Positions 1 through 64,000 of a stretch of DNA of 64,000 nucleotides are shown piece by piece (positions within the stretch are counted from its first letter, which is position 1; each line of letters starts with the position of its first letter). The notes beneath the pieces were generated by a model. That model did no database searches, had not been told where the DNA came from, and saw nothing but the letters and a program-made list of their open reading frames with translations. Source of the stretch: a virus. The stretch lies in the IMG/VR virus record IMGVR_UViG_3300046170_000173. One strand, 5' to 3'. The position numbers were made by a program, and so were the translations under genes.

Positions 1-3000
1 TACGATCTTATTTCGTCTCAGGTAGTAGATGGGTATGAGATTGAAAATATACTTCTAACAGTTAATAATCAGTCTTCCGATATCACCTTCATGTATGAGA
101 TGGATAACGGTCAACGCGACAACTTCTATGACTTTGTTAGATTTAACTTAAAGCCAGGCAACACTATACCGGATGGTGCTGAAGTCTCTATTAGATTTAA
201 ACACTTCGAACATTCTACTACCGGAGGTTTCTTCTCTGCGGCATCATATGGAACTGAAGCAGAAGGCCAGTTGACTTACGATGAAATACCATCTTACACT
301 ATGTCTAACGGTAATACGCAATCTCTACGTGACGTTATAGATTTCCGTCCATCGAGAAATTCAAATGGGACATTCAAGGTGATGCCTTTACCACAGAATG
401 CATCTTCCCTTACTTTGAATGAAGTAGAGTACTATCTACCTCGTATTGATGTTTTGGTTGCTAACGTCGTTGATAGTTACGGTGATGTAGGATTTGGAGA
501 ACTACAAGTAATACAGGGTCAACCAGCAGTATCTCCTAGACCACCAGAGGTCCCAACAGGATCTTTACCTCTATATGTGTATCGACTTAACGCATATACT
601 TTTAATTCAACAGATCTTACAATGGAGAAGCAATCCCATAAGCGATATACCATGAAGGATATTGCTAAGATCGAGAACAGACTAGAAGGTCTATACGAAT
701 TGACGACTCTAAGTTTACTGGAGTCTAGTACCCAATCAATGGATGTATTAGATTCATCTGGTAACCCTAGAACCAAAGCAGGATTCATTGCAGACAACTT
801 CTCCTCGTTTAACTTCTCCGATGTGAATAGTGTAGACTATCGCGCGTCGGTTGAAACCACGAGTGGAGAACTACAACCATCATTCAGAGAGAATCTAGTT
901 AGACTGAAGCATGACGAATCGCAAGGGAAGTTCATCTCGTACTGGAGACTACGCAACTCTACCATACACTCACGCCTCGTTCATAACACAAGACGTGGCC
1001 ACGAGTACAATGAACATTAACCCGTTCTCGGTCATCACACAGGAAGGTCACATCACACTATCACCATCAAGTGATGAGTGGGTAGAGACACAGACTCTGC
1101 CACCAATTATGCAGACCGTTGTACGTCGCACACCAATTGAAACAGGTTTCAATGACCTGTGGAGATGGGAAAACGCGCCTGGGGGCATTGGTAACTTCAG
1201 ACAAGCGCAACGCAATCGATTCGAAAGAATGATAGACACCGTGTCGACACAGACACCTCTTGCTCGCTCAATTCAAGAGTTCGTTGGAGAACGTGTCGCA
1301 GGTGTTGAAGTCATTCCATTCATGCGATCACGTCTAGTATCATTCAAGGCAGAAGGTCTTCGTCCGAACGCGAAAGTGTGGGCATACTTCGGTAACCGAA
1401 ACGTCTCTGCGTGGTGTCGACCAACAAACACATTCGTTGAGTTCTCGACAACTGATTCCGAAGTGGGATCGTCCCAATCATCTGCGACAGGTATCGTAGG
1501 ATCAGGTCAGTTGACAACCAACGACAGAGGTGAAGTCGTCGGCGAATTCTTAATTCCAAACACAGACGCATTAAGATTCCGTACAGGAACTCAAGACTTC
1601 CAGATCTTAGACATCAACGTAAATACCTCAGATGCGAGACTGACAAGAACACAGGCTGCGGAGTCGTTGACAAACTCTACCGCTCCTTACACATCAACAG
1701 GAACTATCGAGTCTATCCAACGCACAATTAGAACCACGCGTATACCACAAAGAGTTCGTCGTCGTAAGGATCCACTCGCACAGTCGTTCTTCGTTGATCC
1801 GGCAGAGAACCCAAATGGAATTTTCCTAACCAAGGTACGCGTCTACGTACAGAGCAAAGACTCTACGATTCCGATGCAGGTTCAAATTCGACCAGTAGAA
1901 AATGGCATACCTACAACTACTATTGTACCAGGCTCGGTAAAGTTTGTCAAACCAGACGACATCACGCTCGCACCTAACACAGACATTGCAAGTATCCGAT
2001 CTAACGGAACGACCGTTGAGTTTGACGAACCAGTATATCTGACCGCAGGGGAAGAGTATGCGATTGTCCTACTTGCAGAGTCGGTTGAGTATAACGTATA
2101 TGTAGCACAGACCTACGAGACTATCATCGGTGGTAACGAAGGTAAGGTATCAAAACAACCTTCACTTGGTTCTCTGTTCATGTCACAGAGTGGTTCGACA
2201 TGGACGCCAGACCAGACCAAGGACTTGATGTTTGAACTGGAACGTGCAGAGTTTGATGCGTCCGGTGCTGTACATTTAATCAACAGTGATCTACCTTCTG
2301 TATCTTTGGAAGATTCTCCATTTAGTACAACAGAAAGCTCTAATCGAGTATTAGTCAGACACGAAGGTCACGGTTTCACTAGATTTGATCAGGTAACATT
2401 CTCTGGATCTACTTCAGTAGGTGGTCTCGACTTAAATGGAACATTTACTATTGACAACGTGACTTCTACAGGGTATACTATCGTAACTGGTCAGACAACT
2501 ACAGCTACATCAACTTCTGTTGGTGGCAGTAATTCAGTCATTGCGACTCAGAACGTTATGTTTGACGAATTCACTCCTCAAGTTTCCTCTATCATGCCTA
2601 ACGGAACATCTGTGTCTTCTACATCACAGAGATGTAAGGGTGCATCATATGCTGGGGATGGAGAGAATGGTCGTAATCCAAATTCAAGTGGACTCTCATA
2701 TAACAGAAATATCACTCAAGATGTTGTACTAAACGAAGTCAACACAGGATCACATCCTTCTGTTATCGCAACTACAGATAACAAACAGAGTCACAGTATT
2801 GAATTTATCTTGTCTCTTCAGACTTCAGACAGCAGGGTCTCTCCTTTGATAGATCTACAAAGAGTTTCTATGCTTGCTCTAGAGAATATTATCGGGGACC
2901 AATCGGAAGCGCAACACACCACAAGACCTACAACTATTGATGAAAGTTCAGTCGGTCTGAAAGTGGTCTTCGGTGCGAATAGACCGACAGGATCAACGTT

Positions 3001-3241
3001 TGAAGTCTATATCAAAACTTCTGTTGATGATGATTCTTTAGTCAATGCCTCTTGGATAGAAATGCCTATCGATAGTCAAGTACCTTCAGATGATAATATA
3101 TCAGTGTTCCGTGAGTATGAGTACACACAGGAAACCTCTAGTCCATTTAATGCGTTCCAAGTCAAGGTTGTTATGAAATCAAACAACTCATCCAAGTCAC
3201 CACGCATTCGTGACTTACGCGTAATCGCACTGGCAACGTGA
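1..3241 (+). CDS. Large virion structural protein (VrlC/DUF4815-like, T4-like marine phages); 5'-truncated and split by an apparent +1 frameshift near 925
   Basis: Frame is open from base 1 into ORF 91-1020 (DFRP, YYLPRID, RYTMKDIAKIENRL, GFIADNF motifs). ORF 911-3241 continues with NINPF, DPLAQSF, GSLFMSQ, and ends in PRIRDLRVIALA. Removing one G at ~925 (caaggg) joins them as ...HDESQGSSSRTGDYATLPY... Confidence 0.75.
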
Positions 3242-3471
3242 TGAATAAATACCAGAAGGTCGAAGGACACAGTAATCTAGTAAGAGACAAACAGACAGGG
3301 GCGATCCTAAACACCAACCGTGCAGAGATCGCAAAGGCGAGAAAAATAAAAGAGGCTAAGAGACTAGAGACGGAAAGAATGAACTCACTCACGGAAGAGG
3401 TAACCACTCTGAAGAACGAGATGTCTGAGATCAAACAATTACTTACCCTTCTAGTGGAGAACAACGAATGA
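3238..3471 (+). CDS. Small hypothetical protein with C-terminal coiled coil
   Basis: 77 aa; KVEGHSNLVRD...GAILN resembles the small gene that follows this structural gene in T4-like marine phages (recalled, not searched); overlaps neighbours by 4 nt. Confidence 0.7.
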   Translation: MMNKYQKVEGHSNLVRDKQTGAILNTNRAEIAKARKIKEAKRLETERMNSLTEEVTTLKNEMSEIKQLLTLLVENNE

Positions 3472-6400
3472 GTCACGGCGACGACACAATACAGATCATT
3501 AACCTCGCGGACAATATCAACGCGGCGTTTGATAAGATCAACGAGAACTTCGAATTACTAGATGCGGGTCTAACTCGTGACGAAGTTATAGCCCTTATAA
3601 CGGAACACTTGAATGGTAACCCTCACTTTGATGAGTCAGCCATCCGCGCATTCTTAAAGGACGCAGACCTTGATATTGGTAATGGTAAAATTACCTACAG
3701 TAACAACTATGCCACTTTTGGGGAATTGCCAGATGCATCTTCGTATCATGGTATGTTCGCTCATGTTCACAACCCGCCTGCCGCATACTATGCGCACGGT
3801 GGACAATGGATTGAACTTGCGAACAAGAGTGATGTTGGATCAAGTGATTTTGATGGAGACTATAACAGTCTAACTAATAGACCATCTATACCGACTGACT
3901 TAGACGACTTGAGTGACGTTCAGTTTAGTTCTCAAGTGTTGATCGGACATGTCCTAAAATGGGATGGAACCAAGTGGACTAACCTAGAAGACGCCAGCGG
4001 TGGCGGTGGTGGTCCAACTGACCCAGGCGAAAACGGAACCTCTTTCTATCAAGCGACAATCTACCAGAGGTCTCCAACTCAACCGACGACACCTAGTGGC
4101 GGTACGTTCGACTTCCCTACAGCCACACTAACTCCACCATCGGATTGGGAAGGAACTATCCCAACTGGCGACGATGACCTATGGGCATGTAACTTCCTAT
4201 TCAGAGATTACCTATCGCAACAGGGAACTATCACTGCAACTGATTGGTCAGAACCATATAGACTGGCTGGTCTAATCGATGTCAACTCTAACGGTGAGTC
4301 ATACGCACAGTTGTCTATCTATCGTAGATGGTCACCCCCAGAAGACGGCAGTGAGCCAGTTCTTCTTGCACCGGACGGAGGATCTTTTGATTTTGATCCT
4401 TCAGTAGAAAATCCTTTAACTCCACCAAATGACTGGTACTTGACTCCACCTTCAGTGGACGTTCAAGCGGGAGATTTGTATGTGAGCGCAGGCATCGCCA
4501 CTACAAACGGATTAGATGAAGGAGTGACATTAGATACTAGCATCTCTTGGTCCAATCCACAGAAAACAAGCACTGGACTAGATGGACAAGATGGTCGATC
4601 TATTTTCGAGAAGGCAGTTTATCGTAGAGTTCAAAAACCAGCTGGATGGTCGATTGGTGATGATCTTCCCGCACCACCAAAACCAGTGGGGGGTTTCTTT
4701 AACTTCGGTGAAGAGGTCTTTGGTAAAACTGCACCGGACATACCCGCCCCACTAGATGACGCAGACGGCAACACCGGCGTTTGGTATGCTGGAGTCCCAA
4801 CATGGGACCCAACTTCGGGCGAACCCGCTGGAGATGTATGGTCATCTGTCTATGCGTTCAGTGTCGTAGGTGATACGGGAACGGACATAGCAGTTGATGA
4901 AAACTGGAGCGAACCTACAATAGGTATTTTAGATAGCGTATCGACATATCGAAAGTCACTATACGCTCGTTCCGCAACTAGACCGACTACTGACTTTTCG
5001 AACAATAATGTAATTTATAGTTTTACTCACGACAAGTTCTTAACTATAGGTCCCGACACCGATGCGGTCAATGGTATCGATGGCCTTCCATTTTGGTATG
5101 AAGAGCCACCAGAACTAGACCTAGACGATCCGATGGATCTGTGGGAAGTAACAACCACTGCGAGTTTGATCGGGTATCTTGGAGAAGATAGAGATCTAAC
5201 ATTCGGAGATATCAAGCGAGTTCTTAACTATGCGATTGATGCAGAGGACGGATTCAGTTTTGTTCAGTTAAATGTCTATCAGTGGGCATCGACTAATCCA
5301 GGCGAACCACCTTCGGATGGCACTTTTGATTTTAGTTCTAAGACGTTTACTGTGCCTACTGGTTGGTATAGAAATGTTCCAGACCCAGATCCTAATGATG
5401 GCCCTTTAACACTATACGTCTCCTCTGGTGTCGCAAGTACTCTGGGATTGACAGAAGCGGACAATAATGTCGATAGTAATATTGAGTGGTCTACCGCAGA
5501 TGCAACTACCGCAGGTGGTTCGGGCCGAGACGGTCGATCGACATTTAGGGCGGTCATCGTAACGAGAACAAACGATGTTCCGGTCAGTGATGGAGGCACT
5601 TTAGTTCCACCAACAGGAGGTGTTGTTAACTTCGCAGGAACCACCAAGACTGGCACAAGTCAAGAACTGTCAGGTGCTAATGTTGGAGGCAACACTTCAT
5701 TCCCACCTAACTCAGTAACTCCTCCGGTTGGGTGGTATGATCATGTTTCTGATATTCCGGCGACCTTAGTTCCAGACGGAAAAGTCTGGGCGGTAGAACA
5801 AACTTTCGCTATCGACGGCGACGACTCTATAGATGTTGGTGGCACATGGTCCGAACCATACGAAGATCACAACAACGGTGAGGATGGTTACTCGACCTTC
5901 TCCGCATCTGTTTATAAAAGAAGTGCGGTCAAACCAGCAGCAGACGGAAGTGGTGAGTGGGGACCAGTCGGTGCGACATATAGTTTTACCGATGATGTCG
6001 TTGTATTTACAAACCAAAACATAACGGACGGTTGGTCAGAAGACCCACAAGAATCTAACGATGCGAAAGATCCTCTATGGTTGTGTCGCGCAACGGCAAC
6101 AACCAAAGGTCTCACCGGAACAGACGCGACACTGACTTGGTCGGAACCAGTTAAGGTATCTTCTGACGGTGAAAATGGACAGCCTGGTTCTGGTATTGTT
6201 GTAGGACTTGAGCAATGAAAACCATTCTATTACAGCACAATTTGATGGTACTCTATACAGCAATTCTCTCGTTGGTGCGTTTACCACTTTGCAAGCCTTT
6301 AACGGTGATGATGCAATAGACCTTTCGAACGAAACCATTGACATATCACTTTCTGAAGGTGTCAGTCAAGGAAGCGGACCTAATGATGTAAATTGGACAA

Positions 6401-7438
6401 CCGCAGATTTATCAACATCAATAACTCACGTCGGCGCAAACGTTGATGAATTTACATTAACCTTTACTGTCCTGAATAGATCTGCCGTATTTACTCTAAC
6501 TAAAATTAAAGCAGCTGCACCCGGCCAACCCGCCTACAGTATATCGTTTAATAAACAGTGCTAGTGTTATTAAGTCTAATCCAAATAATACTGAACATGA
6601 ACCATCACAACTTTTTGTTACCGCATTTAAGTATACTGGTGGACTGGCGCCCGCAATCGCGCTTACAGGAACGACATTACTATTAAAAACTAATGATGTT
6701 GATACAGTAGTTGAAAGCGCAACTGACGGTACATTGATATGGGATGTTGCTGATAATACTACTTCCATAAATGTAGAACTTTGGGTACCAGACACCAGCG
6801 GAGTGAAGGTTGATGAAGAAAACATTCCTGTCGTATTCGATGGAACTGATTCTGGAGATGTTACAGTTCCTCCTAGATTTGAGTCTGGTTATGTTTATTA
6901 TCAAGTTGCTGATGGATCGACAAATGGTCCAGCAAAACCTTCTGCAACATCATTCACGTTTGCGGGCGCTGGCGGGAACTCAGGAACCGATGGAGTCTTT
7001 GTAAATCTCACCGACGACTGGTCTGCTAACCCACCAGGCGATACGAATCTTGAAGGAACATTCTGGGCGGCCAGATTCACGGCATTTGAAGATACCGCCG
7101 GAGGCGGCACAGCGACAGGTGACGCAACAACCGAGAACGGAAACTTACACTTCAGCACTCCTTTCAAGAATTTCTCATTCAATGGTTTAGTGACTTTCGA
7201 GAATCTGAGTGATGAGTTGGTTAACATGGATGACCAAAGTTCCCGCATCACCACTATTGATGGTGGTAAGATTACGACGGGCGAACTAGATGCAGATAAA
7301 GTTGAAATCAGAAAACTTTCAGCTAAATCAGGTGTTGGTGGTGCTCGATCAGAAATTAGTCAAGATGGAGTAAAAGTATATTCTGCCGGCAATAATGGCC
7401 AGGGAGTTCTAAGAGTTAAGTTAGGAGATCTATCATGA
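3468..7438 (+). CDS. Large tail fibre/tail-tip-like protein with ~100-aa tandem domains; apparently one gene broken by two +1 frameshifts (~6204, ~6533)
   Basis: ORFs 3468-6218, 6208-6564 and the frame of 6734-7438 step +1 each time; the third frame is open from ~6536. Fibre motifs YHGMFAHVH and LDDLSDV...VLKWDGTKW; repeated GxDGxS...YxR...P..P.GG.F.F...W...LW...WS.P units. Confidence 0.65.
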
Positions 7439-7731
7439 GCCAAGGTGTAGAAGTATATGATCCTACTACCGGCGCTGTAGTTTGGTCAAGCAACCAAAGA
7501 CAGACTAATGTTCAAGTTTATGCCTACTTCGATTTAGCATCAAACTCAAATCCGACATTTACTTGTGCTGATGCGGACGATAGTTCTCAGGTATTGATAA
7601 CATTCAAATCTACTAATTTTAATTTGGTTCCGTCTTATGAGGGCGTGAAAGTTACCAATAGAACCTCTACAAGTTTTAATTTATCGGGAAACACCCAGAC
7701 CGGATGGGTAATCGCAGTGAGGATTAGATAA
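7435..7731 (+). CDS. Small tail-tip associated protein
   Basis: 98 aa, MSQGVEVYD start, ATGA overlap with upstream gene, GGAG RBS. Confidence 0.6.
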   Translation: MSQGVEVYDPTTGAVVWSSNQRQTNVQVYAYFDLASNSNPTFTCADADDSSQVLITFKSTNFNLVPSYEGVKVTNRTSTSFNLSGNTQTGWVIAVRIR

Positions 7732-9677
7732 TGGCATATGGATTAAAGGTAGAGGGTACTGACGCTGGTGGAACTTTTCTTGTAACAGATACTGATAAGA
7801 ATTTAAGAAACTTGCGCGTAGTGGACTACGGAACTAATGATACTCAAATTACTTTAGATTCCGCATTACAGTCCAACGACCTTTTGTTTGTTAAGAACCC
7901 ACAAGAACCGCTTTGGGGTTGGGAAACCTATCAAAGATTTTATACTGATCCGGAGGGCGGCACGACGTTACAGCTCTATTGGACTGCACCAAGATATTAT
8001 TATATTACTTTATCTGAAGATGAGAAAACCATAAATTTCAAGGGCGGAAGAATAGGAAGTATAGGTGGTCAAAATAGAGGGTATGTAAGATGGTATGCCT
8101 ATCAACAATGGGATGTAGCCTTTGATTGGTTCCTAGTTCGTGATGTTGGTCAGATTGTCAGTGATGGTTTATCTAGTAACGAAACTCACGGTATTCAGAT
8201 TTTAACCGAAGAAGTAAATGGTGTTCAGGACATTGCATTCGATTCTCGCGCAATTATTAATGACCAGACCTTTAGTATAAATGGAGTTGCTCCCGCATCT
8301 GGTAGCTGGTCATATGATAGTTTAAGAACTCAATTTACCTATGGTGAATCTAATAGTTATGTGAATATAGAACATACTGCCGTTGGCGCGGCAGCTTATG
8401 CTAATGGTGGTTATGAAGGTAATTCGGGTGGTCTTCGTATTAGAGGAATACAAGTTGGTACAACTAGTGCTTTCGTTTATGAGGGGTTTCTTGAATTCGA
8501 AGTTGGGGGTGCTGGTATTTTTTGGTTCCCTAATAACGTAGCATTATTTTCTGCCAAAATGTATACAGGGGTCCCGTCCGGAACGGGTGCATCTGACGGT
8601 AGCGGTACAGACGACAGCGGAGACGATGGAACGGATGAATCTGGATCTGGCGTTACACAGCTTGTAGGAACTATAGAACTTGCGACAGGTCAAGATAATA
8701 AGATAACTGAAGGTACAGATCCTAGCATTACATACAATGTTGGAGTTAATATAAGTGGTGATTACAACTTAAAGGTTGTTCGAAACTCAGGTTCAGTTGG
8801 TGGTGGAGAACTATCCGGAACTGGAAAAACATTCAGTGGAACATCTACCTCTATGACAATCACTGCAAATAATGATAGTACTTCTGAGATTGGATGGCAA
8901 GGTGAAACCTTTACACTAGAACTGAGACTGGGATCTACACTTGGAGACGGGGATTTAGTCCAATCAAGTACTTTTAGTTTATATGATGATGACTTGTCTG
9001 TAACGGTGGTGGGTACTTCAGGCACCCGTGTTGATATTGCTAATAACGCAACTACTGCTAATGTTATTGCGTCTTTTAGTTCGGTAGGTGATGCTACTGT
9101 TGCGGGAAGAATAAGAAATTCTTCTGGAACTATTGTTAGAAGTGGATTTAATTTTAACAATTCAGGTAATACCACAATCACGGTTGCTGCGGGACTGCCC
9201 AGCGGAACTGGAACTACGAGCGCAACAACAGCAAATTATACTCTTGAAGCATACACTGGAAATTCTTGGTTGTCAACCCCTTTCACTATTCGACGATTGG
9301 CGGGAGATTCATCAAGCAGTAATGATCCATTGAGCAATCCAACCCTATCAGGAAGTTCGTCCGTAACAATAGAATCAACAGAGGTAAGTTATGGTGTGAA
9401 TTATTCTGGAATGCAGAGTGGTGAACAGATACGAATGGTGGACTCATCCGGTGCGGTTTCATCATCAACTACTACAGCATTTTACAGTTTAGTAACAGTA
9501 ACAATTAATAACAATCTACCTTCCGCAGGTTCTAATAAAACATTTACTCCACAAGTAAAAGCAACTGGTGGAAATTGGACACCGAAGGTTGGTGGTAATA
9601 TCACTATTACTAGACAAAGTGGTGGTAGTTACAATCCACCTACCCCAGGCGGCGGCGGTGATTTCGGTAACAATTGA
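7731..9677 (+). CDS. Putative receptor-binding/tail protein with Ig/Calx-beta-like C-terminal domains
   Basis: 648 aa; MAYGLKV N-terminus; G/S/D linker; ETFTLELR...YDDD Calx-beta-like motif; Ser/Thr/Gly-rich beta content; lower GC than flanks. Confidence 0.55.
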   Translation: MAYGLKVEGTDAGGTFLVTDTDKNLRNLRVVDYGTNDTQITLDSALQSNDLLFVKNPQEPLWGWETYQRFYTDPEGGTTLQLYWTAPRYYYITLSEDEKTINFKGGRIGSIGGQNRGYVRWYAYQQWDVAFDWFLVRDVGQIVSDGLSSNETHGIQILTEEVNGVQDIAFDSRAIINDQTFSINGVAPASGSWSYDSLRTQFTYGESNSYVNIEHTAVGAAAYANGGYEGNSGGLRIRGIQVGTTSAFVYEGFLEFEVGGAGIFWFPNNVALFSAKMYTGVPSGTGASDGSGTDDSGDDGTDESGSGVTQLVGTIELATGQDNKITEGTDPSITYNVGVNISGDYNLKVVRNSGSVGGGELSGTGKTFSGTSTSMTITANNDSTSEIGWQGETFTLELRLGSTLGDGDLVQSSTFSLYDDDLSVTVVGTSGTRVDIANNATTANVIASFSSVGDATVAGRIRNSSGTIVRSGFNFNNSGNTTITVAAGLPSGTGTTSATTANYTLEAYTGNSWLSTPFTIRRLAGDSSSSNDPLSNPTLSGSSSVTIESTEVSYGVNYSGMQSGEQIRMVDSSGAVSSSTTTAFYSLVTVTINNNLPSAGSNKTFTPQVKATGGNWTPKVGGNITITRQSGGSYNPPTPGGGGDFGNN

Positions 9678-9681
9678 TCTA

Positions 9682-9689
9682 TATAAATA
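9682..9689 (+). promoter_or_regulatory. T4-type late promoter (TATAAATA)
   Basis: Exact gp55 consensus in the intergenic region upstream of 9718. Confidence 0.75.
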
Positions 9690-9717
9690 AACTTAATTAG
9701 TAACAGGACTTTTAAAA

Positions 9718-10200
9718 ATGTTAGACTACGTCGCATACGTGACAATTAGAACAGGGCAGATCAATAGATGCAGTGCCCCTCAATACAATACTCCATCAAA
9801 TGGTACAGTAGTTGATGATGGTATTAGTCTTGTTGTCTACGTAACAAAAGATAATATTCCGGATGGATGTGAAGGTCCGTCTCAGCTTAGAAATGAATAC
9901 ACCTATGACATGGTAGAATATAAGTTCGTCCATATCGGTCTTCCGCCAAACCAACATGCGGAATGGAATCCGGAGACTGGTGATTGGTCATGGGACTCAG
10001 AACTTCTGGAACAGGACATCCGAATAGAAAGAAACAGATTGTTGACTCTTTGTGATTGGACTCAGATTCCAGACGCCCCATTGTCACTTGATATGAAGAA
10101 TGCATGGGCAGGTTATCGACAAGAACTACGTGATATCACTTCAGACTTGGAAGGGGTGTCTAGTATATTAGACTTAAACTGGCCTACTACACCACAGTAA
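9718..10200 (+). CDS. Tail fibre assembly chaperone-like protein
   Basis: C-terminal ERNRLL..CDWTQIPDAPL....W..YRQELRDI..WP motif typical of phage tail assembly chaperones. Confidence 0.75.
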   Translation: MLDYVAYVTIRTGQINRCSAPQYNTPSNGTVVDDGISLVVYVTKDNIPDGCEGPSQLRNEYTYDMVEYKFVHIGLPPNQHAEWNPETGDWSWDSELLEQDIRIERNRLLTLCDWTQIPDAPLSLDMKNAWAGYRQELRDITSDLEGVSSILDLNWPTTPQ

Positions 10201-10222
10201 TAATTGACAGAAATATTTTTAT

Positions 10223-10259
10223 AAAAGTGCGGATGCCTCGGTTCCCGCACTTTTTTTTT
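10223..10259 (+). terminator. Rho-independent terminator
   Basis: AAAAGTGCGG...CCGCAC stem followed by a T-run. Confidence 0.75.
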
Positions 10260-10260
10260 A

Positions 10261-10268
10261 TATAAATA
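10261..10268 (+). promoter_or_regulatory. T4-type late promoter for the 1628-aa repeat protein
   Basis: TATAAATA directly after the terminator, ~50 nt upstream of the GTG start. Confidence 0.75.
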
Positions 10269-10319
10269 ACTCTTGTCATTAACCAATAAATCCTTTTAAC
10301 TTAAAAGAGAGACGATATC

Positions 10320-13300
10320 GTGTCAGCATCTAGTATACCACTAAAACTTCAAAATGCTAATGGTGACCTACAAGAATTCACTCCATCGGATGAGCTTTAT
10401 CTATCCTTTGCAGTGGGACAAGCATTAGTTGCGGCCGCTTCTAATGACGTTGGTAATATCAGTTTAACTGATGGCCAATCAATCGGTTCGTTTGTAGATT
10501 CTTACTACAATGAAATATCTGGCACCCACCCTGCTTCACAAATAACGGGTGCCTCAGTGACCACCACTCTGAAGCAAGTGAGTGGCCCAGCAGACGAATC
10601 CGGTGCAGACTTTGTCCGCCCAGTAGGTTATTACGACGTTGATCCAAACCCAGGCTTCTACGAAATGGTAGATGGGGATATGGACAACCTAGCAGGTCGT
10701 GTTCTGTCTAACTTAGTACAGAACGACTATATCGGTACTTTCAAACTGTCCGCTACTCAACCAAGTGCAGACTATACAAAGTTTATTGACTCTGTATTCT
10801 CTGACACTCATGGTAACGGTGGGGCAGGTACCGTAGTAACAAACTATCACATTTGGATGCGTACTTCTATGACGGCAGTTGCTCCAGTTCGTCCAGTAGC
10901 GACAAGCTACGACGGTTCTGGTTTCAACGGTCTACGTGAAATGACGGATGCGCAGATTCAGTACACACTGGGTCAACGTATTAAGTCAATGCGTGCTACG
11001 TCAGGAGCGATTGGTTCATACCAGTTGCGTTCCACAGCACAAGGCGCACCGACAGTCCCAGGCTCATGGTTGCCTGTAGGTACTGCACAGAACACACGTC
11101 GAACTCCAGTTGATGTTGCATACGCAAGAACTCGCGTATCTTCATACAACCGTGCACGTGTTTCTGCATACACTCGTACTCGCGTATCTTCATACACGCG
11201 TAATAGTGTAAATACATTTAGTCGTACCTTTGTAGGAGACTACACTGGTGCATATTCACGCGACTTCGTAGGTAACTACTCGCGTGACTTTGTTGGGAAC
11301 TACTCGCGTACTCGCCCATCATCGTACTCAGGTACATATGCAAGAACTCGCGTATCATCGTTTGCACGTACTCGTTTAACAGCGTTTACTGGATACTTTG
11401 CGGGAACTTACTCACGCGCACGTGTTTCAGTTTATACACGTAACCGTGTAACACCATTCACTGGTACATTCTCACGTAACCGTGTTTCAACATACACTCG
11501 TGGTCGTGTATCATCTTACGCCGGTACTTATTCTCGTAACCGCGTTTCTTCATACGTTGCAGACTATACACGCAACCGTGTTTCAACATATTCTGGAACA
11601 TATTCGGGCACTTACTCCCGTCTACGTGTTTCTGCTTATTCTGGAACATACTCGCGTAACCGTGTTTCATCTTATGCTGGAACATATACGCGCACACGTG
11701 TATCTACTTACGCAACTGACTTTACCCGCACCCGTGAAGAGAACTTCGCAGGGACTTACACTGGTTACTATACTGGCGTATTCTCTCGTGCTCGTGTATC
11801 AACATATACGCGTAACCGTGTAACAGGTTTCGCAGGTAACTTCATTGGTAACTACTCTCGCAACTTCCAAGGTAACTATTCGCGTAACTTCGTGGGTAAC
11901 TACTCTCGTGGATTTGCTGGAGATTACGTAGGTAACTACTCTCGCGTATCAACACGTACATCAACTCGCACACGTTACAGTGCTTACGCAAGAACACGCA
12001 TCACTAACTATGTTGGTGACTTTACTCGTGATCGCGTCACTAACTTTGCGGGTAACTTTGTGGGCAACTATGCTCGCACCTTCGTAGGAAACTACGGTGG
12101 TAACTTTATTGGAAACTACGCTCGTGACTTCGTTGGAAACTTCGTTGGAAACTACGCTCGCGCATATGTAGGTAACTACTCTCGCGGATTCGTAGGTAAC
12201 TACGGTCGTAACTTCCTTGGAAACTTTGTCGGAAACTACAGTCGTAACTTCCTTGGTGACTTCACCGGAAACTACGCTCGTGGTTTCGTCGGTGACTTCG
12301 TTGGAGATTTCGTAGGTAACTACGCACGTACTTCAACTCGTACATCGACTCGCACACGTTACTCTGCATATGCTCGTACTCGCGCAACGAACTACACTCG
12401 CAACCGTGGTTCTGCTTACGCTCGTACATCTACTCGTACTCGTTACAGTGCATACGCAAGAACTCGTGCAACAAACTATACAAGAACTCGTGGTTCAGCT
12501 TACGCACGTACTCGTATCACTAACTACGTTGGTGACTTCGCGCGTACATCTACTCGTAGCAGACCATCTACGTTCTCTTATGCACGTACTCTATACTACG
12601 CAGGTGACTTCGTAGGTAACTATGGTCGTACTCGTGTAACAAACTATACTCGTGCTTCAGCGGTAGGCGTGACCTATACAGGTAACTACACACGTAACCT
12701 ATACTACGTTGGTAACTATGCTCGTGGATATGCAGGCAACTTCGTGGGTAACTACACACGTAACCGTGCATTTTCATACGTAGGTGACTATGCTCGTAAC
12801 CGTGCATTCTCATACGCAGGTAACTACACACGTACTCGCGCAACAAACTACACTCGTAATAGAGTTGTTGCTGGTAACTCTACTCGTGTAAGCACAAACG
12901 GTGCTGGTTTTGTTGGTAACTTTGCAGGTAACTATGCAGGCAACTTTGCTGGTAACTTTACACGATCTACATCATCAACACGTACATCAACACGTGTTTC
13001 TACTGGTGCTGGTGGTCAGGTAACCAACGCATATTCCGGAAATAACTGGTCGTTAACTACAGGTTGGCGTTCGGATAGTGAAGGTGGAACCAATTTTGTT
13101 ACCGTTTATATTAATGGAACTTTAGTTGGAGGCATGACAGGAAGCGGAACATCTCTGACTGCTGGCGGTGTAACATATTATCGTGCTGCTTGGCGAAACA
13201 CGAATGGATTCGTATCACATTATGGTGTTACTTACCAATCGGGTGGTGCCTCTTATACTGGTAACTTTACTGGTAACTTTACAGGAACTGCTACTTACAC

Positions 13301-15206
13301 TCGTACTTCTACAAGAACGTCAACACGTACTTCGACTCGTACCCGTAGTAGCACTTTCTACTACACAGGTGATTTTGCGAACTCAACAACTTATGTTGGA
13401 GATTTCGTAGGTAACTTCGGTGGCACGTATACTCGTACTCGTACCGGAAACTACACTGGTAACTACGCACGTACTCGCACTGGTAACTACACTGGTAACT
13501 ACTCACGTACTTCGACACGCACACGTTATAGTGCTTACGCAAGAACTCGTGTTGCGACAGGTACTTACACACGTGACCGCGCTGCGACACTATACTACAC
13601 AGGTGACTTTGTAGGTAACTTCGCTGGTGCATACTCACGCACATCTACCCGCACATCAACCAATACTGGTTACTACTCACGCACACTGACTTACGCAGGT
13701 AACTACGTAGGTAACTATGCGACAACGTTCACTGGCGACTTCGTCGGTAACTATGCGCGTAACTTTGCGGGTGATTATGTTGGTAACTTCGTAGGTAACT
13801 ACGCTCGTGGATTTGCTGGTAACTATGTCGGTAACTACGCTCGCACATTCGTGGGTGATTTCGTAGGTAACTTCGTAGGTAACTATGCACGTGCATACGC
13901 TGGTAACTTTGCTGGTGACTTCGTAGGTAACTACGCGCGTACTCGTGTAACTAACTACACCCGTACTCGTAACTCTGCGTACACACGTAATCGCACACAG
14001 AACTTTGCGAACTCTTACGCTCGCACACGTGAAACAAACTATACTGGTTACTACACACGTAACCGTGCATCCGCATACGCTCGTACTCGTTACAGTGCAT
14101 ACGCTCGCACACGTGTAACTAACTACGTCGGTGACTTCACACGCGATTCAACCCGCACATCTACTCGTAACCGTGGTTCTTCATACACACGTGATCGTGT
14201 AACTAACTTCGCTGGTAACTTCGTAGGAAACTACGCAACAACGTTTACCGGAAACTTCGTTGGTAACTACGCACGTGGATATGCAGGCGACTTCGCTGGT
14301 AACTACACTGGTGACTATGCTCGTACTTCAACGCGCACTCGTTACTCCGCATACGCTCGTACTCGTGTATCTGCATACGTCCGCAACCGTGGATCATCAT
14401 ACACCCGTGATCGTGTAACTAACTTTGCTGGTGACTTTGTAGGTAACTACTCTCGCACCTTCTCTGGTCAGTACACACGTCAGTTCGCTGGTGAGTATGT
14501 TGGTGATTACGTAGGAACGTTCGCAGGTAACTACGTTGGTAACTTCAGTCGTAACTTCGGTGGAAACTACGTCGGTAACTATGCACGTGGATTTGCTGGT
14601 AACTACGTAGGAGATTATACTCGTGGATTTGCTGGTGAGTACACTGGTGCTTATTCCGGAACATACTCTCGCGGTTTCGCAGGGAACTACGTAGGTAACT
14701 ACAACCGTGGATTCGTTGGTGAGTACACTGGTACTTACAACACAACGTTTACAGGTAACTACTCACGTGGATTCTCCGGACAGTACACACGCGACTTCGC
14801 TGGTGACTTTACTGGAAACTACGCAAGAACATTTGCTGGTGAGTATACTGGTGCATACGCACGTGACTTCGTAGGTAACTTTGTAGGTAACTACAACCGT
14901 GGATACGTTGGTGAGTACACTGGTACTTACTCACGTGACTTCGTAGGTAACTACTCTCGTGTCCGTGTATCTGCATACGCACGTGTTAGACCATCATCAT
15001 ACAGTGGCGCATACACGCGTGATCGTGTATCAACATACGTAGGTGACTTCACTGGTAACTACACTCGTGACTTCGGTGGTAACTACACTCGTAACTTTGC
15101 TGGTAACTACGCACGTAGCTTCGTCGGTAACTACATTGGTGCAACCATCTCTGACACGCAGACACACGTTACAGATGTTTACACACTATATGTAAGGGTT
15201 GCATAA
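10320..15206 (+). CDS. 1628-aa putative virion fibre with mirror-complementary tetrapeptide-repeat arms (predicted giant beta-hairpin)
   Basis: GTG start; late promoter; highly biased codons; aa 268-894 and 979-1605 are built of YxRx/RxSx/FxGN/STRT tetrads; globular N-terminal base and central tip domain. Confidence 0.85.
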   Translation: MSASSIPLKLQNANGDLQEFTPSDELYLSFAVGQALVAAASNDVGNISLTDGQSIGSFVDSYYNEISGTHPASQITGASVTTTLKQVSGPADESGADFVRPVGYYDVDPNPGFYEMVDGDMDNLAGRVLSNLVQNDYIGTFKLSATQPSADYTKFIDSVFSDTHGNGGAGTVVTNYHIWMRTSMTAVAPVRPVATSYDGSGFNGLREMTDAQIQYTLGQRIKSMRATSGAIGSYQLRSTAQGAPTVPGSWLPVGTAQNTRRTPVDVAYARTRVSSYNRARVSAYTRTRVSSYTRNSVNTFSRTFVGDYTGAYSRDFVGNYSRDFVGNYSRTRPSSYSGTYARTRVSSFARTRLTAFTGYFAGTYSRARVSVYTRNRVTPFTGTFSRNRVSTYTRGRVSSYAGTYSRNRVSSYVADYTRNRVSTYSGTYSGTYSRLRVSAYSGTYSRNRVSSYAGTYTRTRVSTYATDFTRTREENFAGTYTGYYTGVFSRARVSTYTRNRVTGFAGNFIGNYSRNFQGNYSRNFVGNYSRGFAGDYVGNYSRVSTRTSTRTRYSAYARTRITNYVGDFTRDRVTNFAGNFVGNYARTFVGNYGGNFIGNYARDFVGNFVGNYARAYVGNYSRGFVGNYGRNFLGNFVGNYSRNFLGDFTGNYARGFVGDFVGDFVGNYARTSTRTSTRTRYSAYARTRATNYTRNRGSAYARTSTRTRYSAYARTRATNYTRTRGSAYARTRITNYVGDFARTSTRSRPSTFSYARTLYYAGDFVGNYGRTRVTNYTRASAVGVTYTGNYTRNLYYVGNYARGYAGNFVGNYTRNRAFSYVGDYARNRAFSYAGNYTRTRATNYTRNRVVAGNSTRVSTNGAGFVGNFAGNYAGNFAGNFTRSTSSTRTSTRVSTGAGGQVTNAYSGNNWSLTTGWRSDSEGGTNFVTVYINGTLVGGMTGSGTSLTAGGVTYYRAAWRNTNGFVSHYGVTYQSGGASYTGNFTGNFTGTATYTRTSTRTSTRTSTRTRSSTFYYTGDFANSTTYVGDFVGNFGGTYTRTRTGNYTGNYARTRTGNYTGNYSRTSTRTRYSAYARTRVATGTYTRDRAATLYYTGDFVGNFAGAYSRTSTRTSTNTGYYSRTLTYAGNYVGNYATTFTGDFVGNYARNFAGDYVGNFVGNYARGFAGNYVGNYARTFVGDFVGNFVGNYARAYAGNFAGDFVGNYARTRVTNYTRTRNSAYTRNRTQNFANSYARTRETNYTGYYTRNRASAYARTRYSAYARTRVTNYVGDFTRDSTRTSTRNRGSSYTRDRVTNFAGNFVGNYATTFTGNFVGNYARGYAGDFAGNYTGDYARTSTRTRYSAYARTRVSAYVRNRGSSYTRDRVTNFAGDFVGNYSRTFSGQYTRQFAGEYVGDYVGTFAGNYVGNFSRNFGGNYVGNYARGFAGNYVGDYTRGFAGEYTGAYSGTYSRGFAGNYVGNYNRGFVGEYTGTYNTTFTGNYSRGFSGQYTRDFAGDFTGNYARTFAGEYTGAYARDFVGNFVGNYNRGYVGEYTGTYSRDFVGNYSRVRVSAYARVRPSSYSGAYTRDRVSTYVGDFTGNYTRDFGGNYTRNFAGNYARSFVGNYIGATISDTQTHVTDVYTLYVRVA
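11121..15134 (+). repeat. 12-bp-period degenerate coding repeat (two arms, 11121-13001 and 13254-15134)
   Basis: Recurrent ttcgtaggtaactac, tacgcacgtactcgt and similar units; interrupted by non-repetitive 13002-13253. Confidence 0.9.
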
Positions 15207-15243
15207 ACAACCCTTTTATGTTATAATGATTATCTGAATATAG

Positions 15244-15264
15244 GTGGGTCTTCGGACCCACTTT
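15244..15264 (+). terminator. Hairpin with CUUCGG tetraloop, probable terminator
   Basis: GTGGGTC-TTCG-GACCCAC-TTT. Confidence 0.6.
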
Positions 15265-15313
15265 ATTAGTCATATACATAGATTTGAATTGAACCCTTTT
15301 GGAGAATGAGTAA

Positions 15314-15775
15314 ATGAGTTATAGACGTTGGATGGACAACGCATTCTGGGAAACAGAAGAGAAGAAAGAACTAAACTGTATCCTAGAAATGGAAGATGAT
15401 ATGGGTCGTGTCACCCGTCAACAAATGTTGTTGGCAAGACATGATCGTGATGGAAATACCAACGAATTGTTTTCGGAAGTCGTAGACGCACTTGGTGAAG
15501 AGTTGATTGATAAGGAAACTACCGATCGAGTCGAACGCAAAGCTGCGGAGGCGGAAGAAGAGAAACAACGTGAATTGGAACATCAAAAGGCTAGGAAACT
15601 TGAAAAACTATTCAACTACAAACTAGAAGCGTTTGAGGTTGAGGAGATTAAGAACTCTAAAAACCGGAAGTTAAAGGCAAAATTGCGTCGTGCAAAATCT
15701 AAGATTGAAGTCGATATGTACTCAATTATGATTCTACAAGACCAACTAGAGGCCGAGACAGATGGAAAAGAGTAA
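15314..15775 (+). CDS. Hypothetical protein (charged, helical C-terminus)
   Basis: 153 aa ORF with GGAG RBS; overlaps the next gene. Confidence 0.7.
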   Translation: MSYRRWMDNAFWETEEKKELNCILEMEDDMGRVTRQQMLLARHDRDGNTNELFSEVVDALGEELIDKETTDRVERKAAEAEEEKQRELEHQKARKLEKLFNYKLEAFEVEEIKNSKNRKLKAKLRRAKSKIEVDMYSIMILQDQLEAETDGKE

Positions 15776-16499
15776 AGGTTTTATTATTGTTGCGTCTAAG
15801 AAACGCAACTTTTATTTGTACGCAATCAATCTTGCAGAGTCTCTCAGGGACTACTATGAACCGGAAGAGGAATGCAAGATTTGTTTGGTGACTGAGGAAC
15901 GATTCCTTGATGACCGTGGTAGAGATGTCGCAGACGATATTCTCTTATGTGACGATCACTACCGCGCTAAGTTATGGGGTATGGCGAAATCGCCGTATGA
16001 CCTAACGATGTATATTGATGCTGACATGGAAGTAGAGCATGAAGACATCGTCAAAGTATGGGACGAAATGAAAGATCACGATGTGGTCTTCACCGCTTTG
16101 ACAGATGACCGTGACTACATATATGCAGAACGTGACTTTGATACTCCGGAAGGCGTTTCTAAGTTCACACTATGCGGAGCAGTATGTTTATATGATATGT
16201 CTAAACCGATTGTACGTGAGTTCATGGATGATTGGTGGGACTTGACATTCAGACAAATGAATGACACTTGGTGGCCAGACGGGTACGTGGACAGTCTCAA
16301 ATCTTGGGATCAGTTCTCACTCTGGTGGTTGACTGAGAAAGAAGAAAAGTATAAGGATCTCAAGGTTGGTATCTTTGATGACGACTTGAGATGGAACTAC
16401 TACAACGCACTTAATTGGGCAATAACAAAACCAGAAACAGGGCCAGTGATTATACGTCACTTCTCTGCTGGTCTTAATAAGGATACACCAATCGTATGA
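15762..16499 (+). CDS. Putative GT-A fold glycosyltransferase
   Basis: KLWGMAKSPYDLTMYIDADM (DxD), ...WDQFSLW..., C-terminal IIRH; GT8/nucleotide-diphospho-sugar transferase-like layout. Confidence 0.6.
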   Translation: MEKSKGFIIVASKKRNFYLYAINLAESLRDYYEPEEECKICLVTEERFLDDRGRDVADDILLCDDHYRAKLWGMAKSPYDLTMYIDADMEVEHEDIVKVWDEMKDHDVVFTALTDDRDYIYAERDFDTPEGVSKFTLCGAVCLYDMSKPIVREFMDDWWDLTFRQMNDTWWPDGYVDSLKSWDQFSLWWLTEKEEKYKDLKVGIFDDDLRWNYYNALNWAITKPETGPVIIRHFSAGLNKDTPIV

Positions 16500-17203
16500 C
16501 ACAGTTAAACGACCAATATCTAAAGCACGTCGACGTTAAGAACCCTGAGTTGCTTGCGATTCTGGACAACTACGCTGGACTACCTAAGATTTCTGGATTT
16601 GCAGAGAACTGTCACTGCACGTCTAAGGAACGTATGCGTCAGCGTAACTGGTACGTTGGACCAAAGTACATGCAAGAGATTGTAGATGAGGGAACGCAAC
16701 ACGAAGGTTTCCCAGATGAGATGGTAGGTTATAACTTTAAACTATCAGATCGTGCACACCAAATGTTCGAATCAGATGCAGATCCAATCTTCAAGCGTGA
16801 CATGACGCACATGTTGTCGGATCTAAACGACAAGATGATGAACTTCCTGTCTGTCAAGCACAATGCGCTTGCAGCGGTATACCCACCAGGCGGTTTCATT
16901 GCATGGCACAACAACGCTAACGCCCCAGGCTTCAACCTAATCTTCTCTTATTCGGAGAGTGGTTCAGGTTGGTTCGAGTACATCCATCCGGAAACTAAAG
17001 AAGTTGTCCGTTGCCAAGACAAGCCAGGTCAGTGGACTTGCAAGGCGGCATACTTCGGACACTACGGTGAAGAAGAGAAACTAATGTATCACGCTGCATC
17101 TTCAGAAGATGATTGGCGTGTAACCGTTTCTTATGTCTTCGACTGGTCTGAGACTTCAGAAGAATTCCGTGAGATGGTACTAGAAGACATCGCTTCAGAA
17201 TAA
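16496..17203 (+). CDS. Putative double-stranded beta-helix (2OG-Fe(II)-like) oxygenase
   Basis: YPPGGFIAWHNN...MYHAA...R.TVSY pattern (HxN...H...R); paralog at 40153. Confidence 0.5.
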   Translation: MTQLNDQYLKHVDVKNPELLAILDNYAGLPKISGFAENCHCTSKERMRQRNWYVGPKYMQEIVDEGTQHEGFPDEMVGYNFKLSDRAHQMFESDADPIFKRDMTHMLSDLNDKMMNFLSVKHNALAAVYPPGGFIAWHNNANAPGFNLIFSYSESGSGWFEYIHPETKEVVRCQDKPGQWTCKAAYFGHYGEEEKLMYHAASSEDDWRVTVSYVFDWSETSEEFREMVLEDIASE

Positions 17204-17229
17204 AACAAAATATCACGTACCCTAAGCTG

Positions 17230-17237
17230 TATAAATA
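17230..17237 (+). promoter_or_regulatory. T4-type late promoter
   Basis: TATAAATA, intergenic. Confidence 0.75.
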
Positions 17238-17274
17238 GACACAGAACGTTTATACACTTAGGGTCTTGATGACT

Positions 17275-17625
17275 ATGGCAACTTACGAAGATTTCACAAT
17301 TGATCAAGGTGCGGACCTAGCTCTACAGATAGAGTTAGTGAATCCGGACGGATCTAAGAAAGATCTCACTGGTTACTCCGCTTCTGCAAAGATGAAAAAA
17401 ACTTACAGAAGTGAAGATTCTATAGATTTCACCGCCGTGATTCCTGATCCTTCACCCGAAGGGATCGTCACATTATCCCTTACACATTTACAAACCGATG
17501 CCCTATCCACACGCGGCAGATACGTCTATGATGTTGAAATTAGTTTCGTTGATGAAGACGGACATACTATCATAGAAAGAATACTAGAAGGTAAGATCAA
17601 AGTCAACCCTTCTGTCACAAGGTAA
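17275..17625 (+). CDS. Baseplate/structural protein (BppU-N-like)
   Basis: TIDQGADL...DLTGYSASAKMKK...GRYVYDVEI...RILEGKIKVNPSVTR; start chosen at ATG 17275. Confidence 0.6.
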   Translation: MATYEDFTIDQGADLALQIELVNPDGSKKDLTGYSASAKMKKTYRSEDSIDFTAVIPDPSPEGIVTLSLTHLQTDALSTRGRYVYDVEISFVDEDGHTIIERILEGKIKVNPSVTR

Positions 17626-17629
17626 TAAA

Positions 17630-18511
17630 ATGCCAATAAGAAGAGTAGGTGGTATCACAGGGGTAGCGTCAATAAGTGGTTTTGGTTCTGGCACCAAAGT
17701 AAAACGCGTCACTGTAGGAAGACCTATCAGTAATGTCGTACAGAACATCGGTGCAAACATCAAGACGTTTGACGGTCTTGGTGATATTCCCAATATCGAA
17801 GAGTTATTACTGGGCGAGATTGGTATAAATACTCAGGACGGTAAACTCTATATCAAACGTGAGTATGATGGTGGTGTTCAAACCATTGTAGAAATCGGTG
17901 CGGTAGGAGAAGATAGCCTCTCTGCGACAACCACCTTCAATGCATACATTTATACTTCTGACGGAACACTAGAGGTAATAACAGGCGCTGATGATAAGGG
18001 TAATGTGCTACAGTATGACCCAAATCCAAACACGCCGTCAAGAATTCAAGTATATCTCAACGGTGTATTGCTCCATCAAGGAATGGACTACATCGCTGAT
18101 GATGGGGTTTCAATATCCCTAACTCACGTGGTAGATGAAGAACAAGTAGTTCAAATTGCCGCGTATCACTCTACAGGTGTTTCTTTTGGAAACGACCTAA
18201 TCTTAGATGACCACTTTGCCTTTATAGTAGGCACGAATGAAGAAACTAGATTCTATCATAATGGAACAGATACCATCATCAAACACTTAGGGTTTGAGGA
18301 TAGTCGTTTCAAAATTCAGCATCAAAATGATGATAGACTAATTATGGACGCAACGGGTGTCCAGCTAAAGGGAAACTACACCCTAAACGGACAACCTGTC
18401 GCAAACCAAATAGAAGTAGATGCTCTTAATACCCGAATCGATAATCTCGATTCTGACCTACAAGAAGTTACCGAACTACTACAAGAACTACTTCAGTTCC
18501 GACAATCATAA
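17630..18511 (+). CDS. Tail/fibre structural protein
   Basis: GEIGINTQDGKLYI and QVYLNGVLL..G.DY motifs seen in phage fibre proteins; C-terminal coiled coil. Confidence 0.6.
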   Translation: MPIRRVGGITGVASISGFGSGTKVKRVTVGRPISNVVQNIGANIKTFDGLGDIPNIEELLLGEIGINTQDGKLYIKREYDGGVQTIVEIGAVGEDSLSATTTFNAYIYTSDGTLEVITGADDKGNVLQYDPNPNTPSRIQVYLNGVLLHQGMDYIADDGVSISLTHVVDEEQVVQIAAYHSTGVSFGNDLILDDHFAFIVGTNEETRFYHNGTDTIIKHLGFEDSRFKIQHQNDDRLIMDATGVQLKGNYTLNGQPVANQIEVDALNTRIDNLDSDLQEVTELLQELLQFRQS

Positions 18512-18541
18512 AAATAAAAGTCTGGTTAAACTTGTTTTTGA

Positions 18542-18549
18542 TATAAATA
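18542..18549 (+). promoter_or_regulatory. T4-type late promoter
   Basis: TATAAATA, intergenic. Confidence 0.75.
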
Positions 18550-18585
18550 AAAACAGTATATTAACCATTCTTAGTACTCCAAGAT

Positions 18586-18945
18586 ATGATCAATAATAAG
18601 TCCTTTAACAGGGTGCTTGCCGAAAGTCTGTTTAATCTGGCCAAGAAGAAGCAGGATGAGGTTTCCTCTACTCCAGGCCAAGAAACAATTTTATTCGAAC
18701 TTATCGAAGGTACCTCATCATCAACCAATGATCGCACTGTCATTCCCGAAGCGCAGGCGTTCATTGCCCCAGGCGACACCGCCTTATTCACATTAAACGG
18801 TACTCCGGCACGTGATGACTTAATTGATGTATGGGTTAACGATGTACTTCAACATCCTGAAGAAGTATATGAAACCGTTGGAGATACTATTCAATTTTAT
18901 GAGATCCCCCCTCAAGGGACGGACATCTACATTAAATTTCGTTAG
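18586..18945 (+). CDS. Small structural protein
   Basis: VWVNDVLQHP..Y....TIQF...P beta module also present in the neighbouring fibre genes. Confidence 0.55.
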   Translation: MINNKSFNRVLAESLFNLAKKKQDEVSSTPGQETILFELIEGTSSSTNDRTVIPEAQAFIAPGDTALFTLNGTPARDDLIDVWVNDVLQHPEEVYETVGDTIQFYEIPPQGTDIYIKFR

Positions 18946-19000
18946 TATATTATTAAACGTTTAATAACCAATAACTCTAACCTAACTAGGAGATAACCTA

Positions 19001-22000
19001 ATGGCATTTAGGCAGATTAAATCCCCAGCACTAGCGGACAAGGCGGTAATCGATACCAAACTTGACGAAAGCGCGGTACAGGGACAATCAACCCTTACAG
19101 GTATGACCGATCCATCAACGTGTTTCACACTGTTGTATGATGTAGGTTCAGACTCTCTAAAGAAGATCGGTGCTGATGCATTCTTCGCATCATTCTCGAC
19201 CGACGATCTAACAGAAGGTTCAAATCTATACTACACCTCAGCTCGTGCAAACGCAGATGTCGCACAACAAATCGATGACGACGTTCTAGTCGAAAAGAAT
19301 CGTGCGATTGGTGAAGAAGGTCGTATCGAATCAGAATCTAAGACACGTGACAATAAGCTAGAAGGTCAAGATTCTGCATTAAGCAACCGTATTACAAACG
19401 AAGTAACTCGTGCAGGCAACGAAGAAACTCGCATCGAAGACGAATCTAAGCAACGCGATAGCGCACTTGGTATTCGTATCGACAACGTCCTAAACAACAC
19501 GGACGAAGTTGCTCTTAACTCTCTTGCAGAAATCGTTACTGCGTTCCAGAACGCAGACAGCGCACTTTCTGGTTCTATCATCCAGAACGCTGCTGACATC
19601 GTTACTGAGCGCGGCCGTGCAGTTGCTCGTGAAAATCAGATTGAGACAGAATACCGTCTTGCAGACAGCGCACTAAGCGATCGCATTATCGAACGCAAGA
19701 GCGCAACTGACAGTGACTTTATTCACTTCACTCTTGCTGACGCAGGCCTACAAGGTCAAATCAGCACCAACGATACTGACATCGCGACATTGTTCGCACA
19801 AGACTCTGCTGAAACTCAACGCGCAGGAGACGAAGAAAGTCGTATCGAAGATAAGATCGATGTTGAAGTCGCACGTTCAACAGCAGTTGACTCAGCACAC
19901 AGTGCTCAGATCACCGCTGCTAACCTTGCGCGTGTTACTGACGATAACGTTGTTCGTTCAGAATTTGCTGCTGCTGACCAAGTAATCAAAGGTCAAGTTG
20001 AAGCACGTGACGACGCATTAATTGGCGATCTAACTGTTGATGGTACTTCAGGTAACACTGTAACTGACCGTATCGCAACTGCGAAACAAGAAGCAATCAA
20101 TGCAAGCAACGATGTTGTGGCATTCGAAAATGACGCACGTATTGCTGCTGATAGTGATCTACAAGAACAGATTACGGCAGAAGTTACTCGTGCAACTGCT
20201 ACAGAAGACGCACTAAGCGATCGTATCGACTCAGACTACACTGCTAACTGGGCAGACCATGCTGCAATCCGTTCTGAGTTTGCTGCTGGTGATTCGCACC
20301 TACAAGATCAAATTAACTTCATCACATCCAACACAGACTCTGCGGCACTAGATTCTCTAACAGAGATCGTAGCAGAAGTTGCTCGTGTAGATGGAACGGT
20401 TAATGCATTGATCCAGACTAACGTCGGTGACATCGTAGCAGAACGTGACGCACGTATCGCTGCTGACAGTGCACTAGGTATTCGCATTGACATCGAAACG
20501 TCCACACGTCGTGCAGGTGACTCTGCGGCGAATAAGCGTATCGACGATGCAATCCTAGATTACGTCGCTCGCGATTCAGATGTTCTATCATCTGCAAAAG
20601 CATACACAGATCAAGAAGCAGACACGCACCAAGCTGCGAGTGAAGAGTACACACGTCAGTATGTAACTCCACGCATCGGTGACGCAACTGTTGACGGAAC
20701 TGCTGGTAACTCAATCACAAATCGTATCACTACTGCTAAGTCAGAAGCGATAACATTTGCTCTAGGCCTAGATTCAGACGAACGCGCTCGCGCAACAACT
20801 GCTGAAGGTCTACTAAGTGGTCGCGTTGGTCACGTAGAAGGTCTACTAGACTCAGAGACGTTTGTAACTGTTGCTCAAACAGTTGTCCCAGCGATCAACG
20901 AACTACACGGTGATGCAGTATCATACGATCTACAATCTAAGGATCGCGACAGCGCTCTTGGTTCTCGTATTGACCTACTAGAGAACGGCACTTCAATCGA
21001 CGTTGATGCACTAAACACTCGCATCGGTATCGAAGAAGGCGTTCGTGACCGTGCAGACTCAGATCTACTTGCACGACTAGTCGTAGAAGAGAACCGCTCT
21101 AAGTTAGAAGATCAACAGCACGATTCTGACATCAGCGCACTAGGTCTTACTACTTCAGGTATCCGTGGTGATCTAACGATCGAAACTACAAATCGTATCA
21201 ACGAAGATACCACTCTACGTAACCGTATTGCTGCTGACAGTGATCGCCTAACACTTCTTGATTCAGAAGCTCATGTCCGTATGGATGTAATCTTCGATAC
21301 AAGCGAGTCGAAGGATTCAGATCTACTAGCACGTCTAATCGTAGAAGAAGATCGCTCGAAGGCGAAGGATTCTTCACACGATTCTGACATTTCAGTACTA
21401 TACTCCCAAGTTGGTACAGATGTCCAAGATCTACAAGATCAGATCGACGTAGAAGAAGCTGCTCGTATCGCAGGTGATTCTGCCCTACAGGCACAGATCA
21501 CTTCTAACGACGGTGACATCACTGCACTGCAAGTGAAGGACTCTGACCTACAGGCGCAGATCTCTTCAAACGACGCAGACATCTTCAACCTACAAGCGAA
21601 GGATTCTAACCAGCACGCTACTGCAATGCAGGCGATCGCTGATGAAGAGACTCGTGCAACAGGTATTGAAAATGGTCTACGTTCGGATGTCGACAGTGCT
21701 CACGCACGTATCGATCACATCCTAGACGGTTCTTCAACTGACCTAGATCAGATGCTAGAAATCGTCGAGGCGTTCCGTGACGCAGACTCAGACCTAGATG
21801 GTGTTATCACTAACAACACTGGTCGCATTACTACGCTAGAAGATCGCGCAGACGAAACTGACTCCGAGCAAGGTGTTCAGGATGGTCGACTAACTTCACT
21901 AGAAACACGCATGACTGCGAACGAAGCAGTAGACTCCGGTCAGAGTGTAACTATCGGAGATCACGAGAGTCGCATCACTGCGAACGAAACTCGTATCGGT

Positions 22001-24511
22001 GATAAGGCACTTGTGCTGAAGACTACTTCACAGTCACTATCTGGAGCAATCAACGATCTATATGACGACATTTCAGCAGAAGGTACTTCTCTTGTTGGTC
22101 TAACCGATCGTGTTGAAGACCTAGAAGATCGCGCAGACGAAACTGACACCGAACAAGGTGTTCAGGACGCACGACTAGACTCTGCGGAAGGTCGACTAAC
22201 TGTAAACGAAGGTGATATCGATGGCCTAGAAACATTCATGGGCACAGGTTTACTTGATACATCAGCTCAGGCAGTACGTCCAGCAATCAACGAGTTACAC
22301 ACTCAGGTAGACAACAACACTTCACGCGTTGGTGTCGTAGAGACTCGTGCAAACGAAACTGATATTGAACAGACTGCACAGGATCTGCGTTTAGATTCGC
22401 TAGAATCAGATCGCGCATTCAACATTATCAAAGATACACAACAAGACACACGTCTTGATGGTCTTGAAAACCGTGTCGATATGGACACAGTCTTCCAGAC
22501 AAGTGCAAACAAAGTTGTTCCAGCAATCAACGAACTGAAAGGTCGTTTGGATGTTTCGGACCAGTTCGCACAAGCTGAGAAGGTACGTCAAGATCAAGAT
22601 TCTGATCGTCTAACGACAGAAATTTCTACTCGTGCGCAAGAAGATTCTGCATTAAATGCATCAATCAACGCGCGTATCGATTCGTCAGAAAACAGAATCG
22701 CTGGTGACATCGCAGTATCTCTTGCAGAAGCGAAGGCATACACTCGTGACTACGCGGACGATGCTGAATCAGATGCACGTGCATACGCACTTGCTCTAGT
22801 TTCGCAGGAGAACGAAGCACGTATTCTAAACCAGAACTCTCAGCGTCAGTTAATCGATGGTAATCACGATATTGGCACTCAGAGAGATAACGCACAAGAC
22901 CTACTAATCTCAGGTCTACAGACAGAACTTGACGCAACTCAAGTTGGTGCTGGTCTAGGTGCAGATGGCGAATACCTAACTCCAGACTCTGGTGCAACCA
23001 CATATCTTGGTGCAACTACTTCACTAATGCAAGCGATCGTTACTCTTGATACTAACCTATCAACAGTAGCTGGTGTAAACAACAACGGTCGTAACAGTCT
23101 GCAACAGCAGATCACTAACGAAATCGCTGCTCGTGAGAACGGTGACTCAGATCTACTAGCACGACTAATTGCTGAAGAAGATTACACTAAGGCACAAGAC
23201 TCTGCTATCAACGGTCGTATCGATAACACTAACTCTGCTCTAGCGCAAGAAGTTATTGATCGTGTCGCAGGCGATTCTGCCCTACAAGCACAAATTGACT
23301 TTATCGTTTCTAACACAGACTCTGCTGCATTCGATTCTCTAACAGAGATCGTTGCTGAGTTCCAACGTGTAGACGGTGGTCTAACTGATCTAATCTCAGA
23401 CAACGCTTCTGAGATCGTTCGTGTAGAAGCTGAATCTAAGTCACGCGATTCTGACGAAGAAGCTGCTCGCATCGGCGGTGACGCGAATCTACAAACTCAA
23501 GTAGATGGACGTGTCGAGAAGGCAGGTGATACAATGTCTGGTGATCTAGACATGACAGGTAACATTGTTACAGGTCTTGCTCTACCAGTCGCACCGTCAG
23601 ACGCAACAAGCAAAGCATACACAGACGCACGTCTACTTGAACAGCACATTTCGCAGTTCACAACAGACAGTCTAACTGAAGGTACACGTCTATACTTCAC
23701 AGAGGCACGTGCTCGCGCGGCAGTCTCAGTGTTTGATGTAGATGGTGAAGGCGATGTTTCTTACGACGCTAACACTGGTGTAATTTCAATCGCAACAGGT
23801 AAATCATTCCTAGAACTAGAAGATGTTGTAGAAACATCATTCTCTGGACATGAAGGATTTGTCTCACGCGTTAAGACTGACGGCACAGGTATCGAATTTG
23901 TTCCGCCAACACAATTAGCATTCAACGACGCTAAGCGACAGACAATCAACGGTGATGGAATGGCGAGTACTTACTCTCTAGATTTCTACACTGCACAGAT
24001 TAACGCGCTAGTATTTGTCGGTGGTGTTATTCAGGATCCAGGCGTTCACTACACAATCAACTCAGGAACGCAAGAAATTACGTTCACGTCTGCGGTACCA
24101 CTAGGTACACAGGCAGTAGTAATCGCACAGTCAACTAACTCAGTTGGTGTCCTAGATCCTAAGTCTGTTGGTATTGAAACTCTTGCAGATAACCTAAAAG
24201 CATTCGAACATGGTTTAGACGTAGTTGCTGGTTCTTCACCAACAGTCGTCTCATCATTTGATCCAACAGTATACCGTTCTGCGAAGTACGTAGTTACTGT
24301 AGAGCAAGATGGTGAGTTTGAAACCCGAGAGTGTATGGTTGTCCATGATGGAACAAGTGCTTACATTACCGAGTACGGTATTGTTTACACAGGTTCGTCT
24401 CTACTAGGTGACACAGATATACGCTTCATCAACAGCAATGTTGAATTGATGTATACTGCTGAGTCTGGTAACGCAGTTGTTTCAGTTGCGGTAACTTACG
24501 TTAACGTATAA
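19001..24511 (+). CDS. 1836-aa segmented coiled-coil fibre protein
   Basis: Long Ala/Asp/Arg heptad stretches; repeated ALDSLTEIV and VVPAINEL; TDDLTEGSNLYYT..RA motifs; C-terminal YRSAKYVV...EYG domain; strong RBS. Confidence 0.75.
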   Translation: MAFRQIKSPALADKAVIDTKLDESAVQGQSTLTGMTDPSTCFTLLYDVGSDSLKKIGADAFFASFSTDDLTEGSNLYYTSARANADVAQQIDDDVLVEKNRAIGEEGRIESESKTRDNKLEGQDSALSNRITNEVTRAGNEETRIEDESKQRDSALGIRIDNVLNNTDEVALNSLAEIVTAFQNADSALSGSIIQNAADIVTERGRAVARENQIETEYRLADSALSDRIIERKSATDSDFIHFTLADAGLQGQISTNDTDIATLFAQDSAETQRAGDEESRIEDKIDVEVARSTAVDSAHSAQITAANLARVTDDNVVRSEFAAADQVIKGQVEARDDALIGDLTVDGTSGNTVTDRIATAKQEAINASNDVVAFENDARIAADSDLQEQITAEVTRATATEDALSDRIDSDYTANWADHAAIRSEFAAGDSHLQDQINFITSNTDSAALDSLTEIVAEVARVDGTVNALIQTNVGDIVAERDARIAADSALGIRIDIETSTRRAGDSAANKRIDDAILDYVARDSDVLSSAKAYTDQEADTHQAASEEYTRQYVTPRIGDATVDGTAGNSITNRITTAKSEAITFALGLDSDERARATTAEGLLSGRVGHVEGLLDSETFVTVAQTVVPAINELHGDAVSYDLQSKDRDSALGSRIDLLENGTSIDVDALNTRIGIEEGVRDRADSDLLARLVVEENRSKLEDQQHDSDISALGLTTSGIRGDLTIETTNRINEDTTLRNRIAADSDRLTLLDSEAHVRMDVIFDTSESKDSDLLARLIVEEDRSKAKDSSHDSDISVLYSQVGTDVQDLQDQIDVEEAARIAGDSALQAQITSNDGDITALQVKDSDLQAQISSNDADIFNLQAKDSNQHATAMQAIADEETRATGIENGLRSDVDSAHARIDHILDGSSTDLDQMLEIVEAFRDADSDLDGVITNNTGRITTLEDRADETDSEQGVQDGRLTSLETRMTANEAVDSGQSVTIGDHESRITANETRIGDKALVLKTTSQSLSGAINDLYDDISAEGTSLVGLTDRVEDLEDRADETDTEQGVQDARLDSAEGRLTVNEGDIDGLETFMGTGLLDTSAQAVRPAINELHTQVDNNTSRVGVVETRANETDIEQTAQDLRLDSLESDRAFNIIKDTQQDTRLDGLENRVDMDTVFQTSANKVVPAINELKGRLDVSDQFAQAEKVRQDQDSDRLTTEISTRAQEDSALNASINARIDSSENRIAGDIAVSLAEAKAYTRDYADDAESDARAYALALVSQENEARILNQNSQRQLIDGNHDIGTQRDNAQDLLISGLQTELDATQVGAGLGADGEYLTPDSGATTYLGATTSLMQAIVTLDTNLSTVAGVNNNGRNSLQQQITNEIAARENGDSDLLARLIAEEDYTKAQDSAINGRIDNTNSALAQEVIDRVAGDSALQAQIDFIVSNTDSAAFDSLTEIVAEFQRVDGGLTDLISDNASEIVRVEAESKSRDSDEEAARIGGDANLQTQVDGRVEKAGDTMSGDLDMTGNIVTGLALPVAPSDATSKAYTDARLLEQHISQFTTDSLTEGTRLYFTEARARAAVSVFDVDGEGDVSYDANTGVISIATGKSFLELEDVVETSFSGHEGFVSRVKTDGTGIEFVPPTQLAFNDAKRQTINGDGMASTYSLDFYTAQINALVFVGGVIQDPGVHYTINSGTQEITFTSAVPLGTQAVVIAQSTNSVGVLDPKSVGIETLADNLKAFEHGLDVVAGSSPTVVSSFDPTVYRSAKYVVTVEQDGEFETRECMVVHDGTSAYITEYGIVYTGSSLLGDTDIRFINSNVELMYTAESGNAVVSVAVTYVNV

Positions 24512-24530
24512 TCGAGACTTACATAATAGT

Positions 24531-24554
24531 CGGGGGGAGAATCAGTCTCCCCCC
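24531..24554 (+). terminator. Intergenic hairpin
   Basis: GGGGGAGA-atcag-TCTCCCCC; weak T-tail. Confidence 0.45.
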
Positions 24555-24587
24555 TAATCAACCAAAATTCTAAAAGGTAAACAAAAA

Positions 24588-27500
24588 ATGTCTACAAATA
24601 AAAAATTTAGAATACAGAACGGCGTTGACGTAGCAGATGGTGGAATTTCGATCAACGACGTAACTGTAATCGGTGCGGACGGTAAGGTTGTTCCTGCCGC
24701 GATCGCCGATGCTGTTGCAGGTCTGACTTCTTCTGACATCGCAGATCTACAGGCGCAGGTAAGTGCTATTCTGGGAACTTCTCCAGAAACACTTGACACG
24801 CTACAAGAAATCGTTGCTGCATTCGAAGGTGCGGATAGCACTCTAACAGGTTCTGTTGCTCAGAACGCATCTGACATCGTAACAATCAACAATACTTTAA
24901 CAAACGGTGTTGCGACACCAGCTGACATTGCTACATTAACTGCGTCAGTTACCGCTGAAGAAACTCGTGCAACTGCGGCTGAATCCGCAAACGCTGCGGC
25001 AATTGCTGCTGCAAACGCACGTACATCTGGTATCAGCACTTCTTCAGGTTCAACTGATATTCAGATGACTGCTGAAGTTGACATGGATAGTAACAAAGTT
25101 ACTAACATGGCAGATCCAACTGCGGCACAAGATGCGGCAACTATGGCATATGTTGACGCTGGCGATTCTGCTTCAGTATCAACCGCAGCTGCTGACGCAA
25201 CTTCTAAAGCAGATGCGGCAGAAGCAAGTGCTAAAGCATATGCTGATCAAGTCGTTGCGGCGACTGTAGATGCTGCACCAGCGGCATTGGATACTCTTAA
25301 CGAGTTGGCAGCTGCACTTGGTGACGACGCAAACTTTGCATCAACTGTTACTGCTTCAATTGCTACAAAGGCAGACGATGCCGCAACTACTGCTGCTCTT
25401 GATCTGAAAGAAGACAAGACTGTTGTTGCTGATCTAGGAACTTTTATTAAAGGCGGTGATGAGGGTTTTGCTGAGATCCTTAACACGGGACTAACTGTCA
25501 CTTCATCTGGCAGCGGGTTCAACTACTTCCCAGATCATACAGGTTTGGAAACTGGTGTTCAGTATCGTTTAGCTGCAGATATAGTTCCAGAGAGTGGTCA
25601 CACCAATACAGGAAATGCCAATTTGACCATAAAGGTCAATGGATCAACAGTGGCCACTGTATCGGAAGGACCAGATGGTGGTTCAGGATGGGATCTTTTC
25701 ACACTATCATCTCCTGCAACTTCTATGGAACTAATTTTCCACAAGTCGAACGCCGATAAGTGGAGAGCGCCATCCATCACAATCGTAACTGAAGGTCTTT
25801 CAGGTGAAGAAACTTTAGACACAACTGCAACTCAGGTTGTTCCAGCGATCAACGAAGTACACTCAGAACTAGACGCATTGGCTGCAACTCAGTCTGGAGA
25901 TACTTCATCTCTAACTACTGCAATCGCTACTGCTAAGTCAGAAGCAATCTCAACTGCTGCTACAGATGCAACTACTAAGGCAGATGCGGCAGAAGCAAGT
26001 GCTAAGGCACACGCTGATGCGGGTGACGCAAGTCTACAGGGTCAGATTGACATCATCGTAGGTTCTTCTCCAGCATCACTAGACACCCTACAAGAGATCG
26101 TCTCTGCATTTGAAAATGCGGATAGCACTCTAACTGGGGCAGTTGCTCAGAACTCTACTGACATCGTTGCTGAAGCTTCTCGTGCAACTACTGCGGAATC
26201 TGGTCTACAGGCACAGATTACTTCTAATGACGTTGACATCGCTTCTCTACAGTCTCTTGTTGCTGATCTAGATAGTGATAAGACTTCTGACATGACAGCA
26301 GAAACTGCGGCACGTATCGCAGGTGACGTTGCTAACTCAGCAGAAGTTGCGACTGAGAAGTCACGTGCGGAAGGTGCTGAGGCAAGTCTTGCTAACGACA
26401 TCAACGTCGAGACTGCACGTGCGGTTGCGGTAGAAGGTTCTCTACAGTCACAGATCGACGCAGAGCAGTCTTCTCGTATCGGTGGTGATCAGTTACTACA
26501 GAACGCAATCGACGCAGAAGAAGTTGCACGTATCGCTGCTGACGCGGTTCTACAGGCAAACATCGATGCAGAAGCAAGTGCTCGTGCTGGTGCAGACAAC
26601 ACTCTACAGTCTAACATCGACACAGTATCTTCGGCAGTATCTGCAATCACCAACGGTTCACCAGAAACACTGAACCAGTTGACAGAACTAGTTGCTGCAT
26701 ACGAAGGTGCTGATGCAAGTCTACAAACTCTGATCGATAACCTAGGTGGTGACGCATCTGCCCTAACAGGTCGTGTATCAACCCTAGAATCAGAGATGGA
26801 TGCGACTGAAACTGCGACTTCATCTAACGCATCTGCGATCACTGCGGAACAGGTTGCTCGTTCAGCTGCAGACGATGATCTACAAGACGCAATAGATGCA
26901 GAGGCAAGTGCTCGTGCAGCTGCGGTAAGTGCTGAAACAACTGCTCGTCAGAACGCGATCACTGCTGAGGCTAACGCTCGCATCCTTGCGGACAACGGTT
27001 TACAGTCACAGATCGATGCACTAGACAACTCAACAACTGGTGACAAGTCTGACCTACAAGCACAGATCACGTCTAACGACAACGACATCGCTGCTCTACA
27101 GAGTCGTGCTGGAACGATCGAAGCTGATTACGCAACACAGGCTTCACTGAACACAGAGATCTCTCGTGCAAGTTCAGCAGAGGCAGTTAACGCTGCGGCA
27201 ATCTCCGACGAACAGACTCGTGCGACTGCGGCAGAGCAATCAAACGCTGCTGCGATCACACAAGAAATTCTTGATCGTCAGTCTGCCGATGCGGTGCTAC
27301 AAAGTCAGATCGACTTCATTGAAGAGAACACTGACCCAGCAGCACTAGACTCTCTAACAGAGATAGTTTCTGCATTCCAATCAGCGGATAGTTCTACATT
27401 AGGTGTTGTCAACTCTAACACTGGTCGCATCTCTGCACTAGAATCTGGTGTAGTTGCAATCGAAGCATGGGACACTGATAACGTATCAGAAGGTTCAGTC

Positions 27501-27722
27501 AACCTATACTTCACCGAATCACGTGCGAAGGCATGTGTCGGTGCGGACAACGGTTCATGCATAGATTACAATGAGACTTCTGGTAAGTTCTCACTAGATC
27601 TATCAGAAACTGCCGGTGCTCTAGTACCAGACAACTCAACTAACTCGGACAAACTAGACGGACAACACGGTTCACACTACCGTATCGATGTCTACGATGT
27701 CAACGGTACTGTTGTCAACTAA
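24588..27722 (+). CDS. 1044-aa coiled-coil fibre protein (fibritin/wac locus position)
   Basis: Ala-rich heptads; LDTLQEIV/LDTLNELAAALGDD motifs; DPTAAQDAAT; ends DKLDGQHGSHYRI; lies immediately before gp13. Confidence 0.7.
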   Translation: MSTNKKFRIQNGVDVADGGISINDVTVIGADGKVVPAAIADAVAGLTSSDIADLQAQVSAILGTSPETLDTLQEIVAAFEGADSTLTGSVAQNASDIVTINNTLTNGVATPADIATLTASVTAEETRATAAESANAAAIAAANARTSGISTSSGSTDIQMTAEVDMDSNKVTNMADPTAAQDAATMAYVDAGDSASVSTAAADATSKADAAEASAKAYADQVVAATVDAAPAALDTLNELAAALGDDANFASTVTASIATKADDAATTAALDLKEDKTVVADLGTFIKGGDEGFAEILNTGLTVTSSGSGFNYFPDHTGLETGVQYRLAADIVPESGHTNTGNANLTIKVNGSTVATVSEGPDGGSGWDLFTLSSPATSMELIFHKSNADKWRAPSITIVTEGLSGEETLDTTATQVVPAINEVHSELDALAATQSGDTSSLTTAIATAKSEAISTAATDATTKADAAEASAKAHADAGDASLQGQIDIIVGSSPASLDTLQEIVSAFENADSTLTGAVAQNSTDIVAEASRATTAESGLQAQITSNDVDIASLQSLVADLDSDKTSDMTAETAARIAGDVANSAEVATEKSRAEGAEASLANDINVETARAVAVEGSLQSQIDAEQSSRIGGDQLLQNAIDAEEVARIAADAVLQANIDAEASARAGADNTLQSNIDTVSSAVSAITNGSPETLNQLTELVAAYEGADASLQTLIDNLGGDASALTGRVSTLESEMDATETATSSNASAITAEQVARSAADDDLQDAIDAEASARAAAVSAETTARQNAITAEANARILADNGLQSQIDALDNSTTGDKSDLQAQITSNDNDIAALQSRAGTIEADYATQASLNTEISRASSAEAVNAAAISDEQTRATAAEQSNAAAITQEILDRQSADAVLQSQIDFIEENTDPAALDSLTEIVSAFQSADSSTLGVVNSNTGRISALESGVVAIEAWDTDNVSEGSVNLYFTESRAKACVGADNGSCIDYNETSGKFSLDLSETAGALVPDNSTNSDKLDGQHGSHYRIDVYDVNGTVVN

Positions 27723-27748
27723 TCCAAGTTCTTAGAACTTCGATGAAA

Positions 27749-27776
27749 GAGGGAGTCTTCGGACTCCCTTTTTTTA
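27749..27776 (+). terminator. Rho-independent terminator (CUUCGG loop)
   Basis: GGGAGTC-TTCG-GACTCCC-TTTTTT. Confidence 0.85.
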
Positions 27777-27780
27777 TGTC

Positions 27781-27802
27781 TATAAATAAAATCGTATAAA
27801 TA
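27781..27802 (+). promoter_or_regulatory. Two tandem T4-type late promoters
   Basis: TATAAATA at 27781 and 27795. Confidence 0.75.
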
Positions 27803-27833
27803 GAGAGACACACGTAACTTCGAGACACATTAG

Positions 27834-28601
27834 ATGTACGCTACTGACAGAGAAGAACTAATCGAGTATTGCCTACGTGCACTGGGACATCCAGTTGTTG
27901 AGATCAATATCGATGACGAACAATTAGATGATCGTGTTGATGAGGCACTTCAATGGTTCCGTGAGAACCACCCAGACGGGTCGAAGAGATATTATCTCAA
28001 ACACCAACTAACACAACAGGATGTCGACACACAGACCGTAGATCTACCGGACGACCTTGATTTGACTGCGGTGGTACGTATGTTACCAGTCTCCCTGTCG
28101 AACTCTCAGGGGTGGTTTAGTGACGCTTGGCAGTATCTACAGTATACCATATCAGACTTCACTCGTGCAAACGGTGTGTTGGGTGATCTGGCGTATTATG
28201 AAGGTATGCAACAACAGTTATCGCTACTCGACATGAAGTTGATGGGTCAACCACAGATGACCTTTGATCGACAGTACAATCGTGTGAACCTACTTGTTTC
28301 TAAAACGAAACTAACAGCGGGAGACTTCGTCGTGTTTGAAGTCTATGGTATTCGCAGTCCGGACGATACGATATCCGAATACAACAATCTATGGAACCAC
28401 CGCTTCCTGAAAGAATACACAACCGCATTGATTAAACGTCAATGGGGTATCAACCTAATCAAGTTTGACGGTATGTCATTACCTGGCGGGGTTACTATCA
28501 ATGGTCGTCAAATCTATGATGACGCAATCGCAGACATCGACAAGATCATGGAGAAGTTCCGATTGGAAGAGGACGAAGGTCCAATGTTCTTTATGGGGTA
28601 A
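27834..28601 (+). CDS. gp13: Neck protein gp13
   Basis: YCLRALGHPVVEINID...KRQWG.NLIKF.G..LPGGVTING; T4 synteny. Confidence 0.9.
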   Translation: MYATDREELIEYCLRALGHPVVEINIDDEQLDDRVDEALQWFRENHPDGSKRYYLKHQLTQQDVDTQTVDLPDDLDLTAVVRMLPVSLSNSQGWFSDAWQYLQYTISDFTRANGVLGDLAYYEGMQQQLSLLDMKLMGQPQMTFDRQYNRVNLLVSKTKLTAGDFVVFEVYGIRSPDDTISEYNNLWNHRFLKEYTTALIKRQWGINLIKFDGMSLPGGVTINGRQIYDDAIADIDKIMEKFRLEEDEGPMFFMG

Positions 28602-28604
28602 ACC

Positions 28605-29486
28605 ATGGCGACTAATCCATACATAAGTCAAAAAAACCGATCCGAACAGGGTTTGTATGAGGACTTGATCATCGAGTCTATCAAATTCTATGGACAGGAT
28701 ATTTATTACCTACCACGAGAGATCGTAGAGAAGGAAGACATCTTCCTAGACAGCATTCAGTCTCAGTTCGGTGACGCATACAAGGTCGAGGTCTACATCG
28801 AGAACGCAGAAGGGTTCGATGGAGAGGGAGACATCTTTACCAAGTTCGGTATTGAGATTCGTGACCAAGCCACCTTCGTCATCGCGCGTCGTCGATGGAG
28901 AGAACTGGTCGGTGACCGTCTTGCGGATGCGCAGTTCCGACCACGCGAAGGTGATGTGATCTACTTGCCTATGTCCGAGTCACTGTTCCAAGTGATGAAG
29001 GTGGAGACAGAAACTCCGTTCTACCAGTTGTCGCAACTACCTACGTTCCGTATGCAGTGCGAGTTATTCGAGTTCTCAGACGAAGACTTTGACACTGGTA
29101 TCTCAGACATTGATAATGTAGAGGTCGAGGGTGCATTCCAGTACGAACTACAGATGCCACCTTTTGTTGATGGTGATGAAACTTATTATCTTGTAGGAGA
29201 GGATGTACAACAGTTATTCGACGACTACATACTGAATGGTGAAGTCACTTCTTGGAACCCCGACACTCGTATGTTAAAGATAGCACACACAGGCGCAACC
29301 GATGGTATGTATCACGAGTGGGCGACAGATCGTCCAGTCGTTGGACCGAATGCGTCTATGACTCCAGTCTCACAAGACGAAGGTGTCAATGAGATACAGG
29401 TCGATGCGCAGAATAAAGTATTCAATGATTGGGAAGAAGATTTCCTTGACTTCAGTGAGTCGAATCCGTTTGGAGATATAATCTAA
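28605..29486 (+). CDS. gp14: Neck protein gp14
   Basis: ESIKFYGQDIYYLPR, FTKFGIEIRD, RPREGD, DFSESNPFG. Confidence 0.9.
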   Translation: MATNPYISQKNRSEQGLYEDLIIESIKFYGQDIYYLPREIVEKEDIFLDSIQSQFGDAYKVEVYIENAEGFDGEGDIFTKFGIEIRDQATFVIARRRWRELVGDRLADAQFRPREGDVIYLPMSESLFQVMKVETETPFYQLSQLPTFRMQCELFEFSDEDFDTGISDIDNVEVEGAFQYELQMPPFVDGDETYYLVGEDVQQLFDDYILNGEVTSWNPDTRMLKIAHTGATDGMYHEWATDRPVVGPNASMTPVSQDEGVNEIQVDAQNKVFNDWEEDFLDFSESNPFGDII

Positions 29487-30268
29487 TGATGGGCGGACAC
29501 TTCTATCACAAACGTGTGCGCACATGTGTTGCGTTATTCGGATCTATGTTCGATGATATGCATATACTGCGAACCGCGGCGGACGGTAAGGTATTGTCTC
29601 AGGTCAAACTGCCTCTGACGTATGCACCTCGCAGGAACTTCATCTCGCGACTAGAGGAGATGGGTAGAGGGGAACAGTCCGAACGCAAGGTCGCACTGAA
29701 GTTGCCGCGCATGTCTTTTGAAATCGTGTCGATTGCATATGACGCACCAAGACAGTTACCAAAAATCAATCAGGTAAGTGTGGCCTCAAGTCAAAGTGAC
29801 GGAACTCGCAAGGATATATTTTGCGGTGTCCCATATAAGATTGGTTTTGAACTGAACGTCTACGCGAAGTCTCAGGACGACGCACTTCAAGTGGTCGAAC
29901 AGATATTACCATACTTTGCCCCTCAGTATTCTCTATCAGTCAAACCGTTTTCCGATTATCCAGAAATCAAAGAAGACATCCCGATCACTCTGACGGGGGT
30001 CAACTTTTCTGACGACTTCGAAGGACCGATCGAGCAGAGACGAACTATCATATACACTCTATCCTTTGATATGAATGCGAACTTCTATGGTCCTGTGAAG
30101 ACAGGCGTAGAGATCCGTGAAGTAAATACAGAACTTAATGCCATCGTTTCAGATGCGGGAGATACAGATTTCCTAAGTAATGTACGTGTGACACCAGATC
30201 CGATTGACGTAAATTCAAGCGGAGACTTTGGTTTTAATATAGAGATAACCGATGACAGACAGTCATAA
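29486..30268 (+). CDS. gp15: Tail sheath stabiliser/terminator gp15
   Basis: FYH...FGSMF, LPRMSFE, QVVEQILPYFAP. Confidence 0.9.
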   Translation: MMGGHFYHKRVRTCVALFGSMFDDMHILRTAADGKVLSQVKLPLTYAPRRNFISRLEEMGRGEQSERKVALKLPRMSFEIVSIAYDAPRQLPKINQVSVASSQSDGTRKDIFCGVPYKIGFELNVYAKSQDDALQVVEQILPYFAPQYSLSVKPFSDYPEIKEDIPITLTGVNFSDDFEGPIEQRRTIIYTLSFDMNANFYGPVKTGVEIREVNTELNAIVSDAGDTDFLSNVRVTPDPIDVNSSGDFGFNIEITDDRQS

Positions 30269-30638
30269 CCCCCCAACAATTATCACGGGCGATCAAAAGA
30301 AAAACTTTGTCCACGAACAGGACTATGAGTACTCCCGTGATACCTACTATGATCTAATCGAGAAAGGTCGAGAATCGCTTGACCTAATGATTCAGGTCGC
30401 GCGTGAATCAGAACATCCCCGAGCATTCGAGGTGTTGTCTAATATGATCAAGGACATCGCTAACGTCAATGACAAGCTGATGGAACTTAACAAGAAACAA
30501 AAAGATTTGTTGCAAGACGACAAACCTAAAGAGACAACCACCACAAACAATAATCTATTTGTCGGGTCGACCACTGAACTCCAGCGTTTCCTATTGGGGG
30601 ACAAGGATGAGAAGGTCATAGACCAAGACGATGAGTAG
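30252..30638 (+). CDS. gp16: Terminase small subunit gp16
   Basis: DYEYSR, SEHPRAFEV, NNNLFVGSTTELQ. Confidence 0.9.
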   Translation: MTDSHNPPTIITGDQKKNFVHEQDYEYSRDTYYDLIEKGRESLDLMIQVARESEHPRAFEVLSNMIKDIANVNDKLMELNKKQKDLLQDDKPKETTTTNNNLFVGSTTELQRFLLGDKDEKVIDQDDE

Positions 30639-32259
30639 TTATAGTAAGAACTCCTATCTAGGTAATCCACAGATCAAACGAGACGGTGTCGCAGAAGAAT
30701 GGGACGCCACGAAACTCCGTGAGTATAAGAAATGCATGGGAGATCCTTCGTATTTCTGCAAACAGTATGTCAAGGTTATCCATCTAGACAAGGGCCTCGT
30801 TCCATTCGAACTCTACCCGTATCAAGAAGACATGTTTGATCACTTTGAGGATAACAGGTTTTCTATCGTCCTAGCGTGTCGACAGTCAGGTAAGTCTATC
30901 AGTTCGGTCGGATACATTCTATGGTATGCCCTGTTCCATCCAGAAAAGACCATTGCTATCCTCGCGAACAAGGGTGCGACCGCACGTGAGATGTTGGCAC
31001 GTGTGACCTTGATGATGGAAAATCTTCCGTTCTTCTTACAGCCAGGGTGTAAGGCACTCAACAAAGGATCTATCGAACTATCCAATAACTCTCGTATAAT
31101 CGCAAGTGCGACATCCGGATCATCGATTCGTGGTATGTCGGTAAACCTTCTGTTCCTAGATGAGTTTGCGTTCGTTGAGAACGCGGCAGAATTCTATACG
31201 TCAACCTATCCCGTAGTATCTTCCGGTGTAGACACTAAGGTGATCATTACATCAACCGCGAATGGTATCGGTAATACTTATCATAAGATCTGGGAAGGTG
31301 CCGTGCAAGGTGTAAACGAATACAAACCCTATCGTGTAGATTGGTGGGATGTGCCTGGGCGAGATGATAGGTGGAAAGAGGAAACCATCGCGAATACATC
31401 CCAACTCCAGTTTGATCAGGAATTTGGGAATACCTTCTTCGGGACGGGTGACACATTGATCGAGGGTAATACCCTGCTAGATCTACGTGCGCGACAACCA
31501 ATAAATCTATTGGAAGGTGGGGATCTCAAGGTATATGAGAAACCCATCAAAGATCATGAGTATATCATGACCGTGGATGTAAGTAAGGGTAGAGGACAGG
31601 ACTATTCGACATTTACGGTAATCGATGTATCACAAAGGCCATTTAAACAAGTGGCTGTATATCGAAACAACAATATTTCTCCCTTGCTCTACCCGAGCAT
31701 TATTTATAAGTATGCGAATCTTTATAACGAAGCGTTATGTATTGTTGAAAATAATGATGCCGGAATATTGGTTGCGGTTGGTCTCTACCAAGATCTAGAG
31801 TATGAAAATATGTTCTTGGAATCCGCTATCAAGTCAGACGCTATCGGTGTAACGATGACTCGTAAAGTAAAACGCATCGGGTGTTCGTCTATTAAGGATA
31901 TCTTAGAGAACAATAAATTACAAGTAGTTGATGAAGAAACTATTCTAGAGATCTCCACATTTGTCTCCAAGGGGGTATCCTATGAGGCGAGTGATGGTAA
32001 CCACGACGACTTGATGATGAACCTAGTGATGTTCGGTTACTTCGTCTCCACCCAATCATTCGGTGACAACTTCGACATGAACATCAAGAACCTTTTGTTT
32101 GAAGAAAGGATGGCGCAGATCGAGGAAGACCTACCACCATTCGGTATCATCGATGATGGAAGGGATTTTTTAGAGAAACCCTCGGCAGATGGCAGTGAAT
32201 ATTCAGCAGAATGGACGAACTTTCAAACCCCGTTCGACGCAAATTACGGTGAAAACTAG
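30631..32259 (+). CDS. gp17: Terminase large subunit gp17
   Basis: YLGNP, RQSGKS Walker A, LDEFAF Walker B, HDDLMM nuclease motif. Confidence 0.95.
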   Translation: MSSYSKNSYLGNPQIKRDGVAEEWDATKLREYKKCMGDPSYFCKQYVKVIHLDKGLVPFELYPYQEDMFDHFEDNRFSIVLACRQSGKSISSVGYILWYALFHPEKTIAILANKGATAREMLARVTLMMENLPFFLQPGCKALNKGSIELSNNSRIIASATSGSSIRGMSVNLLFLDEFAFVENAAEFYTSTYPVVSSGVDTKVIITSTANGIGNTYHKIWEGAVQGVNEYKPYRVDWWDVPGRDDRWKEETIANTSQLQFDQEFGNTFFGTGDTLIEGNTLLDLRARQPINLLEGGDLKVYEKPIKDHEYIMTVDVSKGRGQDYSTFTVIDVSQRPFKQVAVYRNNNISPLLYPSIIYKYANLYNEALCIVENNDAGILVAVGLYQDLEYENMFLESAIKSDAIGVTMTRKVKRIGCSSIKDILENNKLQVVDEETILEISTFVSKGVSYEASDGNHDDLMMNLVMFGYFVSTQSFGDNFDMNIKNLLFEERMAQIEEDLPPFGIIDDGRDFLEKPSADGSEYSAEWTNFQTPFDANYGEN

Positions 32260-32264
32260 TAAGT

Positions 32265-32272
32265 TATAAATA
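32265..32272 (+). promoter_or_regulatory. T4-type late promoter
   Basis: TATAAATA upstream of gp18. Confidence 0.75.
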
Positions 32273-32338
32273 GTGCTATTGACGATATTACTACGTATTA
32301 TGTTTAACTTATTATACCTTAACTAGAAGGATACAATC

Positions 32339-33937
32339 ATGGCTCTTAGATCAAATGAGTCACCAGGCGTAACCATTAAAGAAATAGACCTATCTGGAAC
32401 TGTTCCAGCGGTCGGTTCTACTACAGGTGCGTTCATCGGTGACTTCGCGTGGGGTCCAGTAGGAAAACCAGTATTCGTGGCGAACGAGTCTGAATTGGTT
32501 TCTACTTTTGGGTCTCCAAAAGACGGAGGGAGTTCAGCTGACTTCCTAGCGGTCTCTCAATTTCTAAAATACTCCGGTAGTGCTTTTGTTACACGCGCGA
32601 GCGCGGGAACAACTGCAAAGGCACCATCACAAGACCTACTAACAGCTAACCAAGCCGTACAAGACGCACAAGCTGCGTTAGATGCGGAACAGGCAAAAAA
32701 CGAACCAGACGACGACACCGTTGACACACTAACCACAGCACTAAATGCAGCTCTAGCTTTACAGTTGGAGAAAGACGGAGAAGTCGAACCAGTAATGGCA
32801 AAACACCCAGGCTCTCTGGGAGACAACTTAAAAGTTGTTGTTACTGCCGTTAGTGAAAGCGTACTAGGTGTAGATGGGACATCGACAAGCGTAAGCACCA
32901 AAACAGTTGATGTTGAATATGATGGCGAGGTTGTTGAATCATATGCAAACCTAACAGAAACTGTTGGTGACGAACGTTACATCTTAGAATATGTTAACCG
33001 TCGTTCTAACTGGATCGAACTATCTCAGTCGCCTCAAGCCGGAACTTTCGACCTTGACGGTGGTACAGACGCACCTTCGGCAACACTTCAGCAAGACTAC
33101 GTAGAAGCATACGGTGATGTTGATCAGATCCAGATCGACTTCATGGTTGCACACAACTCTGGTTTAGAAGTATCTGCTCTAGCGGGTATCGCTCAGAACT
33201 TACGTAAAGACTGCATTGTTGTTGCATCACCACCAAGTGCGCCAGCATCACTAGGCGATGTTGTTGATAGTTGGGCAGATAACCTACCATCAACATCTTA
33301 CTTAGTGTTGGATGGTAACTGGGTTCAGGTCTACAACAAGTATCTAGATCAATACGAATTCATTCCAGCATGTTCATCAACTGCGGGTATCATGGCATCA
33401 ACAGATATTTCTTCTGCTCCTTGGTTCTCCCCTGCTGGAACACGTCGTGGTCAATACTTCGGTGTATCTGCACTTGCGTTCAACCCAACAAAGGGTGAAC
33501 GTGATCAGATGTATGCAGCACGTGTCAACCCAATCGTTTCTATGCCTGGCCAAGGCACTGTACTGTTCGGGGACAAGACTGCACTAGCACGTCCATCTGC
33601 ATTCGATCGCATCAACGTCCGTCGACTATTCCTAGTCATCGAACGTGCAATCGGTGAAGCCGCGAAGAACGTCATGTTCGAACTGAACGACGACTTCACA
33701 CGCGCAGAGTTCACAAACATCGTAGAACCATTCCTACGTGAAGTCCAAGGGCGTCGTGGTATCACCGACTTCCGTGTTGTATGTGACGAAACAAACAACA
33801 CGTCAGAAGTTGTCGACCGCAACGAATTCATAGCGTCTTGCTTTATCAAGCCAGCACGTTCAATCAACTACGTCACTCTCAACTTTGTCGCGGTTCGTAC
33901 CGGCGTCGAGTTTGAAGAAGTGGTCGGTACTGTATAA
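32339..33937 (+). CDS. gp18: Tail sheath protein gp18
   Basis: SPGVTIKEID, FAWGP, WFSPAG, FDRINVRRLF, IKPARSIN. Confidence 0.95.
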   Translation: MALRSNESPGVTIKEIDLSGTVPAVGSTTGAFIGDFAWGPVGKPVFVANESELVSTFGSPKDGGSSADFLAVSQFLKYSGSAFVTRASAGTTAKAPSQDLLTANQAVQDAQAALDAEQAKNEPDDDTVDTLTTALNAALALQLEKDGEVEPVMAKHPGSLGDNLKVVVTAVSESVLGVDGTSTSVSTKTVDVEYDGEVVESYANLTETVGDERYILEYVNRRSNWIELSQSPQAGTFDLDGGTDAPSATLQQDYVEAYGDVDQIQIDFMVAHNSGLEVSALAGIAQNLRKDCIVVASPPSAPASLGDVVDSWADNLPSTSYLVLDGNWVQVYNKYLDQYEFIPACSSTAGIMASTDISSAPWFSPAGTRRGQYFGVSALAFNPTKGERDQMYAARVNPIVSMPGQGTVLFGDKTALARPSAFDRINVRRLFLVIERAIGEAAKNVMFELNDDFTRAEFTNIVEPFLREVQGRRGITDFRVVCDETNNTSEVVDRNEFIASCFIKPARSINYVTLNFVAVRTGVEFEEVVGTV

Positions 33938-33948
33938 GGAGAACGATC

Positions 33949-34473
33949 ATGACATTAAGAGTAGACGATTTTAAAGCAAAGTTGAAAGGTGGCGGTGCAC
34001 GTCCTAACCTATTCCGTGTTCTAATGAACTTTCCTGCATACGCAGGCGGTGATGCGGAACTTGCGTCATTCATGTGTAAGACAGCGCAACTTCCTGCCTC
34101 TAATGTAGCTTCGGTTGATGTACCTTTCCGTGGTCGTATTCTAAAGATCGCCGGAGAACGTACATTTGATGATTGGGAAGTAACCATTATCAATGACACC
34201 GACTTCGCGGTTCGTGATTCATTAGAACGTTGGATGAACGGTATCAATGGTCACAGTGCTAACACTGGTATCACATCACCAACACTTTATCAGGCAGACA
34301 TGATTGTCGAACAACTAGATAAAGACGGAAGTGTCCTAAAGACATATAACTTCCGTGGTGCGTTCCCAATCACAGTAGGTTCTATTGAACTAGATTACGG
34401 AACTGGAGACGCTATCGAAGAGTTCACTGCAACTTTCGCAATCCAATACTGGGAGTCAAATACCACTAGTTAA
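33949..34473 (+). CDS. gp19: Tail tube protein gp19
   Basis: GGARPNLF, FRGRILKIAGERTF, IEEF. Confidence 0.95.
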   Translation: MTLRVDDFKAKLKGGGARPNLFRVLMNFPAYAGGDAELASFMCKTAQLPASNVASVDVPFRGRILKIAGERTFDDWEVTIINDTDFAVRDSLERWMNGINGHSANTGITSPTLYQADMIVEQLDKDGSVLKTYNFRGAFPITVGSIELDYGTGDAIEEFTATFAIQYWESNTTS

Positions 34474-34535
34474 AGGTATTATAAGTAAGTTTGATGGGGG
34501 TGCCTTGCACCCCTTATACTTGAACTGAGGATCTT

Positions 34536-36041
34536 ATGGCAGATAATGACTCAAACGTTTTCTCCGCATTCGGTTTCGAACTGAAGAGAGCGTCAAAAGA
34601 AAAAGATGAAAAGAAGGTAACGTCTATCGTCCCTAAAGTGGATGAGGATGGTGCTGGTTACGTCACCGCGTCGGGTTCATACTTTGGACAGTATATCGAC
34701 ATGGAAGGCGGCTCTGCAAAAGATAATCACGGACTAATTACTAAGTATCGACAGATCGCGGAACATCCGGAAGTCGATGCTGCAATTGAAGACATCCTAA
34801 ACGAATCTATCGTTGCGGGTGAACTAGAATCTACTGTTGCGTTGAACCTAGACAAGGTCGACACCTCAGACAAAATCAAAAACACACTACTCGAAGAGTT
34901 CGGCAACATCGTTGCAATGTTGAACTTCGAGGAATACGGTCACGACATGTTCCGTTCATGGTATGTCGATGGTCGTCTATATCACCACCTTGTGGTCGAC
35001 ACATCTAATCCTAAGATGGGGATTCAAGAGATCCGTCCGATCGACTCTGCAAAGATCCGCAAGGTCAAAGATGTGAAGCACAAAACAGATCCAGCAACTG
35101 GTGCGAAATTGGTAGACAAGGTAAATGAGTTTTACATCTATCAGGACAAGGGCAGTACAGGTGCTGGTGTCAAGTTGACCTCTGATTCTGTTTCGTATAT
35201 CACTTCAGGTTTATTGGACAACTCAAAGAAACGTGTCCTATCCTATCTACAGAAAGCAATTAAACCTGTAAACCAGTTGCGCATGATGGAAGACTCGTTG
35301 GTCATCTATCGTATGTCTCGCGCACCTGAGCGTCGTATCTTCTACATCGACGTGGGTAACTTACCGAAGGGTAAATCAGAACAATACATCAAAGACATCA
35401 TGTCGCGTTACCGCAACAAGATCGTCTATGATGCGAACACGGGTGAAATCAAGGATGACCGCAAGCATATGTCGATGCTTGAGGACTTCTGGTTACCACG
35501 TCGTGAGGGTGGTCGAGGAACAGAGATCAGTACACTACCAGGCGGTGAGAACCTTGGTCAGATCGACGACATCATTTATTTCCAAAAGAAGTTGTATCGT
35601 TCATTGAACGTGCCCCTATCGCGTCTCGAACAGGAACAACAGTTCGCACTAGGTCGTGCGACAGAGATCAACCGTGATGAGGTTAAGTTTCAGAAGTTCA
35701 TTGACAGGTTGCGACGTAAGTTTGCAAACCTATTCACAGGTGTTTTAAGAAAGCAGTTGTTACTGAAGGGTATATGTACTGAACAAGATTGGGAGTCGTG
35801 GAAGAACCACATCCAGATCGACTTTAACCGCGACAACCACTTTGTCGAATTAAAGGAAGCAGAAATACTGCGAGAACGACTACAGACTATGGATCAGGTT
35901 TCCACATACGTAGGAGAGTACTTCTCACGTGAGTGGGTTATGAAGAACGTCATGATGTTCAATGATGAGGACATCGCAGAGATGGCGAAACAAGTCGAAG
36001 CTGAGAACGCAAACAGCGACGATATGGATGATGACTTTTAA
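34536..36041 (+). CDS. gp20: Portal protein gp20
   Basis: RAPERRIFYIDVGNLPK, EDFWLPRREGGRGTEI. Confidence 0.95.
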   Translation: MADNDSNVFSAFGFELKRASKEKDEKKVTSIVPKVDEDGAGYVTASGSYFGQYIDMEGGSAKDNHGLITKYRQIAEHPEVDAAIEDILNESIVAGELESTVALNLDKVDTSDKIKNTLLEEFGNIVAMLNFEEYGHDMFRSWYVDGRLYHHLVVDTSNPKMGIQEIRPIDSAKIRKVKDVKHKTDPATGAKLVDKVNEFYIYQDKGSTGAGVKLTSDSVSYITSGLLDNSKKRVLSYLQKAIKPVNQLRMMEDSLVIYRMSRAPERRIFYIDVGNLPKGKSEQYIKDIMSRYRNKIVYDANTGEIKDDRKHMSMLEDFWLPRREGGRGTEISTLPGGENLGQIDDIIYFQKKLYRSLNVPLSRLEQEQQFALGRATEINRDEVKFQKFIDRLRRKFANLFTGVLRKQLLLKGICTEQDWESWKNHIQIDFNRDNHFVELKEAEILRERLQTMDQVSTYVGEYFSREWVMKNVMMFNDEDIAEMAKQVEAENANSDDMDDDF

Positions 36042-36053
36042 GGAGTATATTTA

Positions 36054-36332
36054 ATGAGCGATACAGAAACAGTTGAACTATCATCAACAGAAAATTTAAT
36101 CGGGGCACTTGAAGTTGGTAACTTTGCTTCTGCTGAAGAGTTATTCAACACTCTTATAAATGATAAAGTGCAAGACGCATTAGACGCGGAAAGAGTTAAT
36201 GTCGCGAATCAGATTTTCAACGGTGTTGAAGAGGAAGATTTAGAAGTAACTGACGAAGAAATCGATGCGGCACTTGAGTCAGGTGATTTTGACGATGTGG
36301 AGTTCGGCGAAGAAGCGGACGATTTCGAATAA
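36054..36332 (+). CDS. Acidic prohead core protein (gp67-like)
   Basis: Position after the portal gene; very acidic 92 aa. Confidence 0.6.
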   Translation: MSDTETVELSSTENLIGALEVGNFASAEELFNTLINDKVQDALDAERVNVANQIFNGVEEEDLEVTDEEIDAALESGDFDDVEFGEEADDFE

Positions 36333-36356
36333 AATCGATGTTAAAAACTTTTCGTG

Positions 36357-36364
36357 TATAAATA
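36357..36364 (+). promoter_or_regulatory. T4-type late promoter
   Basis: TATAAATA. Confidence 0.75.
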
Positions 36365-36382
36365 GACTAATAAGGAGACAAG

Positions 36383-36580
36383 ATGAAAACTTTTCAAGAA
36401 ATTCGTGAGGCAAAAGATAAGGTCGTCTTCAACAAGAAGATGTCTGGTTATCCTGTTGTCATTACTAAGGTCGCGAAAGGATTCCATCTAACAATCGACG
36501 GAGATTCTGTCGATACCTTTAAGTCGCAAAAAGAAGCGGAAACAACCGCAAAACAAGTCCTGAAGGACTTAGGAAAATAA
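36383..36580 (+). CDS. Small head-morphogenesis protein (gp68 position)
   Basis: MKTFQEIRE start, strong AAGGAG RBS, synteny. Confidence 0.6.
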   Translation: MKTFQEIREAKDKVVFNKKMSGYPVVITKVAKGFHLTIDGDSVDTFKSQKEAETTAKQVLKDLGK

Positions 36581-36581
36581 A

Positions 36582-37241
36582 ATGAAGCTGATTAGCGAAT
36601 TCGTAGAAAACGACATTGAATGCATCGTTGAAGCCAAAGAGAACGGCGAGAAGAACTTTGTCATTGAAGGTGTATTCGCTCAGGCAGACAAAAAGAATCG
36701 TAACGGACGTATCTACCCAAAACCAATTATGGAGAAGGCGGTAAATACGTATGTTGAAAATCAAGTTAGCAAAAAACGTGCTGTTGGGGAACTCAATCAC
36801 CCTGAAGGTCCGACTGTTAACTTGGATAAAGTTTCTCACCTCATTACTGACTTGAAATTTGAAGGAAATGATGTGGTTGGAAAGGCACAAATATTGGATA
36901 CCCCAATGGGTCAGATAGTGAAAGGTCTCTTAGAAGGAGGTGTTCAACTAGGTGTGTCAACTCGTGGAATGGGAAGTCTTGAGAGTAAAAACGGCGTAAT
37001 GTACGTCAAAGATGATTTTATTCTTGCTACGGTAGATATCGTGCAAGATCCATCAGCACCTGAAGCATTTGTTAATGGGATTATGGAAGGTGTAGATTGG
37101 GTCTGGAATAATGGAATCTTAGAACCTCAAGCTATTGAAGATATAGAGACTGAAATTAAGCAAGCACCTATCACACATCGTCCTGAAGTGCAGATTCGTG
37201 AATTCAAGAATTTCCTCTCGTTAATCAAATCTAAACTATAA
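36582..37241 (+). CDS. gp21: Prohead protease gp21
   Basis: NRNGRIY, GELNHP, GVSTRGMGS, DPSAPEA. Confidence 0.95.
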   Translation: MKLISEFVENDIECIVEAKENGEKNFVIEGVFAQADKKNRNGRIYPKPIMEKAVNTYVENQVSKKRAVGELNHPEGPTVNLDKVSHLITDLKFEGNDVVGKAQILDTPMGQIVKGLLEGGVQLGVSTRGMGSLESKNGVMYVKDDFILATVDIVQDPSAPEAFVNGIMEGVDWVWNNGILEPQAIEDIETEIKQAPITHRPEVQIREFKNFLSLIKSKL

Positions 37242-37251
37242 AGGAGTCACT

Positions 37252-38283
37252 ATGACTGATTTAAATCAAGCAGTAGAAAGTGAAATCCGCGATACCGAGA
37301 TTGAAACTAACGAAATCGTGGAGGAAACTCTCGAAGAAGCAGCTCCAGAAAACAAAGATGCAGTCACTGAGCCAGAAGCAATTGCTTCGGTAGACAAGGC
37401 TGCGAAAGCTGCTCCAAAGGCTACCCCACCAAAAACCAAGGCGGGAATGATCAACGCAATGCATAATAAGCTAATGACATCTACTAAGGCAGATGTTCAA
37501 GCTGCTTATGACAAGATGCATGAAGGTGTTGCAAACTCCGAAGACTTAGTAGCAACAGAAGAAGTAGACACTGCTTCTGAACTTGCTGCGATTGTTGAAG
37601 GTGAAGCGACTCTATCGGAAGAGTTCAAGAAAAAGACATCTGTAATCTTCGAAGCGGCTGTAAAGTCAAAGCTTTCAGAAGAGGTCACACGTCTTGAAGA
37701 GAACTACGCGGTAGAACTTGCTGAAGAAGTCGAAACAATCAAAACTGACCTAGTCGGTAAGGTTGATTCATACCTAAACTATGTAGTTGAAACTTGGATG
37801 GAAGATAACAAGATTGCTATTCAGAACGGTCTACGTACTGAAGTCGCAGAGTCTTTCATGAACAACATGCGTGACCTATTCGTAGAGTCATACATCGAAG
37901 TTCCAGAAGCCAAGGTCGACCTAGTTGACGAACTTGCAGGACAAGTAGAAGAGTTAGAAGAACGTCTAAACAACACTACTGGCGATGCAATTTCACTAGC
38001 TGAAGAACTTGAAACTTATAAGCGTAACACTATCATCGCTGAGGCATCACGTGATTTAGCAGATACACAAGCGGAGAAGCTAAAGGGTCTCCTAGAAAGC
38101 GTTGACTTCGAGAACGAAGAATCTTTCGTTGCGAAAGTTAACACTGTCAAGGAATCATACTTCTCAAAAGAAATCCCAGAGCAACTTGAAGAATCTGTCG
38201 AAGAAACGACAGAGGAAGAAGTAGAGGTTTCATCTGTAATGGAGAATTACCTACACGCTCTTCGTAAAACCACTAAGCAATAA
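37252..38283 (+). CDS. gp22: Prohead scaffold gp22
   Basis: LSEEFK.K...IFEAAV, VDSYLNYVVETW; synteny. Confidence 0.9.
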   Translation: MTDLNQAVESEIRDTEIETNEIVEETLEEAAPENKDAVTEPEAIASVDKAAKAAPKATPPKTKAGMINAMHNKLMTSTKADVQAAYDKMHEGVANSEDLVATEEVDTASELAAIVEGEATLSEEFKKKTSVIFEAAVKSKLSEEVTRLEENYAVELAEEVETIKTDLVGKVDSYLNYVVETWMEDNKIAIQNGLRTEVAESFMNNMRDLFVESYIEVPEAKVDLVDELAGQVEELEERLNNTTGDAISLAEELETYKRNTIIAEASRDLADTQAEKLKGLLESVDFENEESFVAKVNTVKESYFSKEIPEQLEESVEETTEEEVEVSSVMENYLHALRKTTKQ

Positions 38284-38294
38284 GGAATAGTAAA

Positions 38295-39596
38295 ATGCAA
38301 TCATTCGATACATTGATTGAGAAGTGGTCACCAGTACTTAACGAAGAATCTGCTGGCAAGATCACTGATCCACTACGTAAGGCAGTAACTGCTGCCGTCC
38401 TAGAAAACCAAGAAAAAGCTCTAATGGAAGAGCGCGCTTCAATGCAAGGTTTTCTAACAGAAGCACCAACTAACGCAACTGGCGGTCAGATCGCGAACTG
38501 GGATCCAGTTCTAATCTCACTAGTACGTCGCGCAATGCCAAACCTAATGGCATACGACCTATGTGGTGTCCAGCCAATGTCTGGTCCAACTGGTCTAATC
38601 TTCGCGATGAAGTCGCACTATGACACCCAAACTGGTGCAGAAGCACTAGGTCTAGAAGAGCCTAAGTCAGGTTTCTCTGGCGCAGTTGGTCAGCAAGGCG
38701 AATCTTCAGGTCTAGCAGATCTAGAGAATGGACGTACACTTGGTCTACCTGGCCGTGCAATGTCTACAAGCGCTGCTGAGTCTCTAGGTGAGGCTGAAGG
38801 ATCTTTCAAAGAGATGGGTTTCTCAATCGAGAAGCAGAGCGTTGTTGCTAAGTCACGCGCACTGAAGGCTGAGTACTCACTAGAACTTGCGCAAGACCTA
38901 AAGGCAATCCACGGTCTAGACGCAGAGACAGAGCTTGCAAACATTCTGTCTACAGAAATCCTTGCAGAAATCAACCGCGAAATCGTTCGTTCAATCAACG
39001 GTCAGGCGGTACTAGGTGCACAAACATCTAACGTCGCTTCTGCGACATCTGGTGGCGGTATCTTTGATATCTCTACAGACGCAGACGGTCGTTGGTCAGC
39101 AGAGAAGTTCAAGGCTCTTGCAATGCAGATCGAACGTGAAGCAAACGCAATTGCGAAGGACACACGTCGCGGTAAGGGTAACATCGTAGTTTGTTCTGCT
39201 GATGTTGCAACTGCACTTGCAGCTGCTGGTTCACTAGACTATCAGCCAGGCGCTGGTCTAACTGTTGATACAACAGGTAACACATTCGCTGGTACAATCA
39301 ACGGTCGTATCCGTGTCTTTATCGACCCATACGCAGACGTTGATTACGTAACTGTAGGTTATAAGGGAACAAACGCATATGACGCAGGTATGTTCTACTG
39401 CCCATACGTCCCACTACAGATGATGAAAGCAGTCGCTGAGAACACGTTCCAGCCTAAGATTGGTTTCAAGACTCGTTACGGCATGGCAGCAAACCCATTC
39501 GTCGCTGGTGCACAACAACCGCACGATCTAGCTAATACACAAGGTCAAAACACATACTACCGTATCTTCCGTGTTGACAACCTAATGGCTAAGTAA
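38295..39596 (+). CDS. gp23: Major capsid protein gp23
   Basis: LIEKWSPVL, GVQPMSGPTGLIFA, KSRALKAEYSLELAQDLKAIHGLDAE, FQPKIGFKTRYG. Confidence 0.97.
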   Translation: MQSFDTLIEKWSPVLNEESAGKITDPLRKAVTAAVLENQEKALMEERASMQGFLTEAPTNATGGQIANWDPVLISLVRRAMPNLMAYDLCGVQPMSGPTGLIFAMKSHYDTQTGAEALGLEEPKSGFSGAVGQQGESSGLADLENGRTLGLPGRAMSTSAAESLGEAEGSFKEMGFSIEKQSVVAKSRALKAEYSLELAQDLKAIHGLDAETELANILSTEILAEINREIVRSINGQAVLGAQTSNVASATSGGGIFDISTDADGRWSAEKFKALAMQIEREANAIAKDTRRGKGNIVVCSADVATALAAAGSLDYQPGAGLTVDTTGNTFAGTINGRIRVFIDPYADVDYVTVGYKGTNAYDAGMFYCPYVPLQMMKAVAENTFQPKIGFKTRYGMAANPFVAGAQQPHDLANTQGQNTYYRIFRVDNLMAK

Positions 39597-39632
39597 AAAA
39601 ATAATAAAAAGAACTAGTCTACTAGTCATTTT

Positions 39633-39659
39633 GGGGAGTCTTCGGACTCCCTTTTTTTT
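39633..39659 (+). terminator. Rho-independent terminator (same core as 27751)
   Basis: GGGAGTC-TTCG-GACTCCC-T8. Confidence 0.85.
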
Positions 39660-39662
39660 GTG

Positions 39663-39670
39663 TATAAATA
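39663..39670 (+). promoter_or_regulatory. T4-type late promoter
   Basis: TATAAATA. Confidence 0.75.
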
Positions 39671-39691
39671 AAGTGACTAAGAGGATTCATT

Positions 39692-40156
39692 ATGAGCGTA
39701 ACATCCAACACAAACTTCTTGCAACCTACGGGATTCCGTGTCGTCATCGATCGCGCAAAATACGGAAACCTAGAATTCTTTGCACAGTCAGTAACACACC
39801 CTGGCTCTAGTGCAAACGCAGTGGATCGAGCAATTGCAAAGATCCAGAGATTCCCTGTTGCCGCAGATACCATCGAATATGCAGATCTATCGATGCAGTT
39901 GATCCTAGATGAGGACATGTCCGCGTATAAGGAAATGCAAGACTGGATGCAGCGAACGGTCGACACCTCAGAAGACCTGTCTCAAGACATTACGGTCATT
40001 ATTCTAACCAGTCATAACAACGCAAACATAAAGATCAAGTATGAGGGATGCCTTCCTATCCAACTTGGATCTATTGAGTTGAACTCCACTGCTGGAGACG
40101 TTGCATATATAACTTACGACGCCACATTTAAGTATACCAAATTCACTATATCATGA
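39692..40156 (+). CDS. gp3: Tail tube terminator gp3
   Basis: NFLQPTGF, ILDEDM..Y.E..DW, ATFKY; position after gp23 as in T4-like marine phages. Confidence 0.8.
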   Translation: MSVTSNTNFLQPTGFRVVIDRAKYGNLEFFAQSVTHPGSSANAVDRAIAKIQRFPVAADTIEYADLSMQLILDEDMSAYKEMQDWMQRTVDTSEDLSQDITVIILTSHNNANIKIKYEGCLPIQLGSIELNSTAGDVAYITYDATFKYTKFTIS

Positions 40157-40797
40157 TGGTAAAATTGGACATAAAGAACCGGAACCTCTTGGAGATTTTG
40201 GAAGACTTCCGATATACGTATCGAGAGTTGTATCAACCCGAACAGACAAACCGATGTCTGGTCGAGGAGTTGCGTGGACAGTCAGACCACTACACGGGCG
40301 AAGAGGAGATGTGGCGTGTCATTGACGAAGGTCGTGACCACAGAGGTGCCGCAGAGAACTCCGTCTGTTATCCCATCAAACCCGATCACTACTTTGGGAC
40401 ACACCCAGAAGAATACCGCAAGACGTGGAACGCACTGAACTCCAGTTTTATGGAGGAACTAGGTGTGCAACACAGTGCGCTCTCAACACTCTACCCACCA
40501 GGCGGGTTCATCGGTTGGCACAACAACGCAGACGCATCCGCATATAACGTAATCTTTACGTGGTCCGAGAGAGGAGATGGGTGGTTCAAATATGTCGACC
40601 CCAAGACAGAACAGGTCATAACGGTTCAAGACGAACAGGGGTGGAATTGCAAAGCGGGATACTTTGGAGACTACGACTCAGGTAATGTAGTCTACCATGC
40701 AGCAAGAACAGAATGTTACCGTATGACTCTCAGTTACGTATTGGGTCATGACGAAGACTATTGGAAAGATTGTATTGAAACGATCACCAATATGTGA
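40153..40797 (+). CDS. Putative DSBH/2OG-Fe(II)-like oxygenase, paralog of 16496-17203
   Basis: LYPPGGFIGWHNNA...GWF.Y..P...W.CKA.YFG...YHAA...R.TLSY. Confidence 0.5.
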   Translation: MMVKLDIKNRNLLEILEDFRYTYRELYQPEQTNRCLVEELRGQSDHYTGEEEMWRVIDEGRDHRGAAENSVCYPIKPDHYFGTHPEEYRKTWNALNSSFMEELGVQHSALSTLYPPGGFIGWHNNADASAYNVIFTWSERGDGWFKYVDPKTEQVITVQDEQGWNCKAGYFGDYDSGNVVYHAARTECYRMTLSYVLGHDEDYWKDCIETITNM

Positions 40798-40831
40798 TAT
40801 AATGTAGTTTTGAAAACCCCACGGATTATAC

Positions 40832-41278
40832 ATGCTTAATATTGAAGTGATACACAAGGAGTGGACAGAGGACTCTGTTATTCCTATGCACCAACTGGAT
40901 GAGACATCACGTCAAATCCCCATGCTACACGCAAAGTATTTAGAATACCTCACCGTAACCAAACTTACCCTACGTCGCGCAGAGGCGTCACAGAAGATCC
41001 TGTTGAAGGAGAAGTGGTTGTACTACAACGGTAAGATGGACCCACAGACTCTACAGGAGAAGGGGTGGGATCCAGATCCATTCAACGGTCTCAAGATTCT
41101 CAAGGGTGAGATGGACTACTATTACGACTCCGACCCAGAGATCTCTAAGTCTGAAGACAGAATCGTCGCACTTAAAGCACAGATAGATAGTCTTACAGAT
41201 ATTCTTAACATGATCAAATGGAGGCATTCGACGATCAAGAACATGATTGATTATCGTCGATTCGAGGCTGGTGGATAA
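40832..41278 (+). CDS. uvsY: Recombination mediator UvsY
   Basis: IPMLHAKY, KWLYYNGK, YYDSD; synteny with uvsW. Confidence 0.85.
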   Translation: MLNIEVIHKEWTEDSVIPMHQLDETSRQIPMLHAKYLEYLTVTKLTLRRAEASQKILLKEKWLYYNGKMDPQTLQEKGWDPDPFNGLKILKGEMDYYYDSDPEISKSEDRIVALKAQIDSLTDILNMIKWRHSTIKNMIDYRRFEAGG

Positions 41279-42794
41279 CAAGATTCGCATTAGGATGAAA
41301 GACTACTCCCATTTTATGGTAGAGGCCCATCCAGCCCAAGAGAATGAGTTGAAGGAATACTTCTCGTTCTTTGTTCCTGGCTACAAGTACATGCCTGCAT
41401 ATAAGTCTCGACATTGGGACGGAAAAGTCAAACTCTATAACATGATGACTAAACAGATGAACGTGGGTCTCTACACGCACCTACGGAAGTTCTGCGCGGA
41501 TCGTTTCTACCCACTGGAGATTGTTGAACATGAGACTTATGGGATTCCTTCGTTCCGTGAAGACATCGACCATCCTGCCCTTATTGACTTTCTATCTCTG
41601 CTTGATGCTCCTTTTAAGCCACGAGACTATCAATACAAGGCAATTTCTCATGGGGTGGAGCACCGAAGATGTATCCTTCTTTCTCCCACTGGTAGCGGGA
41701 AGTCATTTATTATATACAATCTTTTACGGTATTGCTACGAAGTCACCGAAGGAAAAATCTTAGTCATCGTCCCAACCACGTCTCTGGTGGAGCAGATGTA
41801 TAAGGACTTCGAGGAATACGGTTACGACGTAGAAGAGTTCTGTCATCGTATCTACTCCGGTAAGGAGAAGGTTACGGACAAACGTGTCATAATATCTACA
41901 TGGCAATCCATTTACAAATTCGGTAAGGAGTGGTTCGAACAGTTCGAATCAGTCTTTGGTGATGAGGTCCACCTGTTCAAGGCGAAGTCTCTGACTACCA
42001 TGATGGACAAGTGTGTCAACGCAAAATACCGTTTCGGTCTTACGGGTACTCTCGATGGGACGGAGACAAACAAACTGGTTCTGGAAGGTCTGTTTGGACC
42101 TACGTTCACTGTTACACGAACGATTCAACTCCAGAAGGAAAATCAACTCGCAGACTTGGATATCTCTGTTCTCCTCTTGAGGTATCACAATGATGTCTGC
42201 CAACAAGTCAAGGAGATGACGTATCAAGAAGAGTTAGATGCGATCGTCACCTACGAACCCCGTAATCGATTTATCAGTAAACTGGCAATTGATCAATCGG
42301 GAAACACCCTCGTGATGTTCCAATTTGTTGAGAAACATGGTAAGGTTCTGCACGAGATGATCAAGTCTATGGCTGAAGAAGGACGTAAAGTATTCTACGT
42401 ATCTGGTGAAGTAGATGCCACAGACAGAGAACAAATAAGAGGGATAGTAGAAAAGGAAAATGATGCAATTATCGTTGCTTCTCTTGGTACTTTTAGTACT
42501 GGTATTAACATCCGCAATCTTCATAATATTGTATTTGCGACACCATCCAAGTCTCAAGTCAAAGTACTCCAATCGATTGGTCGTGGTCTTCGTAAGTCTG
42601 ATGATGGTCGGACTACTAGACTTTTTGATATTGCTGATGATCTTCATATTAGGAGTCACAAAAACTTTACACTGAAACATAGCGGTGAAAGGATTAAGAT
42701 ATATACTAAAGAGGGATTTAGATATAAGATCTATCCCATAAACTTAAAACCAATAAGAGTGGAACAAGATGTCGAAAGCAATCTCTTCGGTTAA
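41271..42794 (+). CDS. uvsW: SF2 helicase UvsW
   Basis: PRDYQ, SPTGSGKS, DEVH, GLTGT, QSIGRGLR; GTG start at 41271 chosen from the GAGG RBS. Confidence 0.93.
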   Translation: MDNKIRIRMKDYSHFMVEAHPAQENELKEYFSFFVPGYKYMPAYKSRHWDGKVKLYNMMTKQMNVGLYTHLRKFCADRFYPLEIVEHETYGIPSFREDIDHPALIDFLSLLDAPFKPRDYQYKAISHGVEHRRCILLSPTGSGKSFIIYNLLRYCYEVTEGKILVIVPTTSLVEQMYKDFEEYGYDVEEFCHRIYSGKEKVTDKRVIISTWQSIYKFGKEWFEQFESVFGDEVHLFKAKSLTTMMDKCVNAKYRFGLTGTLDGTETNKLVLEGLFGPTFTVTRTIQLQKENQLADLDISVLLLRYHNDVCQQVKEMTYQEELDAIVTYEPRNRFISKLAIDQSGNTLVMFQFVEKHGKVLHEMIKSMAEEGRKVFYVSGEVDATDREQIRGIVEKENDAIIVASLGTFSTGINIRNLHNIVFATPSKSQVKVLQSIGRGLRKSDDGRTTRLFDIADDLHIRSHKNFTLKHSGERIKIYTKEGFRYKIYPINLKPIRVEQDVESNLFG

Positions 42795-43194
42795 ACACCT
42801 AAAGTTAGTAACAGGTGAAGAACTGGTATGCGAGTTGATGAGTGAAACTGGTGATTCTATTGTCATCCGTAACGCGTTATCCTTAATTGAAAAAGATCTA
42901 AGCACTGGTGATAAGTACTATGCATTTAAGACGTTTATGGTTTATCAAGACAGCCCTCAAAACGTTATTATCATTTTCTTTGATAAGGTAATGTCTGTTG
43001 CCGTTCCTACTGAAGAGATGCAAAGACAATATACTGAAGCCATTAAAGAGATGAAAGAATATAATGAATCTCAGGAACTCAAGAATCAAGACGATGAATG
43101 GGAGAATGACTTATCTTTAGAAGAGTTCTTAAATGAAATGGATCGTGGTAATGACTTCATGGATTCTGACGTAGAAGGAATGATTAAGAACTAG
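42769..43194 (+). CDS. Hypothetical protein (Sm-like N-terminus)
   Basis: LKLVTGEELVC motif; position between uvsW and gp55. Confidence 0.65.
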   Translation: MSKAISSVKHLKLVTGEELVCELMSETGDSIVIRNALSLIEKDLSTGDKYYAFKTFMVYQDSPQNVIIIFFDKVMSVAVPTEEMQRQYTEAIKEMKEYNESQELKNQDDEWENDLSLEEFLNEMDRGNDFMDSDVEGMIKN

Positions 43195-43272
43195 AGCTAT
43201 ACTATTCTCCCCTTTGGTTAAAGAGATTATACAGTATAAATCAGATTCTGTCAACACTTTTTTTAAAATATT

Positions 43273-43713
43273 ATGAAAATAGGCTTCACATGTTCAACGT
43301 TCGACCTTCTACACGCAGGTCACGTCCAACTTCTACGTCACGCTAAAGATCGGTGTGACTACCTGATAGTAGGTCTACAGACAGACCCCACCATCGATCG
43401 TCCCAACACCAAAAACAAACCCATACAGACTTTGGTTGAAAGATACACTCAACTGAGGGCGGTTAGTTATGTCGATGAAATTATCCCATACCAAACGGAA
43501 CGAGATCTCGAAGATATTTTGTCTCTATATAATTTGGATGTTCAGATATTGGGCGAAGAATATCGTGAGAAGGATTTCACCGGAAAGGATATCGGTCGTA
43601 AACGGGGAATAGAGTTTTATTTTAATGAAAGATCTCATAGATTTTCTTCAAGTGAATTGAGACAAAGAGTCGCCTATAATACAGGAATTGGGTTGACATA
43701 TAAGTCAAAATAA
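43273..43713 (+). CDS. Glycerol-3-phosphate cytidylyltransferase-like (TagD family)
   Basis: STFDLLHAGH (HxGH), LIVGLQTD, VDEII, RFSSS. Confidence 0.85.
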   Translation: MKIGFTCSTFDLLHAGHVQLLRHAKDRCDYLIVGLQTDPTIDRPNTKNKPIQTLVERYTQLRAVSYVDEIIPYQTERDLEDILSLYNLDVQILGEEYREKDFTGKDIGRKRGIEFYFNERSHRFSSSELRQRVAYNTGIGLTYKSK

Positions 43714-43721
43714 GGTATAAT
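43693..43721 (+). promoter_or_regulatory. Sigma70-type promoter for gp55
   Basis: TTGACA-17-TATAAT. Confidence 0.75.
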
Positions 43722-43751
43722 TACCGCATTAAAATTTGGAAGTTGTATATC

Positions 43752-44342
43752 ATGAAACCTAAAGAAAGACCACATTACGTCAATAATAGAGACTTTTCTA
43801 ACGCAGTCGTCGAGTACTGTACTTCTGCCCAAGAGGCAAAAGATGTCGGTGAGTCCACACCGATCGTCACAGATTATATCGCTTCCTGCTTCCTAAAGAT
43901 CGCAGAGGGTCTCTCTCATAAAGCAAACTTTGTTCGTTATACCTATCGTGAAGAGATGGTCATGGATGCGGTCGAGAACTGTCTCAAGGCGATCGAGAAT
44001 TACGATATCGAAGCTGCAACCCGATCGGGCAAACCAAACGCATTTGCTTACTTTACACAGATCTCATGGTATGCATTCTTGCGTCGGATCCAAAAGGAAA
44101 AGAAACAACAAGACGTAAAGATGAAGTTCATCGCAGAGGCAGATGTTGCTGAATTCCTTGATGATGATGGTGAGGGATATGGACATATGCAATATGCGTC
44201 CCCCTTTATTGATACGCTACGTATGCGTATCGATGCAGTGAAGGGTGCTGACCAAGAGTTTAAAGAGTATGCGAAAGAAGAGAAGAAACGTAAGCGTCGT
44301 GCCGTTAACGTTGACTCAGATTTATCGGAGTGGATGGAATAA
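43752..44342 (+). CDS. gp55: Late-transcription sigma factor gp55
   Basis: HYVNN..F, KIAEGLSHK.NF..Y, NAFAYFTQI..AFLRRI.KEKKQ. Confidence 0.93.
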   Translation: MKPKERPHYVNNRDFSNAVVEYCTSAQEAKDVGESTPIVTDYIASCFLKIAEGLSHKANFVRYTYREEMVMDAVENCLKAIENYDIEAATRSGKPNAFAYFTQISWYAFLRRIQKEKKQQDVKMKFIAEADVAEFLDDDGEGYGHMQYASPFIDTLRMRIDAVKGADQEFKEYAKEEKKRKRRAVNVDSDLSEWME

Positions 44343-44461
44343 TGTGGACTTATGAATGTAAAGCGGGAACCTACAAAGAGGATTCTCTACCTCGCTTGGT
44401 GTGGACTATCTTCACGCACCGACTACACCATCTCATTGAGGACGGAAGATTTTCAGATTAA
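44342..44461 (+). CDS. 39-aa hypothetical protein (not in ORF track)
   Basis: TAATG-coupled to the gp55 stop: MWTYECKAGTYKEDSLPRLVWTIFTHRLHHLIEDGRFSD. Confidence 0.45.
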   Translation: MWTYECKAGTYKEDSLPRLVWTIFTHRLHHLIEDGRFSD

Positions 44462-44463
44462 AC

Positions 44464-44492
44464 TTGACATACTCCCTGTTGTATAGTATAAT
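44464..44492 (+). promoter_or_regulatory. Sigma70-type promoter for gp47
   Basis: TTGACA-17-TATAAT. Confidence 0.75.
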
Positions 44493-44522
44493 AGCCGGTA
44501 TATAAGTTGAGTTAAGTTTTTT

Positions 44523-45581
44523 ATGAAGATCGCTATATTGAATGACACCCACTGCGGGTGTCGTAATTCGTCTGAAATTTTTATGGATTACCAAGAACGC
44601 TTCTATACGGAAGTGTTTTTCCCTTATCTGTTAGAAAATAACATCACCCAAATCCTACACCTTGGAGACTATTACGACAATCGTAAGACGGTCAATCTCA
44701 AGGCGCTCAGTCATAATCGAAGAATATTCTTAGATAAATTGCGTGAGTACAACATCCACATGGACATCATCCCAGGCAATCATGATGTCTATTTCAAAAA
44801 TACCAATGAACTCAATTCCCTGAAAGAGTTGATGGGTCACTACATGAACGAGGTCGACATTCTTATGGATCCGATCGTGCGTGACTACGATGGTGTTAAG
44901 TTCGGTCTTGTACCTTGGATATGTCCAGAGAATGAGGAAGAAATTAATACCTTCCTTGACAATTGTGGGGCAGATGTTATCGGTGGTCACTTTGAACTTG
45001 CTGGATTCGAGATGGACAAGGGAATTGTTTGTAAGGATGGTATGGATACCGCCCCCCTTCAGAGGTTCGAGACGGTCCTATCCGGTCACTTCCACACCAA
45101 GTCATCGCAGGGTAACATACACTACCTTGGTGCCCAGATGGAGTTCTTCTGGAACGATGCGCACGATCCCAAGTACTTCCACATCTACGATACAGAGACG
45201 CGCGAACTGACGCCCATCCTTAACGAGGTGTCTATCTTCCATAAGATCTACTATAACGAAGATCAGGTCAACTACTTCGAAGATCTCTCTTATCTTGATG
45301 GTAAGTTTGTCAAACTGATCGTGAGCAACCGATCTGATATGAAGAAGTTTGAACGATATATTGAACGCATTCAACAACAGAAGATCCACGAACTCAAGAT
45401 CGCAGAAGACTTCCGTGAGTTTCGTGGTGAGAATGTAGGTGACAATGAAATAAGTATTGACGACACCGAAACTTTAATCTATAATTACATCCAAGATGTA
45501 GACACTGACCTTGACAAAGACCGAATCAAAGGATTGGTTTCGGAGTTGATGGTCGAGGCACAGAGCGTAGAAATTGCATGA
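44523..45581 (+). CDS. gp47: Mre11-like recombination nuclease gp47
   Basis: DTHCG, HLGDYYD, GNHD, SGHFH metallophosphoesterase motifs. Confidence 0.93.
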   Translation: MKIAILNDTHCGCRNSSEIFMDYQERFYTEVFFPYLLENNITQILHLGDYYDNRKTVNLKALSHNRRIFLDKLREYNIHMDIIPGNHDVYFKNTNELNSLKELMGHYMNEVDILMDPIVRDYDGVKFGLVPWICPENEEEINTFLDNCGADVIGGHFELAGFEMDKGIVCKDGMDTAPLQRFETVLSGHFHTKSSQGNIHYLGAQMEFFWNDAHDPKYFHIYDTETRELTPILNEVSIFHKIYYNEDQVNYFEDLSYLDGKFVKLIVSNRSDMKKFERYIERIQQQKIHELKIAEDFREFRGENVGDNEISIDDTETLIYNYIQDVDTDLDKDRIKGLVSELMVEAQSVEIA

Positions 45582-47302
45582 TTAAATTCCAGAAACTCCG
45601 TTGGAGAAACTTTCTTTCGACGGGTGACTATTTTAACGAGATCGACTTCCTAGAGAACCCTACAAACCTAGTGGTTGGAGAGAACGGCGCGGGCAAGTCC
45701 ACTATGTTGGATGCCCTGTCGTTCGCCCTCTTTGGTAAGGCGCATCGTAAGATTAATAAAGCACAATTAGTAAACACCATCAATAATAAAGACTCCAGAT
45801 GTGAAGTCGAATTCACTGTTAATGGTGTTCAGTATAAAATTATTCGTGGTATCAAACCCGCAAAGTTTGAGATCTGGAAAGATGGTAGTATGATCAACCA
45901 GAGCTCACACGCGCGTGAGTACCAAGAGATTCTTGAGAAGAACATCCTACAGATGTCTCACAAGAGTTTCCACCAAATTGTTGTTCTCGGTTCGTCGTCT
46001 TTTATCCCATTCATGCAACTCAACTCAACCTCTCGGCGTGACGTGATAGAAGACCTTCTTGATATTAACATATTTTCCAAAATGAATGTGATACTCAAGG
46101 AGAAAATCTCTCTCCTCAAAGGCGAGCTCGAGAACAACAACCATTCTATTGAGATGGTCAAGACGCAGATATCTTCTCAAAAGAAGTATATTCGTGACCT
46201 GAGTGCCATCAACACTGCACATCGAAAAGAGAAGGAATTGGAGATCGAATCTCTAAACGCGGACATCGCAACCTTCAATGAGACAAACGCAGAATTATCA
46301 GAAGCCGTCAATACATTGTTGCCTGCGGTTACAGAAGAATTAAGCAAAATGCGTACCAATAAGACCAAGTTGGAGAAGTATCGCACCAAGTTTGACACAC
46401 AGGTTAAGTCGGTGGTCAAAGAGGCAAAGTTCTTTGAAGACAACGAACATTGTCCTACATGTGATCAAGAAATTGGTGATGAGTTGCGTCATAATAAACG
46501 CGCAGTCGCGACTGCCCGCGCACGTGAACTCAAAGATCTTATGGAGAAGGCAGACGCACAATTGGGCGACTACCAGTCTCAGATCGACAAACTCGAAGAG
46601 GACATGGCAGAACTGTTACACAAACAGAATCTCATGAACAACAACATGCAGTTGATCTCACGATTGACGCAGAACGTCCAGAAGATCCAGAGTGATCTCG
46701 CAGAGATGGCAGACAGTTCCGGTGACATGGCACAGGCCAACAAAGACCTTAGCAACCTTGATAACGAATTGCACGGGTTGAATGACAGCAAATACACTCT
46801 CAGTGAGAAGTCGTCATACAACCGCGTTGCGTCCGAACTACTCCGCGACACTGGTATCAAGACCAAGATCATCAAACAATACATTCCGGTCATCAACGAA
46901 CTCACCAACAAGTATCTACAGACGCTGGACTTCTTCGTCCACTTTGAGTTGGATGAGAGTTTCAATGAGACCATCCGATCGCGTTACCGTGACACTTTCT
47001 CCTACGACTCGTTTTCAGAAGGTGAGAAACAACGCATCGACCTATCCTTACTCTTCACTTGGAGACACATTGCCAAGATGAAGAACTCCGTATCAACCAA
47101 CCTGTTGATCCTAGATGAGACATTTGATTCGTCTCTCGATGGTGAGGGCGTCGACAACCTAATGAAGATCATTGACACTCTCAAGGAAGACACCAACGTA
47201 TTTGTAATCTCTCACAAGACCGAACTAGAGGACGCCCACTTCGAACGCAAACTGTCGTTCGTTAAGGACAAAAACTTTAGTCGAATGCGAGATATTACTT
47301 GA
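45578..47302 (+). CDS. gp46: Rad50-like ATPase gp46
   Basis: GENGAGKS, CPTC zinc hook, FSEGEKQRID, LDETFD. Confidence 0.95.
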   Translation: MIKFQKLRWRNFLSTGDYFNEIDFLENPTNLVVGENGAGKSTMLDALSFALFGKAHRKINKAQLVNTINNKDSRCEVEFTVNGVQYKIIRGIKPAKFEIWKDGSMINQSSHAREYQEILEKNILQMSHKSFHQIVVLGSSSFIPFMQLNSTSRRDVIEDLLDINIFSKMNVILKEKISLLKGELENNNHSIEMVKTQISSQKKYIRDLSAINTAHRKEKELEIESLNADIATFNETNAELSEAVNTLLPAVTEELSKMRTNKTKLEKYRTKFDTQVKSVVKEAKFFEDNEHCPTCDQEIGDELRHNKRAVATARARELKDLMEKADAQLGDYQSQIDKLEEDMAELLHKQNLMNNNMQLISRLTQNVQKIQSDLAEMADSSGDMAQANKDLSNLDNELHGLNDSKYTLSEKSSYNRVASELLRDTGIKTKIIKQYIPVINELTNKYLQTLDFFVHFELDESFNETIRSRYRDTFSYDSFSEGEKQRIDLSLLFTWRHIAKMKNSVSTNLLILDETFDSSLDGEGVDNLMKIIDTLKEDTNVFVISHKTELEDAHFERKLSFVKDKNFSRMRDIT

Positions 47303-47327
47303 CACTGACCGGATATTGTTATATAAT
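47299..47327 (+). promoter_or_regulatory. Sigma70-type promoter for gp45
   Basis: TTGACA-17-TATAAT. Confidence 0.75.
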
Positions 47328-47354
47328 GTCCCACATATTAACTGAGGAATCCCT

Positions 47355-48032
47355 ATGGAACTTTCAACCCGAACTGTCGAGATCCTACGAAACTTCTCGA
47401 CGATTAACCAGAACATCGTAGTCAATGGTGGTAACGTCATCAAGACTATGTCTATTGCAAAGAACATCGTATCTCAGGCAGAGATTGAGGAATCTTTCCC
47501 TAGCTCATTTGGCATCTATGACCTGTCAGAGTTTTTGTCGGTCTTGTCTCTCGTAGACAATCCTTCAATCGAGTTTGGTGAAAACTTCTGTACCGTATCC
47601 GACGGCAGTGGTCTTTCCTCAGTTCGTTATTTCTACTCAGATCCAGAAATGCTCTCTGCGCCTAAGAAAGAGATCATCATGCCTGAGTGCGAGGTCAAAT
47701 TTCTTCTCACTAACGAAACCCTAAGTAAGATCAAACGAGCATCGTCCGCATTAGGTTATGATACTATTTCTATCCGACCAGATGGTAACTCTGTGCGCAT
47801 CGATGTCGTTGATACAGAAAATACGACTTCTAATTCATACTCGATTCAAGTCGAAGGAACTTTTCCAGAAGGAGCAGACTTTAAATTTGTCATGGGTGTG
47901 AATAATATGAAGTTGTTGGGTGATGATTATGAGGTGTCGATTTCAACTAAGTTGATCTCTAGTTTCCGATCGATATCTGGTAAGACTGAATACTTTATTG
48001 CACTAGAAAAATCTTCAACATACGGAGCATAA
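47355..48032 (+). CDS. gp45: Sliding clamp gp45
   Basis: LRNFSTINQ, FGIYDLSEFL, YFIALE. Confidence 0.93.
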   Translation: MELSTRTVEILRNFSTINQNIVVNGGNVIKTMSIAKNIVSQAEIEESFPSSFGIYDLSEFLSVLSLVDNPSIEFGENFCTVSDGSGLSSVRYFYSDPEMLSAPKKEIIMPECEVKFLLTNETLSKIKRASSALGYDTISIRPDGNSVRIDVVDTENTTSNSYSIQVEGTFPEGADFKFVMGVNNMKLLGDDYEVSISTKLISSFRSISGKTEYFIALEKSSTYGA

Positions 48033-48033
48033 A

Positions 48034-48249
48034 ATGACTGAAGACCAAGCTACATTTTACGACCTCGCAAACCGCGTTGCCCGTTCATGTGTCGCAGTAG
48101 TAGATACTGTTGTAACACGTGGTGGGTTCAAAGGTGAGGAACTTACAACTATCGGACAACTGCGTGACCAGTCAGTACAGGTCGTCGCATTATACGAGAA
48201 GTTGGCGAAAGCACACGCAGAGGCTGAAGAAGAATCAGACGCTGAGTAA
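48034..48249 (+). CDS. Hypothetical protein
   Basis: 71 aa; VDTVVTRGGFKGEELTTIGQLRD; GGAG RBS. Confidence 0.7.
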   Translation: MTEDQATFYDLANRVARSCVAVVDTVVTRGGFKGEELTTIGQLRDQSVQVVALYEKLAKAHAEAEEESDAE

Positions 48250-48323
48250 ACCTTTTGGGGCGGTGGGTAACTTCTCTTTCACCGCGAATATTTTATTATG
48301 ATTAACCCATCGCCCCGTTTTTT

Positions 48324-48562
48324 ATGAAACTGTATGATCCCCTAATCGCAAAAGAGACCTCAATCCATGTTGCACTTGGGACGGTCATCAACTATCCACT
48401 TAACATCTTCTACACATGGTTAGCAGTTGTTAAGTGGGGTATCACGGACCCTATAACTTTGTCCACTATTCTTACTGTCGGAATATCCTTCGTCGCGTTC
48501 ACTCGCATATACATAGTAAGGACTCTTACAGAAAGACGTAAGACCAAACTTAATAAAGATAT

Positions 48563-48572
<10 letters not shown>
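48324..48572 (+). CDS. Small two-TM membrane protein
   Basis: 82 aa with two hydrophobic segments; its stop codon lies inside the tRNA. Confidence 0.55.
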
Positions 48573-48638
<66 letters not shown>

Positions 48639-48651
48639 CTTTGGAGACACC

Positions 48652-49245
48652 GTGAATTTATCTACTCAGGTATCAGACACATTTGCTCGGTCTATGACTG
48701 CGTTCTTCCGTCTGTTTGCAGATCTCTTTTTCCGCAAGCGTTACGGTCACCGCGCACTCGTTTTAGAAACAGTTGCAGGGGTACCAGGCATGGTCGCGGG
48801 TATGATGACCCACCTTTACAGTCTACAGGCGTTTAAGAAAGGTCACGGTACCAAGATCCACGAGATGCTCGCAGAGGCGGAGAACGAAAGAAAACACCTC
48901 ATGTTTTTCATGGAGGTAATCCAACCGTGGTTCATTGAACGTGTAATCATCATCCTTGCCCAGTTTATCTTCTGGCACTACTATCTGGTGATGTTTGTTC
49001 TATTCCCCCGAACCGCACACCGCATGACTGGATACTTCGAACAGGAAGCGGTACAAAGTTACACAAACTATTTGGAACTGATCGAGTCCGGAGAGATCGA
49101 AGATGTCCCCGCACCACAGATCGCAATTGACTACTACAGCGAACTCCACGAGTTCTCTAAGTTGTCTGATATGATTAAGTGCGTCCGTAATGATGAGATG
49201 CACCATGCCAAAGTCAACCACGCATATGCGAATGGACGACTATAG
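48652..49245 (+). CDS. aox: Alternative oxidase (ubiquinol oxidase, di-iron)
   Basis: RYGHRALVLETVAGVPGMV, EAENERKHL, GYFEQEAVQSYT, PAPQIAIDY, DEMHH: the four AOX iron-ligand motifs. Confidence 0.9.
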   Translation: MNLSTQVSDTFARSMTAFFRLFADLFFRKRYGHRALVLETVAGVPGMVAGMMTHLYSLQAFKKGHGTKIHEMLAEAENERKHLMFFMEVIQPWFIERVIIILAQFIFWHYYLVMFVLFPRTAHRMTGYFEQEAVQSYTNYLELIESGEIEDVPAPQIAIDYYSELHEFSKLSDMIKCVRNDEMHHAKVNHAYANGRL

Positions 49246-49379
49246 GATAAATTGATTGTTTTTATCGATATAACCGATCGTATTTGTCACTTTGTTATAG
49301 ATAAATAGATTGGAGAAATCGGTTTACACGAAGGGGATAATGCGGTATAATGTCCCCTTATTATATTATGGAGTGGTAA

Positions 49380-50324
49380 ATGAGTAACGAATTCTTATGG
49401 GTGGAAAAGTACCGCCCAAAAACTGTATCCCAAACTATCCTACCCACAGAACTGAAAGACACTTTTCAGAACATTGTGGACGGTGGAGAAATCCCGAACA
49501 TGATGTTTAGTGGGACTGCTGGGACAGGTAAAACTACAGTCGCCCGTGCGATATGCGAGGAACTGGAGTTAGATTACATCGTAATCAACGGGTCCGAAGA
49601 AGGCAACATTGACACACTACGAGGAAAGATCAAGCAGTTCGCCTCTTCTGTCTCGTTGGCTGGTGGTTACAAAGTCGTCATCCTTGATGAGGCAGACTAC
49701 CTAAACCCCCAGTCAACCCAACCCGCGTTGCGTGGGTTCATCGAAGAGTTCTCGAACAACTGTCGGTTCATCATGACTTGCAACTTCGAGAACAAGATCA
49801 TCGACCCATTACACTCGCGATGCACTAAGATCGCGTTCAATGCCACCAAGAAGACTCTCCAGTCTCTCTCGGCGGAGTTTATGCAACGCGCGATGACCAT
49901 TCTCCAGACGGAGGGTGTAGATTATAATAAGGATGTCCTTGCGCAGGTCATCATGAAACACGCACCGGATTGGAGGCGTGTTCTGAATGAGTTGCAGAAA
50001 GGATCGATTTCGGGGTCACTGAATGTGGCGTCTGCTCTCAGCGGAGAAGTCGTGGACAACTATACTCAGTTGTTCGGTGCAATCCGTGATAAAAACTTTA
50101 AGAAGATGAGGACGTGGGTCGTCAATAACATTGACGTAGAACCAGCGGCGGTATTCCGTGGTGTCTACGATCGTATGTATGACCATGTCTCCCCGAATAG
50201 TATTCCACAACTTGTTTTGATACTTGCTGACTATCAATACAAGAATGCGTTTGTCGCAGATCATGAATTAAACATGGTCGCCTGTCTCACAGAGGTGATG
50301 GCAAACGTGGAGGTCAAAGCGTGA
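49380..50324 (+). CDS. gp44: Clamp loader large subunit gp44
   Basis: LWVEKYRP, GTAGTGKT, LDEAD, SRC. Confidence 0.95.
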   Translation: MSNEFLWVEKYRPKTVSQTILPTELKDTFQNIVDGGEIPNMMFSGTAGTGKTTVARAICEELELDYIVINGSEEGNIDTLRGKIKQFASSVSLAGGYKVVILDEADYLNPQSTQPALRGFIEEFSNNCRFIMTCNFENKIIDPLHSRCTKIAFNATKKTLQSLSAEFMQRAMTILQTEGVDYNKDVLAQVIMKHAPDWRRVLNELQKGSISGSLNVASALSGEVVDNYTQLFGAIRDKNFKKMRTWVVNNIDVEPAAVFRGVYDRMYDHVSPNSIPQLVLILADYQYKNAFVADHELNMVACLTEVMANVEVKA

Positions 50325-50698
50325 GTCCGTTTGATTTCCTAAACAGCATTAACAGTACCAAGGTAAATTTACTCGATAAGGATCCGGAAAATATTAATCA
50401 ATACAATAGCTTCCTAGTAAATAGGTCGCTTTCATACTTTCCAGATACTGTGTTAATTAGTAACGAAATGAACAGGTTGCATCATATAGATGCGAGACTT
50501 CAACACGATTTTCTTATAAATATTATACGTAAGAAAAAACGTTTCTCGAAATGGGATAAACCCCAAAGTACAGATATCGAGTGTATCAAAGAGTATTACG
50601 GATATAGCGATTCCAAAGCGAAGCAGATTATTGGACTCTTAACCTCGGGACAATTACAAGAACTCAAAAATAAGGTTAATAAAGGTGGAAGAGAATAA
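50321..50698 (+). CDS. gp62: Clamp loader small subunit gp62
   Basis: PFDFLNSIN, VNRSLSYFPDT, RKKKRFSKW, YYGYS. Confidence 0.9.
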   Translation: MSPFDFLNSINSTKVNLLDKDPENINQYNSFLVNRSLSYFPDTVLISNEMNRLHHIDARLQHDFLINIIRKKKRFSKWDKPQSTDIECIKEYYGYSDSKAKQIIGLLTSGQLQELKNKVNKGGRE

Positions 50699-51095
50699 TC
50701 TAGTTCAGTGGAACTCAGAGATGATGTTAGAGATCACCCTAGCAGAACCTGATGATTTCCTAAAAGTTAGAGAAACCCTTACCAGAATAGGAGTTGCATC
50801 AAGACGCGACAACACCCTATTTCAATCGTGCCATATCCTACATAAACAGGGTAGGTACTTTATCGTCCATTTTAAGGAGTTGTTTTTACTGGACGGCAAA
50901 AAGTCAAACTTAGAAACGACGGACATGGAACGTCGTAACACGATCGCAACCCTTCTACAGGATTGGGGTCTGGTATCAATCGTAAACCCAGAAGTTGCAC
51001 AAGATTGCGCTCCTATGCGACAGATCAAAATAATTTCGTATAAGGAAAAGTCAAAGTGGAATCTGCAACCGAAATACAACATCGGTAATAACTAA
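50685..51095 (+). CDS. regA: Translational repressor RegA
   Basis: DDFLKVRETLTRIG, QSCHILHKQGRYFIVHFKELF. Confidence 0.95.
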   Translation: MEENNLVQWNSEMMLEITLAEPDDFLKVRETLTRIGVASRRDNTLFQSCHILHKQGRYFIVHFKELFLLDGKKSNLETTDMERRNTIATLLQDWGLVSIVNPEVAQDCAPMRQIKIISYKEKSKWNLQPKYNIGNN

Positions 51096-51637
51096 TGGCG
51101 AAAGAATATTATGACATTTTTGAAGGTCGCGAAGACAATATTCGCGACAAAGTCCCATTCATAGGTCGACTTCCTTTTGATATGGAGTCGAACTATGGGT
51201 GGACGCAGTTCATGGAAATGATGGACTCGCATCCAGATGACCTATACGATCGTAACTCAGATAAGATGCGTATTGGTCTTAATGCTTTTCATTCTCGCGG
51301 CAGTGCGCCAGAGTTTGCAAAGAACATTTACGAAGAAATGCAAGAAGTATTTTCACTTCACGAAAACAAGATCACTAACATTGCGTTTAGTGGATTTGGT
51401 CGTGCTAGTGGATCTTATCCTTGGCATAAGGATTCGATGGACGTATTCTTGGTTCAGGTTATCTCTACCGTGGGTCTCAAAGTAGAACACATTAATAACG
51501 AGGAACCTTTTGATTTCGAGCCAGGCATGTTCGTCTATTTGCCAAGGGGAACCCATCACCAAGTATTCCCAAGGGTGTCTCGTGTTTCTTTCTCGTTCGG
51601 TGTGGAGGGTGATCCGGACCCATCAAAATACTACTAA
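51095..51637 (+). CDS. JmjC/cupin-like 2OG oxygenase
   Basis: WHKDSMDVFLVQ, PGMFVYLPRGTHH, RVSFSF. Confidence 0.7.
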   Translation: MAKEYYDIFEGREDNIRDKVPFIGRLPFDMESNYGWTQFMEMMDSHPDDLYDRNSDKMRIGLNAFHSRGSAPEFAKNIYEEMQEVFSLHENKITNIAFSGFGRASGSYPWHKDSMDVFLVQVISTVGLKVEHINNEEPFDFEPGMFVYLPRGTHHQVFPRVSRVSFSFGVEGDPDPSKYY

Positions 51638-51647
51638 GGAAATTCTC

Positions 51648-51893
51648 ATGTCTGGTAAAAACGTTGTATCGTTATCAGAGGTCTTGAAAAAAAAACAGGA
51701 TAAAGAGAAAGAACTTGAAATGTATCGAAGACATCTCACAATGATCGAAGACCGCATGGCCTTTCTAGAGATGGATCGAAAAGTTACGACGGAAATCATC
51801 GAGATGATCGAAAACGATGCCGTCGTAGTCGTTGATGATTCTCTACCTATTATACGTTTAGATGATGACGACTATGATGACCTAGATGATTGA
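51648..51893 (+). CDS. Hypothetical coiled-coil protein
   Basis: ATG at 51648 after AAGGA RBS, within ORF 51510-51893. Confidence 0.65.
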   Translation: MSGKNVVSLSEVLKKKQDKEKELEMYRRHLTMIEDRMAFLEMDRKVTTEIIEMIENDAVVVVDDSLPIIRLDDDDYDDLDD

Positions 51894-52012
51894 ATAGTGA
51901 CATATTCACACGTCTAGTGTTACCTTTATACTCATAACGAGTATATATACTATCGACCTGCCACATAAGTGGGGGTTATTTTAAACTTGCTTAAAACTAA
52001 GGAGTTAGCAAC

Positions 52013-52498
52013 ATGACATTAACAGCAAAACAACTGTTCCCACGTTCAGCATTCGTCGGATTTGATACTATGATCGACGAACTAGACAGGGTCGCACGAC
52101 ACTCGGGTGATACGTTCCCCCCGCATAATATTCTAAAGACGGGAGAGGATCAATACCTAATCGAGTTAGCCGTCGCCGGTTTCACGGAAGACGAACTCGA
52201 AATCGAAGTAAAGAACCGAACACTTAGCATTCGAGGGTCTGTAAACGACACTAGAGAGTATATTCATAAAGGCATTTCGACGAAAAGATTTGAACGTCAG
52301 TTCCGTCTGTCGGAGTATGTTGAAGTAATGGGAGCTGATTTCAGGAACGGATTACTAGCCATTTCATTGGAAGTAATAATCCCTGAAAGTCAGAAGCCTC
52401 GTAAAGTAGCAATTAATTCGGGCGTCACTTATCAATCGACCCCGCAACTTTTAAACGAGGAGAACAACAATGGAGAAGAGCAACCGAGCCAACTCTAG
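52013..52498 (+). CDS. Small heat-shock protein Hsp20/IbpA
   Basis: FPPHNI, IELAVAGF, YIHKGISTKRFERQFRL, NGLL. Confidence 0.92.
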   Translation: MTLTAKQLFPRSAFVGFDTMIDELDRVARHSGDTFPPHNILKTGEDQYLIELAVAGFTEDELEIEVKNRTLSIRGSVNDTREYIHKGISTKRFERQFRLSEYVEVMGADFRNGLLAISLEVIIPESQKPRKVAINSGVTYQSTPQLLNEENNNGEEQPSQL

Positions 52499-52577
52499 GT
52501 TAGAAGAGATGGGTTGGATGTTCGCAGGACTATCAAGCGTATTCGTGGTAGCCGTCTGTGTCCAACAACTAATGTAA
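52470..52577 (+). CDS. 35-aa single-TM peptide (not in ORF track)
   Basis: GAGGAG RBS; MEKSNRANSRLEEMGWMFAGLSSVFVVAVCVQQLM; ends just before a terminator. Confidence 0.45.
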   Translation: MEKSNRANSRLEEMGWMFAGLSSVFVVAVCVQQLM

Positions 52578-52582
52578 TAAAT

Positions 52583-52607
52583 AAGGGAACTTCGGTTCCC
52601 TTTTTTT
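52583..52607 (+). terminator. Rho-independent terminator (CUUCGG loop)
   Basis: GGGAAC-TTCG-GTTCCC-T7. Confidence 0.85.
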
Positions 52608-52613
52608 ATGTGT

Positions 52614-53321
52614 ATGAACTACGATATCGACAAATTTAATGAATGTGGTTACGTTATAGTCACTGACTTTATGGATGAGACACATCACTGGCGTCTCAAT
52701 ATGGAGTGTGATATGTATCGTGAGTTTGCTTGCGGATTGGTTCGCAACGATCACGGGTGGATATTGAATTCTCCAAATAACCCCTGTAAACTAGACGGTG
52801 CTATGATGCGCAGTCATATCTTTCGAGATCTAGCCTCTAATGAGACATTGGTGTCTACCGCCCAACAATTATTGGACATCGAAGATCTCGACACCTACAT
52901 ATCTAAGTTTTTTCCTATGGTACCCAGAGAGGGATTCTCTGTTGGATGGCACCAAGACAACCACTACATTCGTGCAAACGCAAAACGACTAGTCAGTTGT
53001 GACGTATTCGTTAACGGCGCGGACAAGGAAAATGGATGTCTGAGAGTCGTCGCTGGATCTCATAACCGAACCTTCCTACATAACGATAAATCGCATGATG
53101 CGTTCCGATGGATTCATGTTGATGAGTCTGAAATGGACATAACCGACATCGAGTTAGACAAACCATTCGCTGTGTTCTTCCACGTGGATCTGGTACACGG
53201 TTGTTATAGAAACAAAAGTGACAGACATAGGTACAGTATTGCGTGGGAATACATACAGAGAGGGTATGTCCCACAAACACATAAAGATCACCAATCACAA
53301 GACAGGCTCCCCGTACTATGA
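52614..53321 (+). CDS. PhyH-family 2OG-Fe(II) dioxygenase
   Basis: GYVIV, WHQD, NGCLRVVAGSH, FFH..LVHG..N.S...R. Confidence 0.85.
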   Translation: MNYDIDKFNECGYVIVTDFMDETHHWRLNMECDMYREFACGLVRNDHGWILNSPNNPCKLDGAMMRSHIFRDLASNETLVSTAQQLLDIEDLDTYISKFFPMVPREGFSVGWHQDNHYIRANAKRLVSCDVFVNGADKENGCLRVVAGSHNRTFLHNDKSHDAFRWIHVDESEMDITDIELDKPFAVFFHVDLVHGCYRNKSDRHRYSIAWEYIQRGYVPQTHKDHQSQDRLPVL

Positions 53322-54127
53322 AAGTAGTCCAGATCGTCATAAAGGGAAACAAAGTATCCGAAGAATATGCAGCACTCTCGCAGTATTCATTCGAACGCGC
53401 CTTGCGTGAGGGATATATTGATTCTATAGAACATTTCGATGCAATCACCCCAGAGTCTGAAGACTTCCAAGAACACGTAGACCGATACACATGGTCTCGT
53501 AGTTTGATGACACTGGACAATAAGAAGTTCGGTCAACCAAAGGACGACCACTCCCCTACAGAGAAGGCGGGGATGTGTTCTCACTGGGAGATCATGCGTC
53601 AGTGTGCGGTTAGCGGTGAACGCGTGTGGGTCATCGAACATGACACGTGGATGTTAGAAGAACGATACGAGTCCTTTAAGGCTCTGGTAACTCTAACACC
53701 CGAAACTCTCTATGCAAACATTGGACTGTTCATGGGTATGTATTCTCTCGACCCAAGATTCTGTCACTGGGCGTATCACATGTTGACTACCAATGACTTT
53801 CCGATAAACTGCGGTCCTTACTGTGTTCTTCAACGTCTTTTCAGAACATACACCACAAATCACCTATCACATCCGGATATTAATTACTACGGAAAGCACG
53901 TTACTTCTTTACACCCATGGCATAACTGTGATACTATAGGCGTTGGTCGTGAAATTGGGAAGTTCTTTAATACAAATGATCCATTGGATAAATCACACGG
54001 GTTGCCTACGCCCACAACTCAGGTTGTTTCGAAAAGACTCGCTGTCACTCAGGAACATCACAGTTACAAACAGCAGTTACAAGACGAACCTTGGAAGAGG
54101 CATAAATTTTTTCACGTTATTGATTGA
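53318..54127 (+). CDS. Putative glycosyltransferase (GT25-like)
   Basis: FDAITP, EKAGMCSHWEI, VWVIEHD. Confidence 0.55.
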   Translation: MKVVQIVIKGNKVSEEYAALSQYSFERALREGYIDSIEHFDAITPESEDFQEHVDRYTWSRSLMTLDNKKFGQPKDDHSPTEKAGMCSHWEIMRQCAVSGERVWVIEHDTWMLEERYESFKALVTLTPETLYANIGLFMGMYSLDPRFCHWAYHMLTTNDFPINCGPYCVLQRLFRTYTTNHLSHPDINYYGKHVTSLHPWHNCDTIGVGREIGKFFNTNDPLDKSHGLPTPTTQVVSKRLAVTQEHHSYKQQLQDEPWKRHKFFHVID

Positions 54128-54152
54128 CATAGCCTTTACAATGGGGTATAAT
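54124..54152 (+). promoter_or_regulatory. Sigma70-type promoter for gp43
   Basis: TTGACA-17-TATAAT, 7 nt before ATG 54160. Confidence 0.75.
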
Positions 54153-54159
54153 GCGTCCC

Positions 54160-56631
54160 ATGAGTAAATTTTATACATCCGTGTTGCGAATGGGCAACAA
54201 CATACTGTATCGCGGTTACGACAACGGTCGTCAAATTAAACTGCGCGTACCCTTCAAACCCAAACTCTATGTTACCGGAAACTCTCCGTCAGACTGGAGA
54301 ACCCTAGACGGCACTTCCGTGATGGAAATGCAGTTTGACTCGATGAAGGAGGCTACGGAATTCACCAAACAGTATCGAGATGTCTCCAACTTCAAGGTCT
54401 ACGGTATGACCAACTACGCGATGCAGTTCATCGCGGAGACCTTCCCTAACGACATCAAGTTCGATCGCGAACAGGTTCGGGTACTTAACATCGATATTGA
54501 GGTCGCGTCCGACCAAGGGTTCCCATCACCAGACATTGCGGAACATCCGATAATTTCTATCTCAATACGCAACAACGATGGTATGTATTGGGTCTGGGGG
54601 CTCAACGACTACACGCCCACGCGCGAGGATGTTCTGTTTATCAAGTGCGACAACGAGGATGATCTACTGCGTAAGTTTGTAGACCACTGGGTCACCTACT
54701 CACCCGATATCATCACCGGATGGAACACACGATTCTTCGATATCCCCTACATCGTCAACCGATGTTACCGAATGTATGGTGACGACACGTTAGTAAAACG
54801 TCTCTCACCTTGGGGTGCGGTGCGTGAACGTGTACAGAAGATCAATGGGCGTGACAATCAAGAATATATCATTGAGGGTGTCGAACATCTCGACTATCTT
54901 GAGGTCTTCAAGAAATTCACCCTGAACACTTTGGGACAACAAGAGTCATATCGACTTGACCATATCGCCCACGTCGTCCTAGACGAACGCAAACTCTCAT
55001 ATGAGGAACACGGAAACCTACACACTCTCTATCGTGAGGACTACCAGAAGTTTATTGACTACAACGTCAAAGACGTGGAGTTGGTACACAAACTCGATGA
55101 GAAACTCGACCTTATTTCTCTGGTTCTGACTATGGCGTATCGCGGTGGTGTGAACTACGGAGACACCTTGGGTACCACGAACATTTGGGACTCGATCATC
55201 TATCGACTTCTGAATAAGAACAAGATCGCAATCCCACCCAAGACCGAAAAACCGAAGACTCCATATCCAGGCGGTTATGTTAAAGAACCACAGGTAGGAT
55301 CGCATGAATGGGTCACCTCGTTCGACTTGAACTCTCTATACCCGAACATCATTGTTCAGTATAACATGTCTCCAGAGACCGTTATGGACGGTCTGGTGGA
55401 CGTATCGGTAGAGTCTTTCCTTGATGGTCAACAGATACAAGGTGAAGGATATTCCCTCGCGCCCACGGGTGTGCGATTCTCTCACGAACGCAAAGGTGTG
55501 ATCCCGCAGATCATTGAACAGTACTATGCAGAACGTCGGATCATCAAGGATCAGATGCTCAAGTTGGATCAAGAGTATCAGAACAATCCGTCCAAGTCTC
55601 TTCAGTACAAGATCACATCACTAAACAACCAACAGATGGCGATCAAGATCCTAATGAACTCACTCTATGGTGCGTTGGGTAACAAGTGGTTCCGTTACTT
55701 TGATCAACGGGTCGCCGAGTCTATCACGATGGCAGGTCAGTTGGCAATCAAATGGGCAGAGAGGGCCGTTAATAATGAAATGCAAAAAATACTTGAAACA
55801 GAAGAAGACTATGTGGTGGCAATTGATACGGACTCTGTTTATATTAGGATGGGGTGCCTTGTTGACAAGTTTGCTCCTAAAAATCCAGTAAAGTTTTTAG
55901 ACAATATTTGCCGAGAACACTTTGAAAAAACACTTGATGAGTCATACGCAAAGATGGCAGAGATCACAGGTGCATATGTCAACCGCATGGAGATGGGTCG
56001 TGAGGTTATCGCAGATCGTGGGATTTGGATGGCGAAGAAACGATACATCCTAAACGTCCACAACAATGAAGGTGTCCAGTACACAGAACCTAAACTCAAG
56101 ATGATGGGTATCGAAGCGATCAAATCTTCCACTCCGCAGGTCGTCCGTGATAAGTTCAAGGAGATCTTCCGCGTCATTGTGGAGGGTACTGAGACTGACA
56201 CTCAAGGATATATTCGAGACTTCCGGTCCCACTTCAAGACTCTGCCTCCCGAAGATGTGTCTTTCCCTCGTGGTGTTTCCAACCTTGATAAGTGGATCGA
56301 CCGTGAACATGTTTTTAAGAAATCATGCCCGATTCACGTGCGTGGCGCGTTGACCTATAACAACGCGATCAAACAGAACGATCTCACCACACGTTATGAA
56401 AACGTGACGACCGGAACCAAGATCAAGTTCTGTTACCTCAAACTGCCTAACCGATTGGGACAGAACGTCGTATCGTTCCCTCTCAATCTACCCCCTGAAC
56501 TCGGTCTACACAAGTTCGTAGACTATGACATGATGTTCGACAAGACCTTCCTTGACCCACTGGAACCGATCCTTGATGCGGTCGGGTGGAAGGCAGAACC
56601 AGCCGCAACCCTTGAGGACTTTTTTGGATGA
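54160..56631 (+). CDS. gp43: Family B DNA polymerase gp43
   Basis: DIEV exonuclease motif, [30 protein letters not shown]; C-terminal clamp peptide LEDFFG. Confidence 0.97.
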
Positions 56632-56996
56632 TTACTGATTTCTGTGTAATATGTGGTACGAAGGATGATCTTCACGTCCACCATATTGTTTGTAAAAAAA
56701 GTGTACTGAAACCTGTATCTGGCGATTATGATGACCCTACAAATCTGATAACTCTTTGTGTCGAACATCATGGGTGGATACATGGTTTGAAACCTAATAG
56801 ATTCAATAACCACCATAATCTAACAAGAAATGGTGTAGAGAGAGCAAAAAAGGAAGGAAAATATAAAGGACGCGCACCAACTGCGAGAAAGTTGGGTAAC
56901 CGCATTCAAGAACTGCATCTCGGAGGAATGAAACCCTCTGCAATTGCAAAGGAACTCAATATCGGAGTTGCGTCGGTTTATCGATATAGAACCTAA
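56628..56996 (+). CDS. HNH endonuclease with C-terminal HTH
   Basis: CVICG..DDLHVHH...[10 protein letters not shown]; YKGR...[15 protein letters not shown]. Confidence 0.8.
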
Positions 56997-57034
56997 AAAT
57001 GGGAATATTACCATAAAAAAGTTTTAAAAAAGTG

Positions 57035-57062
57035 TTGACTTTCTCTCATCCTTTGGTATAAT
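57035..57062 (+). promoter_or_regulatory. Early promoter cassette copy 1
   Basis: TTGACT-16-TATAAT; near-identical to 57864-57891. Confidence 0.7.
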
Positions 57063-57089
57063 GGGTACATAAAGTGATGAGAGATGATT

Positions 57090-57257
57090 ATGACTTACGA
57101 AGAAAAGATTGCAATGTACGATGAGAAGCTGAAGTACGAAGTGTGCCCGATGCGCATTCGTCAACTTGAGGGTCGAAAGTACACTTTGATGTTCGAAGAA
57201 GTTGAACGCCGCCTCAACGAGTTTGTTGGTCCTAAGATGGAGATCCCACTGCAATGA
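57090..57257 (+). CDS. 55-aa hypothetical early protein (not in ORF track)
   Basis: MTYEEKIAMYDEKLKYEVCP...; follows the promoter and GAGAG RBS; ATGA overlap with the next gene. Confidence 0.55.
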   Translation: MTYEEKIAMYDEKLKYEVCPMRIRQLEGRKYTLMFEEVERRLNEFVGPKMEIPLQ

Positions 57258-57832
57258 ATGTAACAAAGTCACAGATAGAACAATATGGTAAAGTGTTTAA
57301 GGATAGGTCGAATTCTTTCGATGATTGTGGAGACTTAGACCTCTTCATTCATCGTCATTTAAGAAACAACTCCTACTTCAGAGAATATATCACTTCCATT
57401 GTGGGAGAAATGTCCTTGACTGTCGGTCGTCATGTAGATGGTCAAATGGGTGTTGATTTGTCATTATTTAACCATGATACCGGAGAGCGCGTTCTCGATA
57501 TTGATCTTGAACGATGGAATGCATGGGGCACTGAGTGGCCAACTAACTATCGTTGGATACACGTCTTGGGTAGAAAGACAAAGTATGTTGAGTCCAATGT
57601 CCCTTTTTTATTCTGTCCCATGAGTCAAAATCGGGATCGTTTTTTAGTTGTTGATACCAAAGTGATCAAAAAGTATCCAGTTAAGAACAAGTATTTTGTC
57701 GGTAAAGGTCATAGTGATAATGTTCGAGAAGTACCAATGACTCAGGGATACATCTTTGGGTCGTATACTCTGAGAGAAAAGTCGCTTTTTAAGACTTGGA
57801 CAGAGACAGTAAATCTCTTCTCTATAATGTGA
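57254..57832 (+). CDS. Hypothetical protein (possible PD-(D/E)xK-like)
   Basis: 192 aa; GVDL...DIDLER weakly nuclease-like. Confidence 0.55.
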   Translation: MNVTKSQIEQYGKVFKDRSNSFDDCGDLDLFIHRHLRNNSYFREYITSIVGEMSLTVGRHVDGQMGVDLSLFNHDTGERVLDIDLERWNAWGTEWPTNYRWIHVLGRKTKYVESNVPFLFCPMSQNRDRFLVVDTKVIKKYPVKNKYFVGKGHSDNVREVPMTQGYIFGSYTLREKSLFKTWTETVNLFSIM

Positions 57833-57863
57833 CTTATTACCTAAAAAAAGTCACGTTTAAGTG

Positions 57864-57891
57864 TTGACTTTCTCTCATACTTTGGTATAAT
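57864..57891 (+). promoter_or_regulatory. Early promoter cassette copy 2
   Basis: TTGACT-16-TATAAT preceded by GTGACTT...AAGTCAC inverted repeat. Confidence 0.7.
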
Positions 57892-57920
57892 GGTTACATA
57901 AAGTCATGAGAGAGGTTGTT

Positions 57921-58106
57921 ATGGGATACAGAATTTTGAACATTTCAGATGAAACCCGCGAGAAGTATCAAGAGCGTGTGGGTCTGGAAGGTCCGTTTTT
58001 CTATGACGGTGATAGAGTCTTATATTATGATGCACGTGAAGGTGCCTATCTCGATCCCACTACCGACATGTACTTAACCTATGATGAATATCAGGAGTTT
58101 GTGTAA
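57921..58106 (+). CDS. Hypothetical protein
   Basis: GLEGPF...VLYYDAREGAYLDPTTDMY; GAGG RBS. Confidence 0.65.
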   Translation: MGYRILNISDETREKYQERVGLEGPFFYDGDRVLYYDAREGAYLDPTTDMYLTYDEYQEFV

Positions 58107-58627
58107 TGAGTAATTCAATTATTGTTGTTATCGCCACTCAGTTTCGTGAGAACTACGGTGCCCACGATTGGGACGGTGAGGGTTACTGCCCTCAACACTG
58201 GAAGTCTAAGGGTGGCGACACCTACTTCATTAACGCGTCGGCGGATGATATCGCCAACACTCAGTGGTGGGTCGACGTTGAGCGTTCTATCGAGCACTCA
58301 TCTGCATACTCTGAGGAGTACATCATCTCTGAGTCGGTCGTCGATCTTATCGACTTCCGTGAGGAAGACCACATCGAGTTCTGGGAGTCCGCGATCTACG
58401 CGTCGGTAGACTTCGGTCAGTTGTACTGCGAGAAGAAGGCACTCAACTTCGAGAACGAGGTTGTCGGTGTCCGTCGATGGGAACAGGACTCTATGGGTAA
58501 GGACGCATGTTCTCTCACGGACCTTGATGAACCTGTGCGCGAGGAATGGCGCGTCAAGAAAGAGATGGGTATGTATGGTGTCGAAGAACAGTTCGATGAA
58601 ATAGAGTCTTTACTGGGAGCCGCATAA
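58106..58627 (+). CDS. Hypothetical protein
   Basis: TQFRENYGAHDWDGEG.CPQHWKSKGG; AGGAG RBS. Confidence 0.7.
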   Translation: MSNSIIVVIATQFRENYGAHDWDGEGYCPQHWKSKGGDTYFINASADDIANTQWWVDVERSIEHSSAYSEEYIISESVVDLIDFREEDHIEFWESAIYASVDFGQLYCEKKALNFENEVVGVRRWEQDSMGKDACSLTDLDEPVREEWRVKKEMGMYGVEEQFDEIESLLGAA

Positions 58628-58632
58628 TCTTC

Positions 58633-58661
58633 TTGACACCAGAGGCTATATACTGTATACT
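58633..58661 (+). promoter_or_regulatory. Sigma70-type promoter for the MTase-CmoA pair
   Basis: TTGACA-17-TATACT. Confidence 0.7.
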
Positions 58662-58685
58662 AGTCGAAAATAGTAAAGGTATATT

Positions 58686-59834
58686 ATGAATTACTCCCCA
58701 TACACATTACAGGATGTCTATGACGCGGCATCCCAGAAAAAGTTCAACGTCATCTCCACCTTCGCCGGTGGGGGTGGTTCGTCTACAGGTTATCGCCTTG
58801 CGGGAGGAGACATCCTCGCTATCAATGAGTTTGTTGAAGAGGCACGAAACACCTATCAGGATAACTACCCAACAACACCCATTGTACCGGACGATATTAA
58901 AGAGTTAACCGGACAAACCTTCCTTGATCTTACAGGTCTCAAAAAAGGTGAACTGGATATCTTAGATGGATCACCGCCCTGTTCCGCATTCTCTGTTGCG
59001 GGTAAACTGTCACATTCATCTGACGGTAAACACTCAGATGGTTGGGGCCAGACCAAGACCTATTCGGACGGCAAGGTTGTCGAGAATATCGAAGATCTGT
59101 TCTTTGAGTTCTTGCGTGTCGCGAACGACATTCAACCCAAGGTTATCGTTGCAGAGAATGTGAAAGGTCTCACTGTCGGTGAGGCGAAAGAGTATTACAA
59201 TCGTATCCTGAATGAGTTTGAGAACATCGGGTACGAGGTCGTATCTGAAGTTATGGATTCACGCTACTACGGAGTATCGCAAACACGTACACGTGTGATC
59301 TTTATTGCAGTACGCAACGACGTTGCGGAAGAGGTGGGTCTTAATTTTTTGACAATGAACCACTTATTTCCTGCCCCATCGCGTGAGGTCATCCCGTTAA
59401 AGAACGCTCTAGTTAATCTGGAGTACGATGAAGATGAGGTAAAGGAACTAACAGAAAAGTTTGAAAGAACCGCATACTGGAAACAAACGGGATCTCAGAT
59501 GCCCACATATCCAGACAAAGTACTGACGGGTATGGACTATCATCCGAAGGGTCATCACTTCAATTTAAAACGTGTATCACTTGAGGTGCCTGCACCAACA
59601 CTAACCGCGATGGGTAATGGTAACTCGACTGCGGGTGCATTCCATTGGGCAGAACCAAGGAAGTTGACACTCGGCGAATTAAAGCGTATAATGTCTCTAC
59701 CAGATGATTTTAAACTTACGGGTAAGTGGAACCAGAAGGCAGAACGCATCGGACGCATGGTGCCTCCGTTGATGATGAAGTCGGTGGCAGAATCCGTATA
59801 TGAGAACGTGTTGAAGGTATACAATGAAAGATAG
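58686..59834 (+). CDS. C5-cytosine DNA methyltransferase-fold enzyme, probable carboxymethyltransferase
   Basis: Motif I FAGGGG, IV GSPPCSAFS, VI ENVKGL, VIII QTRTRVIF, IX RKLT..ELKRIMSLPDDF, X IGRMVPP (canonical GN is GR here). Confidence 0.85.
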   Translation: MNYSPYTLQDVYDAASQKKFNVISTFAGGGGSSTGYRLAGGDILAINEFVEEARNTYQDNYPTTPIVPDDIKELTGQTFLDLTGLKKGELDILDGSPPCSAFSVAGKLSHSSDGKHSDGWGQTKTYSDGKVVENIEDLFFEFLRVANDIQPKVIVAENVKGLTVGEAKEYYNRILNEFENIGYEVVSEVMDSRYYGVSQTRTRVIFIAVRNDVAEEVGLNFLTMNHLFPAPSREVIPLKNALVNLEYDEDEVKELTEKFERTAYWKQTGSQMPTYPDKVLTGMDYHPKGHHFNLKRVSLEVPAPTLTAMGNGNSTAGAFHWAEPRKLTLGELKRIMSLPDDFKLTGKWNQKAERIGRMVPPLMMKSVAESVYENVLKVYNER

Positions 59835-60546
59835 AGAGAGTTATAACAAACCAGACTTTAGTTTTGCCCACCGTGAGGAAGGATTCGATAATCACATCGA
59901 AAACTCGATTCGTGGTTACAGTAATCTACATCATGATGTCATAAAGTTATCCGAATACTTCGTCGAGGATCTAACCGACGTTGTCGACATCGGTTGTTCG
60001 ACGGGTAAGACTATCTACGAAATGATGAAACAGAACAATCGATTCGCACCTCTAGCACATTACTCTGGTATTGAGTACGCATCCGGATTTGTTGATGATA
60101 TGAATGCTCGTCACAAGCAGATTGATAATGAGGGTCTGGGTGATGTAGACTTTCATAACATGGACGTGCGTAACGCATCATTTGCAAACTGTTCTCTTAT
60201 CACTTCTCTGTTCACTTTACAGTTCATGCCCCCTCATTCACGACGTGACTTGATGAAGAAAATATATCACGGTCTGAACACAGGTGGCGCTTTCATATTT
60301 GCAGAGAAGACTATGGCGAGAGATGCTCGTCTTCAGGAAATCATGACGTTTCAATTCTATGACCATAAGTCTAAGAACTTTGAGGCGGAAGACTTGTTAT
60401 CAAAAGAACGGGAACTCCGCTCAATGATGAAATGTTGTACTTGGAGGGAATTGCACTCACTTTGCATGACCGCAGGGTTTGACTCTACGAAGATCCAACC
60501 ATTCTGGCAGAACCATCTATTTGTCGGTGCAATCGCCATCAAATAA
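59824..60546 (+). CDS. cmoA: CmoA-like carboxy-SAM synthase
   Basis: FDNHIENSIRGY, VDIGCSTG, LFTLQF, IYHGLNTGGAFIFAEK, FWQNHLFVGAIAIK match the CmoA layout. Confidence 0.75.
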   Translation: MKDRESYNKPDFSFAHREEGFDNHIENSIRGYSNLHHDVIKLSEYFVEDLTDVVDIGCSTGKTIYEMMKQNNRFAPLAHYSGIEYASGFVDDMNARHKQIDNEGLGDVDFHNMDVRNASFANCSLITSLFTLQFMPPHSRRDLMKKIYHGLNTGGAFIFAEKTMARDARLQEIMTFQFYDHKSKNFEAEDLLSKERELRSMMKCCTWRELHSLCMTAGFDSTKIQPFWQNHLFVGAIAIK

Positions 60547-60583
60547 ATGTGACTAATTACCAAAAATAAGTCACGATTAGCTG

Positions 60584-60611
60584 TTGACAATTCCGTCAGA
60601 TTTAGTATAAT
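60584..60611 (+). promoter_or_regulatory. Early promoter cassette copy 3
   Basis: TTGACA-16-TATAAT, same TGGTTACATAAA.TGATGAGAG leader and upstream GTGACT..AGTCAC. Confidence 0.7.
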
Positions 60612-60644
60612 GGTTACATAAATTGATGAGAGAGAGAAATTGAT

Positions 60645-61616
60645 ATGACCATTCCAAACATCCGATTAGTAGAAAGTCAGTATTGCGCTCCAGAATATGA
60701 TGGTTGTGAAATCATCGCTGCCGGTTGGGTCTCTATTGATGATATCCACCGTGGTCCTAACTGGGCTCGTGCCGGTGATTATGACGAAGAGAAAGTTAAC
60801 GAATTCCGAGAGATGATTGAGACTGGGTACTACATGCCCTATGCTCATGAAGCCCCTGTCACTGAGTACGTCAATGGAAAGTTTGTCCTTTCTATGGGGA
60901 ACCATCGGCATCAAGGTCACCTTCGAGCCAACCAAGAAGAGATGTTTGTTTGCGTCGTGAACTGGAGAGACGAAGAGTCTAAACAGGTTGCAATGTCATG
61001 TGAGAACGGTAACATTTCTCCTCGTTACACTAAGAACTACCGAACTGTTGCTGACATTGTTCAGAGTGCTTCTAAGATCTTGAACATTCGAATGGTTAAC
61101 GGTACGATCTCTAAGATCAACGAAGAATCGATTGACGATGTCCTCAAGACGTTGAAAGTCACTCAGAAGGAAGGTCTCGTTGAGGTACACTCATCTCTGA
61201 TGGCAGATCATCACGTGCGACAAGGCGTTAAGAAGTATTCTCAAGATTGCATTGAAGATTATGTATCTAGTAACTCAGATCTCTTCGGAGACTCTCTAGT
61301 GGTTCCTCAATTGTTCCGTGACAAGGCCAGTAAGGCAGGTTATCGTGCGTTAGTTAACATGTCTCTGTCGTGTCTCGATTTGATAGAGTCTGGTCAAGAC
61401 CTTCCAGAGGTCTTGAGGGTCGCCGGAGCTTTCACTAATGTTACTGAGAAGAATCTTACTTCTGCCCGTGCCGCTGCGCGTGAAGATCTAGTTCGTCAAC
61501 ATCGAGTTCTTCAACGATTAGGTACTTTCTTGACTTCTGAACAGTTTGTAGTTCCTGAACTCCACGAAGTTCCTCAGTTACATGGTGTTGAGCTTGACGA
61601 TACTGTTGTTGCATAA
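60645..61616 (+). CDS. Hypothetical protein with ParB/Srx-like N-terminal domain
   Basis: APV....GKFVLSMGNHRHQG motif. Confidence 0.55.
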   Translation: MTIPNIRLVESQYCAPEYDGCEIIAAGWVSIDDIHRGPNWARAGDYDEEKVNEFREMIETGYYMPYAHEAPVTEYVNGKFVLSMGNHRHQGHLRANQEEMFVCVVNWRDEESKQVAMSCENGNISPRYTKNYRTVADIVQSASKILNIRMVNGTISKINEESIDDVLKTLKVTQKEGLVEVHSSLMADHHVRQGVKKYSQDCIEDYVSSNSDLFGDSLVVPQLFRDKASKAGYRALVNMSLSCLDLIESGQDLPEVLRVAGAFTNVTEKNLTSARAAAREDLVRQHRVLQRLGTFLTSEQFVVPELHEVPQLHGVELDDTVVA

Positions 61617-61689
61617 TGTGAATATTTACACTTGACTTTTTCTCAAATAGAGTTATAATGAAAGTGTAAATTGAGTTGAGGGATTGAAT

Positions 61690-62223
61690 ATGATGACAAA
61701 ACGAGATCGAACATTCTATACTGTATTTTGTGCCATGCGAGGCCTCTACGAAGATTGGAAAGACGATAGTCAGATGATATGTCGTCGAACCATCACTCGT
61801 TTTTTCTACGAGGGAGTGGCCAACATATCTACCGGATACGTGTCTGTCGCTGCCAAGAATGCGAAGTCAGGCGAGAGAACTCAAGATCATTTTGCTGGTC
61901 CTCAATGGATCGGCCGGTTCATTATGGATAATGGTCATATCTACTTGGAAGATTTCATTAAGTTCAAGAAGATTGCAGAGTTTGCATCACAGACTATTAC
62001 TGTAACTAAGAAAGAGAATACTATACTTCGAGATCAGACTTCTGTTATTTCTGACATCGATGGAGTTTCGGTCTTCATCGAAACCCCCATGTTAGAGAAA
62101 TATAAAGAGGCAGGTATTGTTTTAACACATAAAGAGTTCGAGAAGCAACCCGCACATAAGTGGGGTTTTCCTCTCGAAGTTCCTAGAGAGCTTTTAGATT
62201 ATGAGTCGAAGTTTTTACGTTGA
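61690..62223 (+). CDS. Hypothetical protein
   Basis: Own promoter TTGACT-16-TATAAT at 61632-61659; TQDH...TITVTKKEN. Confidence 0.6.
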   Translation: MMTKRDRTFYTVFCAMRGLYEDWKDDSQMICRRTITRFFYEGVANISTGYVSVAAKNAKSGERTQDHFAGPQWIGRFIMDNGHIYLEDFIKFKKIAEFASQTITVTKKENTILRDQTSVISDIDGVSVFIETPMLEKYKEAGIVLTHKEFEKQPAHKWGFPLEVPRELLDYESKFLR

Positions 62224-62249
62224 CAGATACGCTAAGTTTGTAGTATAAT
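62220..62249 (+). promoter_or_regulatory. Sigma70-type promoter for the primase-like gene
   Basis: TTGACA-18-TATAAT, 7 nt before ATG 62257. Confidence 0.65.
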
Positions 62250-62256
62250 ACGTCCC

Positions 62257-63201
62257 ATGTATGAACTAACTCTATTCAAAAATCAGTTTGATAATAAGAC
62301 ACATCGACGAACCACCTTCTTTAATTGGTTGGACTTCGTGGTGTGTCTTCGTGATTCCTACACAAAGCCGGGAGAAAAAGGTGGACCCAATAGTTCTCCT
62401 CTTCTTACTCCTGCTGTGTTCGACGTGGGTTCGACGCGTAGTAACAAATCTGTTCTTTATTGGAGTCCTTGGTGTTGCGTTGACGTGGATGACCCTATTG
62501 ACGGCTGCGGTGATATTGAGTCCCTAAGAACGTGGTTGAACCGCAAGTACGGTCAGTATGACTATGTCGTCTACAACACAGCAAGCAGTTCAGAAGAGCA
62601 TTTAAAGTTTCGAATCATATTCCGTCTCGACGAACAGATCGAGAACAATCGCATCAAGGCGTTCTGGCACGCTCTCAATACCGAACTGGGTGAACTGGGA
62701 GATCCGCAGACCAAAGACCTCGCGCGTATGTATTACGTACCCGCGCAATATCCTAATGCCTACTCGTTCTTTATGGTCAACTCTGGAGGGTCTGCACTTA
62801 ATGTTTCTGAGTTGATCGCGAAGCATCCCTACGTCGAAAAGACAGGTAATTCTTTCCTAGATAGATTACCACCAGAAATGCAGAAGGCGGTAATTGAACA
62901 TCGTAAAAATGGACTAAATAACACCGACTACCGATGGACATCTTATCGGGATTGTCCTTTCTGGCCAAAGAAAATGGGTGCAGAATATCAGACGATTTCT
63001 GGGACAGGTTGGTATTCAAAGATTTATGCGATCATGGTCGCAATCGCAGGGAACGCATACTCGCGAGGGTATCCGATCACTGCAAAACAAATAGAAGAAC
63101 TTTGTAGAGAGTTCGACCGCGAAACGGGTAACTGGTATGGTAATAGACCACTGCATGTGGAGGCGGATCGCGCACTAGAATATGTTTATAGGAATGGATA
63201 A
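62257..63201 (+). CDS. AEP/PrimPol-like primase
   Basis: VDVDD catalytic motif, YNTASS....KFRIIF, DPQTKDLARMYYVP; helical C-terminal domain. Confidence 0.7.
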   Translation: MYELTLFKNQFDNKTHRRTTFFNWLDFVVCLRDSYTKPGEKGGPNSSPLLTPAVFDVGSTRSNKSVLYWSPWCCVDVDDPIDGCGDIESLRTWLNRKYGQYDYVVYNTASSSEEHLKFRIIFRLDEQIENNRIKAFWHALNTELGELGDPQTKDLARMYYVPAQYPNAYSFFMVNSGGSALNVSELIAKHPYVEKTGNSFLDRLPPEMQKAVIEHRKNGLNNTDYRWTSYRDCPFWPKKMGAEYQTISGTGWYSKIYAIMVAIAGNAYSRGYPITAKQIEELCREFDRETGNWYGNRPLHVEADRALEYVYRNG

Positions 63202-64000
63202 ATGGAACGTGTTTTGATTACAGGAGCTGCGGGTTTTATTGGGTCGCAGCTCATGAACCGATTGAGAAACAGAGGTCTTGACGTTATCGGTCTGGATAAC
63301 TTTAATAGTCACCTCTATGACCCAAAACTGAAAAGAGATCGAGTCAAAAACTTTGATCTAAATGTCTATAATTGTGACCTTCGTGATGACATCAAGTTAG
63401 AAGGTTTGTTACGAGATTTTCAACCAGACACAATTGTTCACCTCGCCGCAATGGCTGGTGTGCGTGACTCTCTGGGTAAAGAGAAGAGTTATCACGCGAA
63501 CAACATTGACGCAACCCAGAATTTAATTGACCTTTGTAAGAGATACCTACCGGACGTTCGTATCGTTTACGCATCTACTTCATGCGTATACGCGGGATCC
63601 CCAGTGCCGTGGGTTGAAGGTAAAGAGACAGGTAAACAACTTAATGCATATGGGTATACCAAGTGGGCCAACGAGTGTCAAATGCAGTCCTCTACTCTAA
63701 ACACCACAGGTCTACGTTTCTTCACGGTCTACGGACCTTGGGGTCGACCGGACATGGCGTTGTTTGACTTCACCAAGAATATCCTTGCGGGTAATGAGAT
63801 CACCGTCTACAACTATGGTGATATGAAACGCGACTTTACCTATGTCGACGACATCAATGACGGCATTGAGATCGTCCTAGATAATGACATCCCGTCCGGT
63901 GAGATCTTCAACATCGGACGTGGAGAACAGGTCGCTTTGATGGACTTTATTTCGGAGATTGAGAAGAACACAGGTAAGGACGCGGATAAGAATCTTGCTC
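63202..64000 (+). CDS. NAD-dependent nucleotide-sugar epimerase (UDP-glucuronate 4-epimerase-like), 3'-truncated
   Basis: Read directly: VLITGAAGFIG, HLAAMAGVR, YGYTK (YxxxK), LRFFTVYGPWGRPDMA, RDFTYVDDI; no stop before the window end. Confidence 0.9.
   Translation, partial: MERVLITGAAGFIGSQLMNRLRNRGLDVIGLDNFNSHLYDPKLKRDRVKNFDLNVYNCDLRDDIKLEGLLRDFQPDTIVHLAAMAGVRDSLGKEKSYHANNIDATQNLIDLCKRYLPDVRIVYASTSCVYAGSPVPWVEGKETGKQLNAYGYTKWANECQMQSSTLNTTGLRFFTVYGPWGRPDMALFDFTKNILAGNEITVYNYGDMKRDFTYVDDINDGIEIVLDNDIPSGEIFNIGRGEQVALMDFISEIEKNTGKDADKNLA

Follow-up and report, generated by a model that had tools for sequence, protein, structure and literature searches.

Protein P0001, the 1628-residue product of an open reading frame in a 64,000-nucleotide stretch of viral DNA (IMG/VR record IMGVR_UViG_3300046170_000173; the whole stretch is referred to here as the window), is probably a fold-back fibre, in which a base domain is followed by an arm running out, a tip, an arm running back and a strand that closes the base. 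Sequence statistics and covariation showed that the two arms are paired, at the level of sequence, and that the chain has a fold-back topology. The original prediction had proposed this topology from the letters of the DNA, and it is now supported by a scan of pairing registers, by matched indels and co-substitutions among relatives, by the insertion of the arms at a hairpin turn, and by avoidance of Arg:Arg contacts on the direct partner and on one diagonal only. The two sequence checks that the prediction had put forward, the register scan against shuffled controls and the search for matched indels in homologues, both came out in its favour. The parts of the gene are as follows.

10320-15206, + strand: open reading frame of P0001, the putative fold-back fibre protein, 1628 aa, GTG start
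10320-11120, + strand: base domain, residues 1-267, from AlphaFold2, hhalign and homologues
11121-13001, + strand: arm 1, the outgoing strand, residues 268-894, from the mirror-register analyses
13002-13253, + strand: tip domain, residues 895-978, hypervariable and free of repeats
13254-15134, + strand: arm 2, the returning strand, residues 979-1605, mirror-complementary to arm 1 with i+j=1873
15135-15203, + strand: last 23 residues, bearing the family-wide motif ETYTLYVR[VI]x

The arms had been predicted to be mirror-complementary in one gapless register, and both the register and the arm limits (627 residues each) proved exact. Scanning all antidiagonals i+j=k gave 83 R:G pairs, no R:R pair and 12 G:G pairs at k=1873, compared with 56 R:G and 14-24 R:R pairs at the best alternative in-phase register. 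When arm 2 was permuted in units of 4-64 residues (2000 shuffles each), R:G pairs numbered 44.6 +/- 5 with a maximum of 61-71, and R:R pairs averaged ~24 with a minimum of 5-15. Mutual information at k=1873 was 1.09, while shuffles gave 0.72 and never exceeded 0.94, so that the scan singled out k=1873 from the shuffled controls. Of the phase shifts in the tetrad pattern, which had been described as seven two-residue stutters in each arm near the tip, the position held (the tip-proximal third of the arms) and the count did not: we found eight in arm 1 and seven in arm 2, a difference that depends on the definition of a shift used here.

Such a mirror pattern could be structurally meaningless, either an accident of blocky repeat composition or the by-product of a nucleic-acid palindrome. 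The protein is indeed highly repetitive, and 72-79 aromatic-aromatic pairs occur at many in-phase values of k, but block-preserving shuffles never came near the observed values. At the DNA level, base complementarity in the mirror register was 22%, below the mean of 25%, and a search for an inverted repeat found none, bearing out the earlier statement that the arms are not reverse complements of each other. Nor are they copies, as had also been stated, since the best parallel identity was about one third.

The pair table at k=1873 agreed with the proposed pairing code, in which Arg faces a small or aromatic residue, Tyr faces Tyr or Phe, and Thr faces Gly. Besides R:G, the Arg rungs comprised R:F (44), R:S (29) and R:Y (13), and the absence of any Arg-Arg pair between two Arg-rich arms was as predicted; other rungs included Y:Y (50), Y:F (21), G:T (28) and G:G (10). 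Both arms follow a strict two-residue alternation that gives them two faces. Face 1 carries 171 of the 174 Arg, 234 of the 248 aromatic residues and nearly all of the Gly, and face 2 is made of Thr, Asn, Ala, Val, Ser and Asp. Each rung of face 1 is an aromatic pair or a single Arg facing Gly, Ser or an aromatic residue; 171 rungs hold one Arg, 143 hold none, and 0 hold two. Arg content per paired 32-residue window was 6-11, compared with 1-8 in a single arm.

Contacts on the neighbouring diagonals were also unevenly distributed. R:R pairs were absent at k and at k+2, but there were 29 at k-2; the k+2 diagonal held 115 Arg-aromatic pairs, and most Arg have an aromatic residue on one diagonal. 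This asymmetry is what a twisted antiparallel ribbon would give. Slipping the register by 4 or 8 residues would create 12-36 Arg:Arg clashes, and therefore the sequence itself sets the register, like the base pairs of an RNA stem. The arms are rich in Gly and Asn, both poor beta formers, and this counts against a beta-ribbon.

The mirror rule also held in relatives of the protein. In all nine close relatives (1602-1691 aa) the best register was gapless and fell exactly at k=L+245, with 78-87 R:G and 0-1 R:R pairs. Registers anchored on the base domain had an offset of 245 in the window protein, 243 in P0155, 249 in P0003 and 244 in the outermost block of the homologue from phage C48C1. P0155 had 54 R:G and 0 R:R pairs at k=L+243, and P0003 has its Arg-type and Gly-type arms exchanged. 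The C48C1 homologue (3347 aa) had 114 R:G pairs and 1 R:R pair; its arm 1 runs unbroken from 267 to 1286, and its arm 2 is broken only by five globular domains. In total, at least 12 homologues differing in length and block order obeyed the rule. Of 20 family members that contain Arg, 8-9 had the base-closing register as their best, and in Arg-poor members the complementarity signal was weak by the measures used. A test of volume complementarity that makes no use of the pairing code placed the base-closing register first in ~15 of 52 members, a weak and suggestive result. A gapless whole-length scan of distant homologues with a pair matrix trained on the window was dominated by globular inserts and gaps, and it was dropped as uninformative. 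Alignment of each protein with its own reverse, against a shuffled-reverse control, gave ratios of ~2 and was discarded because the self-reverse path is symmetric.

Indels in the arms of close relatives had mirror partners that matched them in length and were opposite in type, leaving arm lengths balanced. A 28-residue Arg-type segment at ~674 is matched by a 28-residue Gly-type segment at ~1166 (mirror position 680-707), a 30-residue insertion at 832 by one of 30 residues and opposite type at 1036 (mirror position 837), and 2-residue deletions at 857 and 874 by deletions at 1013 and 1002. Substitutions behaved in the same way: rungs changed on both sides within one relative numbered 29 at k=1873, where the maximum fell exactly, compared with 13.4 +/- 3.8 (at most 24) in other registers. 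Codon differences in the arms of these relatives were synonymous-only over amino-acid-changing by about 2:1. These compensatory indels and substitutions, and the recurrence of one rule in homologues of varied lengths and block orders, together with the shuffles and the DNA comparison, refute the reading of the pattern as structurally meaningless. Under the fold-back reading, stalk length would change by paired insertions, one per arm, that are complementary in type.

The base domain contains three beta-beta-alpha-beta-beta units related to one another, of which the third lacks its last strand, and AlphaFold2 with a 44-sequence alignment predicted a compact monomer (pLDDT 92.7, pTM 0.87). With the arms excised, unit 3 aligned end-to-end with unit 2 in hhalign (probability 94.7%, E 5.6e-8), and therefore the arms are inserted at the turn of a beta-hairpin. 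Excision of the arms also aligned the C-terminal segment to the final strand of unit 2; adding this segment to unit 3 lengthened the hhalign alignment with no gain in score (44.7 vs 44.6). The C-terminal motif ends 65 complete family members and is nearly invariant in the family alignment, and we infer that the last ~20-23 residues are the closing strand of unit 3.

Homologues of the base domain numbered 319 representatives at E<=1e-3 and 110 at E<=1e-30, and among 50,697 phage records the domain was found in one, C48C1. In the 309-aa family members the arms are only ~20 residues each. By sequence comparison, P0001 belongs to an unnamed family defined by a three-repeat base domain, repeat arms and a C-terminal ETYTLYVR motif. 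A Foldseek search of the base-domain model against the PDB returned nothing at E<=0.001. The best matches in VIA-align were MABP / MACPF-P2 beta-prisms (3tow, 2qp2 and 8b6v), weak similarities to be taken as a hint only (Z 4.1-4.3, ~105 aligned residues, rmsd 3.5-3.9, 6-13% identity; for 3tow, Z 4.3 and rmsd 3.5 over 104 residues). These prisms have a pseudo-threefold architecture, comparable to the three internal repeats of the base domain.

The 84-residue tip sits exactly at the symmetry centre, flanked by Gly-rich linkers. It is only 22-44% identical among relatives whose arms are 85-97% identical, and amino-acid-changing codon differences in it far exceed synonymous ones. The tip is homologous to that of the C48C1 protein (38% identity, E 1e-5) and is a candidate receptor-binding module. 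An AlphaFold2 model of the tip with 100 residues of each arm (residues 795-1078), built with no alignment, was uninformative (pLDDT 37.7, pTM 0.26).

By itself, complementarity at constant i+j fits intrachain and interchain pairing alike, and the arms could instead form an antiparallel domain-swapped dimer, with arm 1 of one chain beside arm 2 of the other in a rod of double length that holds both tips in its middle. The position of a hypervariable, linker-flanked tip at the symmetry centre argues against this arrangement, as a binding module buried in mid-rod would make little functional sense, and the short arms of the 309-aa members can only be simple base-domain hairpins. We consider the swapped dimer quite improbable.

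In the fold-back fibre, the chain would exit the compact base domain, with its three repeats, where the third beta-hairpin turns, go out for 627 residues along arm 1, form the 84-residue tip domain, and come back antiparallel for 627 residues along arm 2 with residue i beside residue 1873-i, after which the last ~20 residues would provide the missing strand of the base. Beyond this path we infer the beta-ribbon geometry, the oligomeric state and the virion location of the protein. A fully extended ribbon would reach ~200 nm, and a coiled one would be shorter; the ribbon may be free, or several may be bundled as in the trimeric gp37 needle. The protein would act as a late-expressed virion fibre, holding an exchangeable binding domain well away from the particle.

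A much shorter stalk, ~20 nm, would result if each arm were a beta-solenoid, for example of 16-residue coils, and the two packed antiparallel side by side. The octads hold Gly-Asn or Gly-Asp, good turn formers, small and large residues alternate as in narrow solenoids, and ice-nucleation proteins unite tyrosine ladders, Arg-rich coils and antiparallel assembly (PMC10727499). A constant coil length, as in such solenoids, was looked for in the arms and no dominant long period was found: self-identity was 0.19-0.32 at multiples of 4 and about equal (0.24-0.32) at lags of 8, 12, 16, 20, 24 and 28, lag 16 not standing out, and the arms mix units of 4, 8 and 12 residues in irregular order. Long Arg-type stretches are free of Gly, and complementarity extends to every Arg/aromatic-face position of every octad, whereas paired solenoids would touch through one sheet only. 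Side-by-side solenoids are thus a very unlikely form of the arms. At lag 3 self-identity was 0.04-0.06, and a Gly at every third residue, as in collagen-like or polyglycine-II structures, was not found.

Two packings of the paired arms then merit discussion. The arms may be a free-standing, single-chain, two-stranded beta ribbon of ~200 nm, coreless, with a register set by its code and an evolution like that of a nucleic acid stem, and this we hold as a tentative reading; under it, the same ribbon in the 3347-residue homologue would exceed 300 nm. A free ribbon of 200 nm exposes both faces to solvent, and we know of no such structure; therefore bundling or other packing may be needed. The same fold-back could be accommodated if three, or a few, hairpins bundled into a multi-stranded beta tube resembling the gp37 needle, with the core lined by the face of small residues (Thr, Val, Ala, Asn, Ser) and the Arg/aromatic face turned outward. 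Face 2 residues are small and partly hydrophobic, fit for a narrow core, a tail-fibre chaperone gene is adjacent, and phage fibres are typically trimers, the gp37 needle being a trimer of out-and-back chains (PMC6957217). On the other hand, the base domain is itself pseudo-threefold and predicted to be a compact monomer, and since one of its three hairpins is extended, a trimer is not called for. The His-x-His metal sites of gp37 are also lacking, with one His in 1338 residues. We regard a bundle as possible but somewhat doubtful.

The genomic setting of the gene is consistent with a late-expressed fibre, and the late promoter and fibre-block location noted in the original prediction both held. 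The following features surround the gene.

91-3241: DUF4815 gene
9718-10200, + strand: tail-fibre assembly chaperone gene (Phage_tail_APC, Pfam PF16778, E 1.1e-14)
10227-10259, + strand: terminator-like hairpin GTGCGG...CCGCAC followed by nine T, read from the sequence, ending the upstream unit
10261-10268, + strand: T4-type late promoter box TATAAATA, 52 nt upstream of the GTG start
28605-29486: T4 neck protein (gp14) gene
29486-30268: gp15 gene

The late promoter box comes after the terminator-like hairpin, and it occurs 12 times in the window where 2.1 copies are expected, with 11 of the 12 on the + strand. The chaperone gene also matched PHROG tail fibre assembly families (E 1e-12), and phage C48C1 has the same neighbour beside its homologue. 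The host-recognition cluster of T4-like marine myophages was defined in PMC7029224 as lying between the VrlC/DUF4815 gene and the gp14 neck gene. The P0001 gene has other fibre genes around it, with DUF4815/VrlC-type genes on one side and the gp14 gene on the other, and by this gene order would belong to the host-recognition cluster of an uncultured T4-like marine phage. The three genes downstream of it gave no hits in the PDB, and their best match overall, to GT2 at E 0.025, fell below threshold.

The closest analogue in topology is the T4 gp37 needle. Known phage fibres had been described in the original prediction as parallel trimeric beta-helices, coiled coils or collagen, but not all of them are parallel, since the needle also runs out and back (PMC6957217). 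The structure of the needle and collar, D10-D11 (Bartual et al. 2010), is summarised in PMC6957217, with the base D10 formed by residues 811-881 and 1010-1026 and the needle D11 by residues 882-1009. Gly of one strand packs on an aromatic residue of the partner strand, as in G921 with F970, which is a further point of resemblance, and gp37 is an obligate trimer with seven iron ions held on His motifs (PMC6957217). As in gp37, the chain of P0001 would go out to a receptor-binding tip and return, the base is built from segments flanking the stalk, and the gene is a late fibre gene of a T4-like phage accompanied by a chaperone. Unlike gp37, whose arms are ~64 residues, the arms are 627 residues here and ~1020 in C48C1; residues 268-1605 contain a single His in place of iron-binding His-x-His motifs; the tetrad/octad pairing code is absent from gp37; and the base here is a three-repeat single-chain domain. 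Pfam, PHROG and PDB phmmer searches found no sequence or profile similarity of P0001 to gp37 or a solved relative.

Other systems share single aspects of the design. Like RNA and DNA stem-loops, the protein has distant, antiparallel, complementary segments with a register set by rule and a tip at the centre in place of a loop, together with compensatory substitutions and paired indels; unlike those stems it is a protein, its pairs are matches of side-chain size, charge and aromaticity, and its rule is degenerate. Tryptophan zippers and model beta-hairpins are 12-20-residue peptides with cross-strand aromatic pairs and diagonal cation-pi contacts, and the arms would have comparable facing aromatic pairs and cations stacked on a diagonal aromatic, here over ~310 rungs. 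SasG/Aap G5-E repeats and the OspA central sheet form long thin beta rods that have no conventional core and can be monomeric, but they run N-to-C along the rod as three-stranded, discrete domains, with no fold-back or mirror complementarity.

Neither the full-length protein nor its base or tip could be assigned to a family by searches of Pfam, PHROG and PDB sequences, and a phmmer search of all PDB chains returned nothing meaningful, the top hit being to chlorophyll-binding proteins at E 0.25. The ESM Atlas contained no model and returned viral hypothetical clusters only. We found no description of such a fold-back fibre protein in the literature; 'Tentaclins', considered as a possible precedent, are unrelated C-type-lectin/Ig proteins and were rejected.

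If the ribbon is real, a protein can encode long-range self-pairing by a simple residue code and evolve by compensatory change, a mode so far tied to nucleic acid stems. A free ribbon, if true, would be a fibrous architecture of a class new among proteins, in effect a programmable 'protein duplex' made by nature. Long beta-ribbon materials of set length and register could be designed with the help of the pairing code, and the hundreds of sequences in the family are natural data from which the rules of cross-strand pairing can be learned. For the phages themselves, the design would explain how a large group of uncultured marine T4-like phages obtains tunable stalks, in a family ranging from 309 to more than 3300 residues. 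Stalks of this kind, holding out exchangeable binding domains, would be relevant to host recognition in the ocean.

The two arms lie exactly where the original prediction had placed them, with arm 1 spanning residues 268-894 and arm 2 residues 979-1605 of the 1628-residue protein, 627 residues each, around a non-repetitive centre of 84 residues. They are built of tetrads grouped as octads, chiefly YxRxRVSx or YxRxFVGN, together with STRT runs. When all antidiagonals i+j=k were scanned for facing residue pairs, k=1873 gave 83 Arg:Gly and 0 Arg:Arg pairs, compared to a best of ≤56 Arg:Gly with 14-24 Arg:Arg in other in-phase registers and at most 52 Arg:Gly with 13-20 Arg:Arg in parallel registers. 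Shuffling arm 2 in 4-, 8-, 16-, 32- or 64-residue units (2000 shuffles per unit size) yielded 44.6-50.2 Arg:Gly (sd 5-6, maximum 71) and 20-24 Arg:Arg (minimum 5), and the mutual information of facing residues fell from 1.09 to 0.72-0.75 (maximum 0.94). The proposed register thus outscored every other in-phase register and all shuffles, and the pairing code read by eye was reproduced in the pair table (R:G 83, R:F 44, R:S 29, R:Y 13, Y:Y 50, Y:F 21, G:T 28, G:G 10). A chance origin of the mirror pattern is excluded, as shuffles in units of up to 64 residues never reached 83 Arg:Gly or 0 Arg:Arg. A DNA palindrome is likewise excluded as its source, since no inverted repeat was found in the DNA and base complementarity at the matching register is 22%, below the mean of 25%, which agrees with the earlier view that the arms are not reverse complements and that the symmetry exists at the protein level.

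Splitting the arms at every second residue separated two faces almost perfectly, with 0 slips along the full 627-residue length of either arm. The first face holds 171 of the 174 Arg, 234 of the 248 aromatics and 129 Gly, and the second consists of Thr, Asn, Ala, Val, Ser and Asp. Of the first-face rungs, 171 have exactly one Arg, 143 lack Arg and 0 have two, and Arg content hardly changes between paired 32-residue windows (6-11 Arg, compared to 1-8 in a single arm). Arg:Arg pairs are also absent from the k+2 diagonal, where 115 Arg sit opposite an aromatic, compared to 29 Arg:Arg on the k-2 diagonal and 12-36 in other nearby registers. Only one diagonal is in close contact in a twisted antiparallel ribbon with hairpin geometry, so this one-sided avoidance is expected of such a ribbon. 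The second face follows rules of its own: Val sits across from Thr, Asn or Asp, and Val:Val and Asn:Asn pairs hardly ever occur.

Because the two-residue alternation is strict and the contacts are direct plus one diagonal, the sequence points to an antiparallel beta ribbon, in which 627 rungs at 3.3-3.4 Å per residue would extend ~200 nm, or less if coiled. A model in which each arm forms a solenoid and the two pack side by side is disfavored: arm self-identity is about equal at all lags divisible by four, without a preferred 16-residue period to give a fixed coil length, and complementarity holds at every octad. The net charge of the arms is +124 and other family members are acidic, therefore surface chemistry differs between lineages.

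Nine complete IMG/VR proteins with base domains 94-99% identical to that of the window protein (lengths of 1602, 1614, 1620, 1671, 1676 and 1691 aa) allowed the same register to be followed among close relatives. In 9/9, the best register was exactly k=L+245, where L is protein length, gapless and with 78-87 Arg:Gly and 0-1 Arg:Arg; runner-up registers had 16-18 Arg:Arg. Pairwise alignment to the window protein located the length differences and, as the original prediction anticipated of homologues, indels occurred as matched pairs in both arms. In two relatives, a 28-residue Arg-type segment is missing from arm 1 (~674-701), as is a 28-residue Gly-type segment from arm 2 (1166-1193, mirror 680-707). 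Insertions of 30 residues, Gly-type at 832 and Arg-type at 1036 (mirror 837), were found together in one relative. Another is shorter by 2 residues at 857 and at 874, with the partner deletions falling at 1013 (mirror 860) and 1002 (mirror 871). Since the two members of an indel pair are of different sequence type and separated by 0.4-1.5 kb of DNA, they represent separate events kept together by selection rather than copies. Substitutions behaved similarly: 29 rungs at k=1873 showed joint replacement of both facing residues within a relative, compared to 13.4 ± 3.8 (maximum 24) at 120 other registers, mostly on the small-residue face (e.g. V:G to T:D, T:N or T:Q). Synonymous-only differences outnumber amino-acid changes ~2:1 among arm codons, showing that the fiber reading frame is under purifying selection.

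The base (residues 1-267) was predicted by AlphaFold2 from a 44-sequence alignment to be compact (pLDDT 92.7, pTM 0.87) and to consist of three beta-beta-alpha-beta-beta units, the third without its final strands; structure searches returned weak beta-prism matches only (Z 4.3). With the family alignment cut into base units and the arms excised, an 81-column match (probability 94.7%, E 5.6e-8) was obtained between unit 2 (97-188) and unit 3 joined to the last 23 residues of the protein. In this match, the C-terminal YTLYVRV aligns with strand YHIWMRT of unit 2, and the arms take the position of a short Gly-rich turn of unit 2. Adding the C-terminus to unit 3 lengthened the alignment without raising its score, so closure of base unit 3 by the C-terminal segment is suggestive rather than proven. 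Minimal family members of 309 aa (loci L018 and L019, from 10001) have, besides the base domain and closing strand, arms of only ~20 residues; they fit a hairpin that was lengthened in other lineages, and may show its starting state.

At the tip (895-978), identity drops to 22-44% in relatives with arm identities of 85-97%, and most tip codons differ at the amino-acid level; the tip is homologous to the tip of the Phage C48C1 protein (38% identity) and has no paralogue within the window. We infer that this hypervariable segment at the far end of the stalk is a candidate receptor-binding domain, as expected of one. Pairing of the arms between chains in an antiparallel dimer is compatible with the sequence alone but fits poorly with a central hypervariable tip and with the 309-aa members.

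In topology, the closest analogue of the window protein is the needle of T4 gp37, in which D10 comprises residues 811-881 and 1010-1026 and D11 residues 882-1009 (PMC6957217). It has no sequence similarity to gp37, no His-metal sites, arms ten times longer and a different base, and is not a gp37-family member. No relative of the window protein was found in Pfam, PHROG or PDB, and a literature search found no paper describing such a protein. The ribbon may stand alone or bundle, as in the trimeric gp37 needle; the monomer-like pseudo-threefold base slightly favors a single chain, and general fiber biology favors a trimer.

The setting of the gene bears out two further predictions, a late promoter and a location in the tail block. 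Features at the start of the gene are:

10227-10259, 5' of the fiber gene: terminator-like hairpin and T-run
10261-10268, between the terminator-like hairpin and the fiber gene: TATAAATA box
10320-15206, + strand: fiber ORF, 1628 residues, GTG start

TATAAATA occurs 12 times in the window compared to 2.1 expected, 11/12 on the + strand and mostly just upstream of structural genes (e.g. 9682, 10261, 17230, 18542, 27781, 32265, 36357, 39663), and these copies are a T4-type set of late promoters. The window derives from a T4-like myophage encoding gp20 portal, gp23 capsid protein, gp18 sheath, gp17 terminase, UvsW and gp43 polymerase, as well as gp14 neck protein, gp15 and scaffold. A tail-fiber assembly chaperone gene lies directly upstream of the fiber gene, which is located between DUF4815 (VrlC-type) genes and the gp14 gene. 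This position is that of the hypervariable host-recognition cluster known from cyanomyophages and pelagimyophages (PMC7029224), and the metagenome contig encoding the family protein P0003 shows conserved synteny.

Directly 3' of the fiber gene, three small overlapping genes (15314-17203) share 79.5% DNA identity with C48C1, are far more conserved than the fiber and also follow the fiber genes in the sediment-metagenome contig L002; they match no family (top match Glycos_transf_2, E 0.025, below threshold). A 119-aa protein (17266-17625) matches PHROG 'L-shaped tail fiber protein assembly' (E 1.5e-16), with a weak match to the Pfam LtfC-like beta-sandwich, and may be a second fiber-assembly factor of the cluster. 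The cluster also holds two very large ORFs without a Pfam family, 19001-24511 (1836 aa) and 24588-27722 (1044 aa). ORFs of 81-113 aa inside the fiber gene (12568-12846 and 13309-13644 on the - strand, 11482-11823 and 12370-12615 on the + strand) are probably shadow frames of repetitive coding sequence.

Among 50,697 phage records, the sole relative was a 3347-residue protein of Phage C48C1 (OQ984149, L001:2222-12265; filed under Kyanoviridae). Using a pair matrix trained on the window protein, its arm 1 (267-1286) aligned to reversed arm 2 with 0 gaps in arm 1, arm 2 being interrupted only at insertions of five globular domains, and the aligned pairs included 114 Arg:Gly and 1 Arg:Arg. All five inserts are in the returning arm and 0 in the outgoing arm, and would lie like beads at rungs ~68, 139, 219, 307 and 585 counted from the base. 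Beside the first insert, a ~60-residue segment occurs as two tandem copies, possibly through a genuine duplication or as an artefact of assembly.

Contig L002 (10001-18355) encodes two tandem family members of 1290 and 1478 aa, the first arm being Gly-type in one and Arg-type in the other, therefore some phages have two different fold-back fibers. Within this pair, P0155 (1478 aa) has 54 Arg:Gly and 0 Arg:Arg at k=L+243, compared to 21.7 and 15.5 in other in-phase registers, and P0003 pairs gaplessly over ~190 residues with its Arg-type and Gly-type arms swapped relative to the window protein. The base-domain family comprises 319 representative clusters; all 65 complete members (422-2654 aa) carry a C-terminal ETYTLYVR[VI]x, and the base-closing register was best in 8-9 of 20 Arg-containing members, compared to ~2 by chance. 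In the metagenome protein P0002, the base is interrupted by inserted FG-GAP-like and LamG-like domains (PF14312, PF13385). Two others, P0005 and P0006 (~2500-2650 aa), have an extra N-terminal insert and acidic arms (Asp+Glu 17-18%, Arg 1%), and their pairing rule, if any, must differ from that of the window protein.

Exact-register mirror pairing, with paired indels and substitutions in relatives, supports the giant fold-back hairpin originally proposed. The window protein is most likely a fold-back fiber, for which we infer a virion location and function: the chain would run out and then return in exact register, the pairing rule would set the register of the arms, and stalk length would evolve through paired insertions.

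Follow-up and report, generated by a model that had tools for sequence, protein, structure and literature searches.

The window analyzed here is a 64,000-nt stretch of viral DNA (IMG/VR record IMGVR_UViG_3300046170_000173), and all features described below lie on its plus strand. At 10320..15206 it carries an ORF of 1628 aa, running from a GTG start at 10320 to a stop codon at 15204-15206 and ending in THVTDVYTLYVRVA (aa 1615-1628), which we propose encodes a fold-back fiber. The GTG start is backed by homologues whose own sequences begin, with MSASSIPLK, at the corresponding residue. Direct reading of the sequence shows a terminator-like hairpin (10227..10259; GTGCGG...CCGCAC and then T9) following the upstream chaperone gene, the octamer TATAAATA at 10261..10268, 52 nt ahead of the GTG start, and the purine-rich string AAAGAGAG just before that start. 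The consensus of T4-type late promoters is TATAAATA, and this copy probably acts as the late promoter of the fiber gene.

The gene immediately 5′ of the ORF encodes a tail-fiber chaperone (PF16778), and the genes flanking the ORF have tail-fiber-like PHROG matches. Downstream lie three overlapping genes (15314..17203; 153, 245, and 235 aa) that accompany the fiber gene in distant family members; by blastp, their products are 29-41% identical to those of the genes following family members on three metagenomic sequences (L017, L019, and L020), and searches of Pfam, PHROG, and the PDB returned no match for them. The closest genome is that of the T4-like Phage C48C1, classed in the Kyanoviridae, with which the window is syntenic, and it was the sole match when both subfamily types of the fiber protein were searched by tblastn against 50,697 phage genomes. 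The Phage C48C1 record gives no host. Judged from the sequence, the chaperone neighbor, the PHROG matches, TATAAATA, and the synteny with C48C1 place the ORF as a late structural gene inside a tail/baseplate/fiber module.

The N-terminal 267 residues hold three related units, as the initial annotation had proposed, and every string that it quoted for them occurs exactly in the ORF. Unit 1 (10335..10619; aa 6-100), recognized with hhalign and AF2 models of homologues, starts from PLKLQ at aa 7 and has the order strand-strand-helix-strand-hairpin with a loop of ∼14-17 aa (NEISGTHPASQITG). Unit 2 (10620..10892; aa 101-191), recognized by Smith-Waterman alignment, hhalign, and AF2 models, starts from PVGYY at aa 101, has the same order of elements, and ends (aa 159-181) in VFSDT, a 7-aa loop HGNGGAG, and the closing strand TVVTNYHIWMR. 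The N-terminal part of unit 3 (10893..11120; aa 192-267), recognized by Smith-Waterman and hhalign, repeats these elements; it opens with PVATSY at aa 192 and runs as far as the outgoing strand of the hairpin, SWLPVGTAQNT..., of which GTAQNT is aa 254-259. As single sequences, units 2 and 3 aligned with z=5.1 and none of 500 shuffles reached their score, and units 1 and 2 gave z=1.9 only (Smith-Waterman, 500 shuffles). Profiles were taken from an alignment of 59 sequences (A1) and from a larger, noisier one in window numbering (A2). With A1, hhalign matched unit 1 to unit 2 at 89% probability (E 2e-6), unit 1 to unit 3 plus the C-terminal peptide at 95% (E 2e-8), and unit 2 to unit 3 plus the C-terminal peptide at 96.5% (E 9e-10), the last alignment extending through the final residue. 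With A2, units 2 and 3 still matched at 94% (E 1e-7), and unit 1 fell to 33-54% (E 1e-4 to 5e-4). The three units thus align by profile methods with both alignments, units 2 and 3 being robustly homologous and unit 1 divergent. AF2 models of two homologues, P0077 and P0088, contain one order of elements three times, and each unit would accordingly comprise a helix preceded by two short strands and followed by one more, and then a long β-hairpin.

The hairpin loop measures 7-17 residues in units 1 and 2; in unit 3 its place is taken by an insert of 1338 residues, after which the chain ends in a closing peptide (15135..15203; aa 1606-1628) with the family-wide motif G-x-T-I-x(6-7)-E-T-Y-T-L-Y-V-R-x-A. 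The initial annotation had held that the last ∼20 residues supply the closing strand of unit 3, so that the termini meet. As a single sequence, the peptide did not significantly resemble the closing strands of the first two units (Smith-Waterman, 500 shuffles). With it added to the profile, the hhalign alignment covered 75 columns instead of 40-48 and scored 5-6 units higher, a gain that reversed-peptide and arm-segment controls did not give; the best of 30 column shuffles reached similar scores. By sequence alone, the match is suggestive only. Support for the assignment comes from structural predictions and from the family-wide co-conservation of the two chain ends. In the AF2 model of the 397-aa homologue P0077, strand 238-264 is paired with 367-395 (base pLDDT >90, last 30 residues 80-97), and in that of the 476-aa homologue P0088, 240-270 is paired with 442-474; in both, the C-terminal strand lies against the last strand of unit 3 with pLDDT >80. 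For the window protein itself, a split-chain prediction of aa 1-285 with aa 1585-1628 reached an ipSAE of 0.90, compared with 0.00 for the best of three controls. Of 80 solved complexes, 58 reach that mark, as do 2 of 110 mismatched pairs; these counts apply only roughly here because our own alignment was used. The split-chain runs share at least 68% of contacts, with a partner pLDDT of at least 49, and place the C-terminal strand between strands 232-237 and 250-256, in the middle of the unit 3 sheet; unit 3 residues 229-240 and 248-268 contact the peptide, and the closest pairs are 234-1624, 236-1623, 253-1623, and 256-1621. Searched against PDB sequences, the family profile gave only one chance-level match (E 0.46), leaving no relative that the model could have memorized. 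Among the 30 top-ranked covarying pairs of base and peptide, 7 fell in the predicted interface vs. 6.8 expected, which is no enrichment; the covariation signal was dominated by the split between two subfamilies. The peptide packs into the N-terminal domain in all three predictions (P0077, P0088, and split chain), which bears out the proposed closing strand at the level of models: the prediction is of one base domain, repeated three-fold, to which the N terminus contributes 267 residues and the C terminus 23.

The same base occurs widely with inserts of other lengths. More than 600 metagenomic clusters have the N-terminal domain, a figure that adds 328 clusters at 90% identity, obtained in a second search, to 317 at 50% identity; the two sets may overlap. 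A search with aa 1-275 gave the 317 representative clusters at E ≤ 1e-3, 118 of them at E ≤ 1e-30, and the base is N-terminal in all but a few of the best 150 of the 317. Some 115 of the ∼150 retrieved members are complete, span 318-3347 aa, and end in ...ETYTLYVRxA. The second subfamily comprises 328 proteins at E ≤ 1e-3; among the best 120 of these, almost all are 298-443 aa long with a loop of ∼45 aa, two are truncated, and the untruncated ones end in ...SLWVRTA. One or the other motif ends almost every complete member inspected. Homologues with different-length inserts, which the initial annotation had suggested looking for, are thus abundant at exactly the unit 3 position, the segment between base and C-terminal motif ranging from ∼45 to ∼3060 residues. 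Pfam returned nothing for the window protein (E ≤ 0.01), for 62 family members (E ≤ 0.001), or for three giant members, and PHROG gave no match to the window protein. A search of the ESM Atlas returned only unnamed viral clusters of 313-328 aa, probably the short subfamily. With these results, hundreds of virome genes from marine and freshwater samples now labeled “hypothetical” become easier to annotate.

The insert itself consists of two arms of equal length around a central tip. Arm 1 (11121..13001; aa 268-894, 627 aa) is built of tetrapeptide repeats with an aromatic residue at every fourth position and is 15% Arg; arm 2 (13254..15134; aa 979-1605, 627 aa) is mirror-complementary to it at i+j=1873. 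Lys, His, Cys, and Trp are absent from the arms, and tetrad positions 2 and 4 form a small, polar face. The tip at the symmetry center (13002..13253; aa 895-978, 84 aa) is nonrepetitive, Gly/Thr-rich, and contains three Trp. A naive mirror correlation of composition showed no peak at the tip and was superseded by residue-pair tests, in which mutual information peaked at i+j=1873 (z 6.8). At this register there are 83 R:G, 0 R:R, and 10 G:G pairs, compared with 36-56 R:G, 17-36 R:R, and 12-25 G:G at the other in-phase registers; when the test was confined to the outer 150 pairs, registers differing by multiples of 4 were not separable. Relatives of 1602-2282 aa have an anchor-relative offset identical to that of the window protein, and this offset ranks best in 22 of 101 family members, compared with 2.5 expected by chance; many distant members lack a clear mirror register. 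In both AF2 models the arms have pLDDT <50, so arm conformation is not predicted. The predicted base hairpin has its register at i+j ∼1876-1877, 3-4 off that of the arms, so a bulge must be assumed between them.

Relatives of 1602-2282 residues also differ from one another by mirror-paired indels. Compared with the window protein, L008 carries two insertions of 30 residues, one at aa 853 and the other at aa 1021, a single residue from the mirror position 1020; L005 and L011 each lack 28 residues at both 674 and 1166. L014 has four such pairs (+8/+8, +12/+12, +172/+172, and −12/−12), and L012 has one of +348/+348. Along with the register at 1873, these pairs argue for the fold-back topology that had been proposed from the window sequence, and they lend direct support to the accompanying idea that the fiber evolved by symmetric growth of a hairpin loop. 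As to direction, we infer that a short loop grew and not that a long one shrank; the grounds are the short loops found in units 1 and 2 and in the short subfamily, not a rooted tree. Paired tetrad indels would be a genetically simple way of tuning fiber length. They are also an unusually clean evolutionary readout of long-range pairing in a protein.

Our main reading, to which we assign a probability of roughly 0.78, is that the gene encodes a late-expressed accessory fiber of an uncultured T4-like marine myovirus, folded back on itself, with a base made from both termini. In the proposed architecture, aa 1-267 and 1606-1628 would fold together as one globular domain whose β core resembles a pseudo-threefold β-prism. 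The loop of unit 3 would have become the 1338 residues of two 627-residue arms and an 84-residue tip, and the returning chain would give the closing strand between strands 232-237 and 250-256; on this model the base would therefore be incomplete until the whole chain has been made. The base would act as a clasp joining both arms and probably also as a docking module on the virion, to which we expect the fiber to be attached. The arms would lie antiparallel to each other, locked in one register that sets Arg against Gly and aromatic against aromatic, and would display the tip distally, probably as a binding module; indels paired across both arms would alter the length of the fiber. With 627 residues per arm at 3.3-3.4 Å each, the fiber would measure up to ∼210 nm if the arms were fully extended. 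The homology of the units, the co-conserved ends, the mirror register, the paired indels, and the late-gene and tail-module setting come from sequence and comparison; strand packing and fold are taken from predictions. The fiber is presumably a monomer.

Among competing readings, the C-terminal strand could complete unit 3 of another copy, with the arms pairing between chains in an antiparallel dimer or a higher domain-swapped oligomer. Phage fibers are usually oligomers, an antiparallel homodimer would also give the mirror register and the paired indels, and the AF2 and split-chain predictions do not separate closure within a chain from closure between chains, because the split-chain prediction used two separate chains. 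We nevertheless consider this arrangement unlikely: AF2 closes both P0077 and P0088 inside one chain with high confidence, the ∼45-aa loop of the short members is most simply read as an ordinary intramolecular hairpin, and a swapped dimer would bury both tips in midfiber.

Three hairpins could also lie side by side, their termini still meeting at the base, and make an antiparallel needle of six strands as at the distal tip of T4 gp37. Fold-back needles are known in trimeric fibers, and the small polar face of the arms could pack in a core. The gp37 needle is a metal-binding structure of His-x-His type, whereas there are 0 His in either arm of the window fiber and 0 HxH in the whole protein; Pfam and PHROG searches found no similarity to any fiber family, including gp37 and Stf. 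The base, moreover, is already three-fold internally, which makes further three-fold assembly unnecessary, though possible, and on balance we think such a trimer improbable. In gp37, the chain extends to a receptor-binding head and then returns through the antiparallel needle to a collar (PMC7291167). By prediction and comparison, the chain of the window fiber likewise returns from a distal head to a proximal base, and its setting, a tail-fiber module with a chaperone gene, is that of gp37 and of lambda Stf. Unlike gp37, a homotrimer with a six-stranded needle in which only the distal part folds back, the window fiber would fold back everything beyond its base, with 627-residue arms and an Arg:Gly and aromatic:aromatic tetrad pattern. 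As for a conventional parallel fiber with termini at opposite ends, in which the C-terminal motif would serve as a chaperone-recognition, attachment, or cleavage signal, many tail fibers have conserved C-terminal modules that act as chaperones and the likeness of the peptide to the other closing strands is weak alone, but this reading is very improbable in that it leaves unexplained the absence of R:R pairs at one single antiparallel register, the mirror-paired indels, and three independent high-confidence packing predictions with clean controls.

The fold-back fiber shares several features with T4 gp34-37, T7 gp17, and β-helical spikes: a late gene in the baseplate/fiber region, a long repetitive shaft, and a small nonrepetitive distal domain. 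Extreme length variation between relatives is likewise common to its family and to canonical trimeric fibers and spikes. Phage fibers are described as parallel oligomers with their termini at opposite ends. In the canonical trimeric fibers, the chains run parallel with the N terminus at the virion and the C terminus distal, whereas the window fiber is predicted to have both its ends in one domain, and its repeats complement each other in mirror order. A large unannotated family seems to build its fibers otherwise, by elongation of a single hairpin loop in a small repeat domain that retains both ends of the chain. A literature search found neither this family nor a two-stranded hairpin fiber described. 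More tentatively, and at somewhat less than even odds, the protein may represent an undescribed class of virion fiber, in which one polypeptide forms a two-stranded, register-locked β-hairpin hundreds of residues long with an Arg:Gly and aromatic:aromatic cross-strand code, clasped by a pseudo-threefold domain from both termini and varied in length by compensatory paired indels, much as compensatory substitutions shape RNA stems. On this view the base, being pseudo-trimeric, could allow a single chain to fit a socket made for a trimeric fiber. The arm code, free of Lys, His, Cys, and Trp and with Arg never opposite Arg, could inform the design of long single-layer β structures.

Foldseek searches of the PDB and BFVD with the P0077 model returned nothing at E ≤ 0.001, and a Pfam search with the window protein and 62 members returned no MABP or β-prism profile. 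With VIA-align, the top four matches to two models of the base were all MABP-type β-prisms, from Mp2Ba1 (8b6v), Plu-MACPF (2qp2), MVB12B (3tow), and the P2 domain of perforin-2/MPEG1 (6sb1). Their Z scores were 7.1, 6.6-6.9, 5.9, and 4.9-5.0 (the next match had 2.8), all below 8 and so in the range that the tool calls common, with an rmsd of 3.6-6.0 Å over 114-122 aligned residues. The base differs from MABP domains in having no sequence relation to them (no Pfam match) and three additional helices, and only ∼120 of its ∼290 residues align; MABP domains, moreover, serve membrane binding in pore-forming or ESCRT proteins and not in virions. Vibrio cholerae Bap1 has a β-prism with a 57-aa inserted loop used in adhesion (PMC12965690); this bacterial matrix protein, for which we claim no homology, has only the 57-aa insertion and, as described there, not a register-locked hairpin. 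In MPEG1, an “extraordinary elongated β-hairpin” from the MABP domain carries the binding tip (PMC6753088). One hairpin of a prism is drawn out there, as is proposed for the window fiber, at a length far short of 1338 residues.

The fibre protein carries three homologous units in its base, two ends that are conserved together, and two mirror-complementary arms with paired insertions and deletions, and its gene lies in a late-gene tail-module setting. The open reading frame (1628 aa; 10320–15206, + strand, read from the sequence) starts with GTG, a start backed by homologues that open with MSASSIPLK at the same residue. The initial annotation had described three related units in the base, the third closed by the extreme C terminus, and every string it quoted was found at its place in the protein. 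Unit 1 spans aa 6–100, unit 2 aa 101–191, and the N-terminal part of unit 3 aa 192–267; the candidate closing piece of unit 3 is the last 23 residues (the C-peptide, aa 1606–1628). Compared as single sequences, units 2 and 3 were related (z 5.1, reached by none of 500 shuffles); unit 1 against unit 2 (z 1.9) and the C-peptide alone against the units were not significant.

Profile methods bore out the proposed relationship among all three units. Using hhalign with A1, a 59-sequence family alignment, unit 1 matched unit 2 at 89% (E 2e-6) and unit 3 plus C-peptide at 95% (E 2e-8), and unit 2 matched unit 3 plus C-peptide at 96.5% (E 9e-10), aligned through the final residue. With A2, a larger and noisier alignment in window numbering, units 2 and 3 matched at 94% (E 1e-7) and unit 1 dropped to 33–54%; this run recovered the annotation’s hand alignment, in which VFSDT, HGNGGAG, and NYHIWMR of unit 2 lie over GTAQNT, the insert, and VYTLYVR of unit 3. 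The family consensus reads FTDT, an 18-residue loop, and TTLYQ in unit 1; FTDTR, TDGT, and YNIYxR in unit 2; and ATDTR, the insert, and ETYTLYVR in unit 3. Adding the C-peptide lengthened the unit alignments from 40–48 to 75 columns, an effect absent in reversed-peptide and arm-segment controls; in a column-shuffle control, the best of 30 shuffles scored equally high. From the sequence alone, a closing-strand role for the C-peptide is plausible, if unproven.

Structure predictions (two AlphaFold2 runs on the metagenomic homologues P0077 and P0088 and one split-chain run on the window protein) packed the C terminus into the base. The P0077 model (397 aa, 59-row alignment; mean pLDDT 79, pTM 0.70) had pLDDT above 90 over residues 1–260 and 80–97 over the last 30. 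It runs through the order strand–strand–helix–strand–long strand–long strand three times, with a C-terminal strand (367–395) paired with strand 238–264. In the P0088 model (476 aa), the threefold order recurs, strand 442–474 is likewise paired with 240–270, and the last 30 residues have pLDDT of at least 86. The arms of both models fall below pLDDT 50, so arm conformation is not predicted. When aa 1–285 and aa 1585–1628 of the window protein were run as two chains with A2, the split-chain score (ipSAE) was 0.90 (runs 0.93, 0.90, and 0.90), and the best of three controls gave 0.00; 58 of 80 solved complexes reached the mark for this score, as did 2 of 110 mismatched pairs, counts that are only rough here because a custom alignment was used. 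Contact agreement between runs was at least 68% and partner pLDDT at least 49. Since a sequence search of the PDB found no related entry, the model is unlikely to have reproduced a memorised structure here.

Residues 1605–1628 were predicted to contact 229–240 and 248–268 and also, 140–143 and 58–72, the tightest pairs being 234–1624, 236–1623, 232–1626, 253–1623, 250–1625, and 256–1621. Within each partner set, j decreases with increasing i, which places the C-terminal strand centrally and antiparallel between IGSYQL (232–237) and WLPVGTA (250–256), the place that, according to the hhalign alignment, TVVTNYHIWM would take in unit 2. The C-terminal strand is, thus, predicted to be the middle strand of unit 3’s sheet, and all three predictions favor the earlier proposal that the last ∼20 residues close this unit.

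A full-library search with aa 1–275 (E ≤ 1e-3) returned 317 representative clusters, 118 of them at E ≤ 1e-30, and the base domain is N-terminal in all but a few of the best 150 of the 317. About 115 of the ∼150 retrieved members are complete (318–3347 aa), and nearly all of these have G-x-T-I-x(6-7)-E-T-Y-T-L-Y-V-R-x-A as their extreme C terminus; motif-less members show a visible truncation or frameshift. Both ends are common to IMG/VR relatives of 1602, 1614, 1620, 1671, 1676, 1691, 1748, 1911, and 2282 aa, and a 3347-aa protein of Phage C48C1 shares them with the window protein. A distant subfamily, 28% identical to the window’s base, comprises 328 proteins at E ≤ 1e-3; among the 120 listed, almost all are 298–443 aa long (two are truncated), DTR and G-L-T-V are only ∼45 residues apart, and untruncated members end in SLWVRTA. 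The same two end-pieces, therefore, flank inserts of ∼45 to ∼3060 residues, and base homologues with other insert lengths were found as predicted.

The window lineage has one extra C-peptide residue relative to the family. In two further homologues, P0085 (2503 aa) and P0125 (1213 aa), the base match begins near residue 230–250 with the unit 1 motif (RPLKS) still at the start; ∼170 extra residues appear to lie within the unit 1 hairpin loop, and if this reading is true, a second base hairpin loop also tolerates large inserts. P0125 continues for ∼30 residues beyond the YTLYVR motif. Phage C48C1 CDS0201 (L001:2222–12265, 3347 aa) contains several nonrepetitive, apparently globular stretches of ∼130–230 aa in the second arm only as well as an exact tandem duplication of ∼75 residues (KTRHRSYLYY...SGQY) that may be either genuine or an artefact of assembly.

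Both arms of the window protein carry an aromatic residue at every fourth position (autocorrelation 0.5–0.7 at lags 4, 8, and 12). They are 12–15% Arg and lack Lys, His, Cys, and Trp, with ∼170 Arg among 1254 residues (window 11121–13001 and 13254–15134) and net charges of +79 in arm 1 and +45 in arm 2; arms of other family members are strongly acidic and Asp/Glu/Tyr-rich with the same four-residue aromatic period. Of 241 registers, S = 1873 gave the highest mutual information between residues i and S − i (z 6.8). In this register, 268 faces 1605 and 894 faces 979, so that each arm is 627 residues long; Arg lies opposite Gly in 83 pairs and opposite Arg in none, and 10 pairs are Gly:Gly, compared with 36–56, 17–36, and 12–25, respectively, in the 13 other in-phase registers. 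Measured from the anchors in the base and C-peptide, the offset is common to relatives of 1602–2282 aa, and the window offset was the best in 22 of 101 family members vs. 2.5 expected (bias-corrected test).

Pairwise alignments with the window protein as reference revealed indels of equal size in the two arms. In the L008 relative, 30 residues are gained at aa 853 and again at aa 1021, where 1020 would be the exact mirror of 853. The L005 and L011 relatives share −28 at 674 and −28 at 1166–1193 (mirror range 1172–1199), and L011 also gains 30 residues at both 833 and 1037. L012 has +348 at 396–428 and +348 at 1428–1447, and L014 has pairs of +8/+8, +12/+12, +172/+172, +12/+12, and −12/−12. Such mirrored, compensatory indels would be hard to account for without antiparallel, in-register pairing of the arms, and together with the complementarity at S = 1873, they argue for the fold-back topology that had been proposed. 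Of the accompanying suggestion of symmetric growth, the symmetric length change stands, with the paired indels as direct evidence; growth from a short hairpin is only the parsimonious, unrooted direction, given the short loops in units 1 and 2 and in the short subfamily. The base hairpin has i + j of ∼1876–1877 (split-chain) vs. 1873 in the arms, and a 3- to 4-residue bulge near aa 1606–1620, therefore, has to be assumed. The base–arm junction has 12 outgoing (aa 256–268) vs. 16 returning residues (aa 1605–1621), which accounts for the change in register between the base (∼1877) and the arms (1873).

Foldseek searches of the PDB and BFVD gave no match for the base. Exhaustive VIA-align returned the same four top matches for the P0077 and P0088 models, all MABP-type beta-prisms: Mp2Ba1 (8b6v; Z 7.1, rmsd 3.8 Å, 122 residues aligned), Plu-MACPF (2qp2; Z 6.6–6.9), the MVB12B MABP domain (3tow; Z 5.9), and the perforin-2 P2 domain (6sb1; Z 4.9–5.0). 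The following row had Z 2.8, and apicomplexan APC-beta prisms had ∼2.3–2.4. Because Z ∼7 is in VIA-align’s common range, we take the match as likely shared architecture, a beta-prism-like core in the modeled base, and do not claim homology. Unit 3 plus the C-strand in these models also matched T4 gp11 (1el6; Z 2.8, 49 residues, 22–26% identity), the baseplate protein holding the short tail fibres, and a Klebsiella phage KP1 baseplate-cup chain (9f4b_FD; Z 2.6); these weak, recurrent matches probably reflect chance.

We propose that the base would act as a clasp built of both termini, drawing the two arms together, and as the module by which the fibre docks to the virion. Paired antiparallel, the two arms would make up a long ribbon of two strands, reaching up to ∼210 nm at full extension, and the 84-aa Trp-containing tip would be the distal module on display. 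A trimer of such hairpins, resembling the gp37 needle (PMC7291167), is an unlikely alternative to a monomer, and a domain-swapped dimer seems improbable as well. A fold-back fibre tip is already known from T4 gp37, and a beta-prism with an extended hairpin is known from MPEG1; what is new in the window family, unlike in the gp37 tip, is that fold-back covers the whole protein beyond the base. Further new features are a base that is predicted to consist of three internal repeats, the last completed by the C terminus, the simple cross-strand pattern in the arms, and ∼60-fold length variation through paired indels. No relative of the family was found in Pfam, PHROG, or the PDB, nor any description of it in the searchable literature, and the family stands a fair chance of meriting the rank of a new fibre class.

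The fibre gene sits within a + strand gene block. A PF16778 tail-fibre assembly chaperone gene (E 1e-14) ends 120 nt upstream, and genes farther upstream match tail-fibre and baseplate-connector PHROGs. Between chaperone and fibre genes, we read a terminator-like hairpin that runs into T9 (10227–10259) and the octamer TATAAATA (10261–10268), the consensus of T4 late promoters. Among 50,697 phage genomes, the sole related record is Phage C48C1 (156 kb, Kyanoviridae), which is syntenic with the window and ∼79% identical in head and tail genes; Synechococcus myoviruses gave 74–81% matches in short stretches of portal, sheath, and capsid genes. On these sequence grounds and the gene setting, the source is an uncultured T4-like marine phage.

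Three genes 3′ of the fibre gene (153, 245, and 235 aa; window 15314–17203) keep their order behind distant family members (L017:10983–12775, L019:3049–3501, and L020:6297–8249). They are 29–41% identical to these counterparts, and the fibre bases of those loci are only 28–41% identical to the window’s. A fourth gene (119 aa; window 17266–17625) shares 58% identity with the corresponding L020 gene. The downstream genes had no match in Pfam, PHROG, or the PDB; their products may be dedicated factors in assembly, enzymes of modification, or partners in docking. In window 15199–15265, the fibre stop codon is overlapped by a putative promoter read by eye (TTGCAT, spacer, and TATAAT), and between this element and the downstream genes lies a GC-rich hairpin, GGTGGGTCTTCGGACCCAC, followed by a T-rich stretch.

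Follow-up and report, generated by a model that had tools for sequence, protein, structure and literature searches.

The window—the whole 64-kb stretch of viral DNA analyzed here—very probably carries a CmoA–CmoX-type cassette of two DNA modification enzymes, as judged from its sequence. In the proposed pathway, CmoA would combine SAM with prephenate from the host to yield carboxy-S-adenosylmethionine (Cx-SAM); CmoX, a homologue of DNA cytosine C5-methyltransferases (C5-MTases), would move the carboxymethyl group of this cofactor onto C5 of cytosine. The catalytic Cys99 of CmoX, within its SPPC motif, would attack C6 of a flipped-out cytosine, and Arg357, at the motif X position normally occupied by Asn, is predicted to hold the Cx-SAM carboxylate. 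The expected product is 5-carboxymethylcytosine (5cxmC) in phage DNA, where it probably shields the genome from host restriction.

A natural phage pair of this kind is known from Synechococcus phage S-B43, whose CmoA and CmoX make Cx-SAM and 5cxmC (Yang et al., Nat Commun 2025, PMC12783734). We infer the chemistry of the window pair from that work, and homology, residue equivalence, gene arrangement and conservation, documented below, support it. A first-pass annotation of the sequence had proposed cytosine carboxymethylation by a CmoA and an Arg-bearing C5-MTase, and this proposal is supported by identities of 64% and 54% to the proven S-B43 CmoX and CmoA, respectively; it had also mentioned, correctly, that a natural phage CmoA–MTase pair had been reported. 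Because that pair was already published (December 2025), the system is not new in kind. What the annotation had observed in the sequence was confirmed in every detail, with the exception of a claim of one shared promoter, which was partly right. The features discussed in this analysis are collected in Table 1.

Table 1. Features of the cassette and its downstream neighbors, in window coordinates
Feature	Position	Strand	Description
Promoter-like site TTGACA-17-TATACT	58633..58661	+	Sigma-70 type; 25 nt upstream of the cmoX start; 11 of 12 matches in a consensus scan
cmoX	58686..59834	+	382 aa, C5-MTase fold; predicted DNA cytosine C5-carboxymethyltransferase; TAG at 59832-59834
Promoter-like site TTGACA-17-TATAAT	59664..59692	+	Perfect match inside cmoX, within the motif IX codons KLT...RIM; cmoA starts 130 nt further on
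Arg357 codon (cgc) of CmoX	59754..59756	+	Motif X; equivalent of SpCmoX R350 and M.HhaI Asn304
cmoA	59824..60546	+	240 aa, carboxy-SAM synthase homologue; ATG at 59824; overlaps the end of cmoX by 11 nt
R196-E-L-R199 codons of CmoA	60409..60420	+	Encode the two Arg residues that may correspond to E. coli CmoA Arg199
Promoter-like site TTGACA-16-TATAAT	60584..60611	+	Perfect match ahead of the ParB/Srx-like gene
ParB/Srx-fold protein gene	60645..61616	+	323 aa; immediately downstream of cmoA
179-aa protein gene	61684..62223	+	Conserved partner of the ParB/Srx-like gene

Predicted cofactor-binding residues of CmoX and CmoA

Along its full length, the CmoX protein matches the Pfam family DNA_methylase (PF00145; E 1.3e-53), and the C5 motifs, described in the first-pass annotation as complete, could be located: FAGGGG with F26 (motif I), SPPC at 96-99 (motif IV), ENV at 157-159 (motif VI), QTRTR at 199-203 (the QxRxR of motif VIII) and ERIGRMVPP at 353-361 (motif X). 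We found 256 CmoX relatives in IMG/VR, and conservation and gene neighborhood were compared in the 80 closest loci; SPPC, ENV and QxRxR show no variation in any of these 80. When cmoX and cmoA were compared by megablast with 50,697 phage records, nothing matched. At the protein level, phmmer aligned residues 5-377 of the window enzyme with SpCmoX (E 4e-153), the structure of which has been determined with Cx-SAM (PDB 8YF3; PMC12783734), and the identity to the S-B43 CmoX amounts to 63.7%.

Ordinary enzymes have Asn at the motif X position where, as the annotation had pointed out, the window protein has Arg. In the phmmer alignments, R357 falls opposite R350 of 8YF3 and, in M.HaeIII, opposite the Asn of motif X (IGNAVP), the position on which the annotation's reading depends. 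In SpCmoX, R350 contacts the Cx-SAM carboxylate and takes the place of Asn304 of M.HhaI; the wild-type enzyme accepts Cx-SAM as its sole cofactor and refuses SAM, and the R350N mutant is dead (PMC12783734). Window CmoX carries both features by which Yang et al. select CmoX proteins, i.e., the SPPC motif and an Arg at the R350 position (PMC12783734), and the Arg was found in all 79 IMG/VR relatives examined at this site. The other residues named by Yang et al. agree as well: F25, E47, F48, D69 and C98 of SpCmoX correspond to F26, E48, F49, D70 and C99 in the window, all of them conserved, with F26, E48, F49 and D70—Cx-SAM contacts in the crystal structure—forming invariant alignment columns.

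The target recognition domain of C5-MTases sits between motifs VIII and IX. This region is the most divergent part of the window enzyme and has, relative to SpCmoX, a 6-residue insertion after TLTAMG; because of this divergence the GC specificity of SpCmoX is not to be assumed for window CmoX.

The second gene was described in the first-pass annotation as CmoA-like, downstream of the MTase gene and overlapping it. This description stands: CmoA is the best-scoring family for the protein by a wide margin (TIGR00740; E 4.3e-31). The scores of 108.4 bits against TIGR00740 and 88.7 bits against NF011995 lie under the respective cut-offs of 193.3 and 285, as do those of the proven SpCmoA (115.6 and 102 bits); since this proven enzyme fails too, the cut-offs describe bacterial CmoA and not the phage clade. 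The window protein further matches E. coli CmoA (4GEK; E 1.5e-23) and phrog_4752 (E 1e-56), and it is closely homologous to SpCmoA (53.7% identity along 231 residues, E 3e-77), which has been shown experimentally to make Cx-SAM, at 2.33 per second (PMC12783734). Motif I reads DIGCSTG (55-61), and F130, the equivalent of F133 in E. coli CmoA, is kept in 74 of 74 sequences.

In E. coli CmoA, Arg199 (numbering checked on the MG1655 gene) provides a bidentate contact to the Cx-SAM carboxylate (PMC4482062). The annotation had doubted its own alignment of this region, a doubt that was justified in detail yet harmless for the interpretation: the alignment near E. coli R199 is ambiguous, with HMMER pointing to window R196 and MAFFT to one column earlier, and the window protein carries Arg at both 196 and 199. 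Position 196 varies within the phage clade (R, K, V, Y or S, with K in SpCmoA), whereas three residues further on, at position 199, all 44 unique phage sequences have Arg. Under the HMMER alignment, the position assigned to the carboxylate-binding Arg in bacterial CmoA would be one that phage CmoAs do not conserve.

Genomic setting and proposed expression of the cassette

Of the 74 related loci in which cmoA was found, 72 have the order cmoX then cmoA seen in the window, the gene ends mostly overlapping or abutting, and the 11-nt overlap links CmoX directly to a phage CmoA on the window itself. In this T4-like phage, the cassette occupies a variable slot flanked by the genes for DNA polymerase and primase. 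The same slot is used in two related loci (L006 and L007), where cmoX-cmoA is followed by the primase gene, with the polymerase gene upstream in L007. Among the polymerases compared, those of cyanophages S-H35, S-B64 and S-MbCM6 are approximately 46% identical to the window enzyme.

Other genes were considered and set aside. A PhyH dioxygenase gene (52608-53321), absent from the nearest relative, C48C1, was dropped as a partner, its occurrence among cmoX loci being patchy (5 loci). A 'DNA methyltransferase' of C48C1, suspected of being ParB-like, turned out to be a D12-class Dam enzyme, and a 294-aa gene after cmoA in L007 was rejected as a ParB relative (hhalign probability 0.1; matches only to a PHROG of unknown function).

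Translationally overlapped, cmoX and cmoA would be expressed from the upstream, early-type promoter and probably also from one embedded in cmoX. The first-pass annotation had assigned a single promoter to both genes. This holds in that a sigma-70-type site lies ahead of cmoX and that the + strand from one gene start to the other yielded no terminator-like site except for a weak match at 59283-59296 (5 pairs), well inside cmoX; it does not hold in that a second, perfect site lies within cmoX. Perfect promoter-type sites number 8 in the window versus 0.04 expected. Among 55 unique relatives with the same peptide, 40 retain both hexamers of the embedded site, while the Leu and Gly codons of the spacer vary (12 distinct spacers); for the four constrained codons, codon usage gives an expectation of 0.0044. 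S-B43, whose cmoA is not downstream of cmoX, lacks the site. This pattern suggests that the embedded site is a likely internal promoter for cmoA; its conservation points to extra transcription of cmoA, which would fit a high demand for Cx-SAM.

The final base and the downstream gene pair

We tentatively regard free-carboxylate 5cxmC as a possible terminal genomic mark in this phage. CmoY is the amide ligase for 5cxmC and a homologue of Asn synthetase. A tblastn search of the 64-kb window with SpCmoY found no homologue (best E 1.2), and Pfam scans of the island genes and 20 further ORFs detected no ligase, Asn-synthase, ATP-grasp or amidotransferase domain, the 20 additional ORFs matching structural, replication and 2OG-oxygenase families only. 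L006 and L007, which share the slot, and Synechococcus phage S-CRM01 are likewise without CmoY. These absences have to be weighed against the S-B43 precedent, in whose virions only a glycine amide was detected and no 5cxmC (PMC12783734), and against the presence of a CmoY homologue, found with the same SpCmoY query, within 6 kb of cmoX in 39 of the 80 related loci, including L009-L011, whose CmoX is 96% identical. On balance, we consider it rather unlikely that 5cxmC is only an intermediate, as it is in S-B43, to be turned into an amide (e.g., 5-glycylcarboxymethylcytosine) by a CmoY-type ligase encoded outside the window or by an unrecognized enzyme of the island. The ligase-free cmoX-cmoA variant is a candidate for asking whether unprocessed 5cxmC occurs in virions. 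We infer an anti-restriction role of the mark in this phage; for such a role, the sole support in Yang et al. is that 5cxmC blocks HhaI in vitro (PMC12783734).

The protein encoded directly after cmoA matches phrog_1033 (ParB-like; E 9e-5) and belongs to a family with 39 representatives in 1.8 billion proteins, in which N39, R42, G85-x-H87-R88 and H92 are conserved; Pfam ParB_N is reached, weakly, by 2 of 36 family members. Its AF2 model (pLDDT 87.5) resembles KorB, ParB, Noc, the serine kinase SerK and sulfiredoxin with a Foldseek probability of 1.0, and predicts a ParB N-terminal fold with a GxxR-type nucleotide-binding motif, represented by the conserved G85-N-H87-R88. Homologues of the 179-aa protein that follows (50-55% identical) come right behind the ParB-like gene in three loci (L085, L086 and L088), and in L089 right ahead of cmoX; a search with a single query retrieved no locus, and one with a 4-sequence alignment retrieved 4. 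The 179-aa protein has no Pfam, PHROG or PDB-sequence match, its AF2 model reaches a pLDDT of only 60, with nothing below E 1 in Foldseek, and in the Atlas it falls into unnamed viral clusters only. Its assignment as an HNH-like nuclease, from a DH...EN pattern, was dropped, as nothing supports it.

Could this pair belong to the system and act on carboxymethylated DNA, through recognition or through NTP-dependent activation of the carboxylate? The location of the first gene next to cmoA, the abutment of the partner gene on cmoX in L089 and the predicted fold, shared with NTP-using ParB/Srx enzymes including a serine kinase and sulfiredoxin, all speak in this direction, as do the ParBc genes, of unknown function, in 1,660 CmoX contigs (PMC12783734). 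However, the pair occurs without cmoX in the 8.8 kb of L086, where a Mom-like gene lies close by, and in the 9.8 kb of L088—L085 also lacks cmoX, but spans 1.8 kb only and says little—and among the 80 closest CmoX loci it was found only in L005, which is identical to the window. Co-location may instead reflect a shared hot spot beside the polymerase gene, and membership of the pair in the system is improbable. More specifically, processing of 5cxmC by an undescribed route, in which the ParB/Srx-fold protein and its partner would act on the carboxymethyl group, possibly by NTP-dependent carboxylate activation like that of sulfiredoxin or the ParB-fold serine kinase, appears very improbable. What these loci do add is that the ParB/Srx gene seen close to many cmoX genes is accompanied by a constant partner gene, and that the two also occur without cmoX.

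It is exceedingly unlikely that CmoX is an ordinary SAM-dependent 5mC MTase, with the CmoA homologue serving tRNA cmo5U supply or depleting host SAM as a counter-defense: whether CmoA depletes SAM is a question that Yang et al. pose and leave open (PMC12783734), and the MTase of phage Melnitz (41% identity), with Leu at the motif X position, adjoins a Tet/JBP oxygenase, but wild-type SpCmoX refuses SAM, the Arg does not vary within the clade, the overlap of cmoX and cmoA is conserved as well, and SAM depletion, possible as an added effect, leaves the Arg unexplained. A tRNA role is not indicated either, because E. coli CmoB gave no significant tblastn match in the window (best E 0.015).

Relationship to known systems

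The carboxymethylation cassette proposed for the window shares with that of S-B43 the SPPC motif, the carboxylate-binding Arg, all named Cx-SAM contacts and the adjacency of the genes within a T4-like phage replication module. In contrast to the S-B43 order cmoA-cmoY-cmoX, the window has cmoX followed by cmoA with an 11-nt overlap and no CmoY in 64 kb; its CmoX bears the 6-residue insertion between motifs VIII and IX, the embedded promoter-like site precedes cmoA, and the phage backbone differs, as seen in the approximately 46% polymerase identity to S-H35, S-B64 and S-MbCM6. Synechococcus phage S-CRM01 offers a second parallel in genes 148c and 149c (annotated as DNA-cytosine methyltransferase and methyltransferase domain protein), with CmoX 63% and CmoA 52% identical to the window proteins. 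Here, too, the cassette comprises two genes, CmoY is absent within 6 kb on either side and the insertion occurs at the same place after TLTAMG; the order, however, is cmoA then cmoX, and the S-CRM01 genes are known from sequence alone.

The engineered M.MpeI N374K from the Kohli laboratory, which targets CG, uses Cx-SAM to make 5cxmC (cited in PMC12783734). Both enzymes have a basic residue instead of Asn in motif X, but it is a natural Arg in window CmoX and an engineered Lys in M.MpeI, and the two sequences are distant (4DKJ/8C56, E about 1e-9). With the CmoA/CmoB pathway of E. coli tRNA cmo5U formation, the window would have in common the predicted CmoA chemistry (SAM plus prephenate to Cx-SAM), the retained F133 equivalent and an Arg in the R199 region. 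Unlike in that pathway, the acceptor enzyme would be a DNA C5-MTase and not CmoB; the phage CmoA clade does not reach the equivalog cut-off for bacterial CmoA, and the alignment places its invariant Arg approximately 3 residues out of register.

These comparisons indicate that a single motif X Asn-to-Arg change together with a CmoA neighbor suffices to predict a non-canonical DNA modification system from sequence. The field gains little in this respect beyond Yang et al., who already list thousands of such genes (5,615 candidate CmoX genes; PMC12783734). The window contributes a ligase-free variant of the cassette in a T4-like lineage whose polymerase is only a distant relative of the cyanophage polymerases in the comparison.

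The motif X arginine of CmoX

The product of cmoX is a full-length C5-cytosine DNA methyltransferase (PF00145, E = 1.3e-53; TIGR00675, E = 7e-43), and the cgc codon read within its motif X encodes Arg357, as the first-pass annotation had claimed. Work on Synechococcus phage S-B43 provides the framework for interpreting this residue (Yang et al., Nat Commun 2025, PMC12783734). There, SpCmoA converts SAM and prephenate into Cx-SAM—the only cofactor accepted by SpCmoX, a C5-MTase homologue that makes 5-carboxymethylcytosine (5cxmC) at GC sites. In the structure of SpCmoX with Cx-SAM (8YF3), Arg350 takes the place of Asn304 of M.HhaI and touches the cofactor carboxylate, and the R350N mutant is inactive (PMC12783734).

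The proposed equivalence of R357 to the cofactor-contacting residue was borne out by alignment: the window protein matches 8YF3 over residues 5-377 (E = 4e-153), with R357 paired with R350 of 8YF3 and the motif X Asn of M.HaeIII. Overall identity is 63.7% to SpCmoX and 63.1% to the S-CRM01 homologue. Residues F25, E47, F48, D69 and C98 of SpCmoX align with F26, E48, F49, D70 and C99, and all five Cx-SAM contact positions named in PMC12783734 are invariant across eight aligned homologues. An IMG/VR scan returned 256 relatives, and in the 80 kept (74-100% identity) SPPC, ENV and QxRxR were each present in 80/80 and the motif X Arg in 79/79. Between motifs VIII and IX the window protein is divergent and carries a 6-residue insertion compared with SpCmoX. 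The earlier carboxymethylation reading agrees with published biochemistry on orthologues of 54-64% identity (PMC12783734), a study that itself draws the parallel to engineered M.MpeI N374K. The window CmoX and CmoA are predicted to be active, the target motif of CmoX is likewise a prediction, and the modification may serve an anti-restriction role.

Features of the cmoX-cmoA region and other genes discussed in the text
Feature	Position	Strand	Basis
UvsW helicase gene	41247-42794		
Cytidylyltransferase-like protein, 146 aa	43273-43713		PF01467, E = 1.6e-14
JmjC/cupin-like protein	51095-51637		
PhyH-family 2OG dioxygenase	52608-53321		
Slot with 5.6-kb island	56628-63201		
HNH/HTH endonuclease-like ORF, 122 aa	56628-56996		
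Small ORFs, 57, 192, 66 and 173 aa	57084-58627		
Promoter-like site TTGACA-17-TATACT, upstream of cmoX	58633-58661		scan
cmoX, 382 aa	58686-59834	+	ORF reading
cmoX motifs FAGGGG; SPPC (96-99); ENV (157-159); QTRTR (199-203); ERIGRMVPP (353-361)			sequence
Perfect TTGACA-17-TATAAT (sigma-70 consensus) within cmoX, 130 nt before cmoA ATG	59664-59692		scan
Arg357 codon in ERIGRMVPP	59754-59756	+	sequence
cmoA, 240 aa	59824-60546	+	ORF reading
CmoA R196-R199 codons	60409-60420		alignment of phage CmoAs
ParB/Srx-like gene, 323 aa	60645-61616		
ORF next after ParB/Srx-like gene, 179 aa	61684-62223		

The CmoA partner and its expression

The overlapping CmoA-like gene of the first-pass annotation was recovered as described, with its start 11 nt ahead of the cmoX end. 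Of all families it fits the carboxy-SAM synthase CmoA best, and by a wide margin (TIGR00740, E = 4.3e-31); the protein also matches the E. coli CmoA structure 4GEK (E = 1.5e-23) and phrog_4752 (E = 1e-56), and shares 53.7% identity with SpCmoA, whose activity is proven. At 108 bits it misses the curated TIGR00740 cut-off of 193 bits, yet the active SpCmoA (116 bits) also falls under this value while E. coli CmoA scores 455 bits, and the cut-off therefore describes bacterial CmoA rather than the phage clade. A tblastn search of the window with E. coli CmoB gave no significant match (best E = 0.015).

In E. coli CmoA, the carboxylate of Cx-SAM is contacted by Arg199 alone and its methylene by the carbonyl of Phe133 (PMC4482062); we verified this numbering on the MG1655 gene. 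The window counterpart of F133 is F130, conserved in 74/74 sequences. The partner of E. coli R199 is R196 by HMMER and lies one column earlier by MAFFT. Among phages, position 196 varies between R, K, V, Y and S, and the active SpCmoA has K there, whereas window R199, three residues further on within ELR, is invariant in 44/44 unique phage sequences. Judging from this pattern, it is probably the arginine of ELR, roughly one helical turn off, that is functional in phage CmoAs. The initial unease over aligning SKERELR with E. coli QKRSMLE was thus warranted as to the alignment itself, but the window protein would be competent under either assignment because it has Arg at both places.

The suggestion that both genes share one promoter holds only in part: a promoter-like site does precede cmoX, but a second and perfect one lies inside cmoX, ahead of cmoA. 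It is one of 8 perfect promoter-consensus sites in the window, where chance alone would give 0.04. The embedded site is spelled by the codons for KLT...RIM in motif IX of CmoX, and both hexamers are kept exactly in 40/55 unique related genes having this peptide, sequences that share ancestry and are not independent events. The spacer Leu and Gly codons vary freely (12 distinct spacers), and the four constrained codons are jointly expected at 0.0044 from gene-wide codon usage. This contrast with neighbouring synonymous sites argues for selection on a putative embedded promoter, which probably provides extra transcription of cmoA alone, beyond that from the shared promoter. The embedded site is absent from S-B43, a phage in which cmoA does not follow cmoX.

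A variable slot beside the polymerase gene

The window is a T4-like phage segment, in which Pfam searches recognise portal, gp23 capsid, prohead protease, neck, sheath-stabiliser, UvsW and UvsY genes. Its DNA polymerase shares 85.6% identity with the Phage C48C1 enzyme (OQ984149) but only about 46% with those of Melnitz and of the cyanophages listed (S-H35, S-B64, S-MbCM6). Ahead of the family B polymerase, the syntenic C48C1 record has SbcCD, clamp, clamp loader, RegA and Hsp20 annotated. The 146-aa cytidylyltransferase-like gene lies between the UvsW helicase gene and an SbcD-like gene; the JmjC/cupin-like protein is small and conserved in the lineage. C48C1 lacks the PhyH-family gene, which has a patchy distribution among relatives.

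The polymerase-primase slot is variable. In C48C1 (L003, 11476-12400) its only gene encodes a Dam methyltransferase of the D12 class, whereas in the window it contains, in order, the endonuclease-like ORF, four small ORFs, cmoX, cmoA, the ParB/Srx-like gene and the 179-aa ORF, followed by the primase (91% identical) and epimerase (82%) genes. Other relatives have cmoX-cmoA upstream of the polymerase gene instead, so the cassette changes place among variable slots on either side of this gene. The start of the 122-aa ORF overlaps the stop codon of the polymerase gene. Its product joins an N-terminal part of HNH endonuclease type to a C-terminal HTH of invertase type, and resembles a homing endonuclease located where the variable island begins. 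Among the small ORFs, the 66-aa one matches phrog_13298 (function unknown, E = 2e-9), and the 57-, 192- and 173-aa ones had no family match. Homologues of all four travel with the cassette: those of the 57- and 173-aa ORFs upstream of cmoX (L006, L007), those of the 66-aa ORF downstream of cmoA (L023, L024, L026, L030, L045), and that of the 192-aa ORF adjoining a ParB-like gene (L086).

Relatives of the 323-aa ParB/Srx-like protein are few: a search of 1.8 billion proteins gave 39 representatives, with N39, R42, G85-x-H87-R88 and H92 in common. Its AF2 model (pLDDT 87.5) matched KorB, ParB, Noc, the pNOB8 ParB N-domain, a ParB-fold serine kinase and sulfiredoxin with a Foldseek probability of 1.0. 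Database and structure searches assigned neither fold nor family to the 179-aa protein. The two form a conserved gene pair: their homologues are neighbours in L085, L086 and L088, where the 1.8, 8.8 and 9.8 kb of DNA covered contain no cmoX, while in L089 the 179-aa partner abuts cmoX by itself. Only one of the 80 closest cmoX loci has the pair, namely L005, a contig of 2.6 kb with the same sequence as the window. We therefore regard the pair as an accessory module of its own that shares the hot spot, with a small chance of acting on the modified DNA. T4-like viral contigs carry it both near cmoX and away from it, and L086 carries a Mom-like gene (PF25680) and a SET-domain gene 1-3 kb upstream of it.

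Comparison with known cytosine modification systems

In S-B43, a third enzyme, the asparagine-synthetase homologue CmoY, couples glycine to the carboxyl group (PMC12783734). CmoY homologues (38-52% identity to SpCmoY) occur in 39/80 related loci, some with a CmoX 96% identical to that of the window. A search of the 64-kb window with SpCmoY gave no match (best E = 1.2), and Pfam found no ligase-type domain in the island genes and 20 other window ORFs; CmoY is also absent from the 6 kb on either side of the S-CRM01 cassette and from L006 and L007, which carry the cassette in the same slot. In this phage 5cxmC may be the final form of the modified base.

Methylophilales phage Melnitz-3 (L004, 4010-6194) encodes, also right after its polymerase gene, a C5-MTase 41% identical to the window CmoX, with Leu at the motif X Asn/Arg position and a Tet/JBP 2OG oxygenase next to it—and therefore a different cytosine modification route built on a related MTase.

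With SPPC and R350 as criteria, Yang et al. drew 5,615 CmoX candidates from IMG/VR, UniProt and MGnify, on contigs that also carry 4,257 CmoA, 2,251 ligase and 1,660 ParBc-domain genes (PMC12783734). The 323-aa gene is of the ParBc kind that these authors saw near many cmoX genes without an assigned function, and the window is a further example of a CmoA-CmoX system type that was already known.
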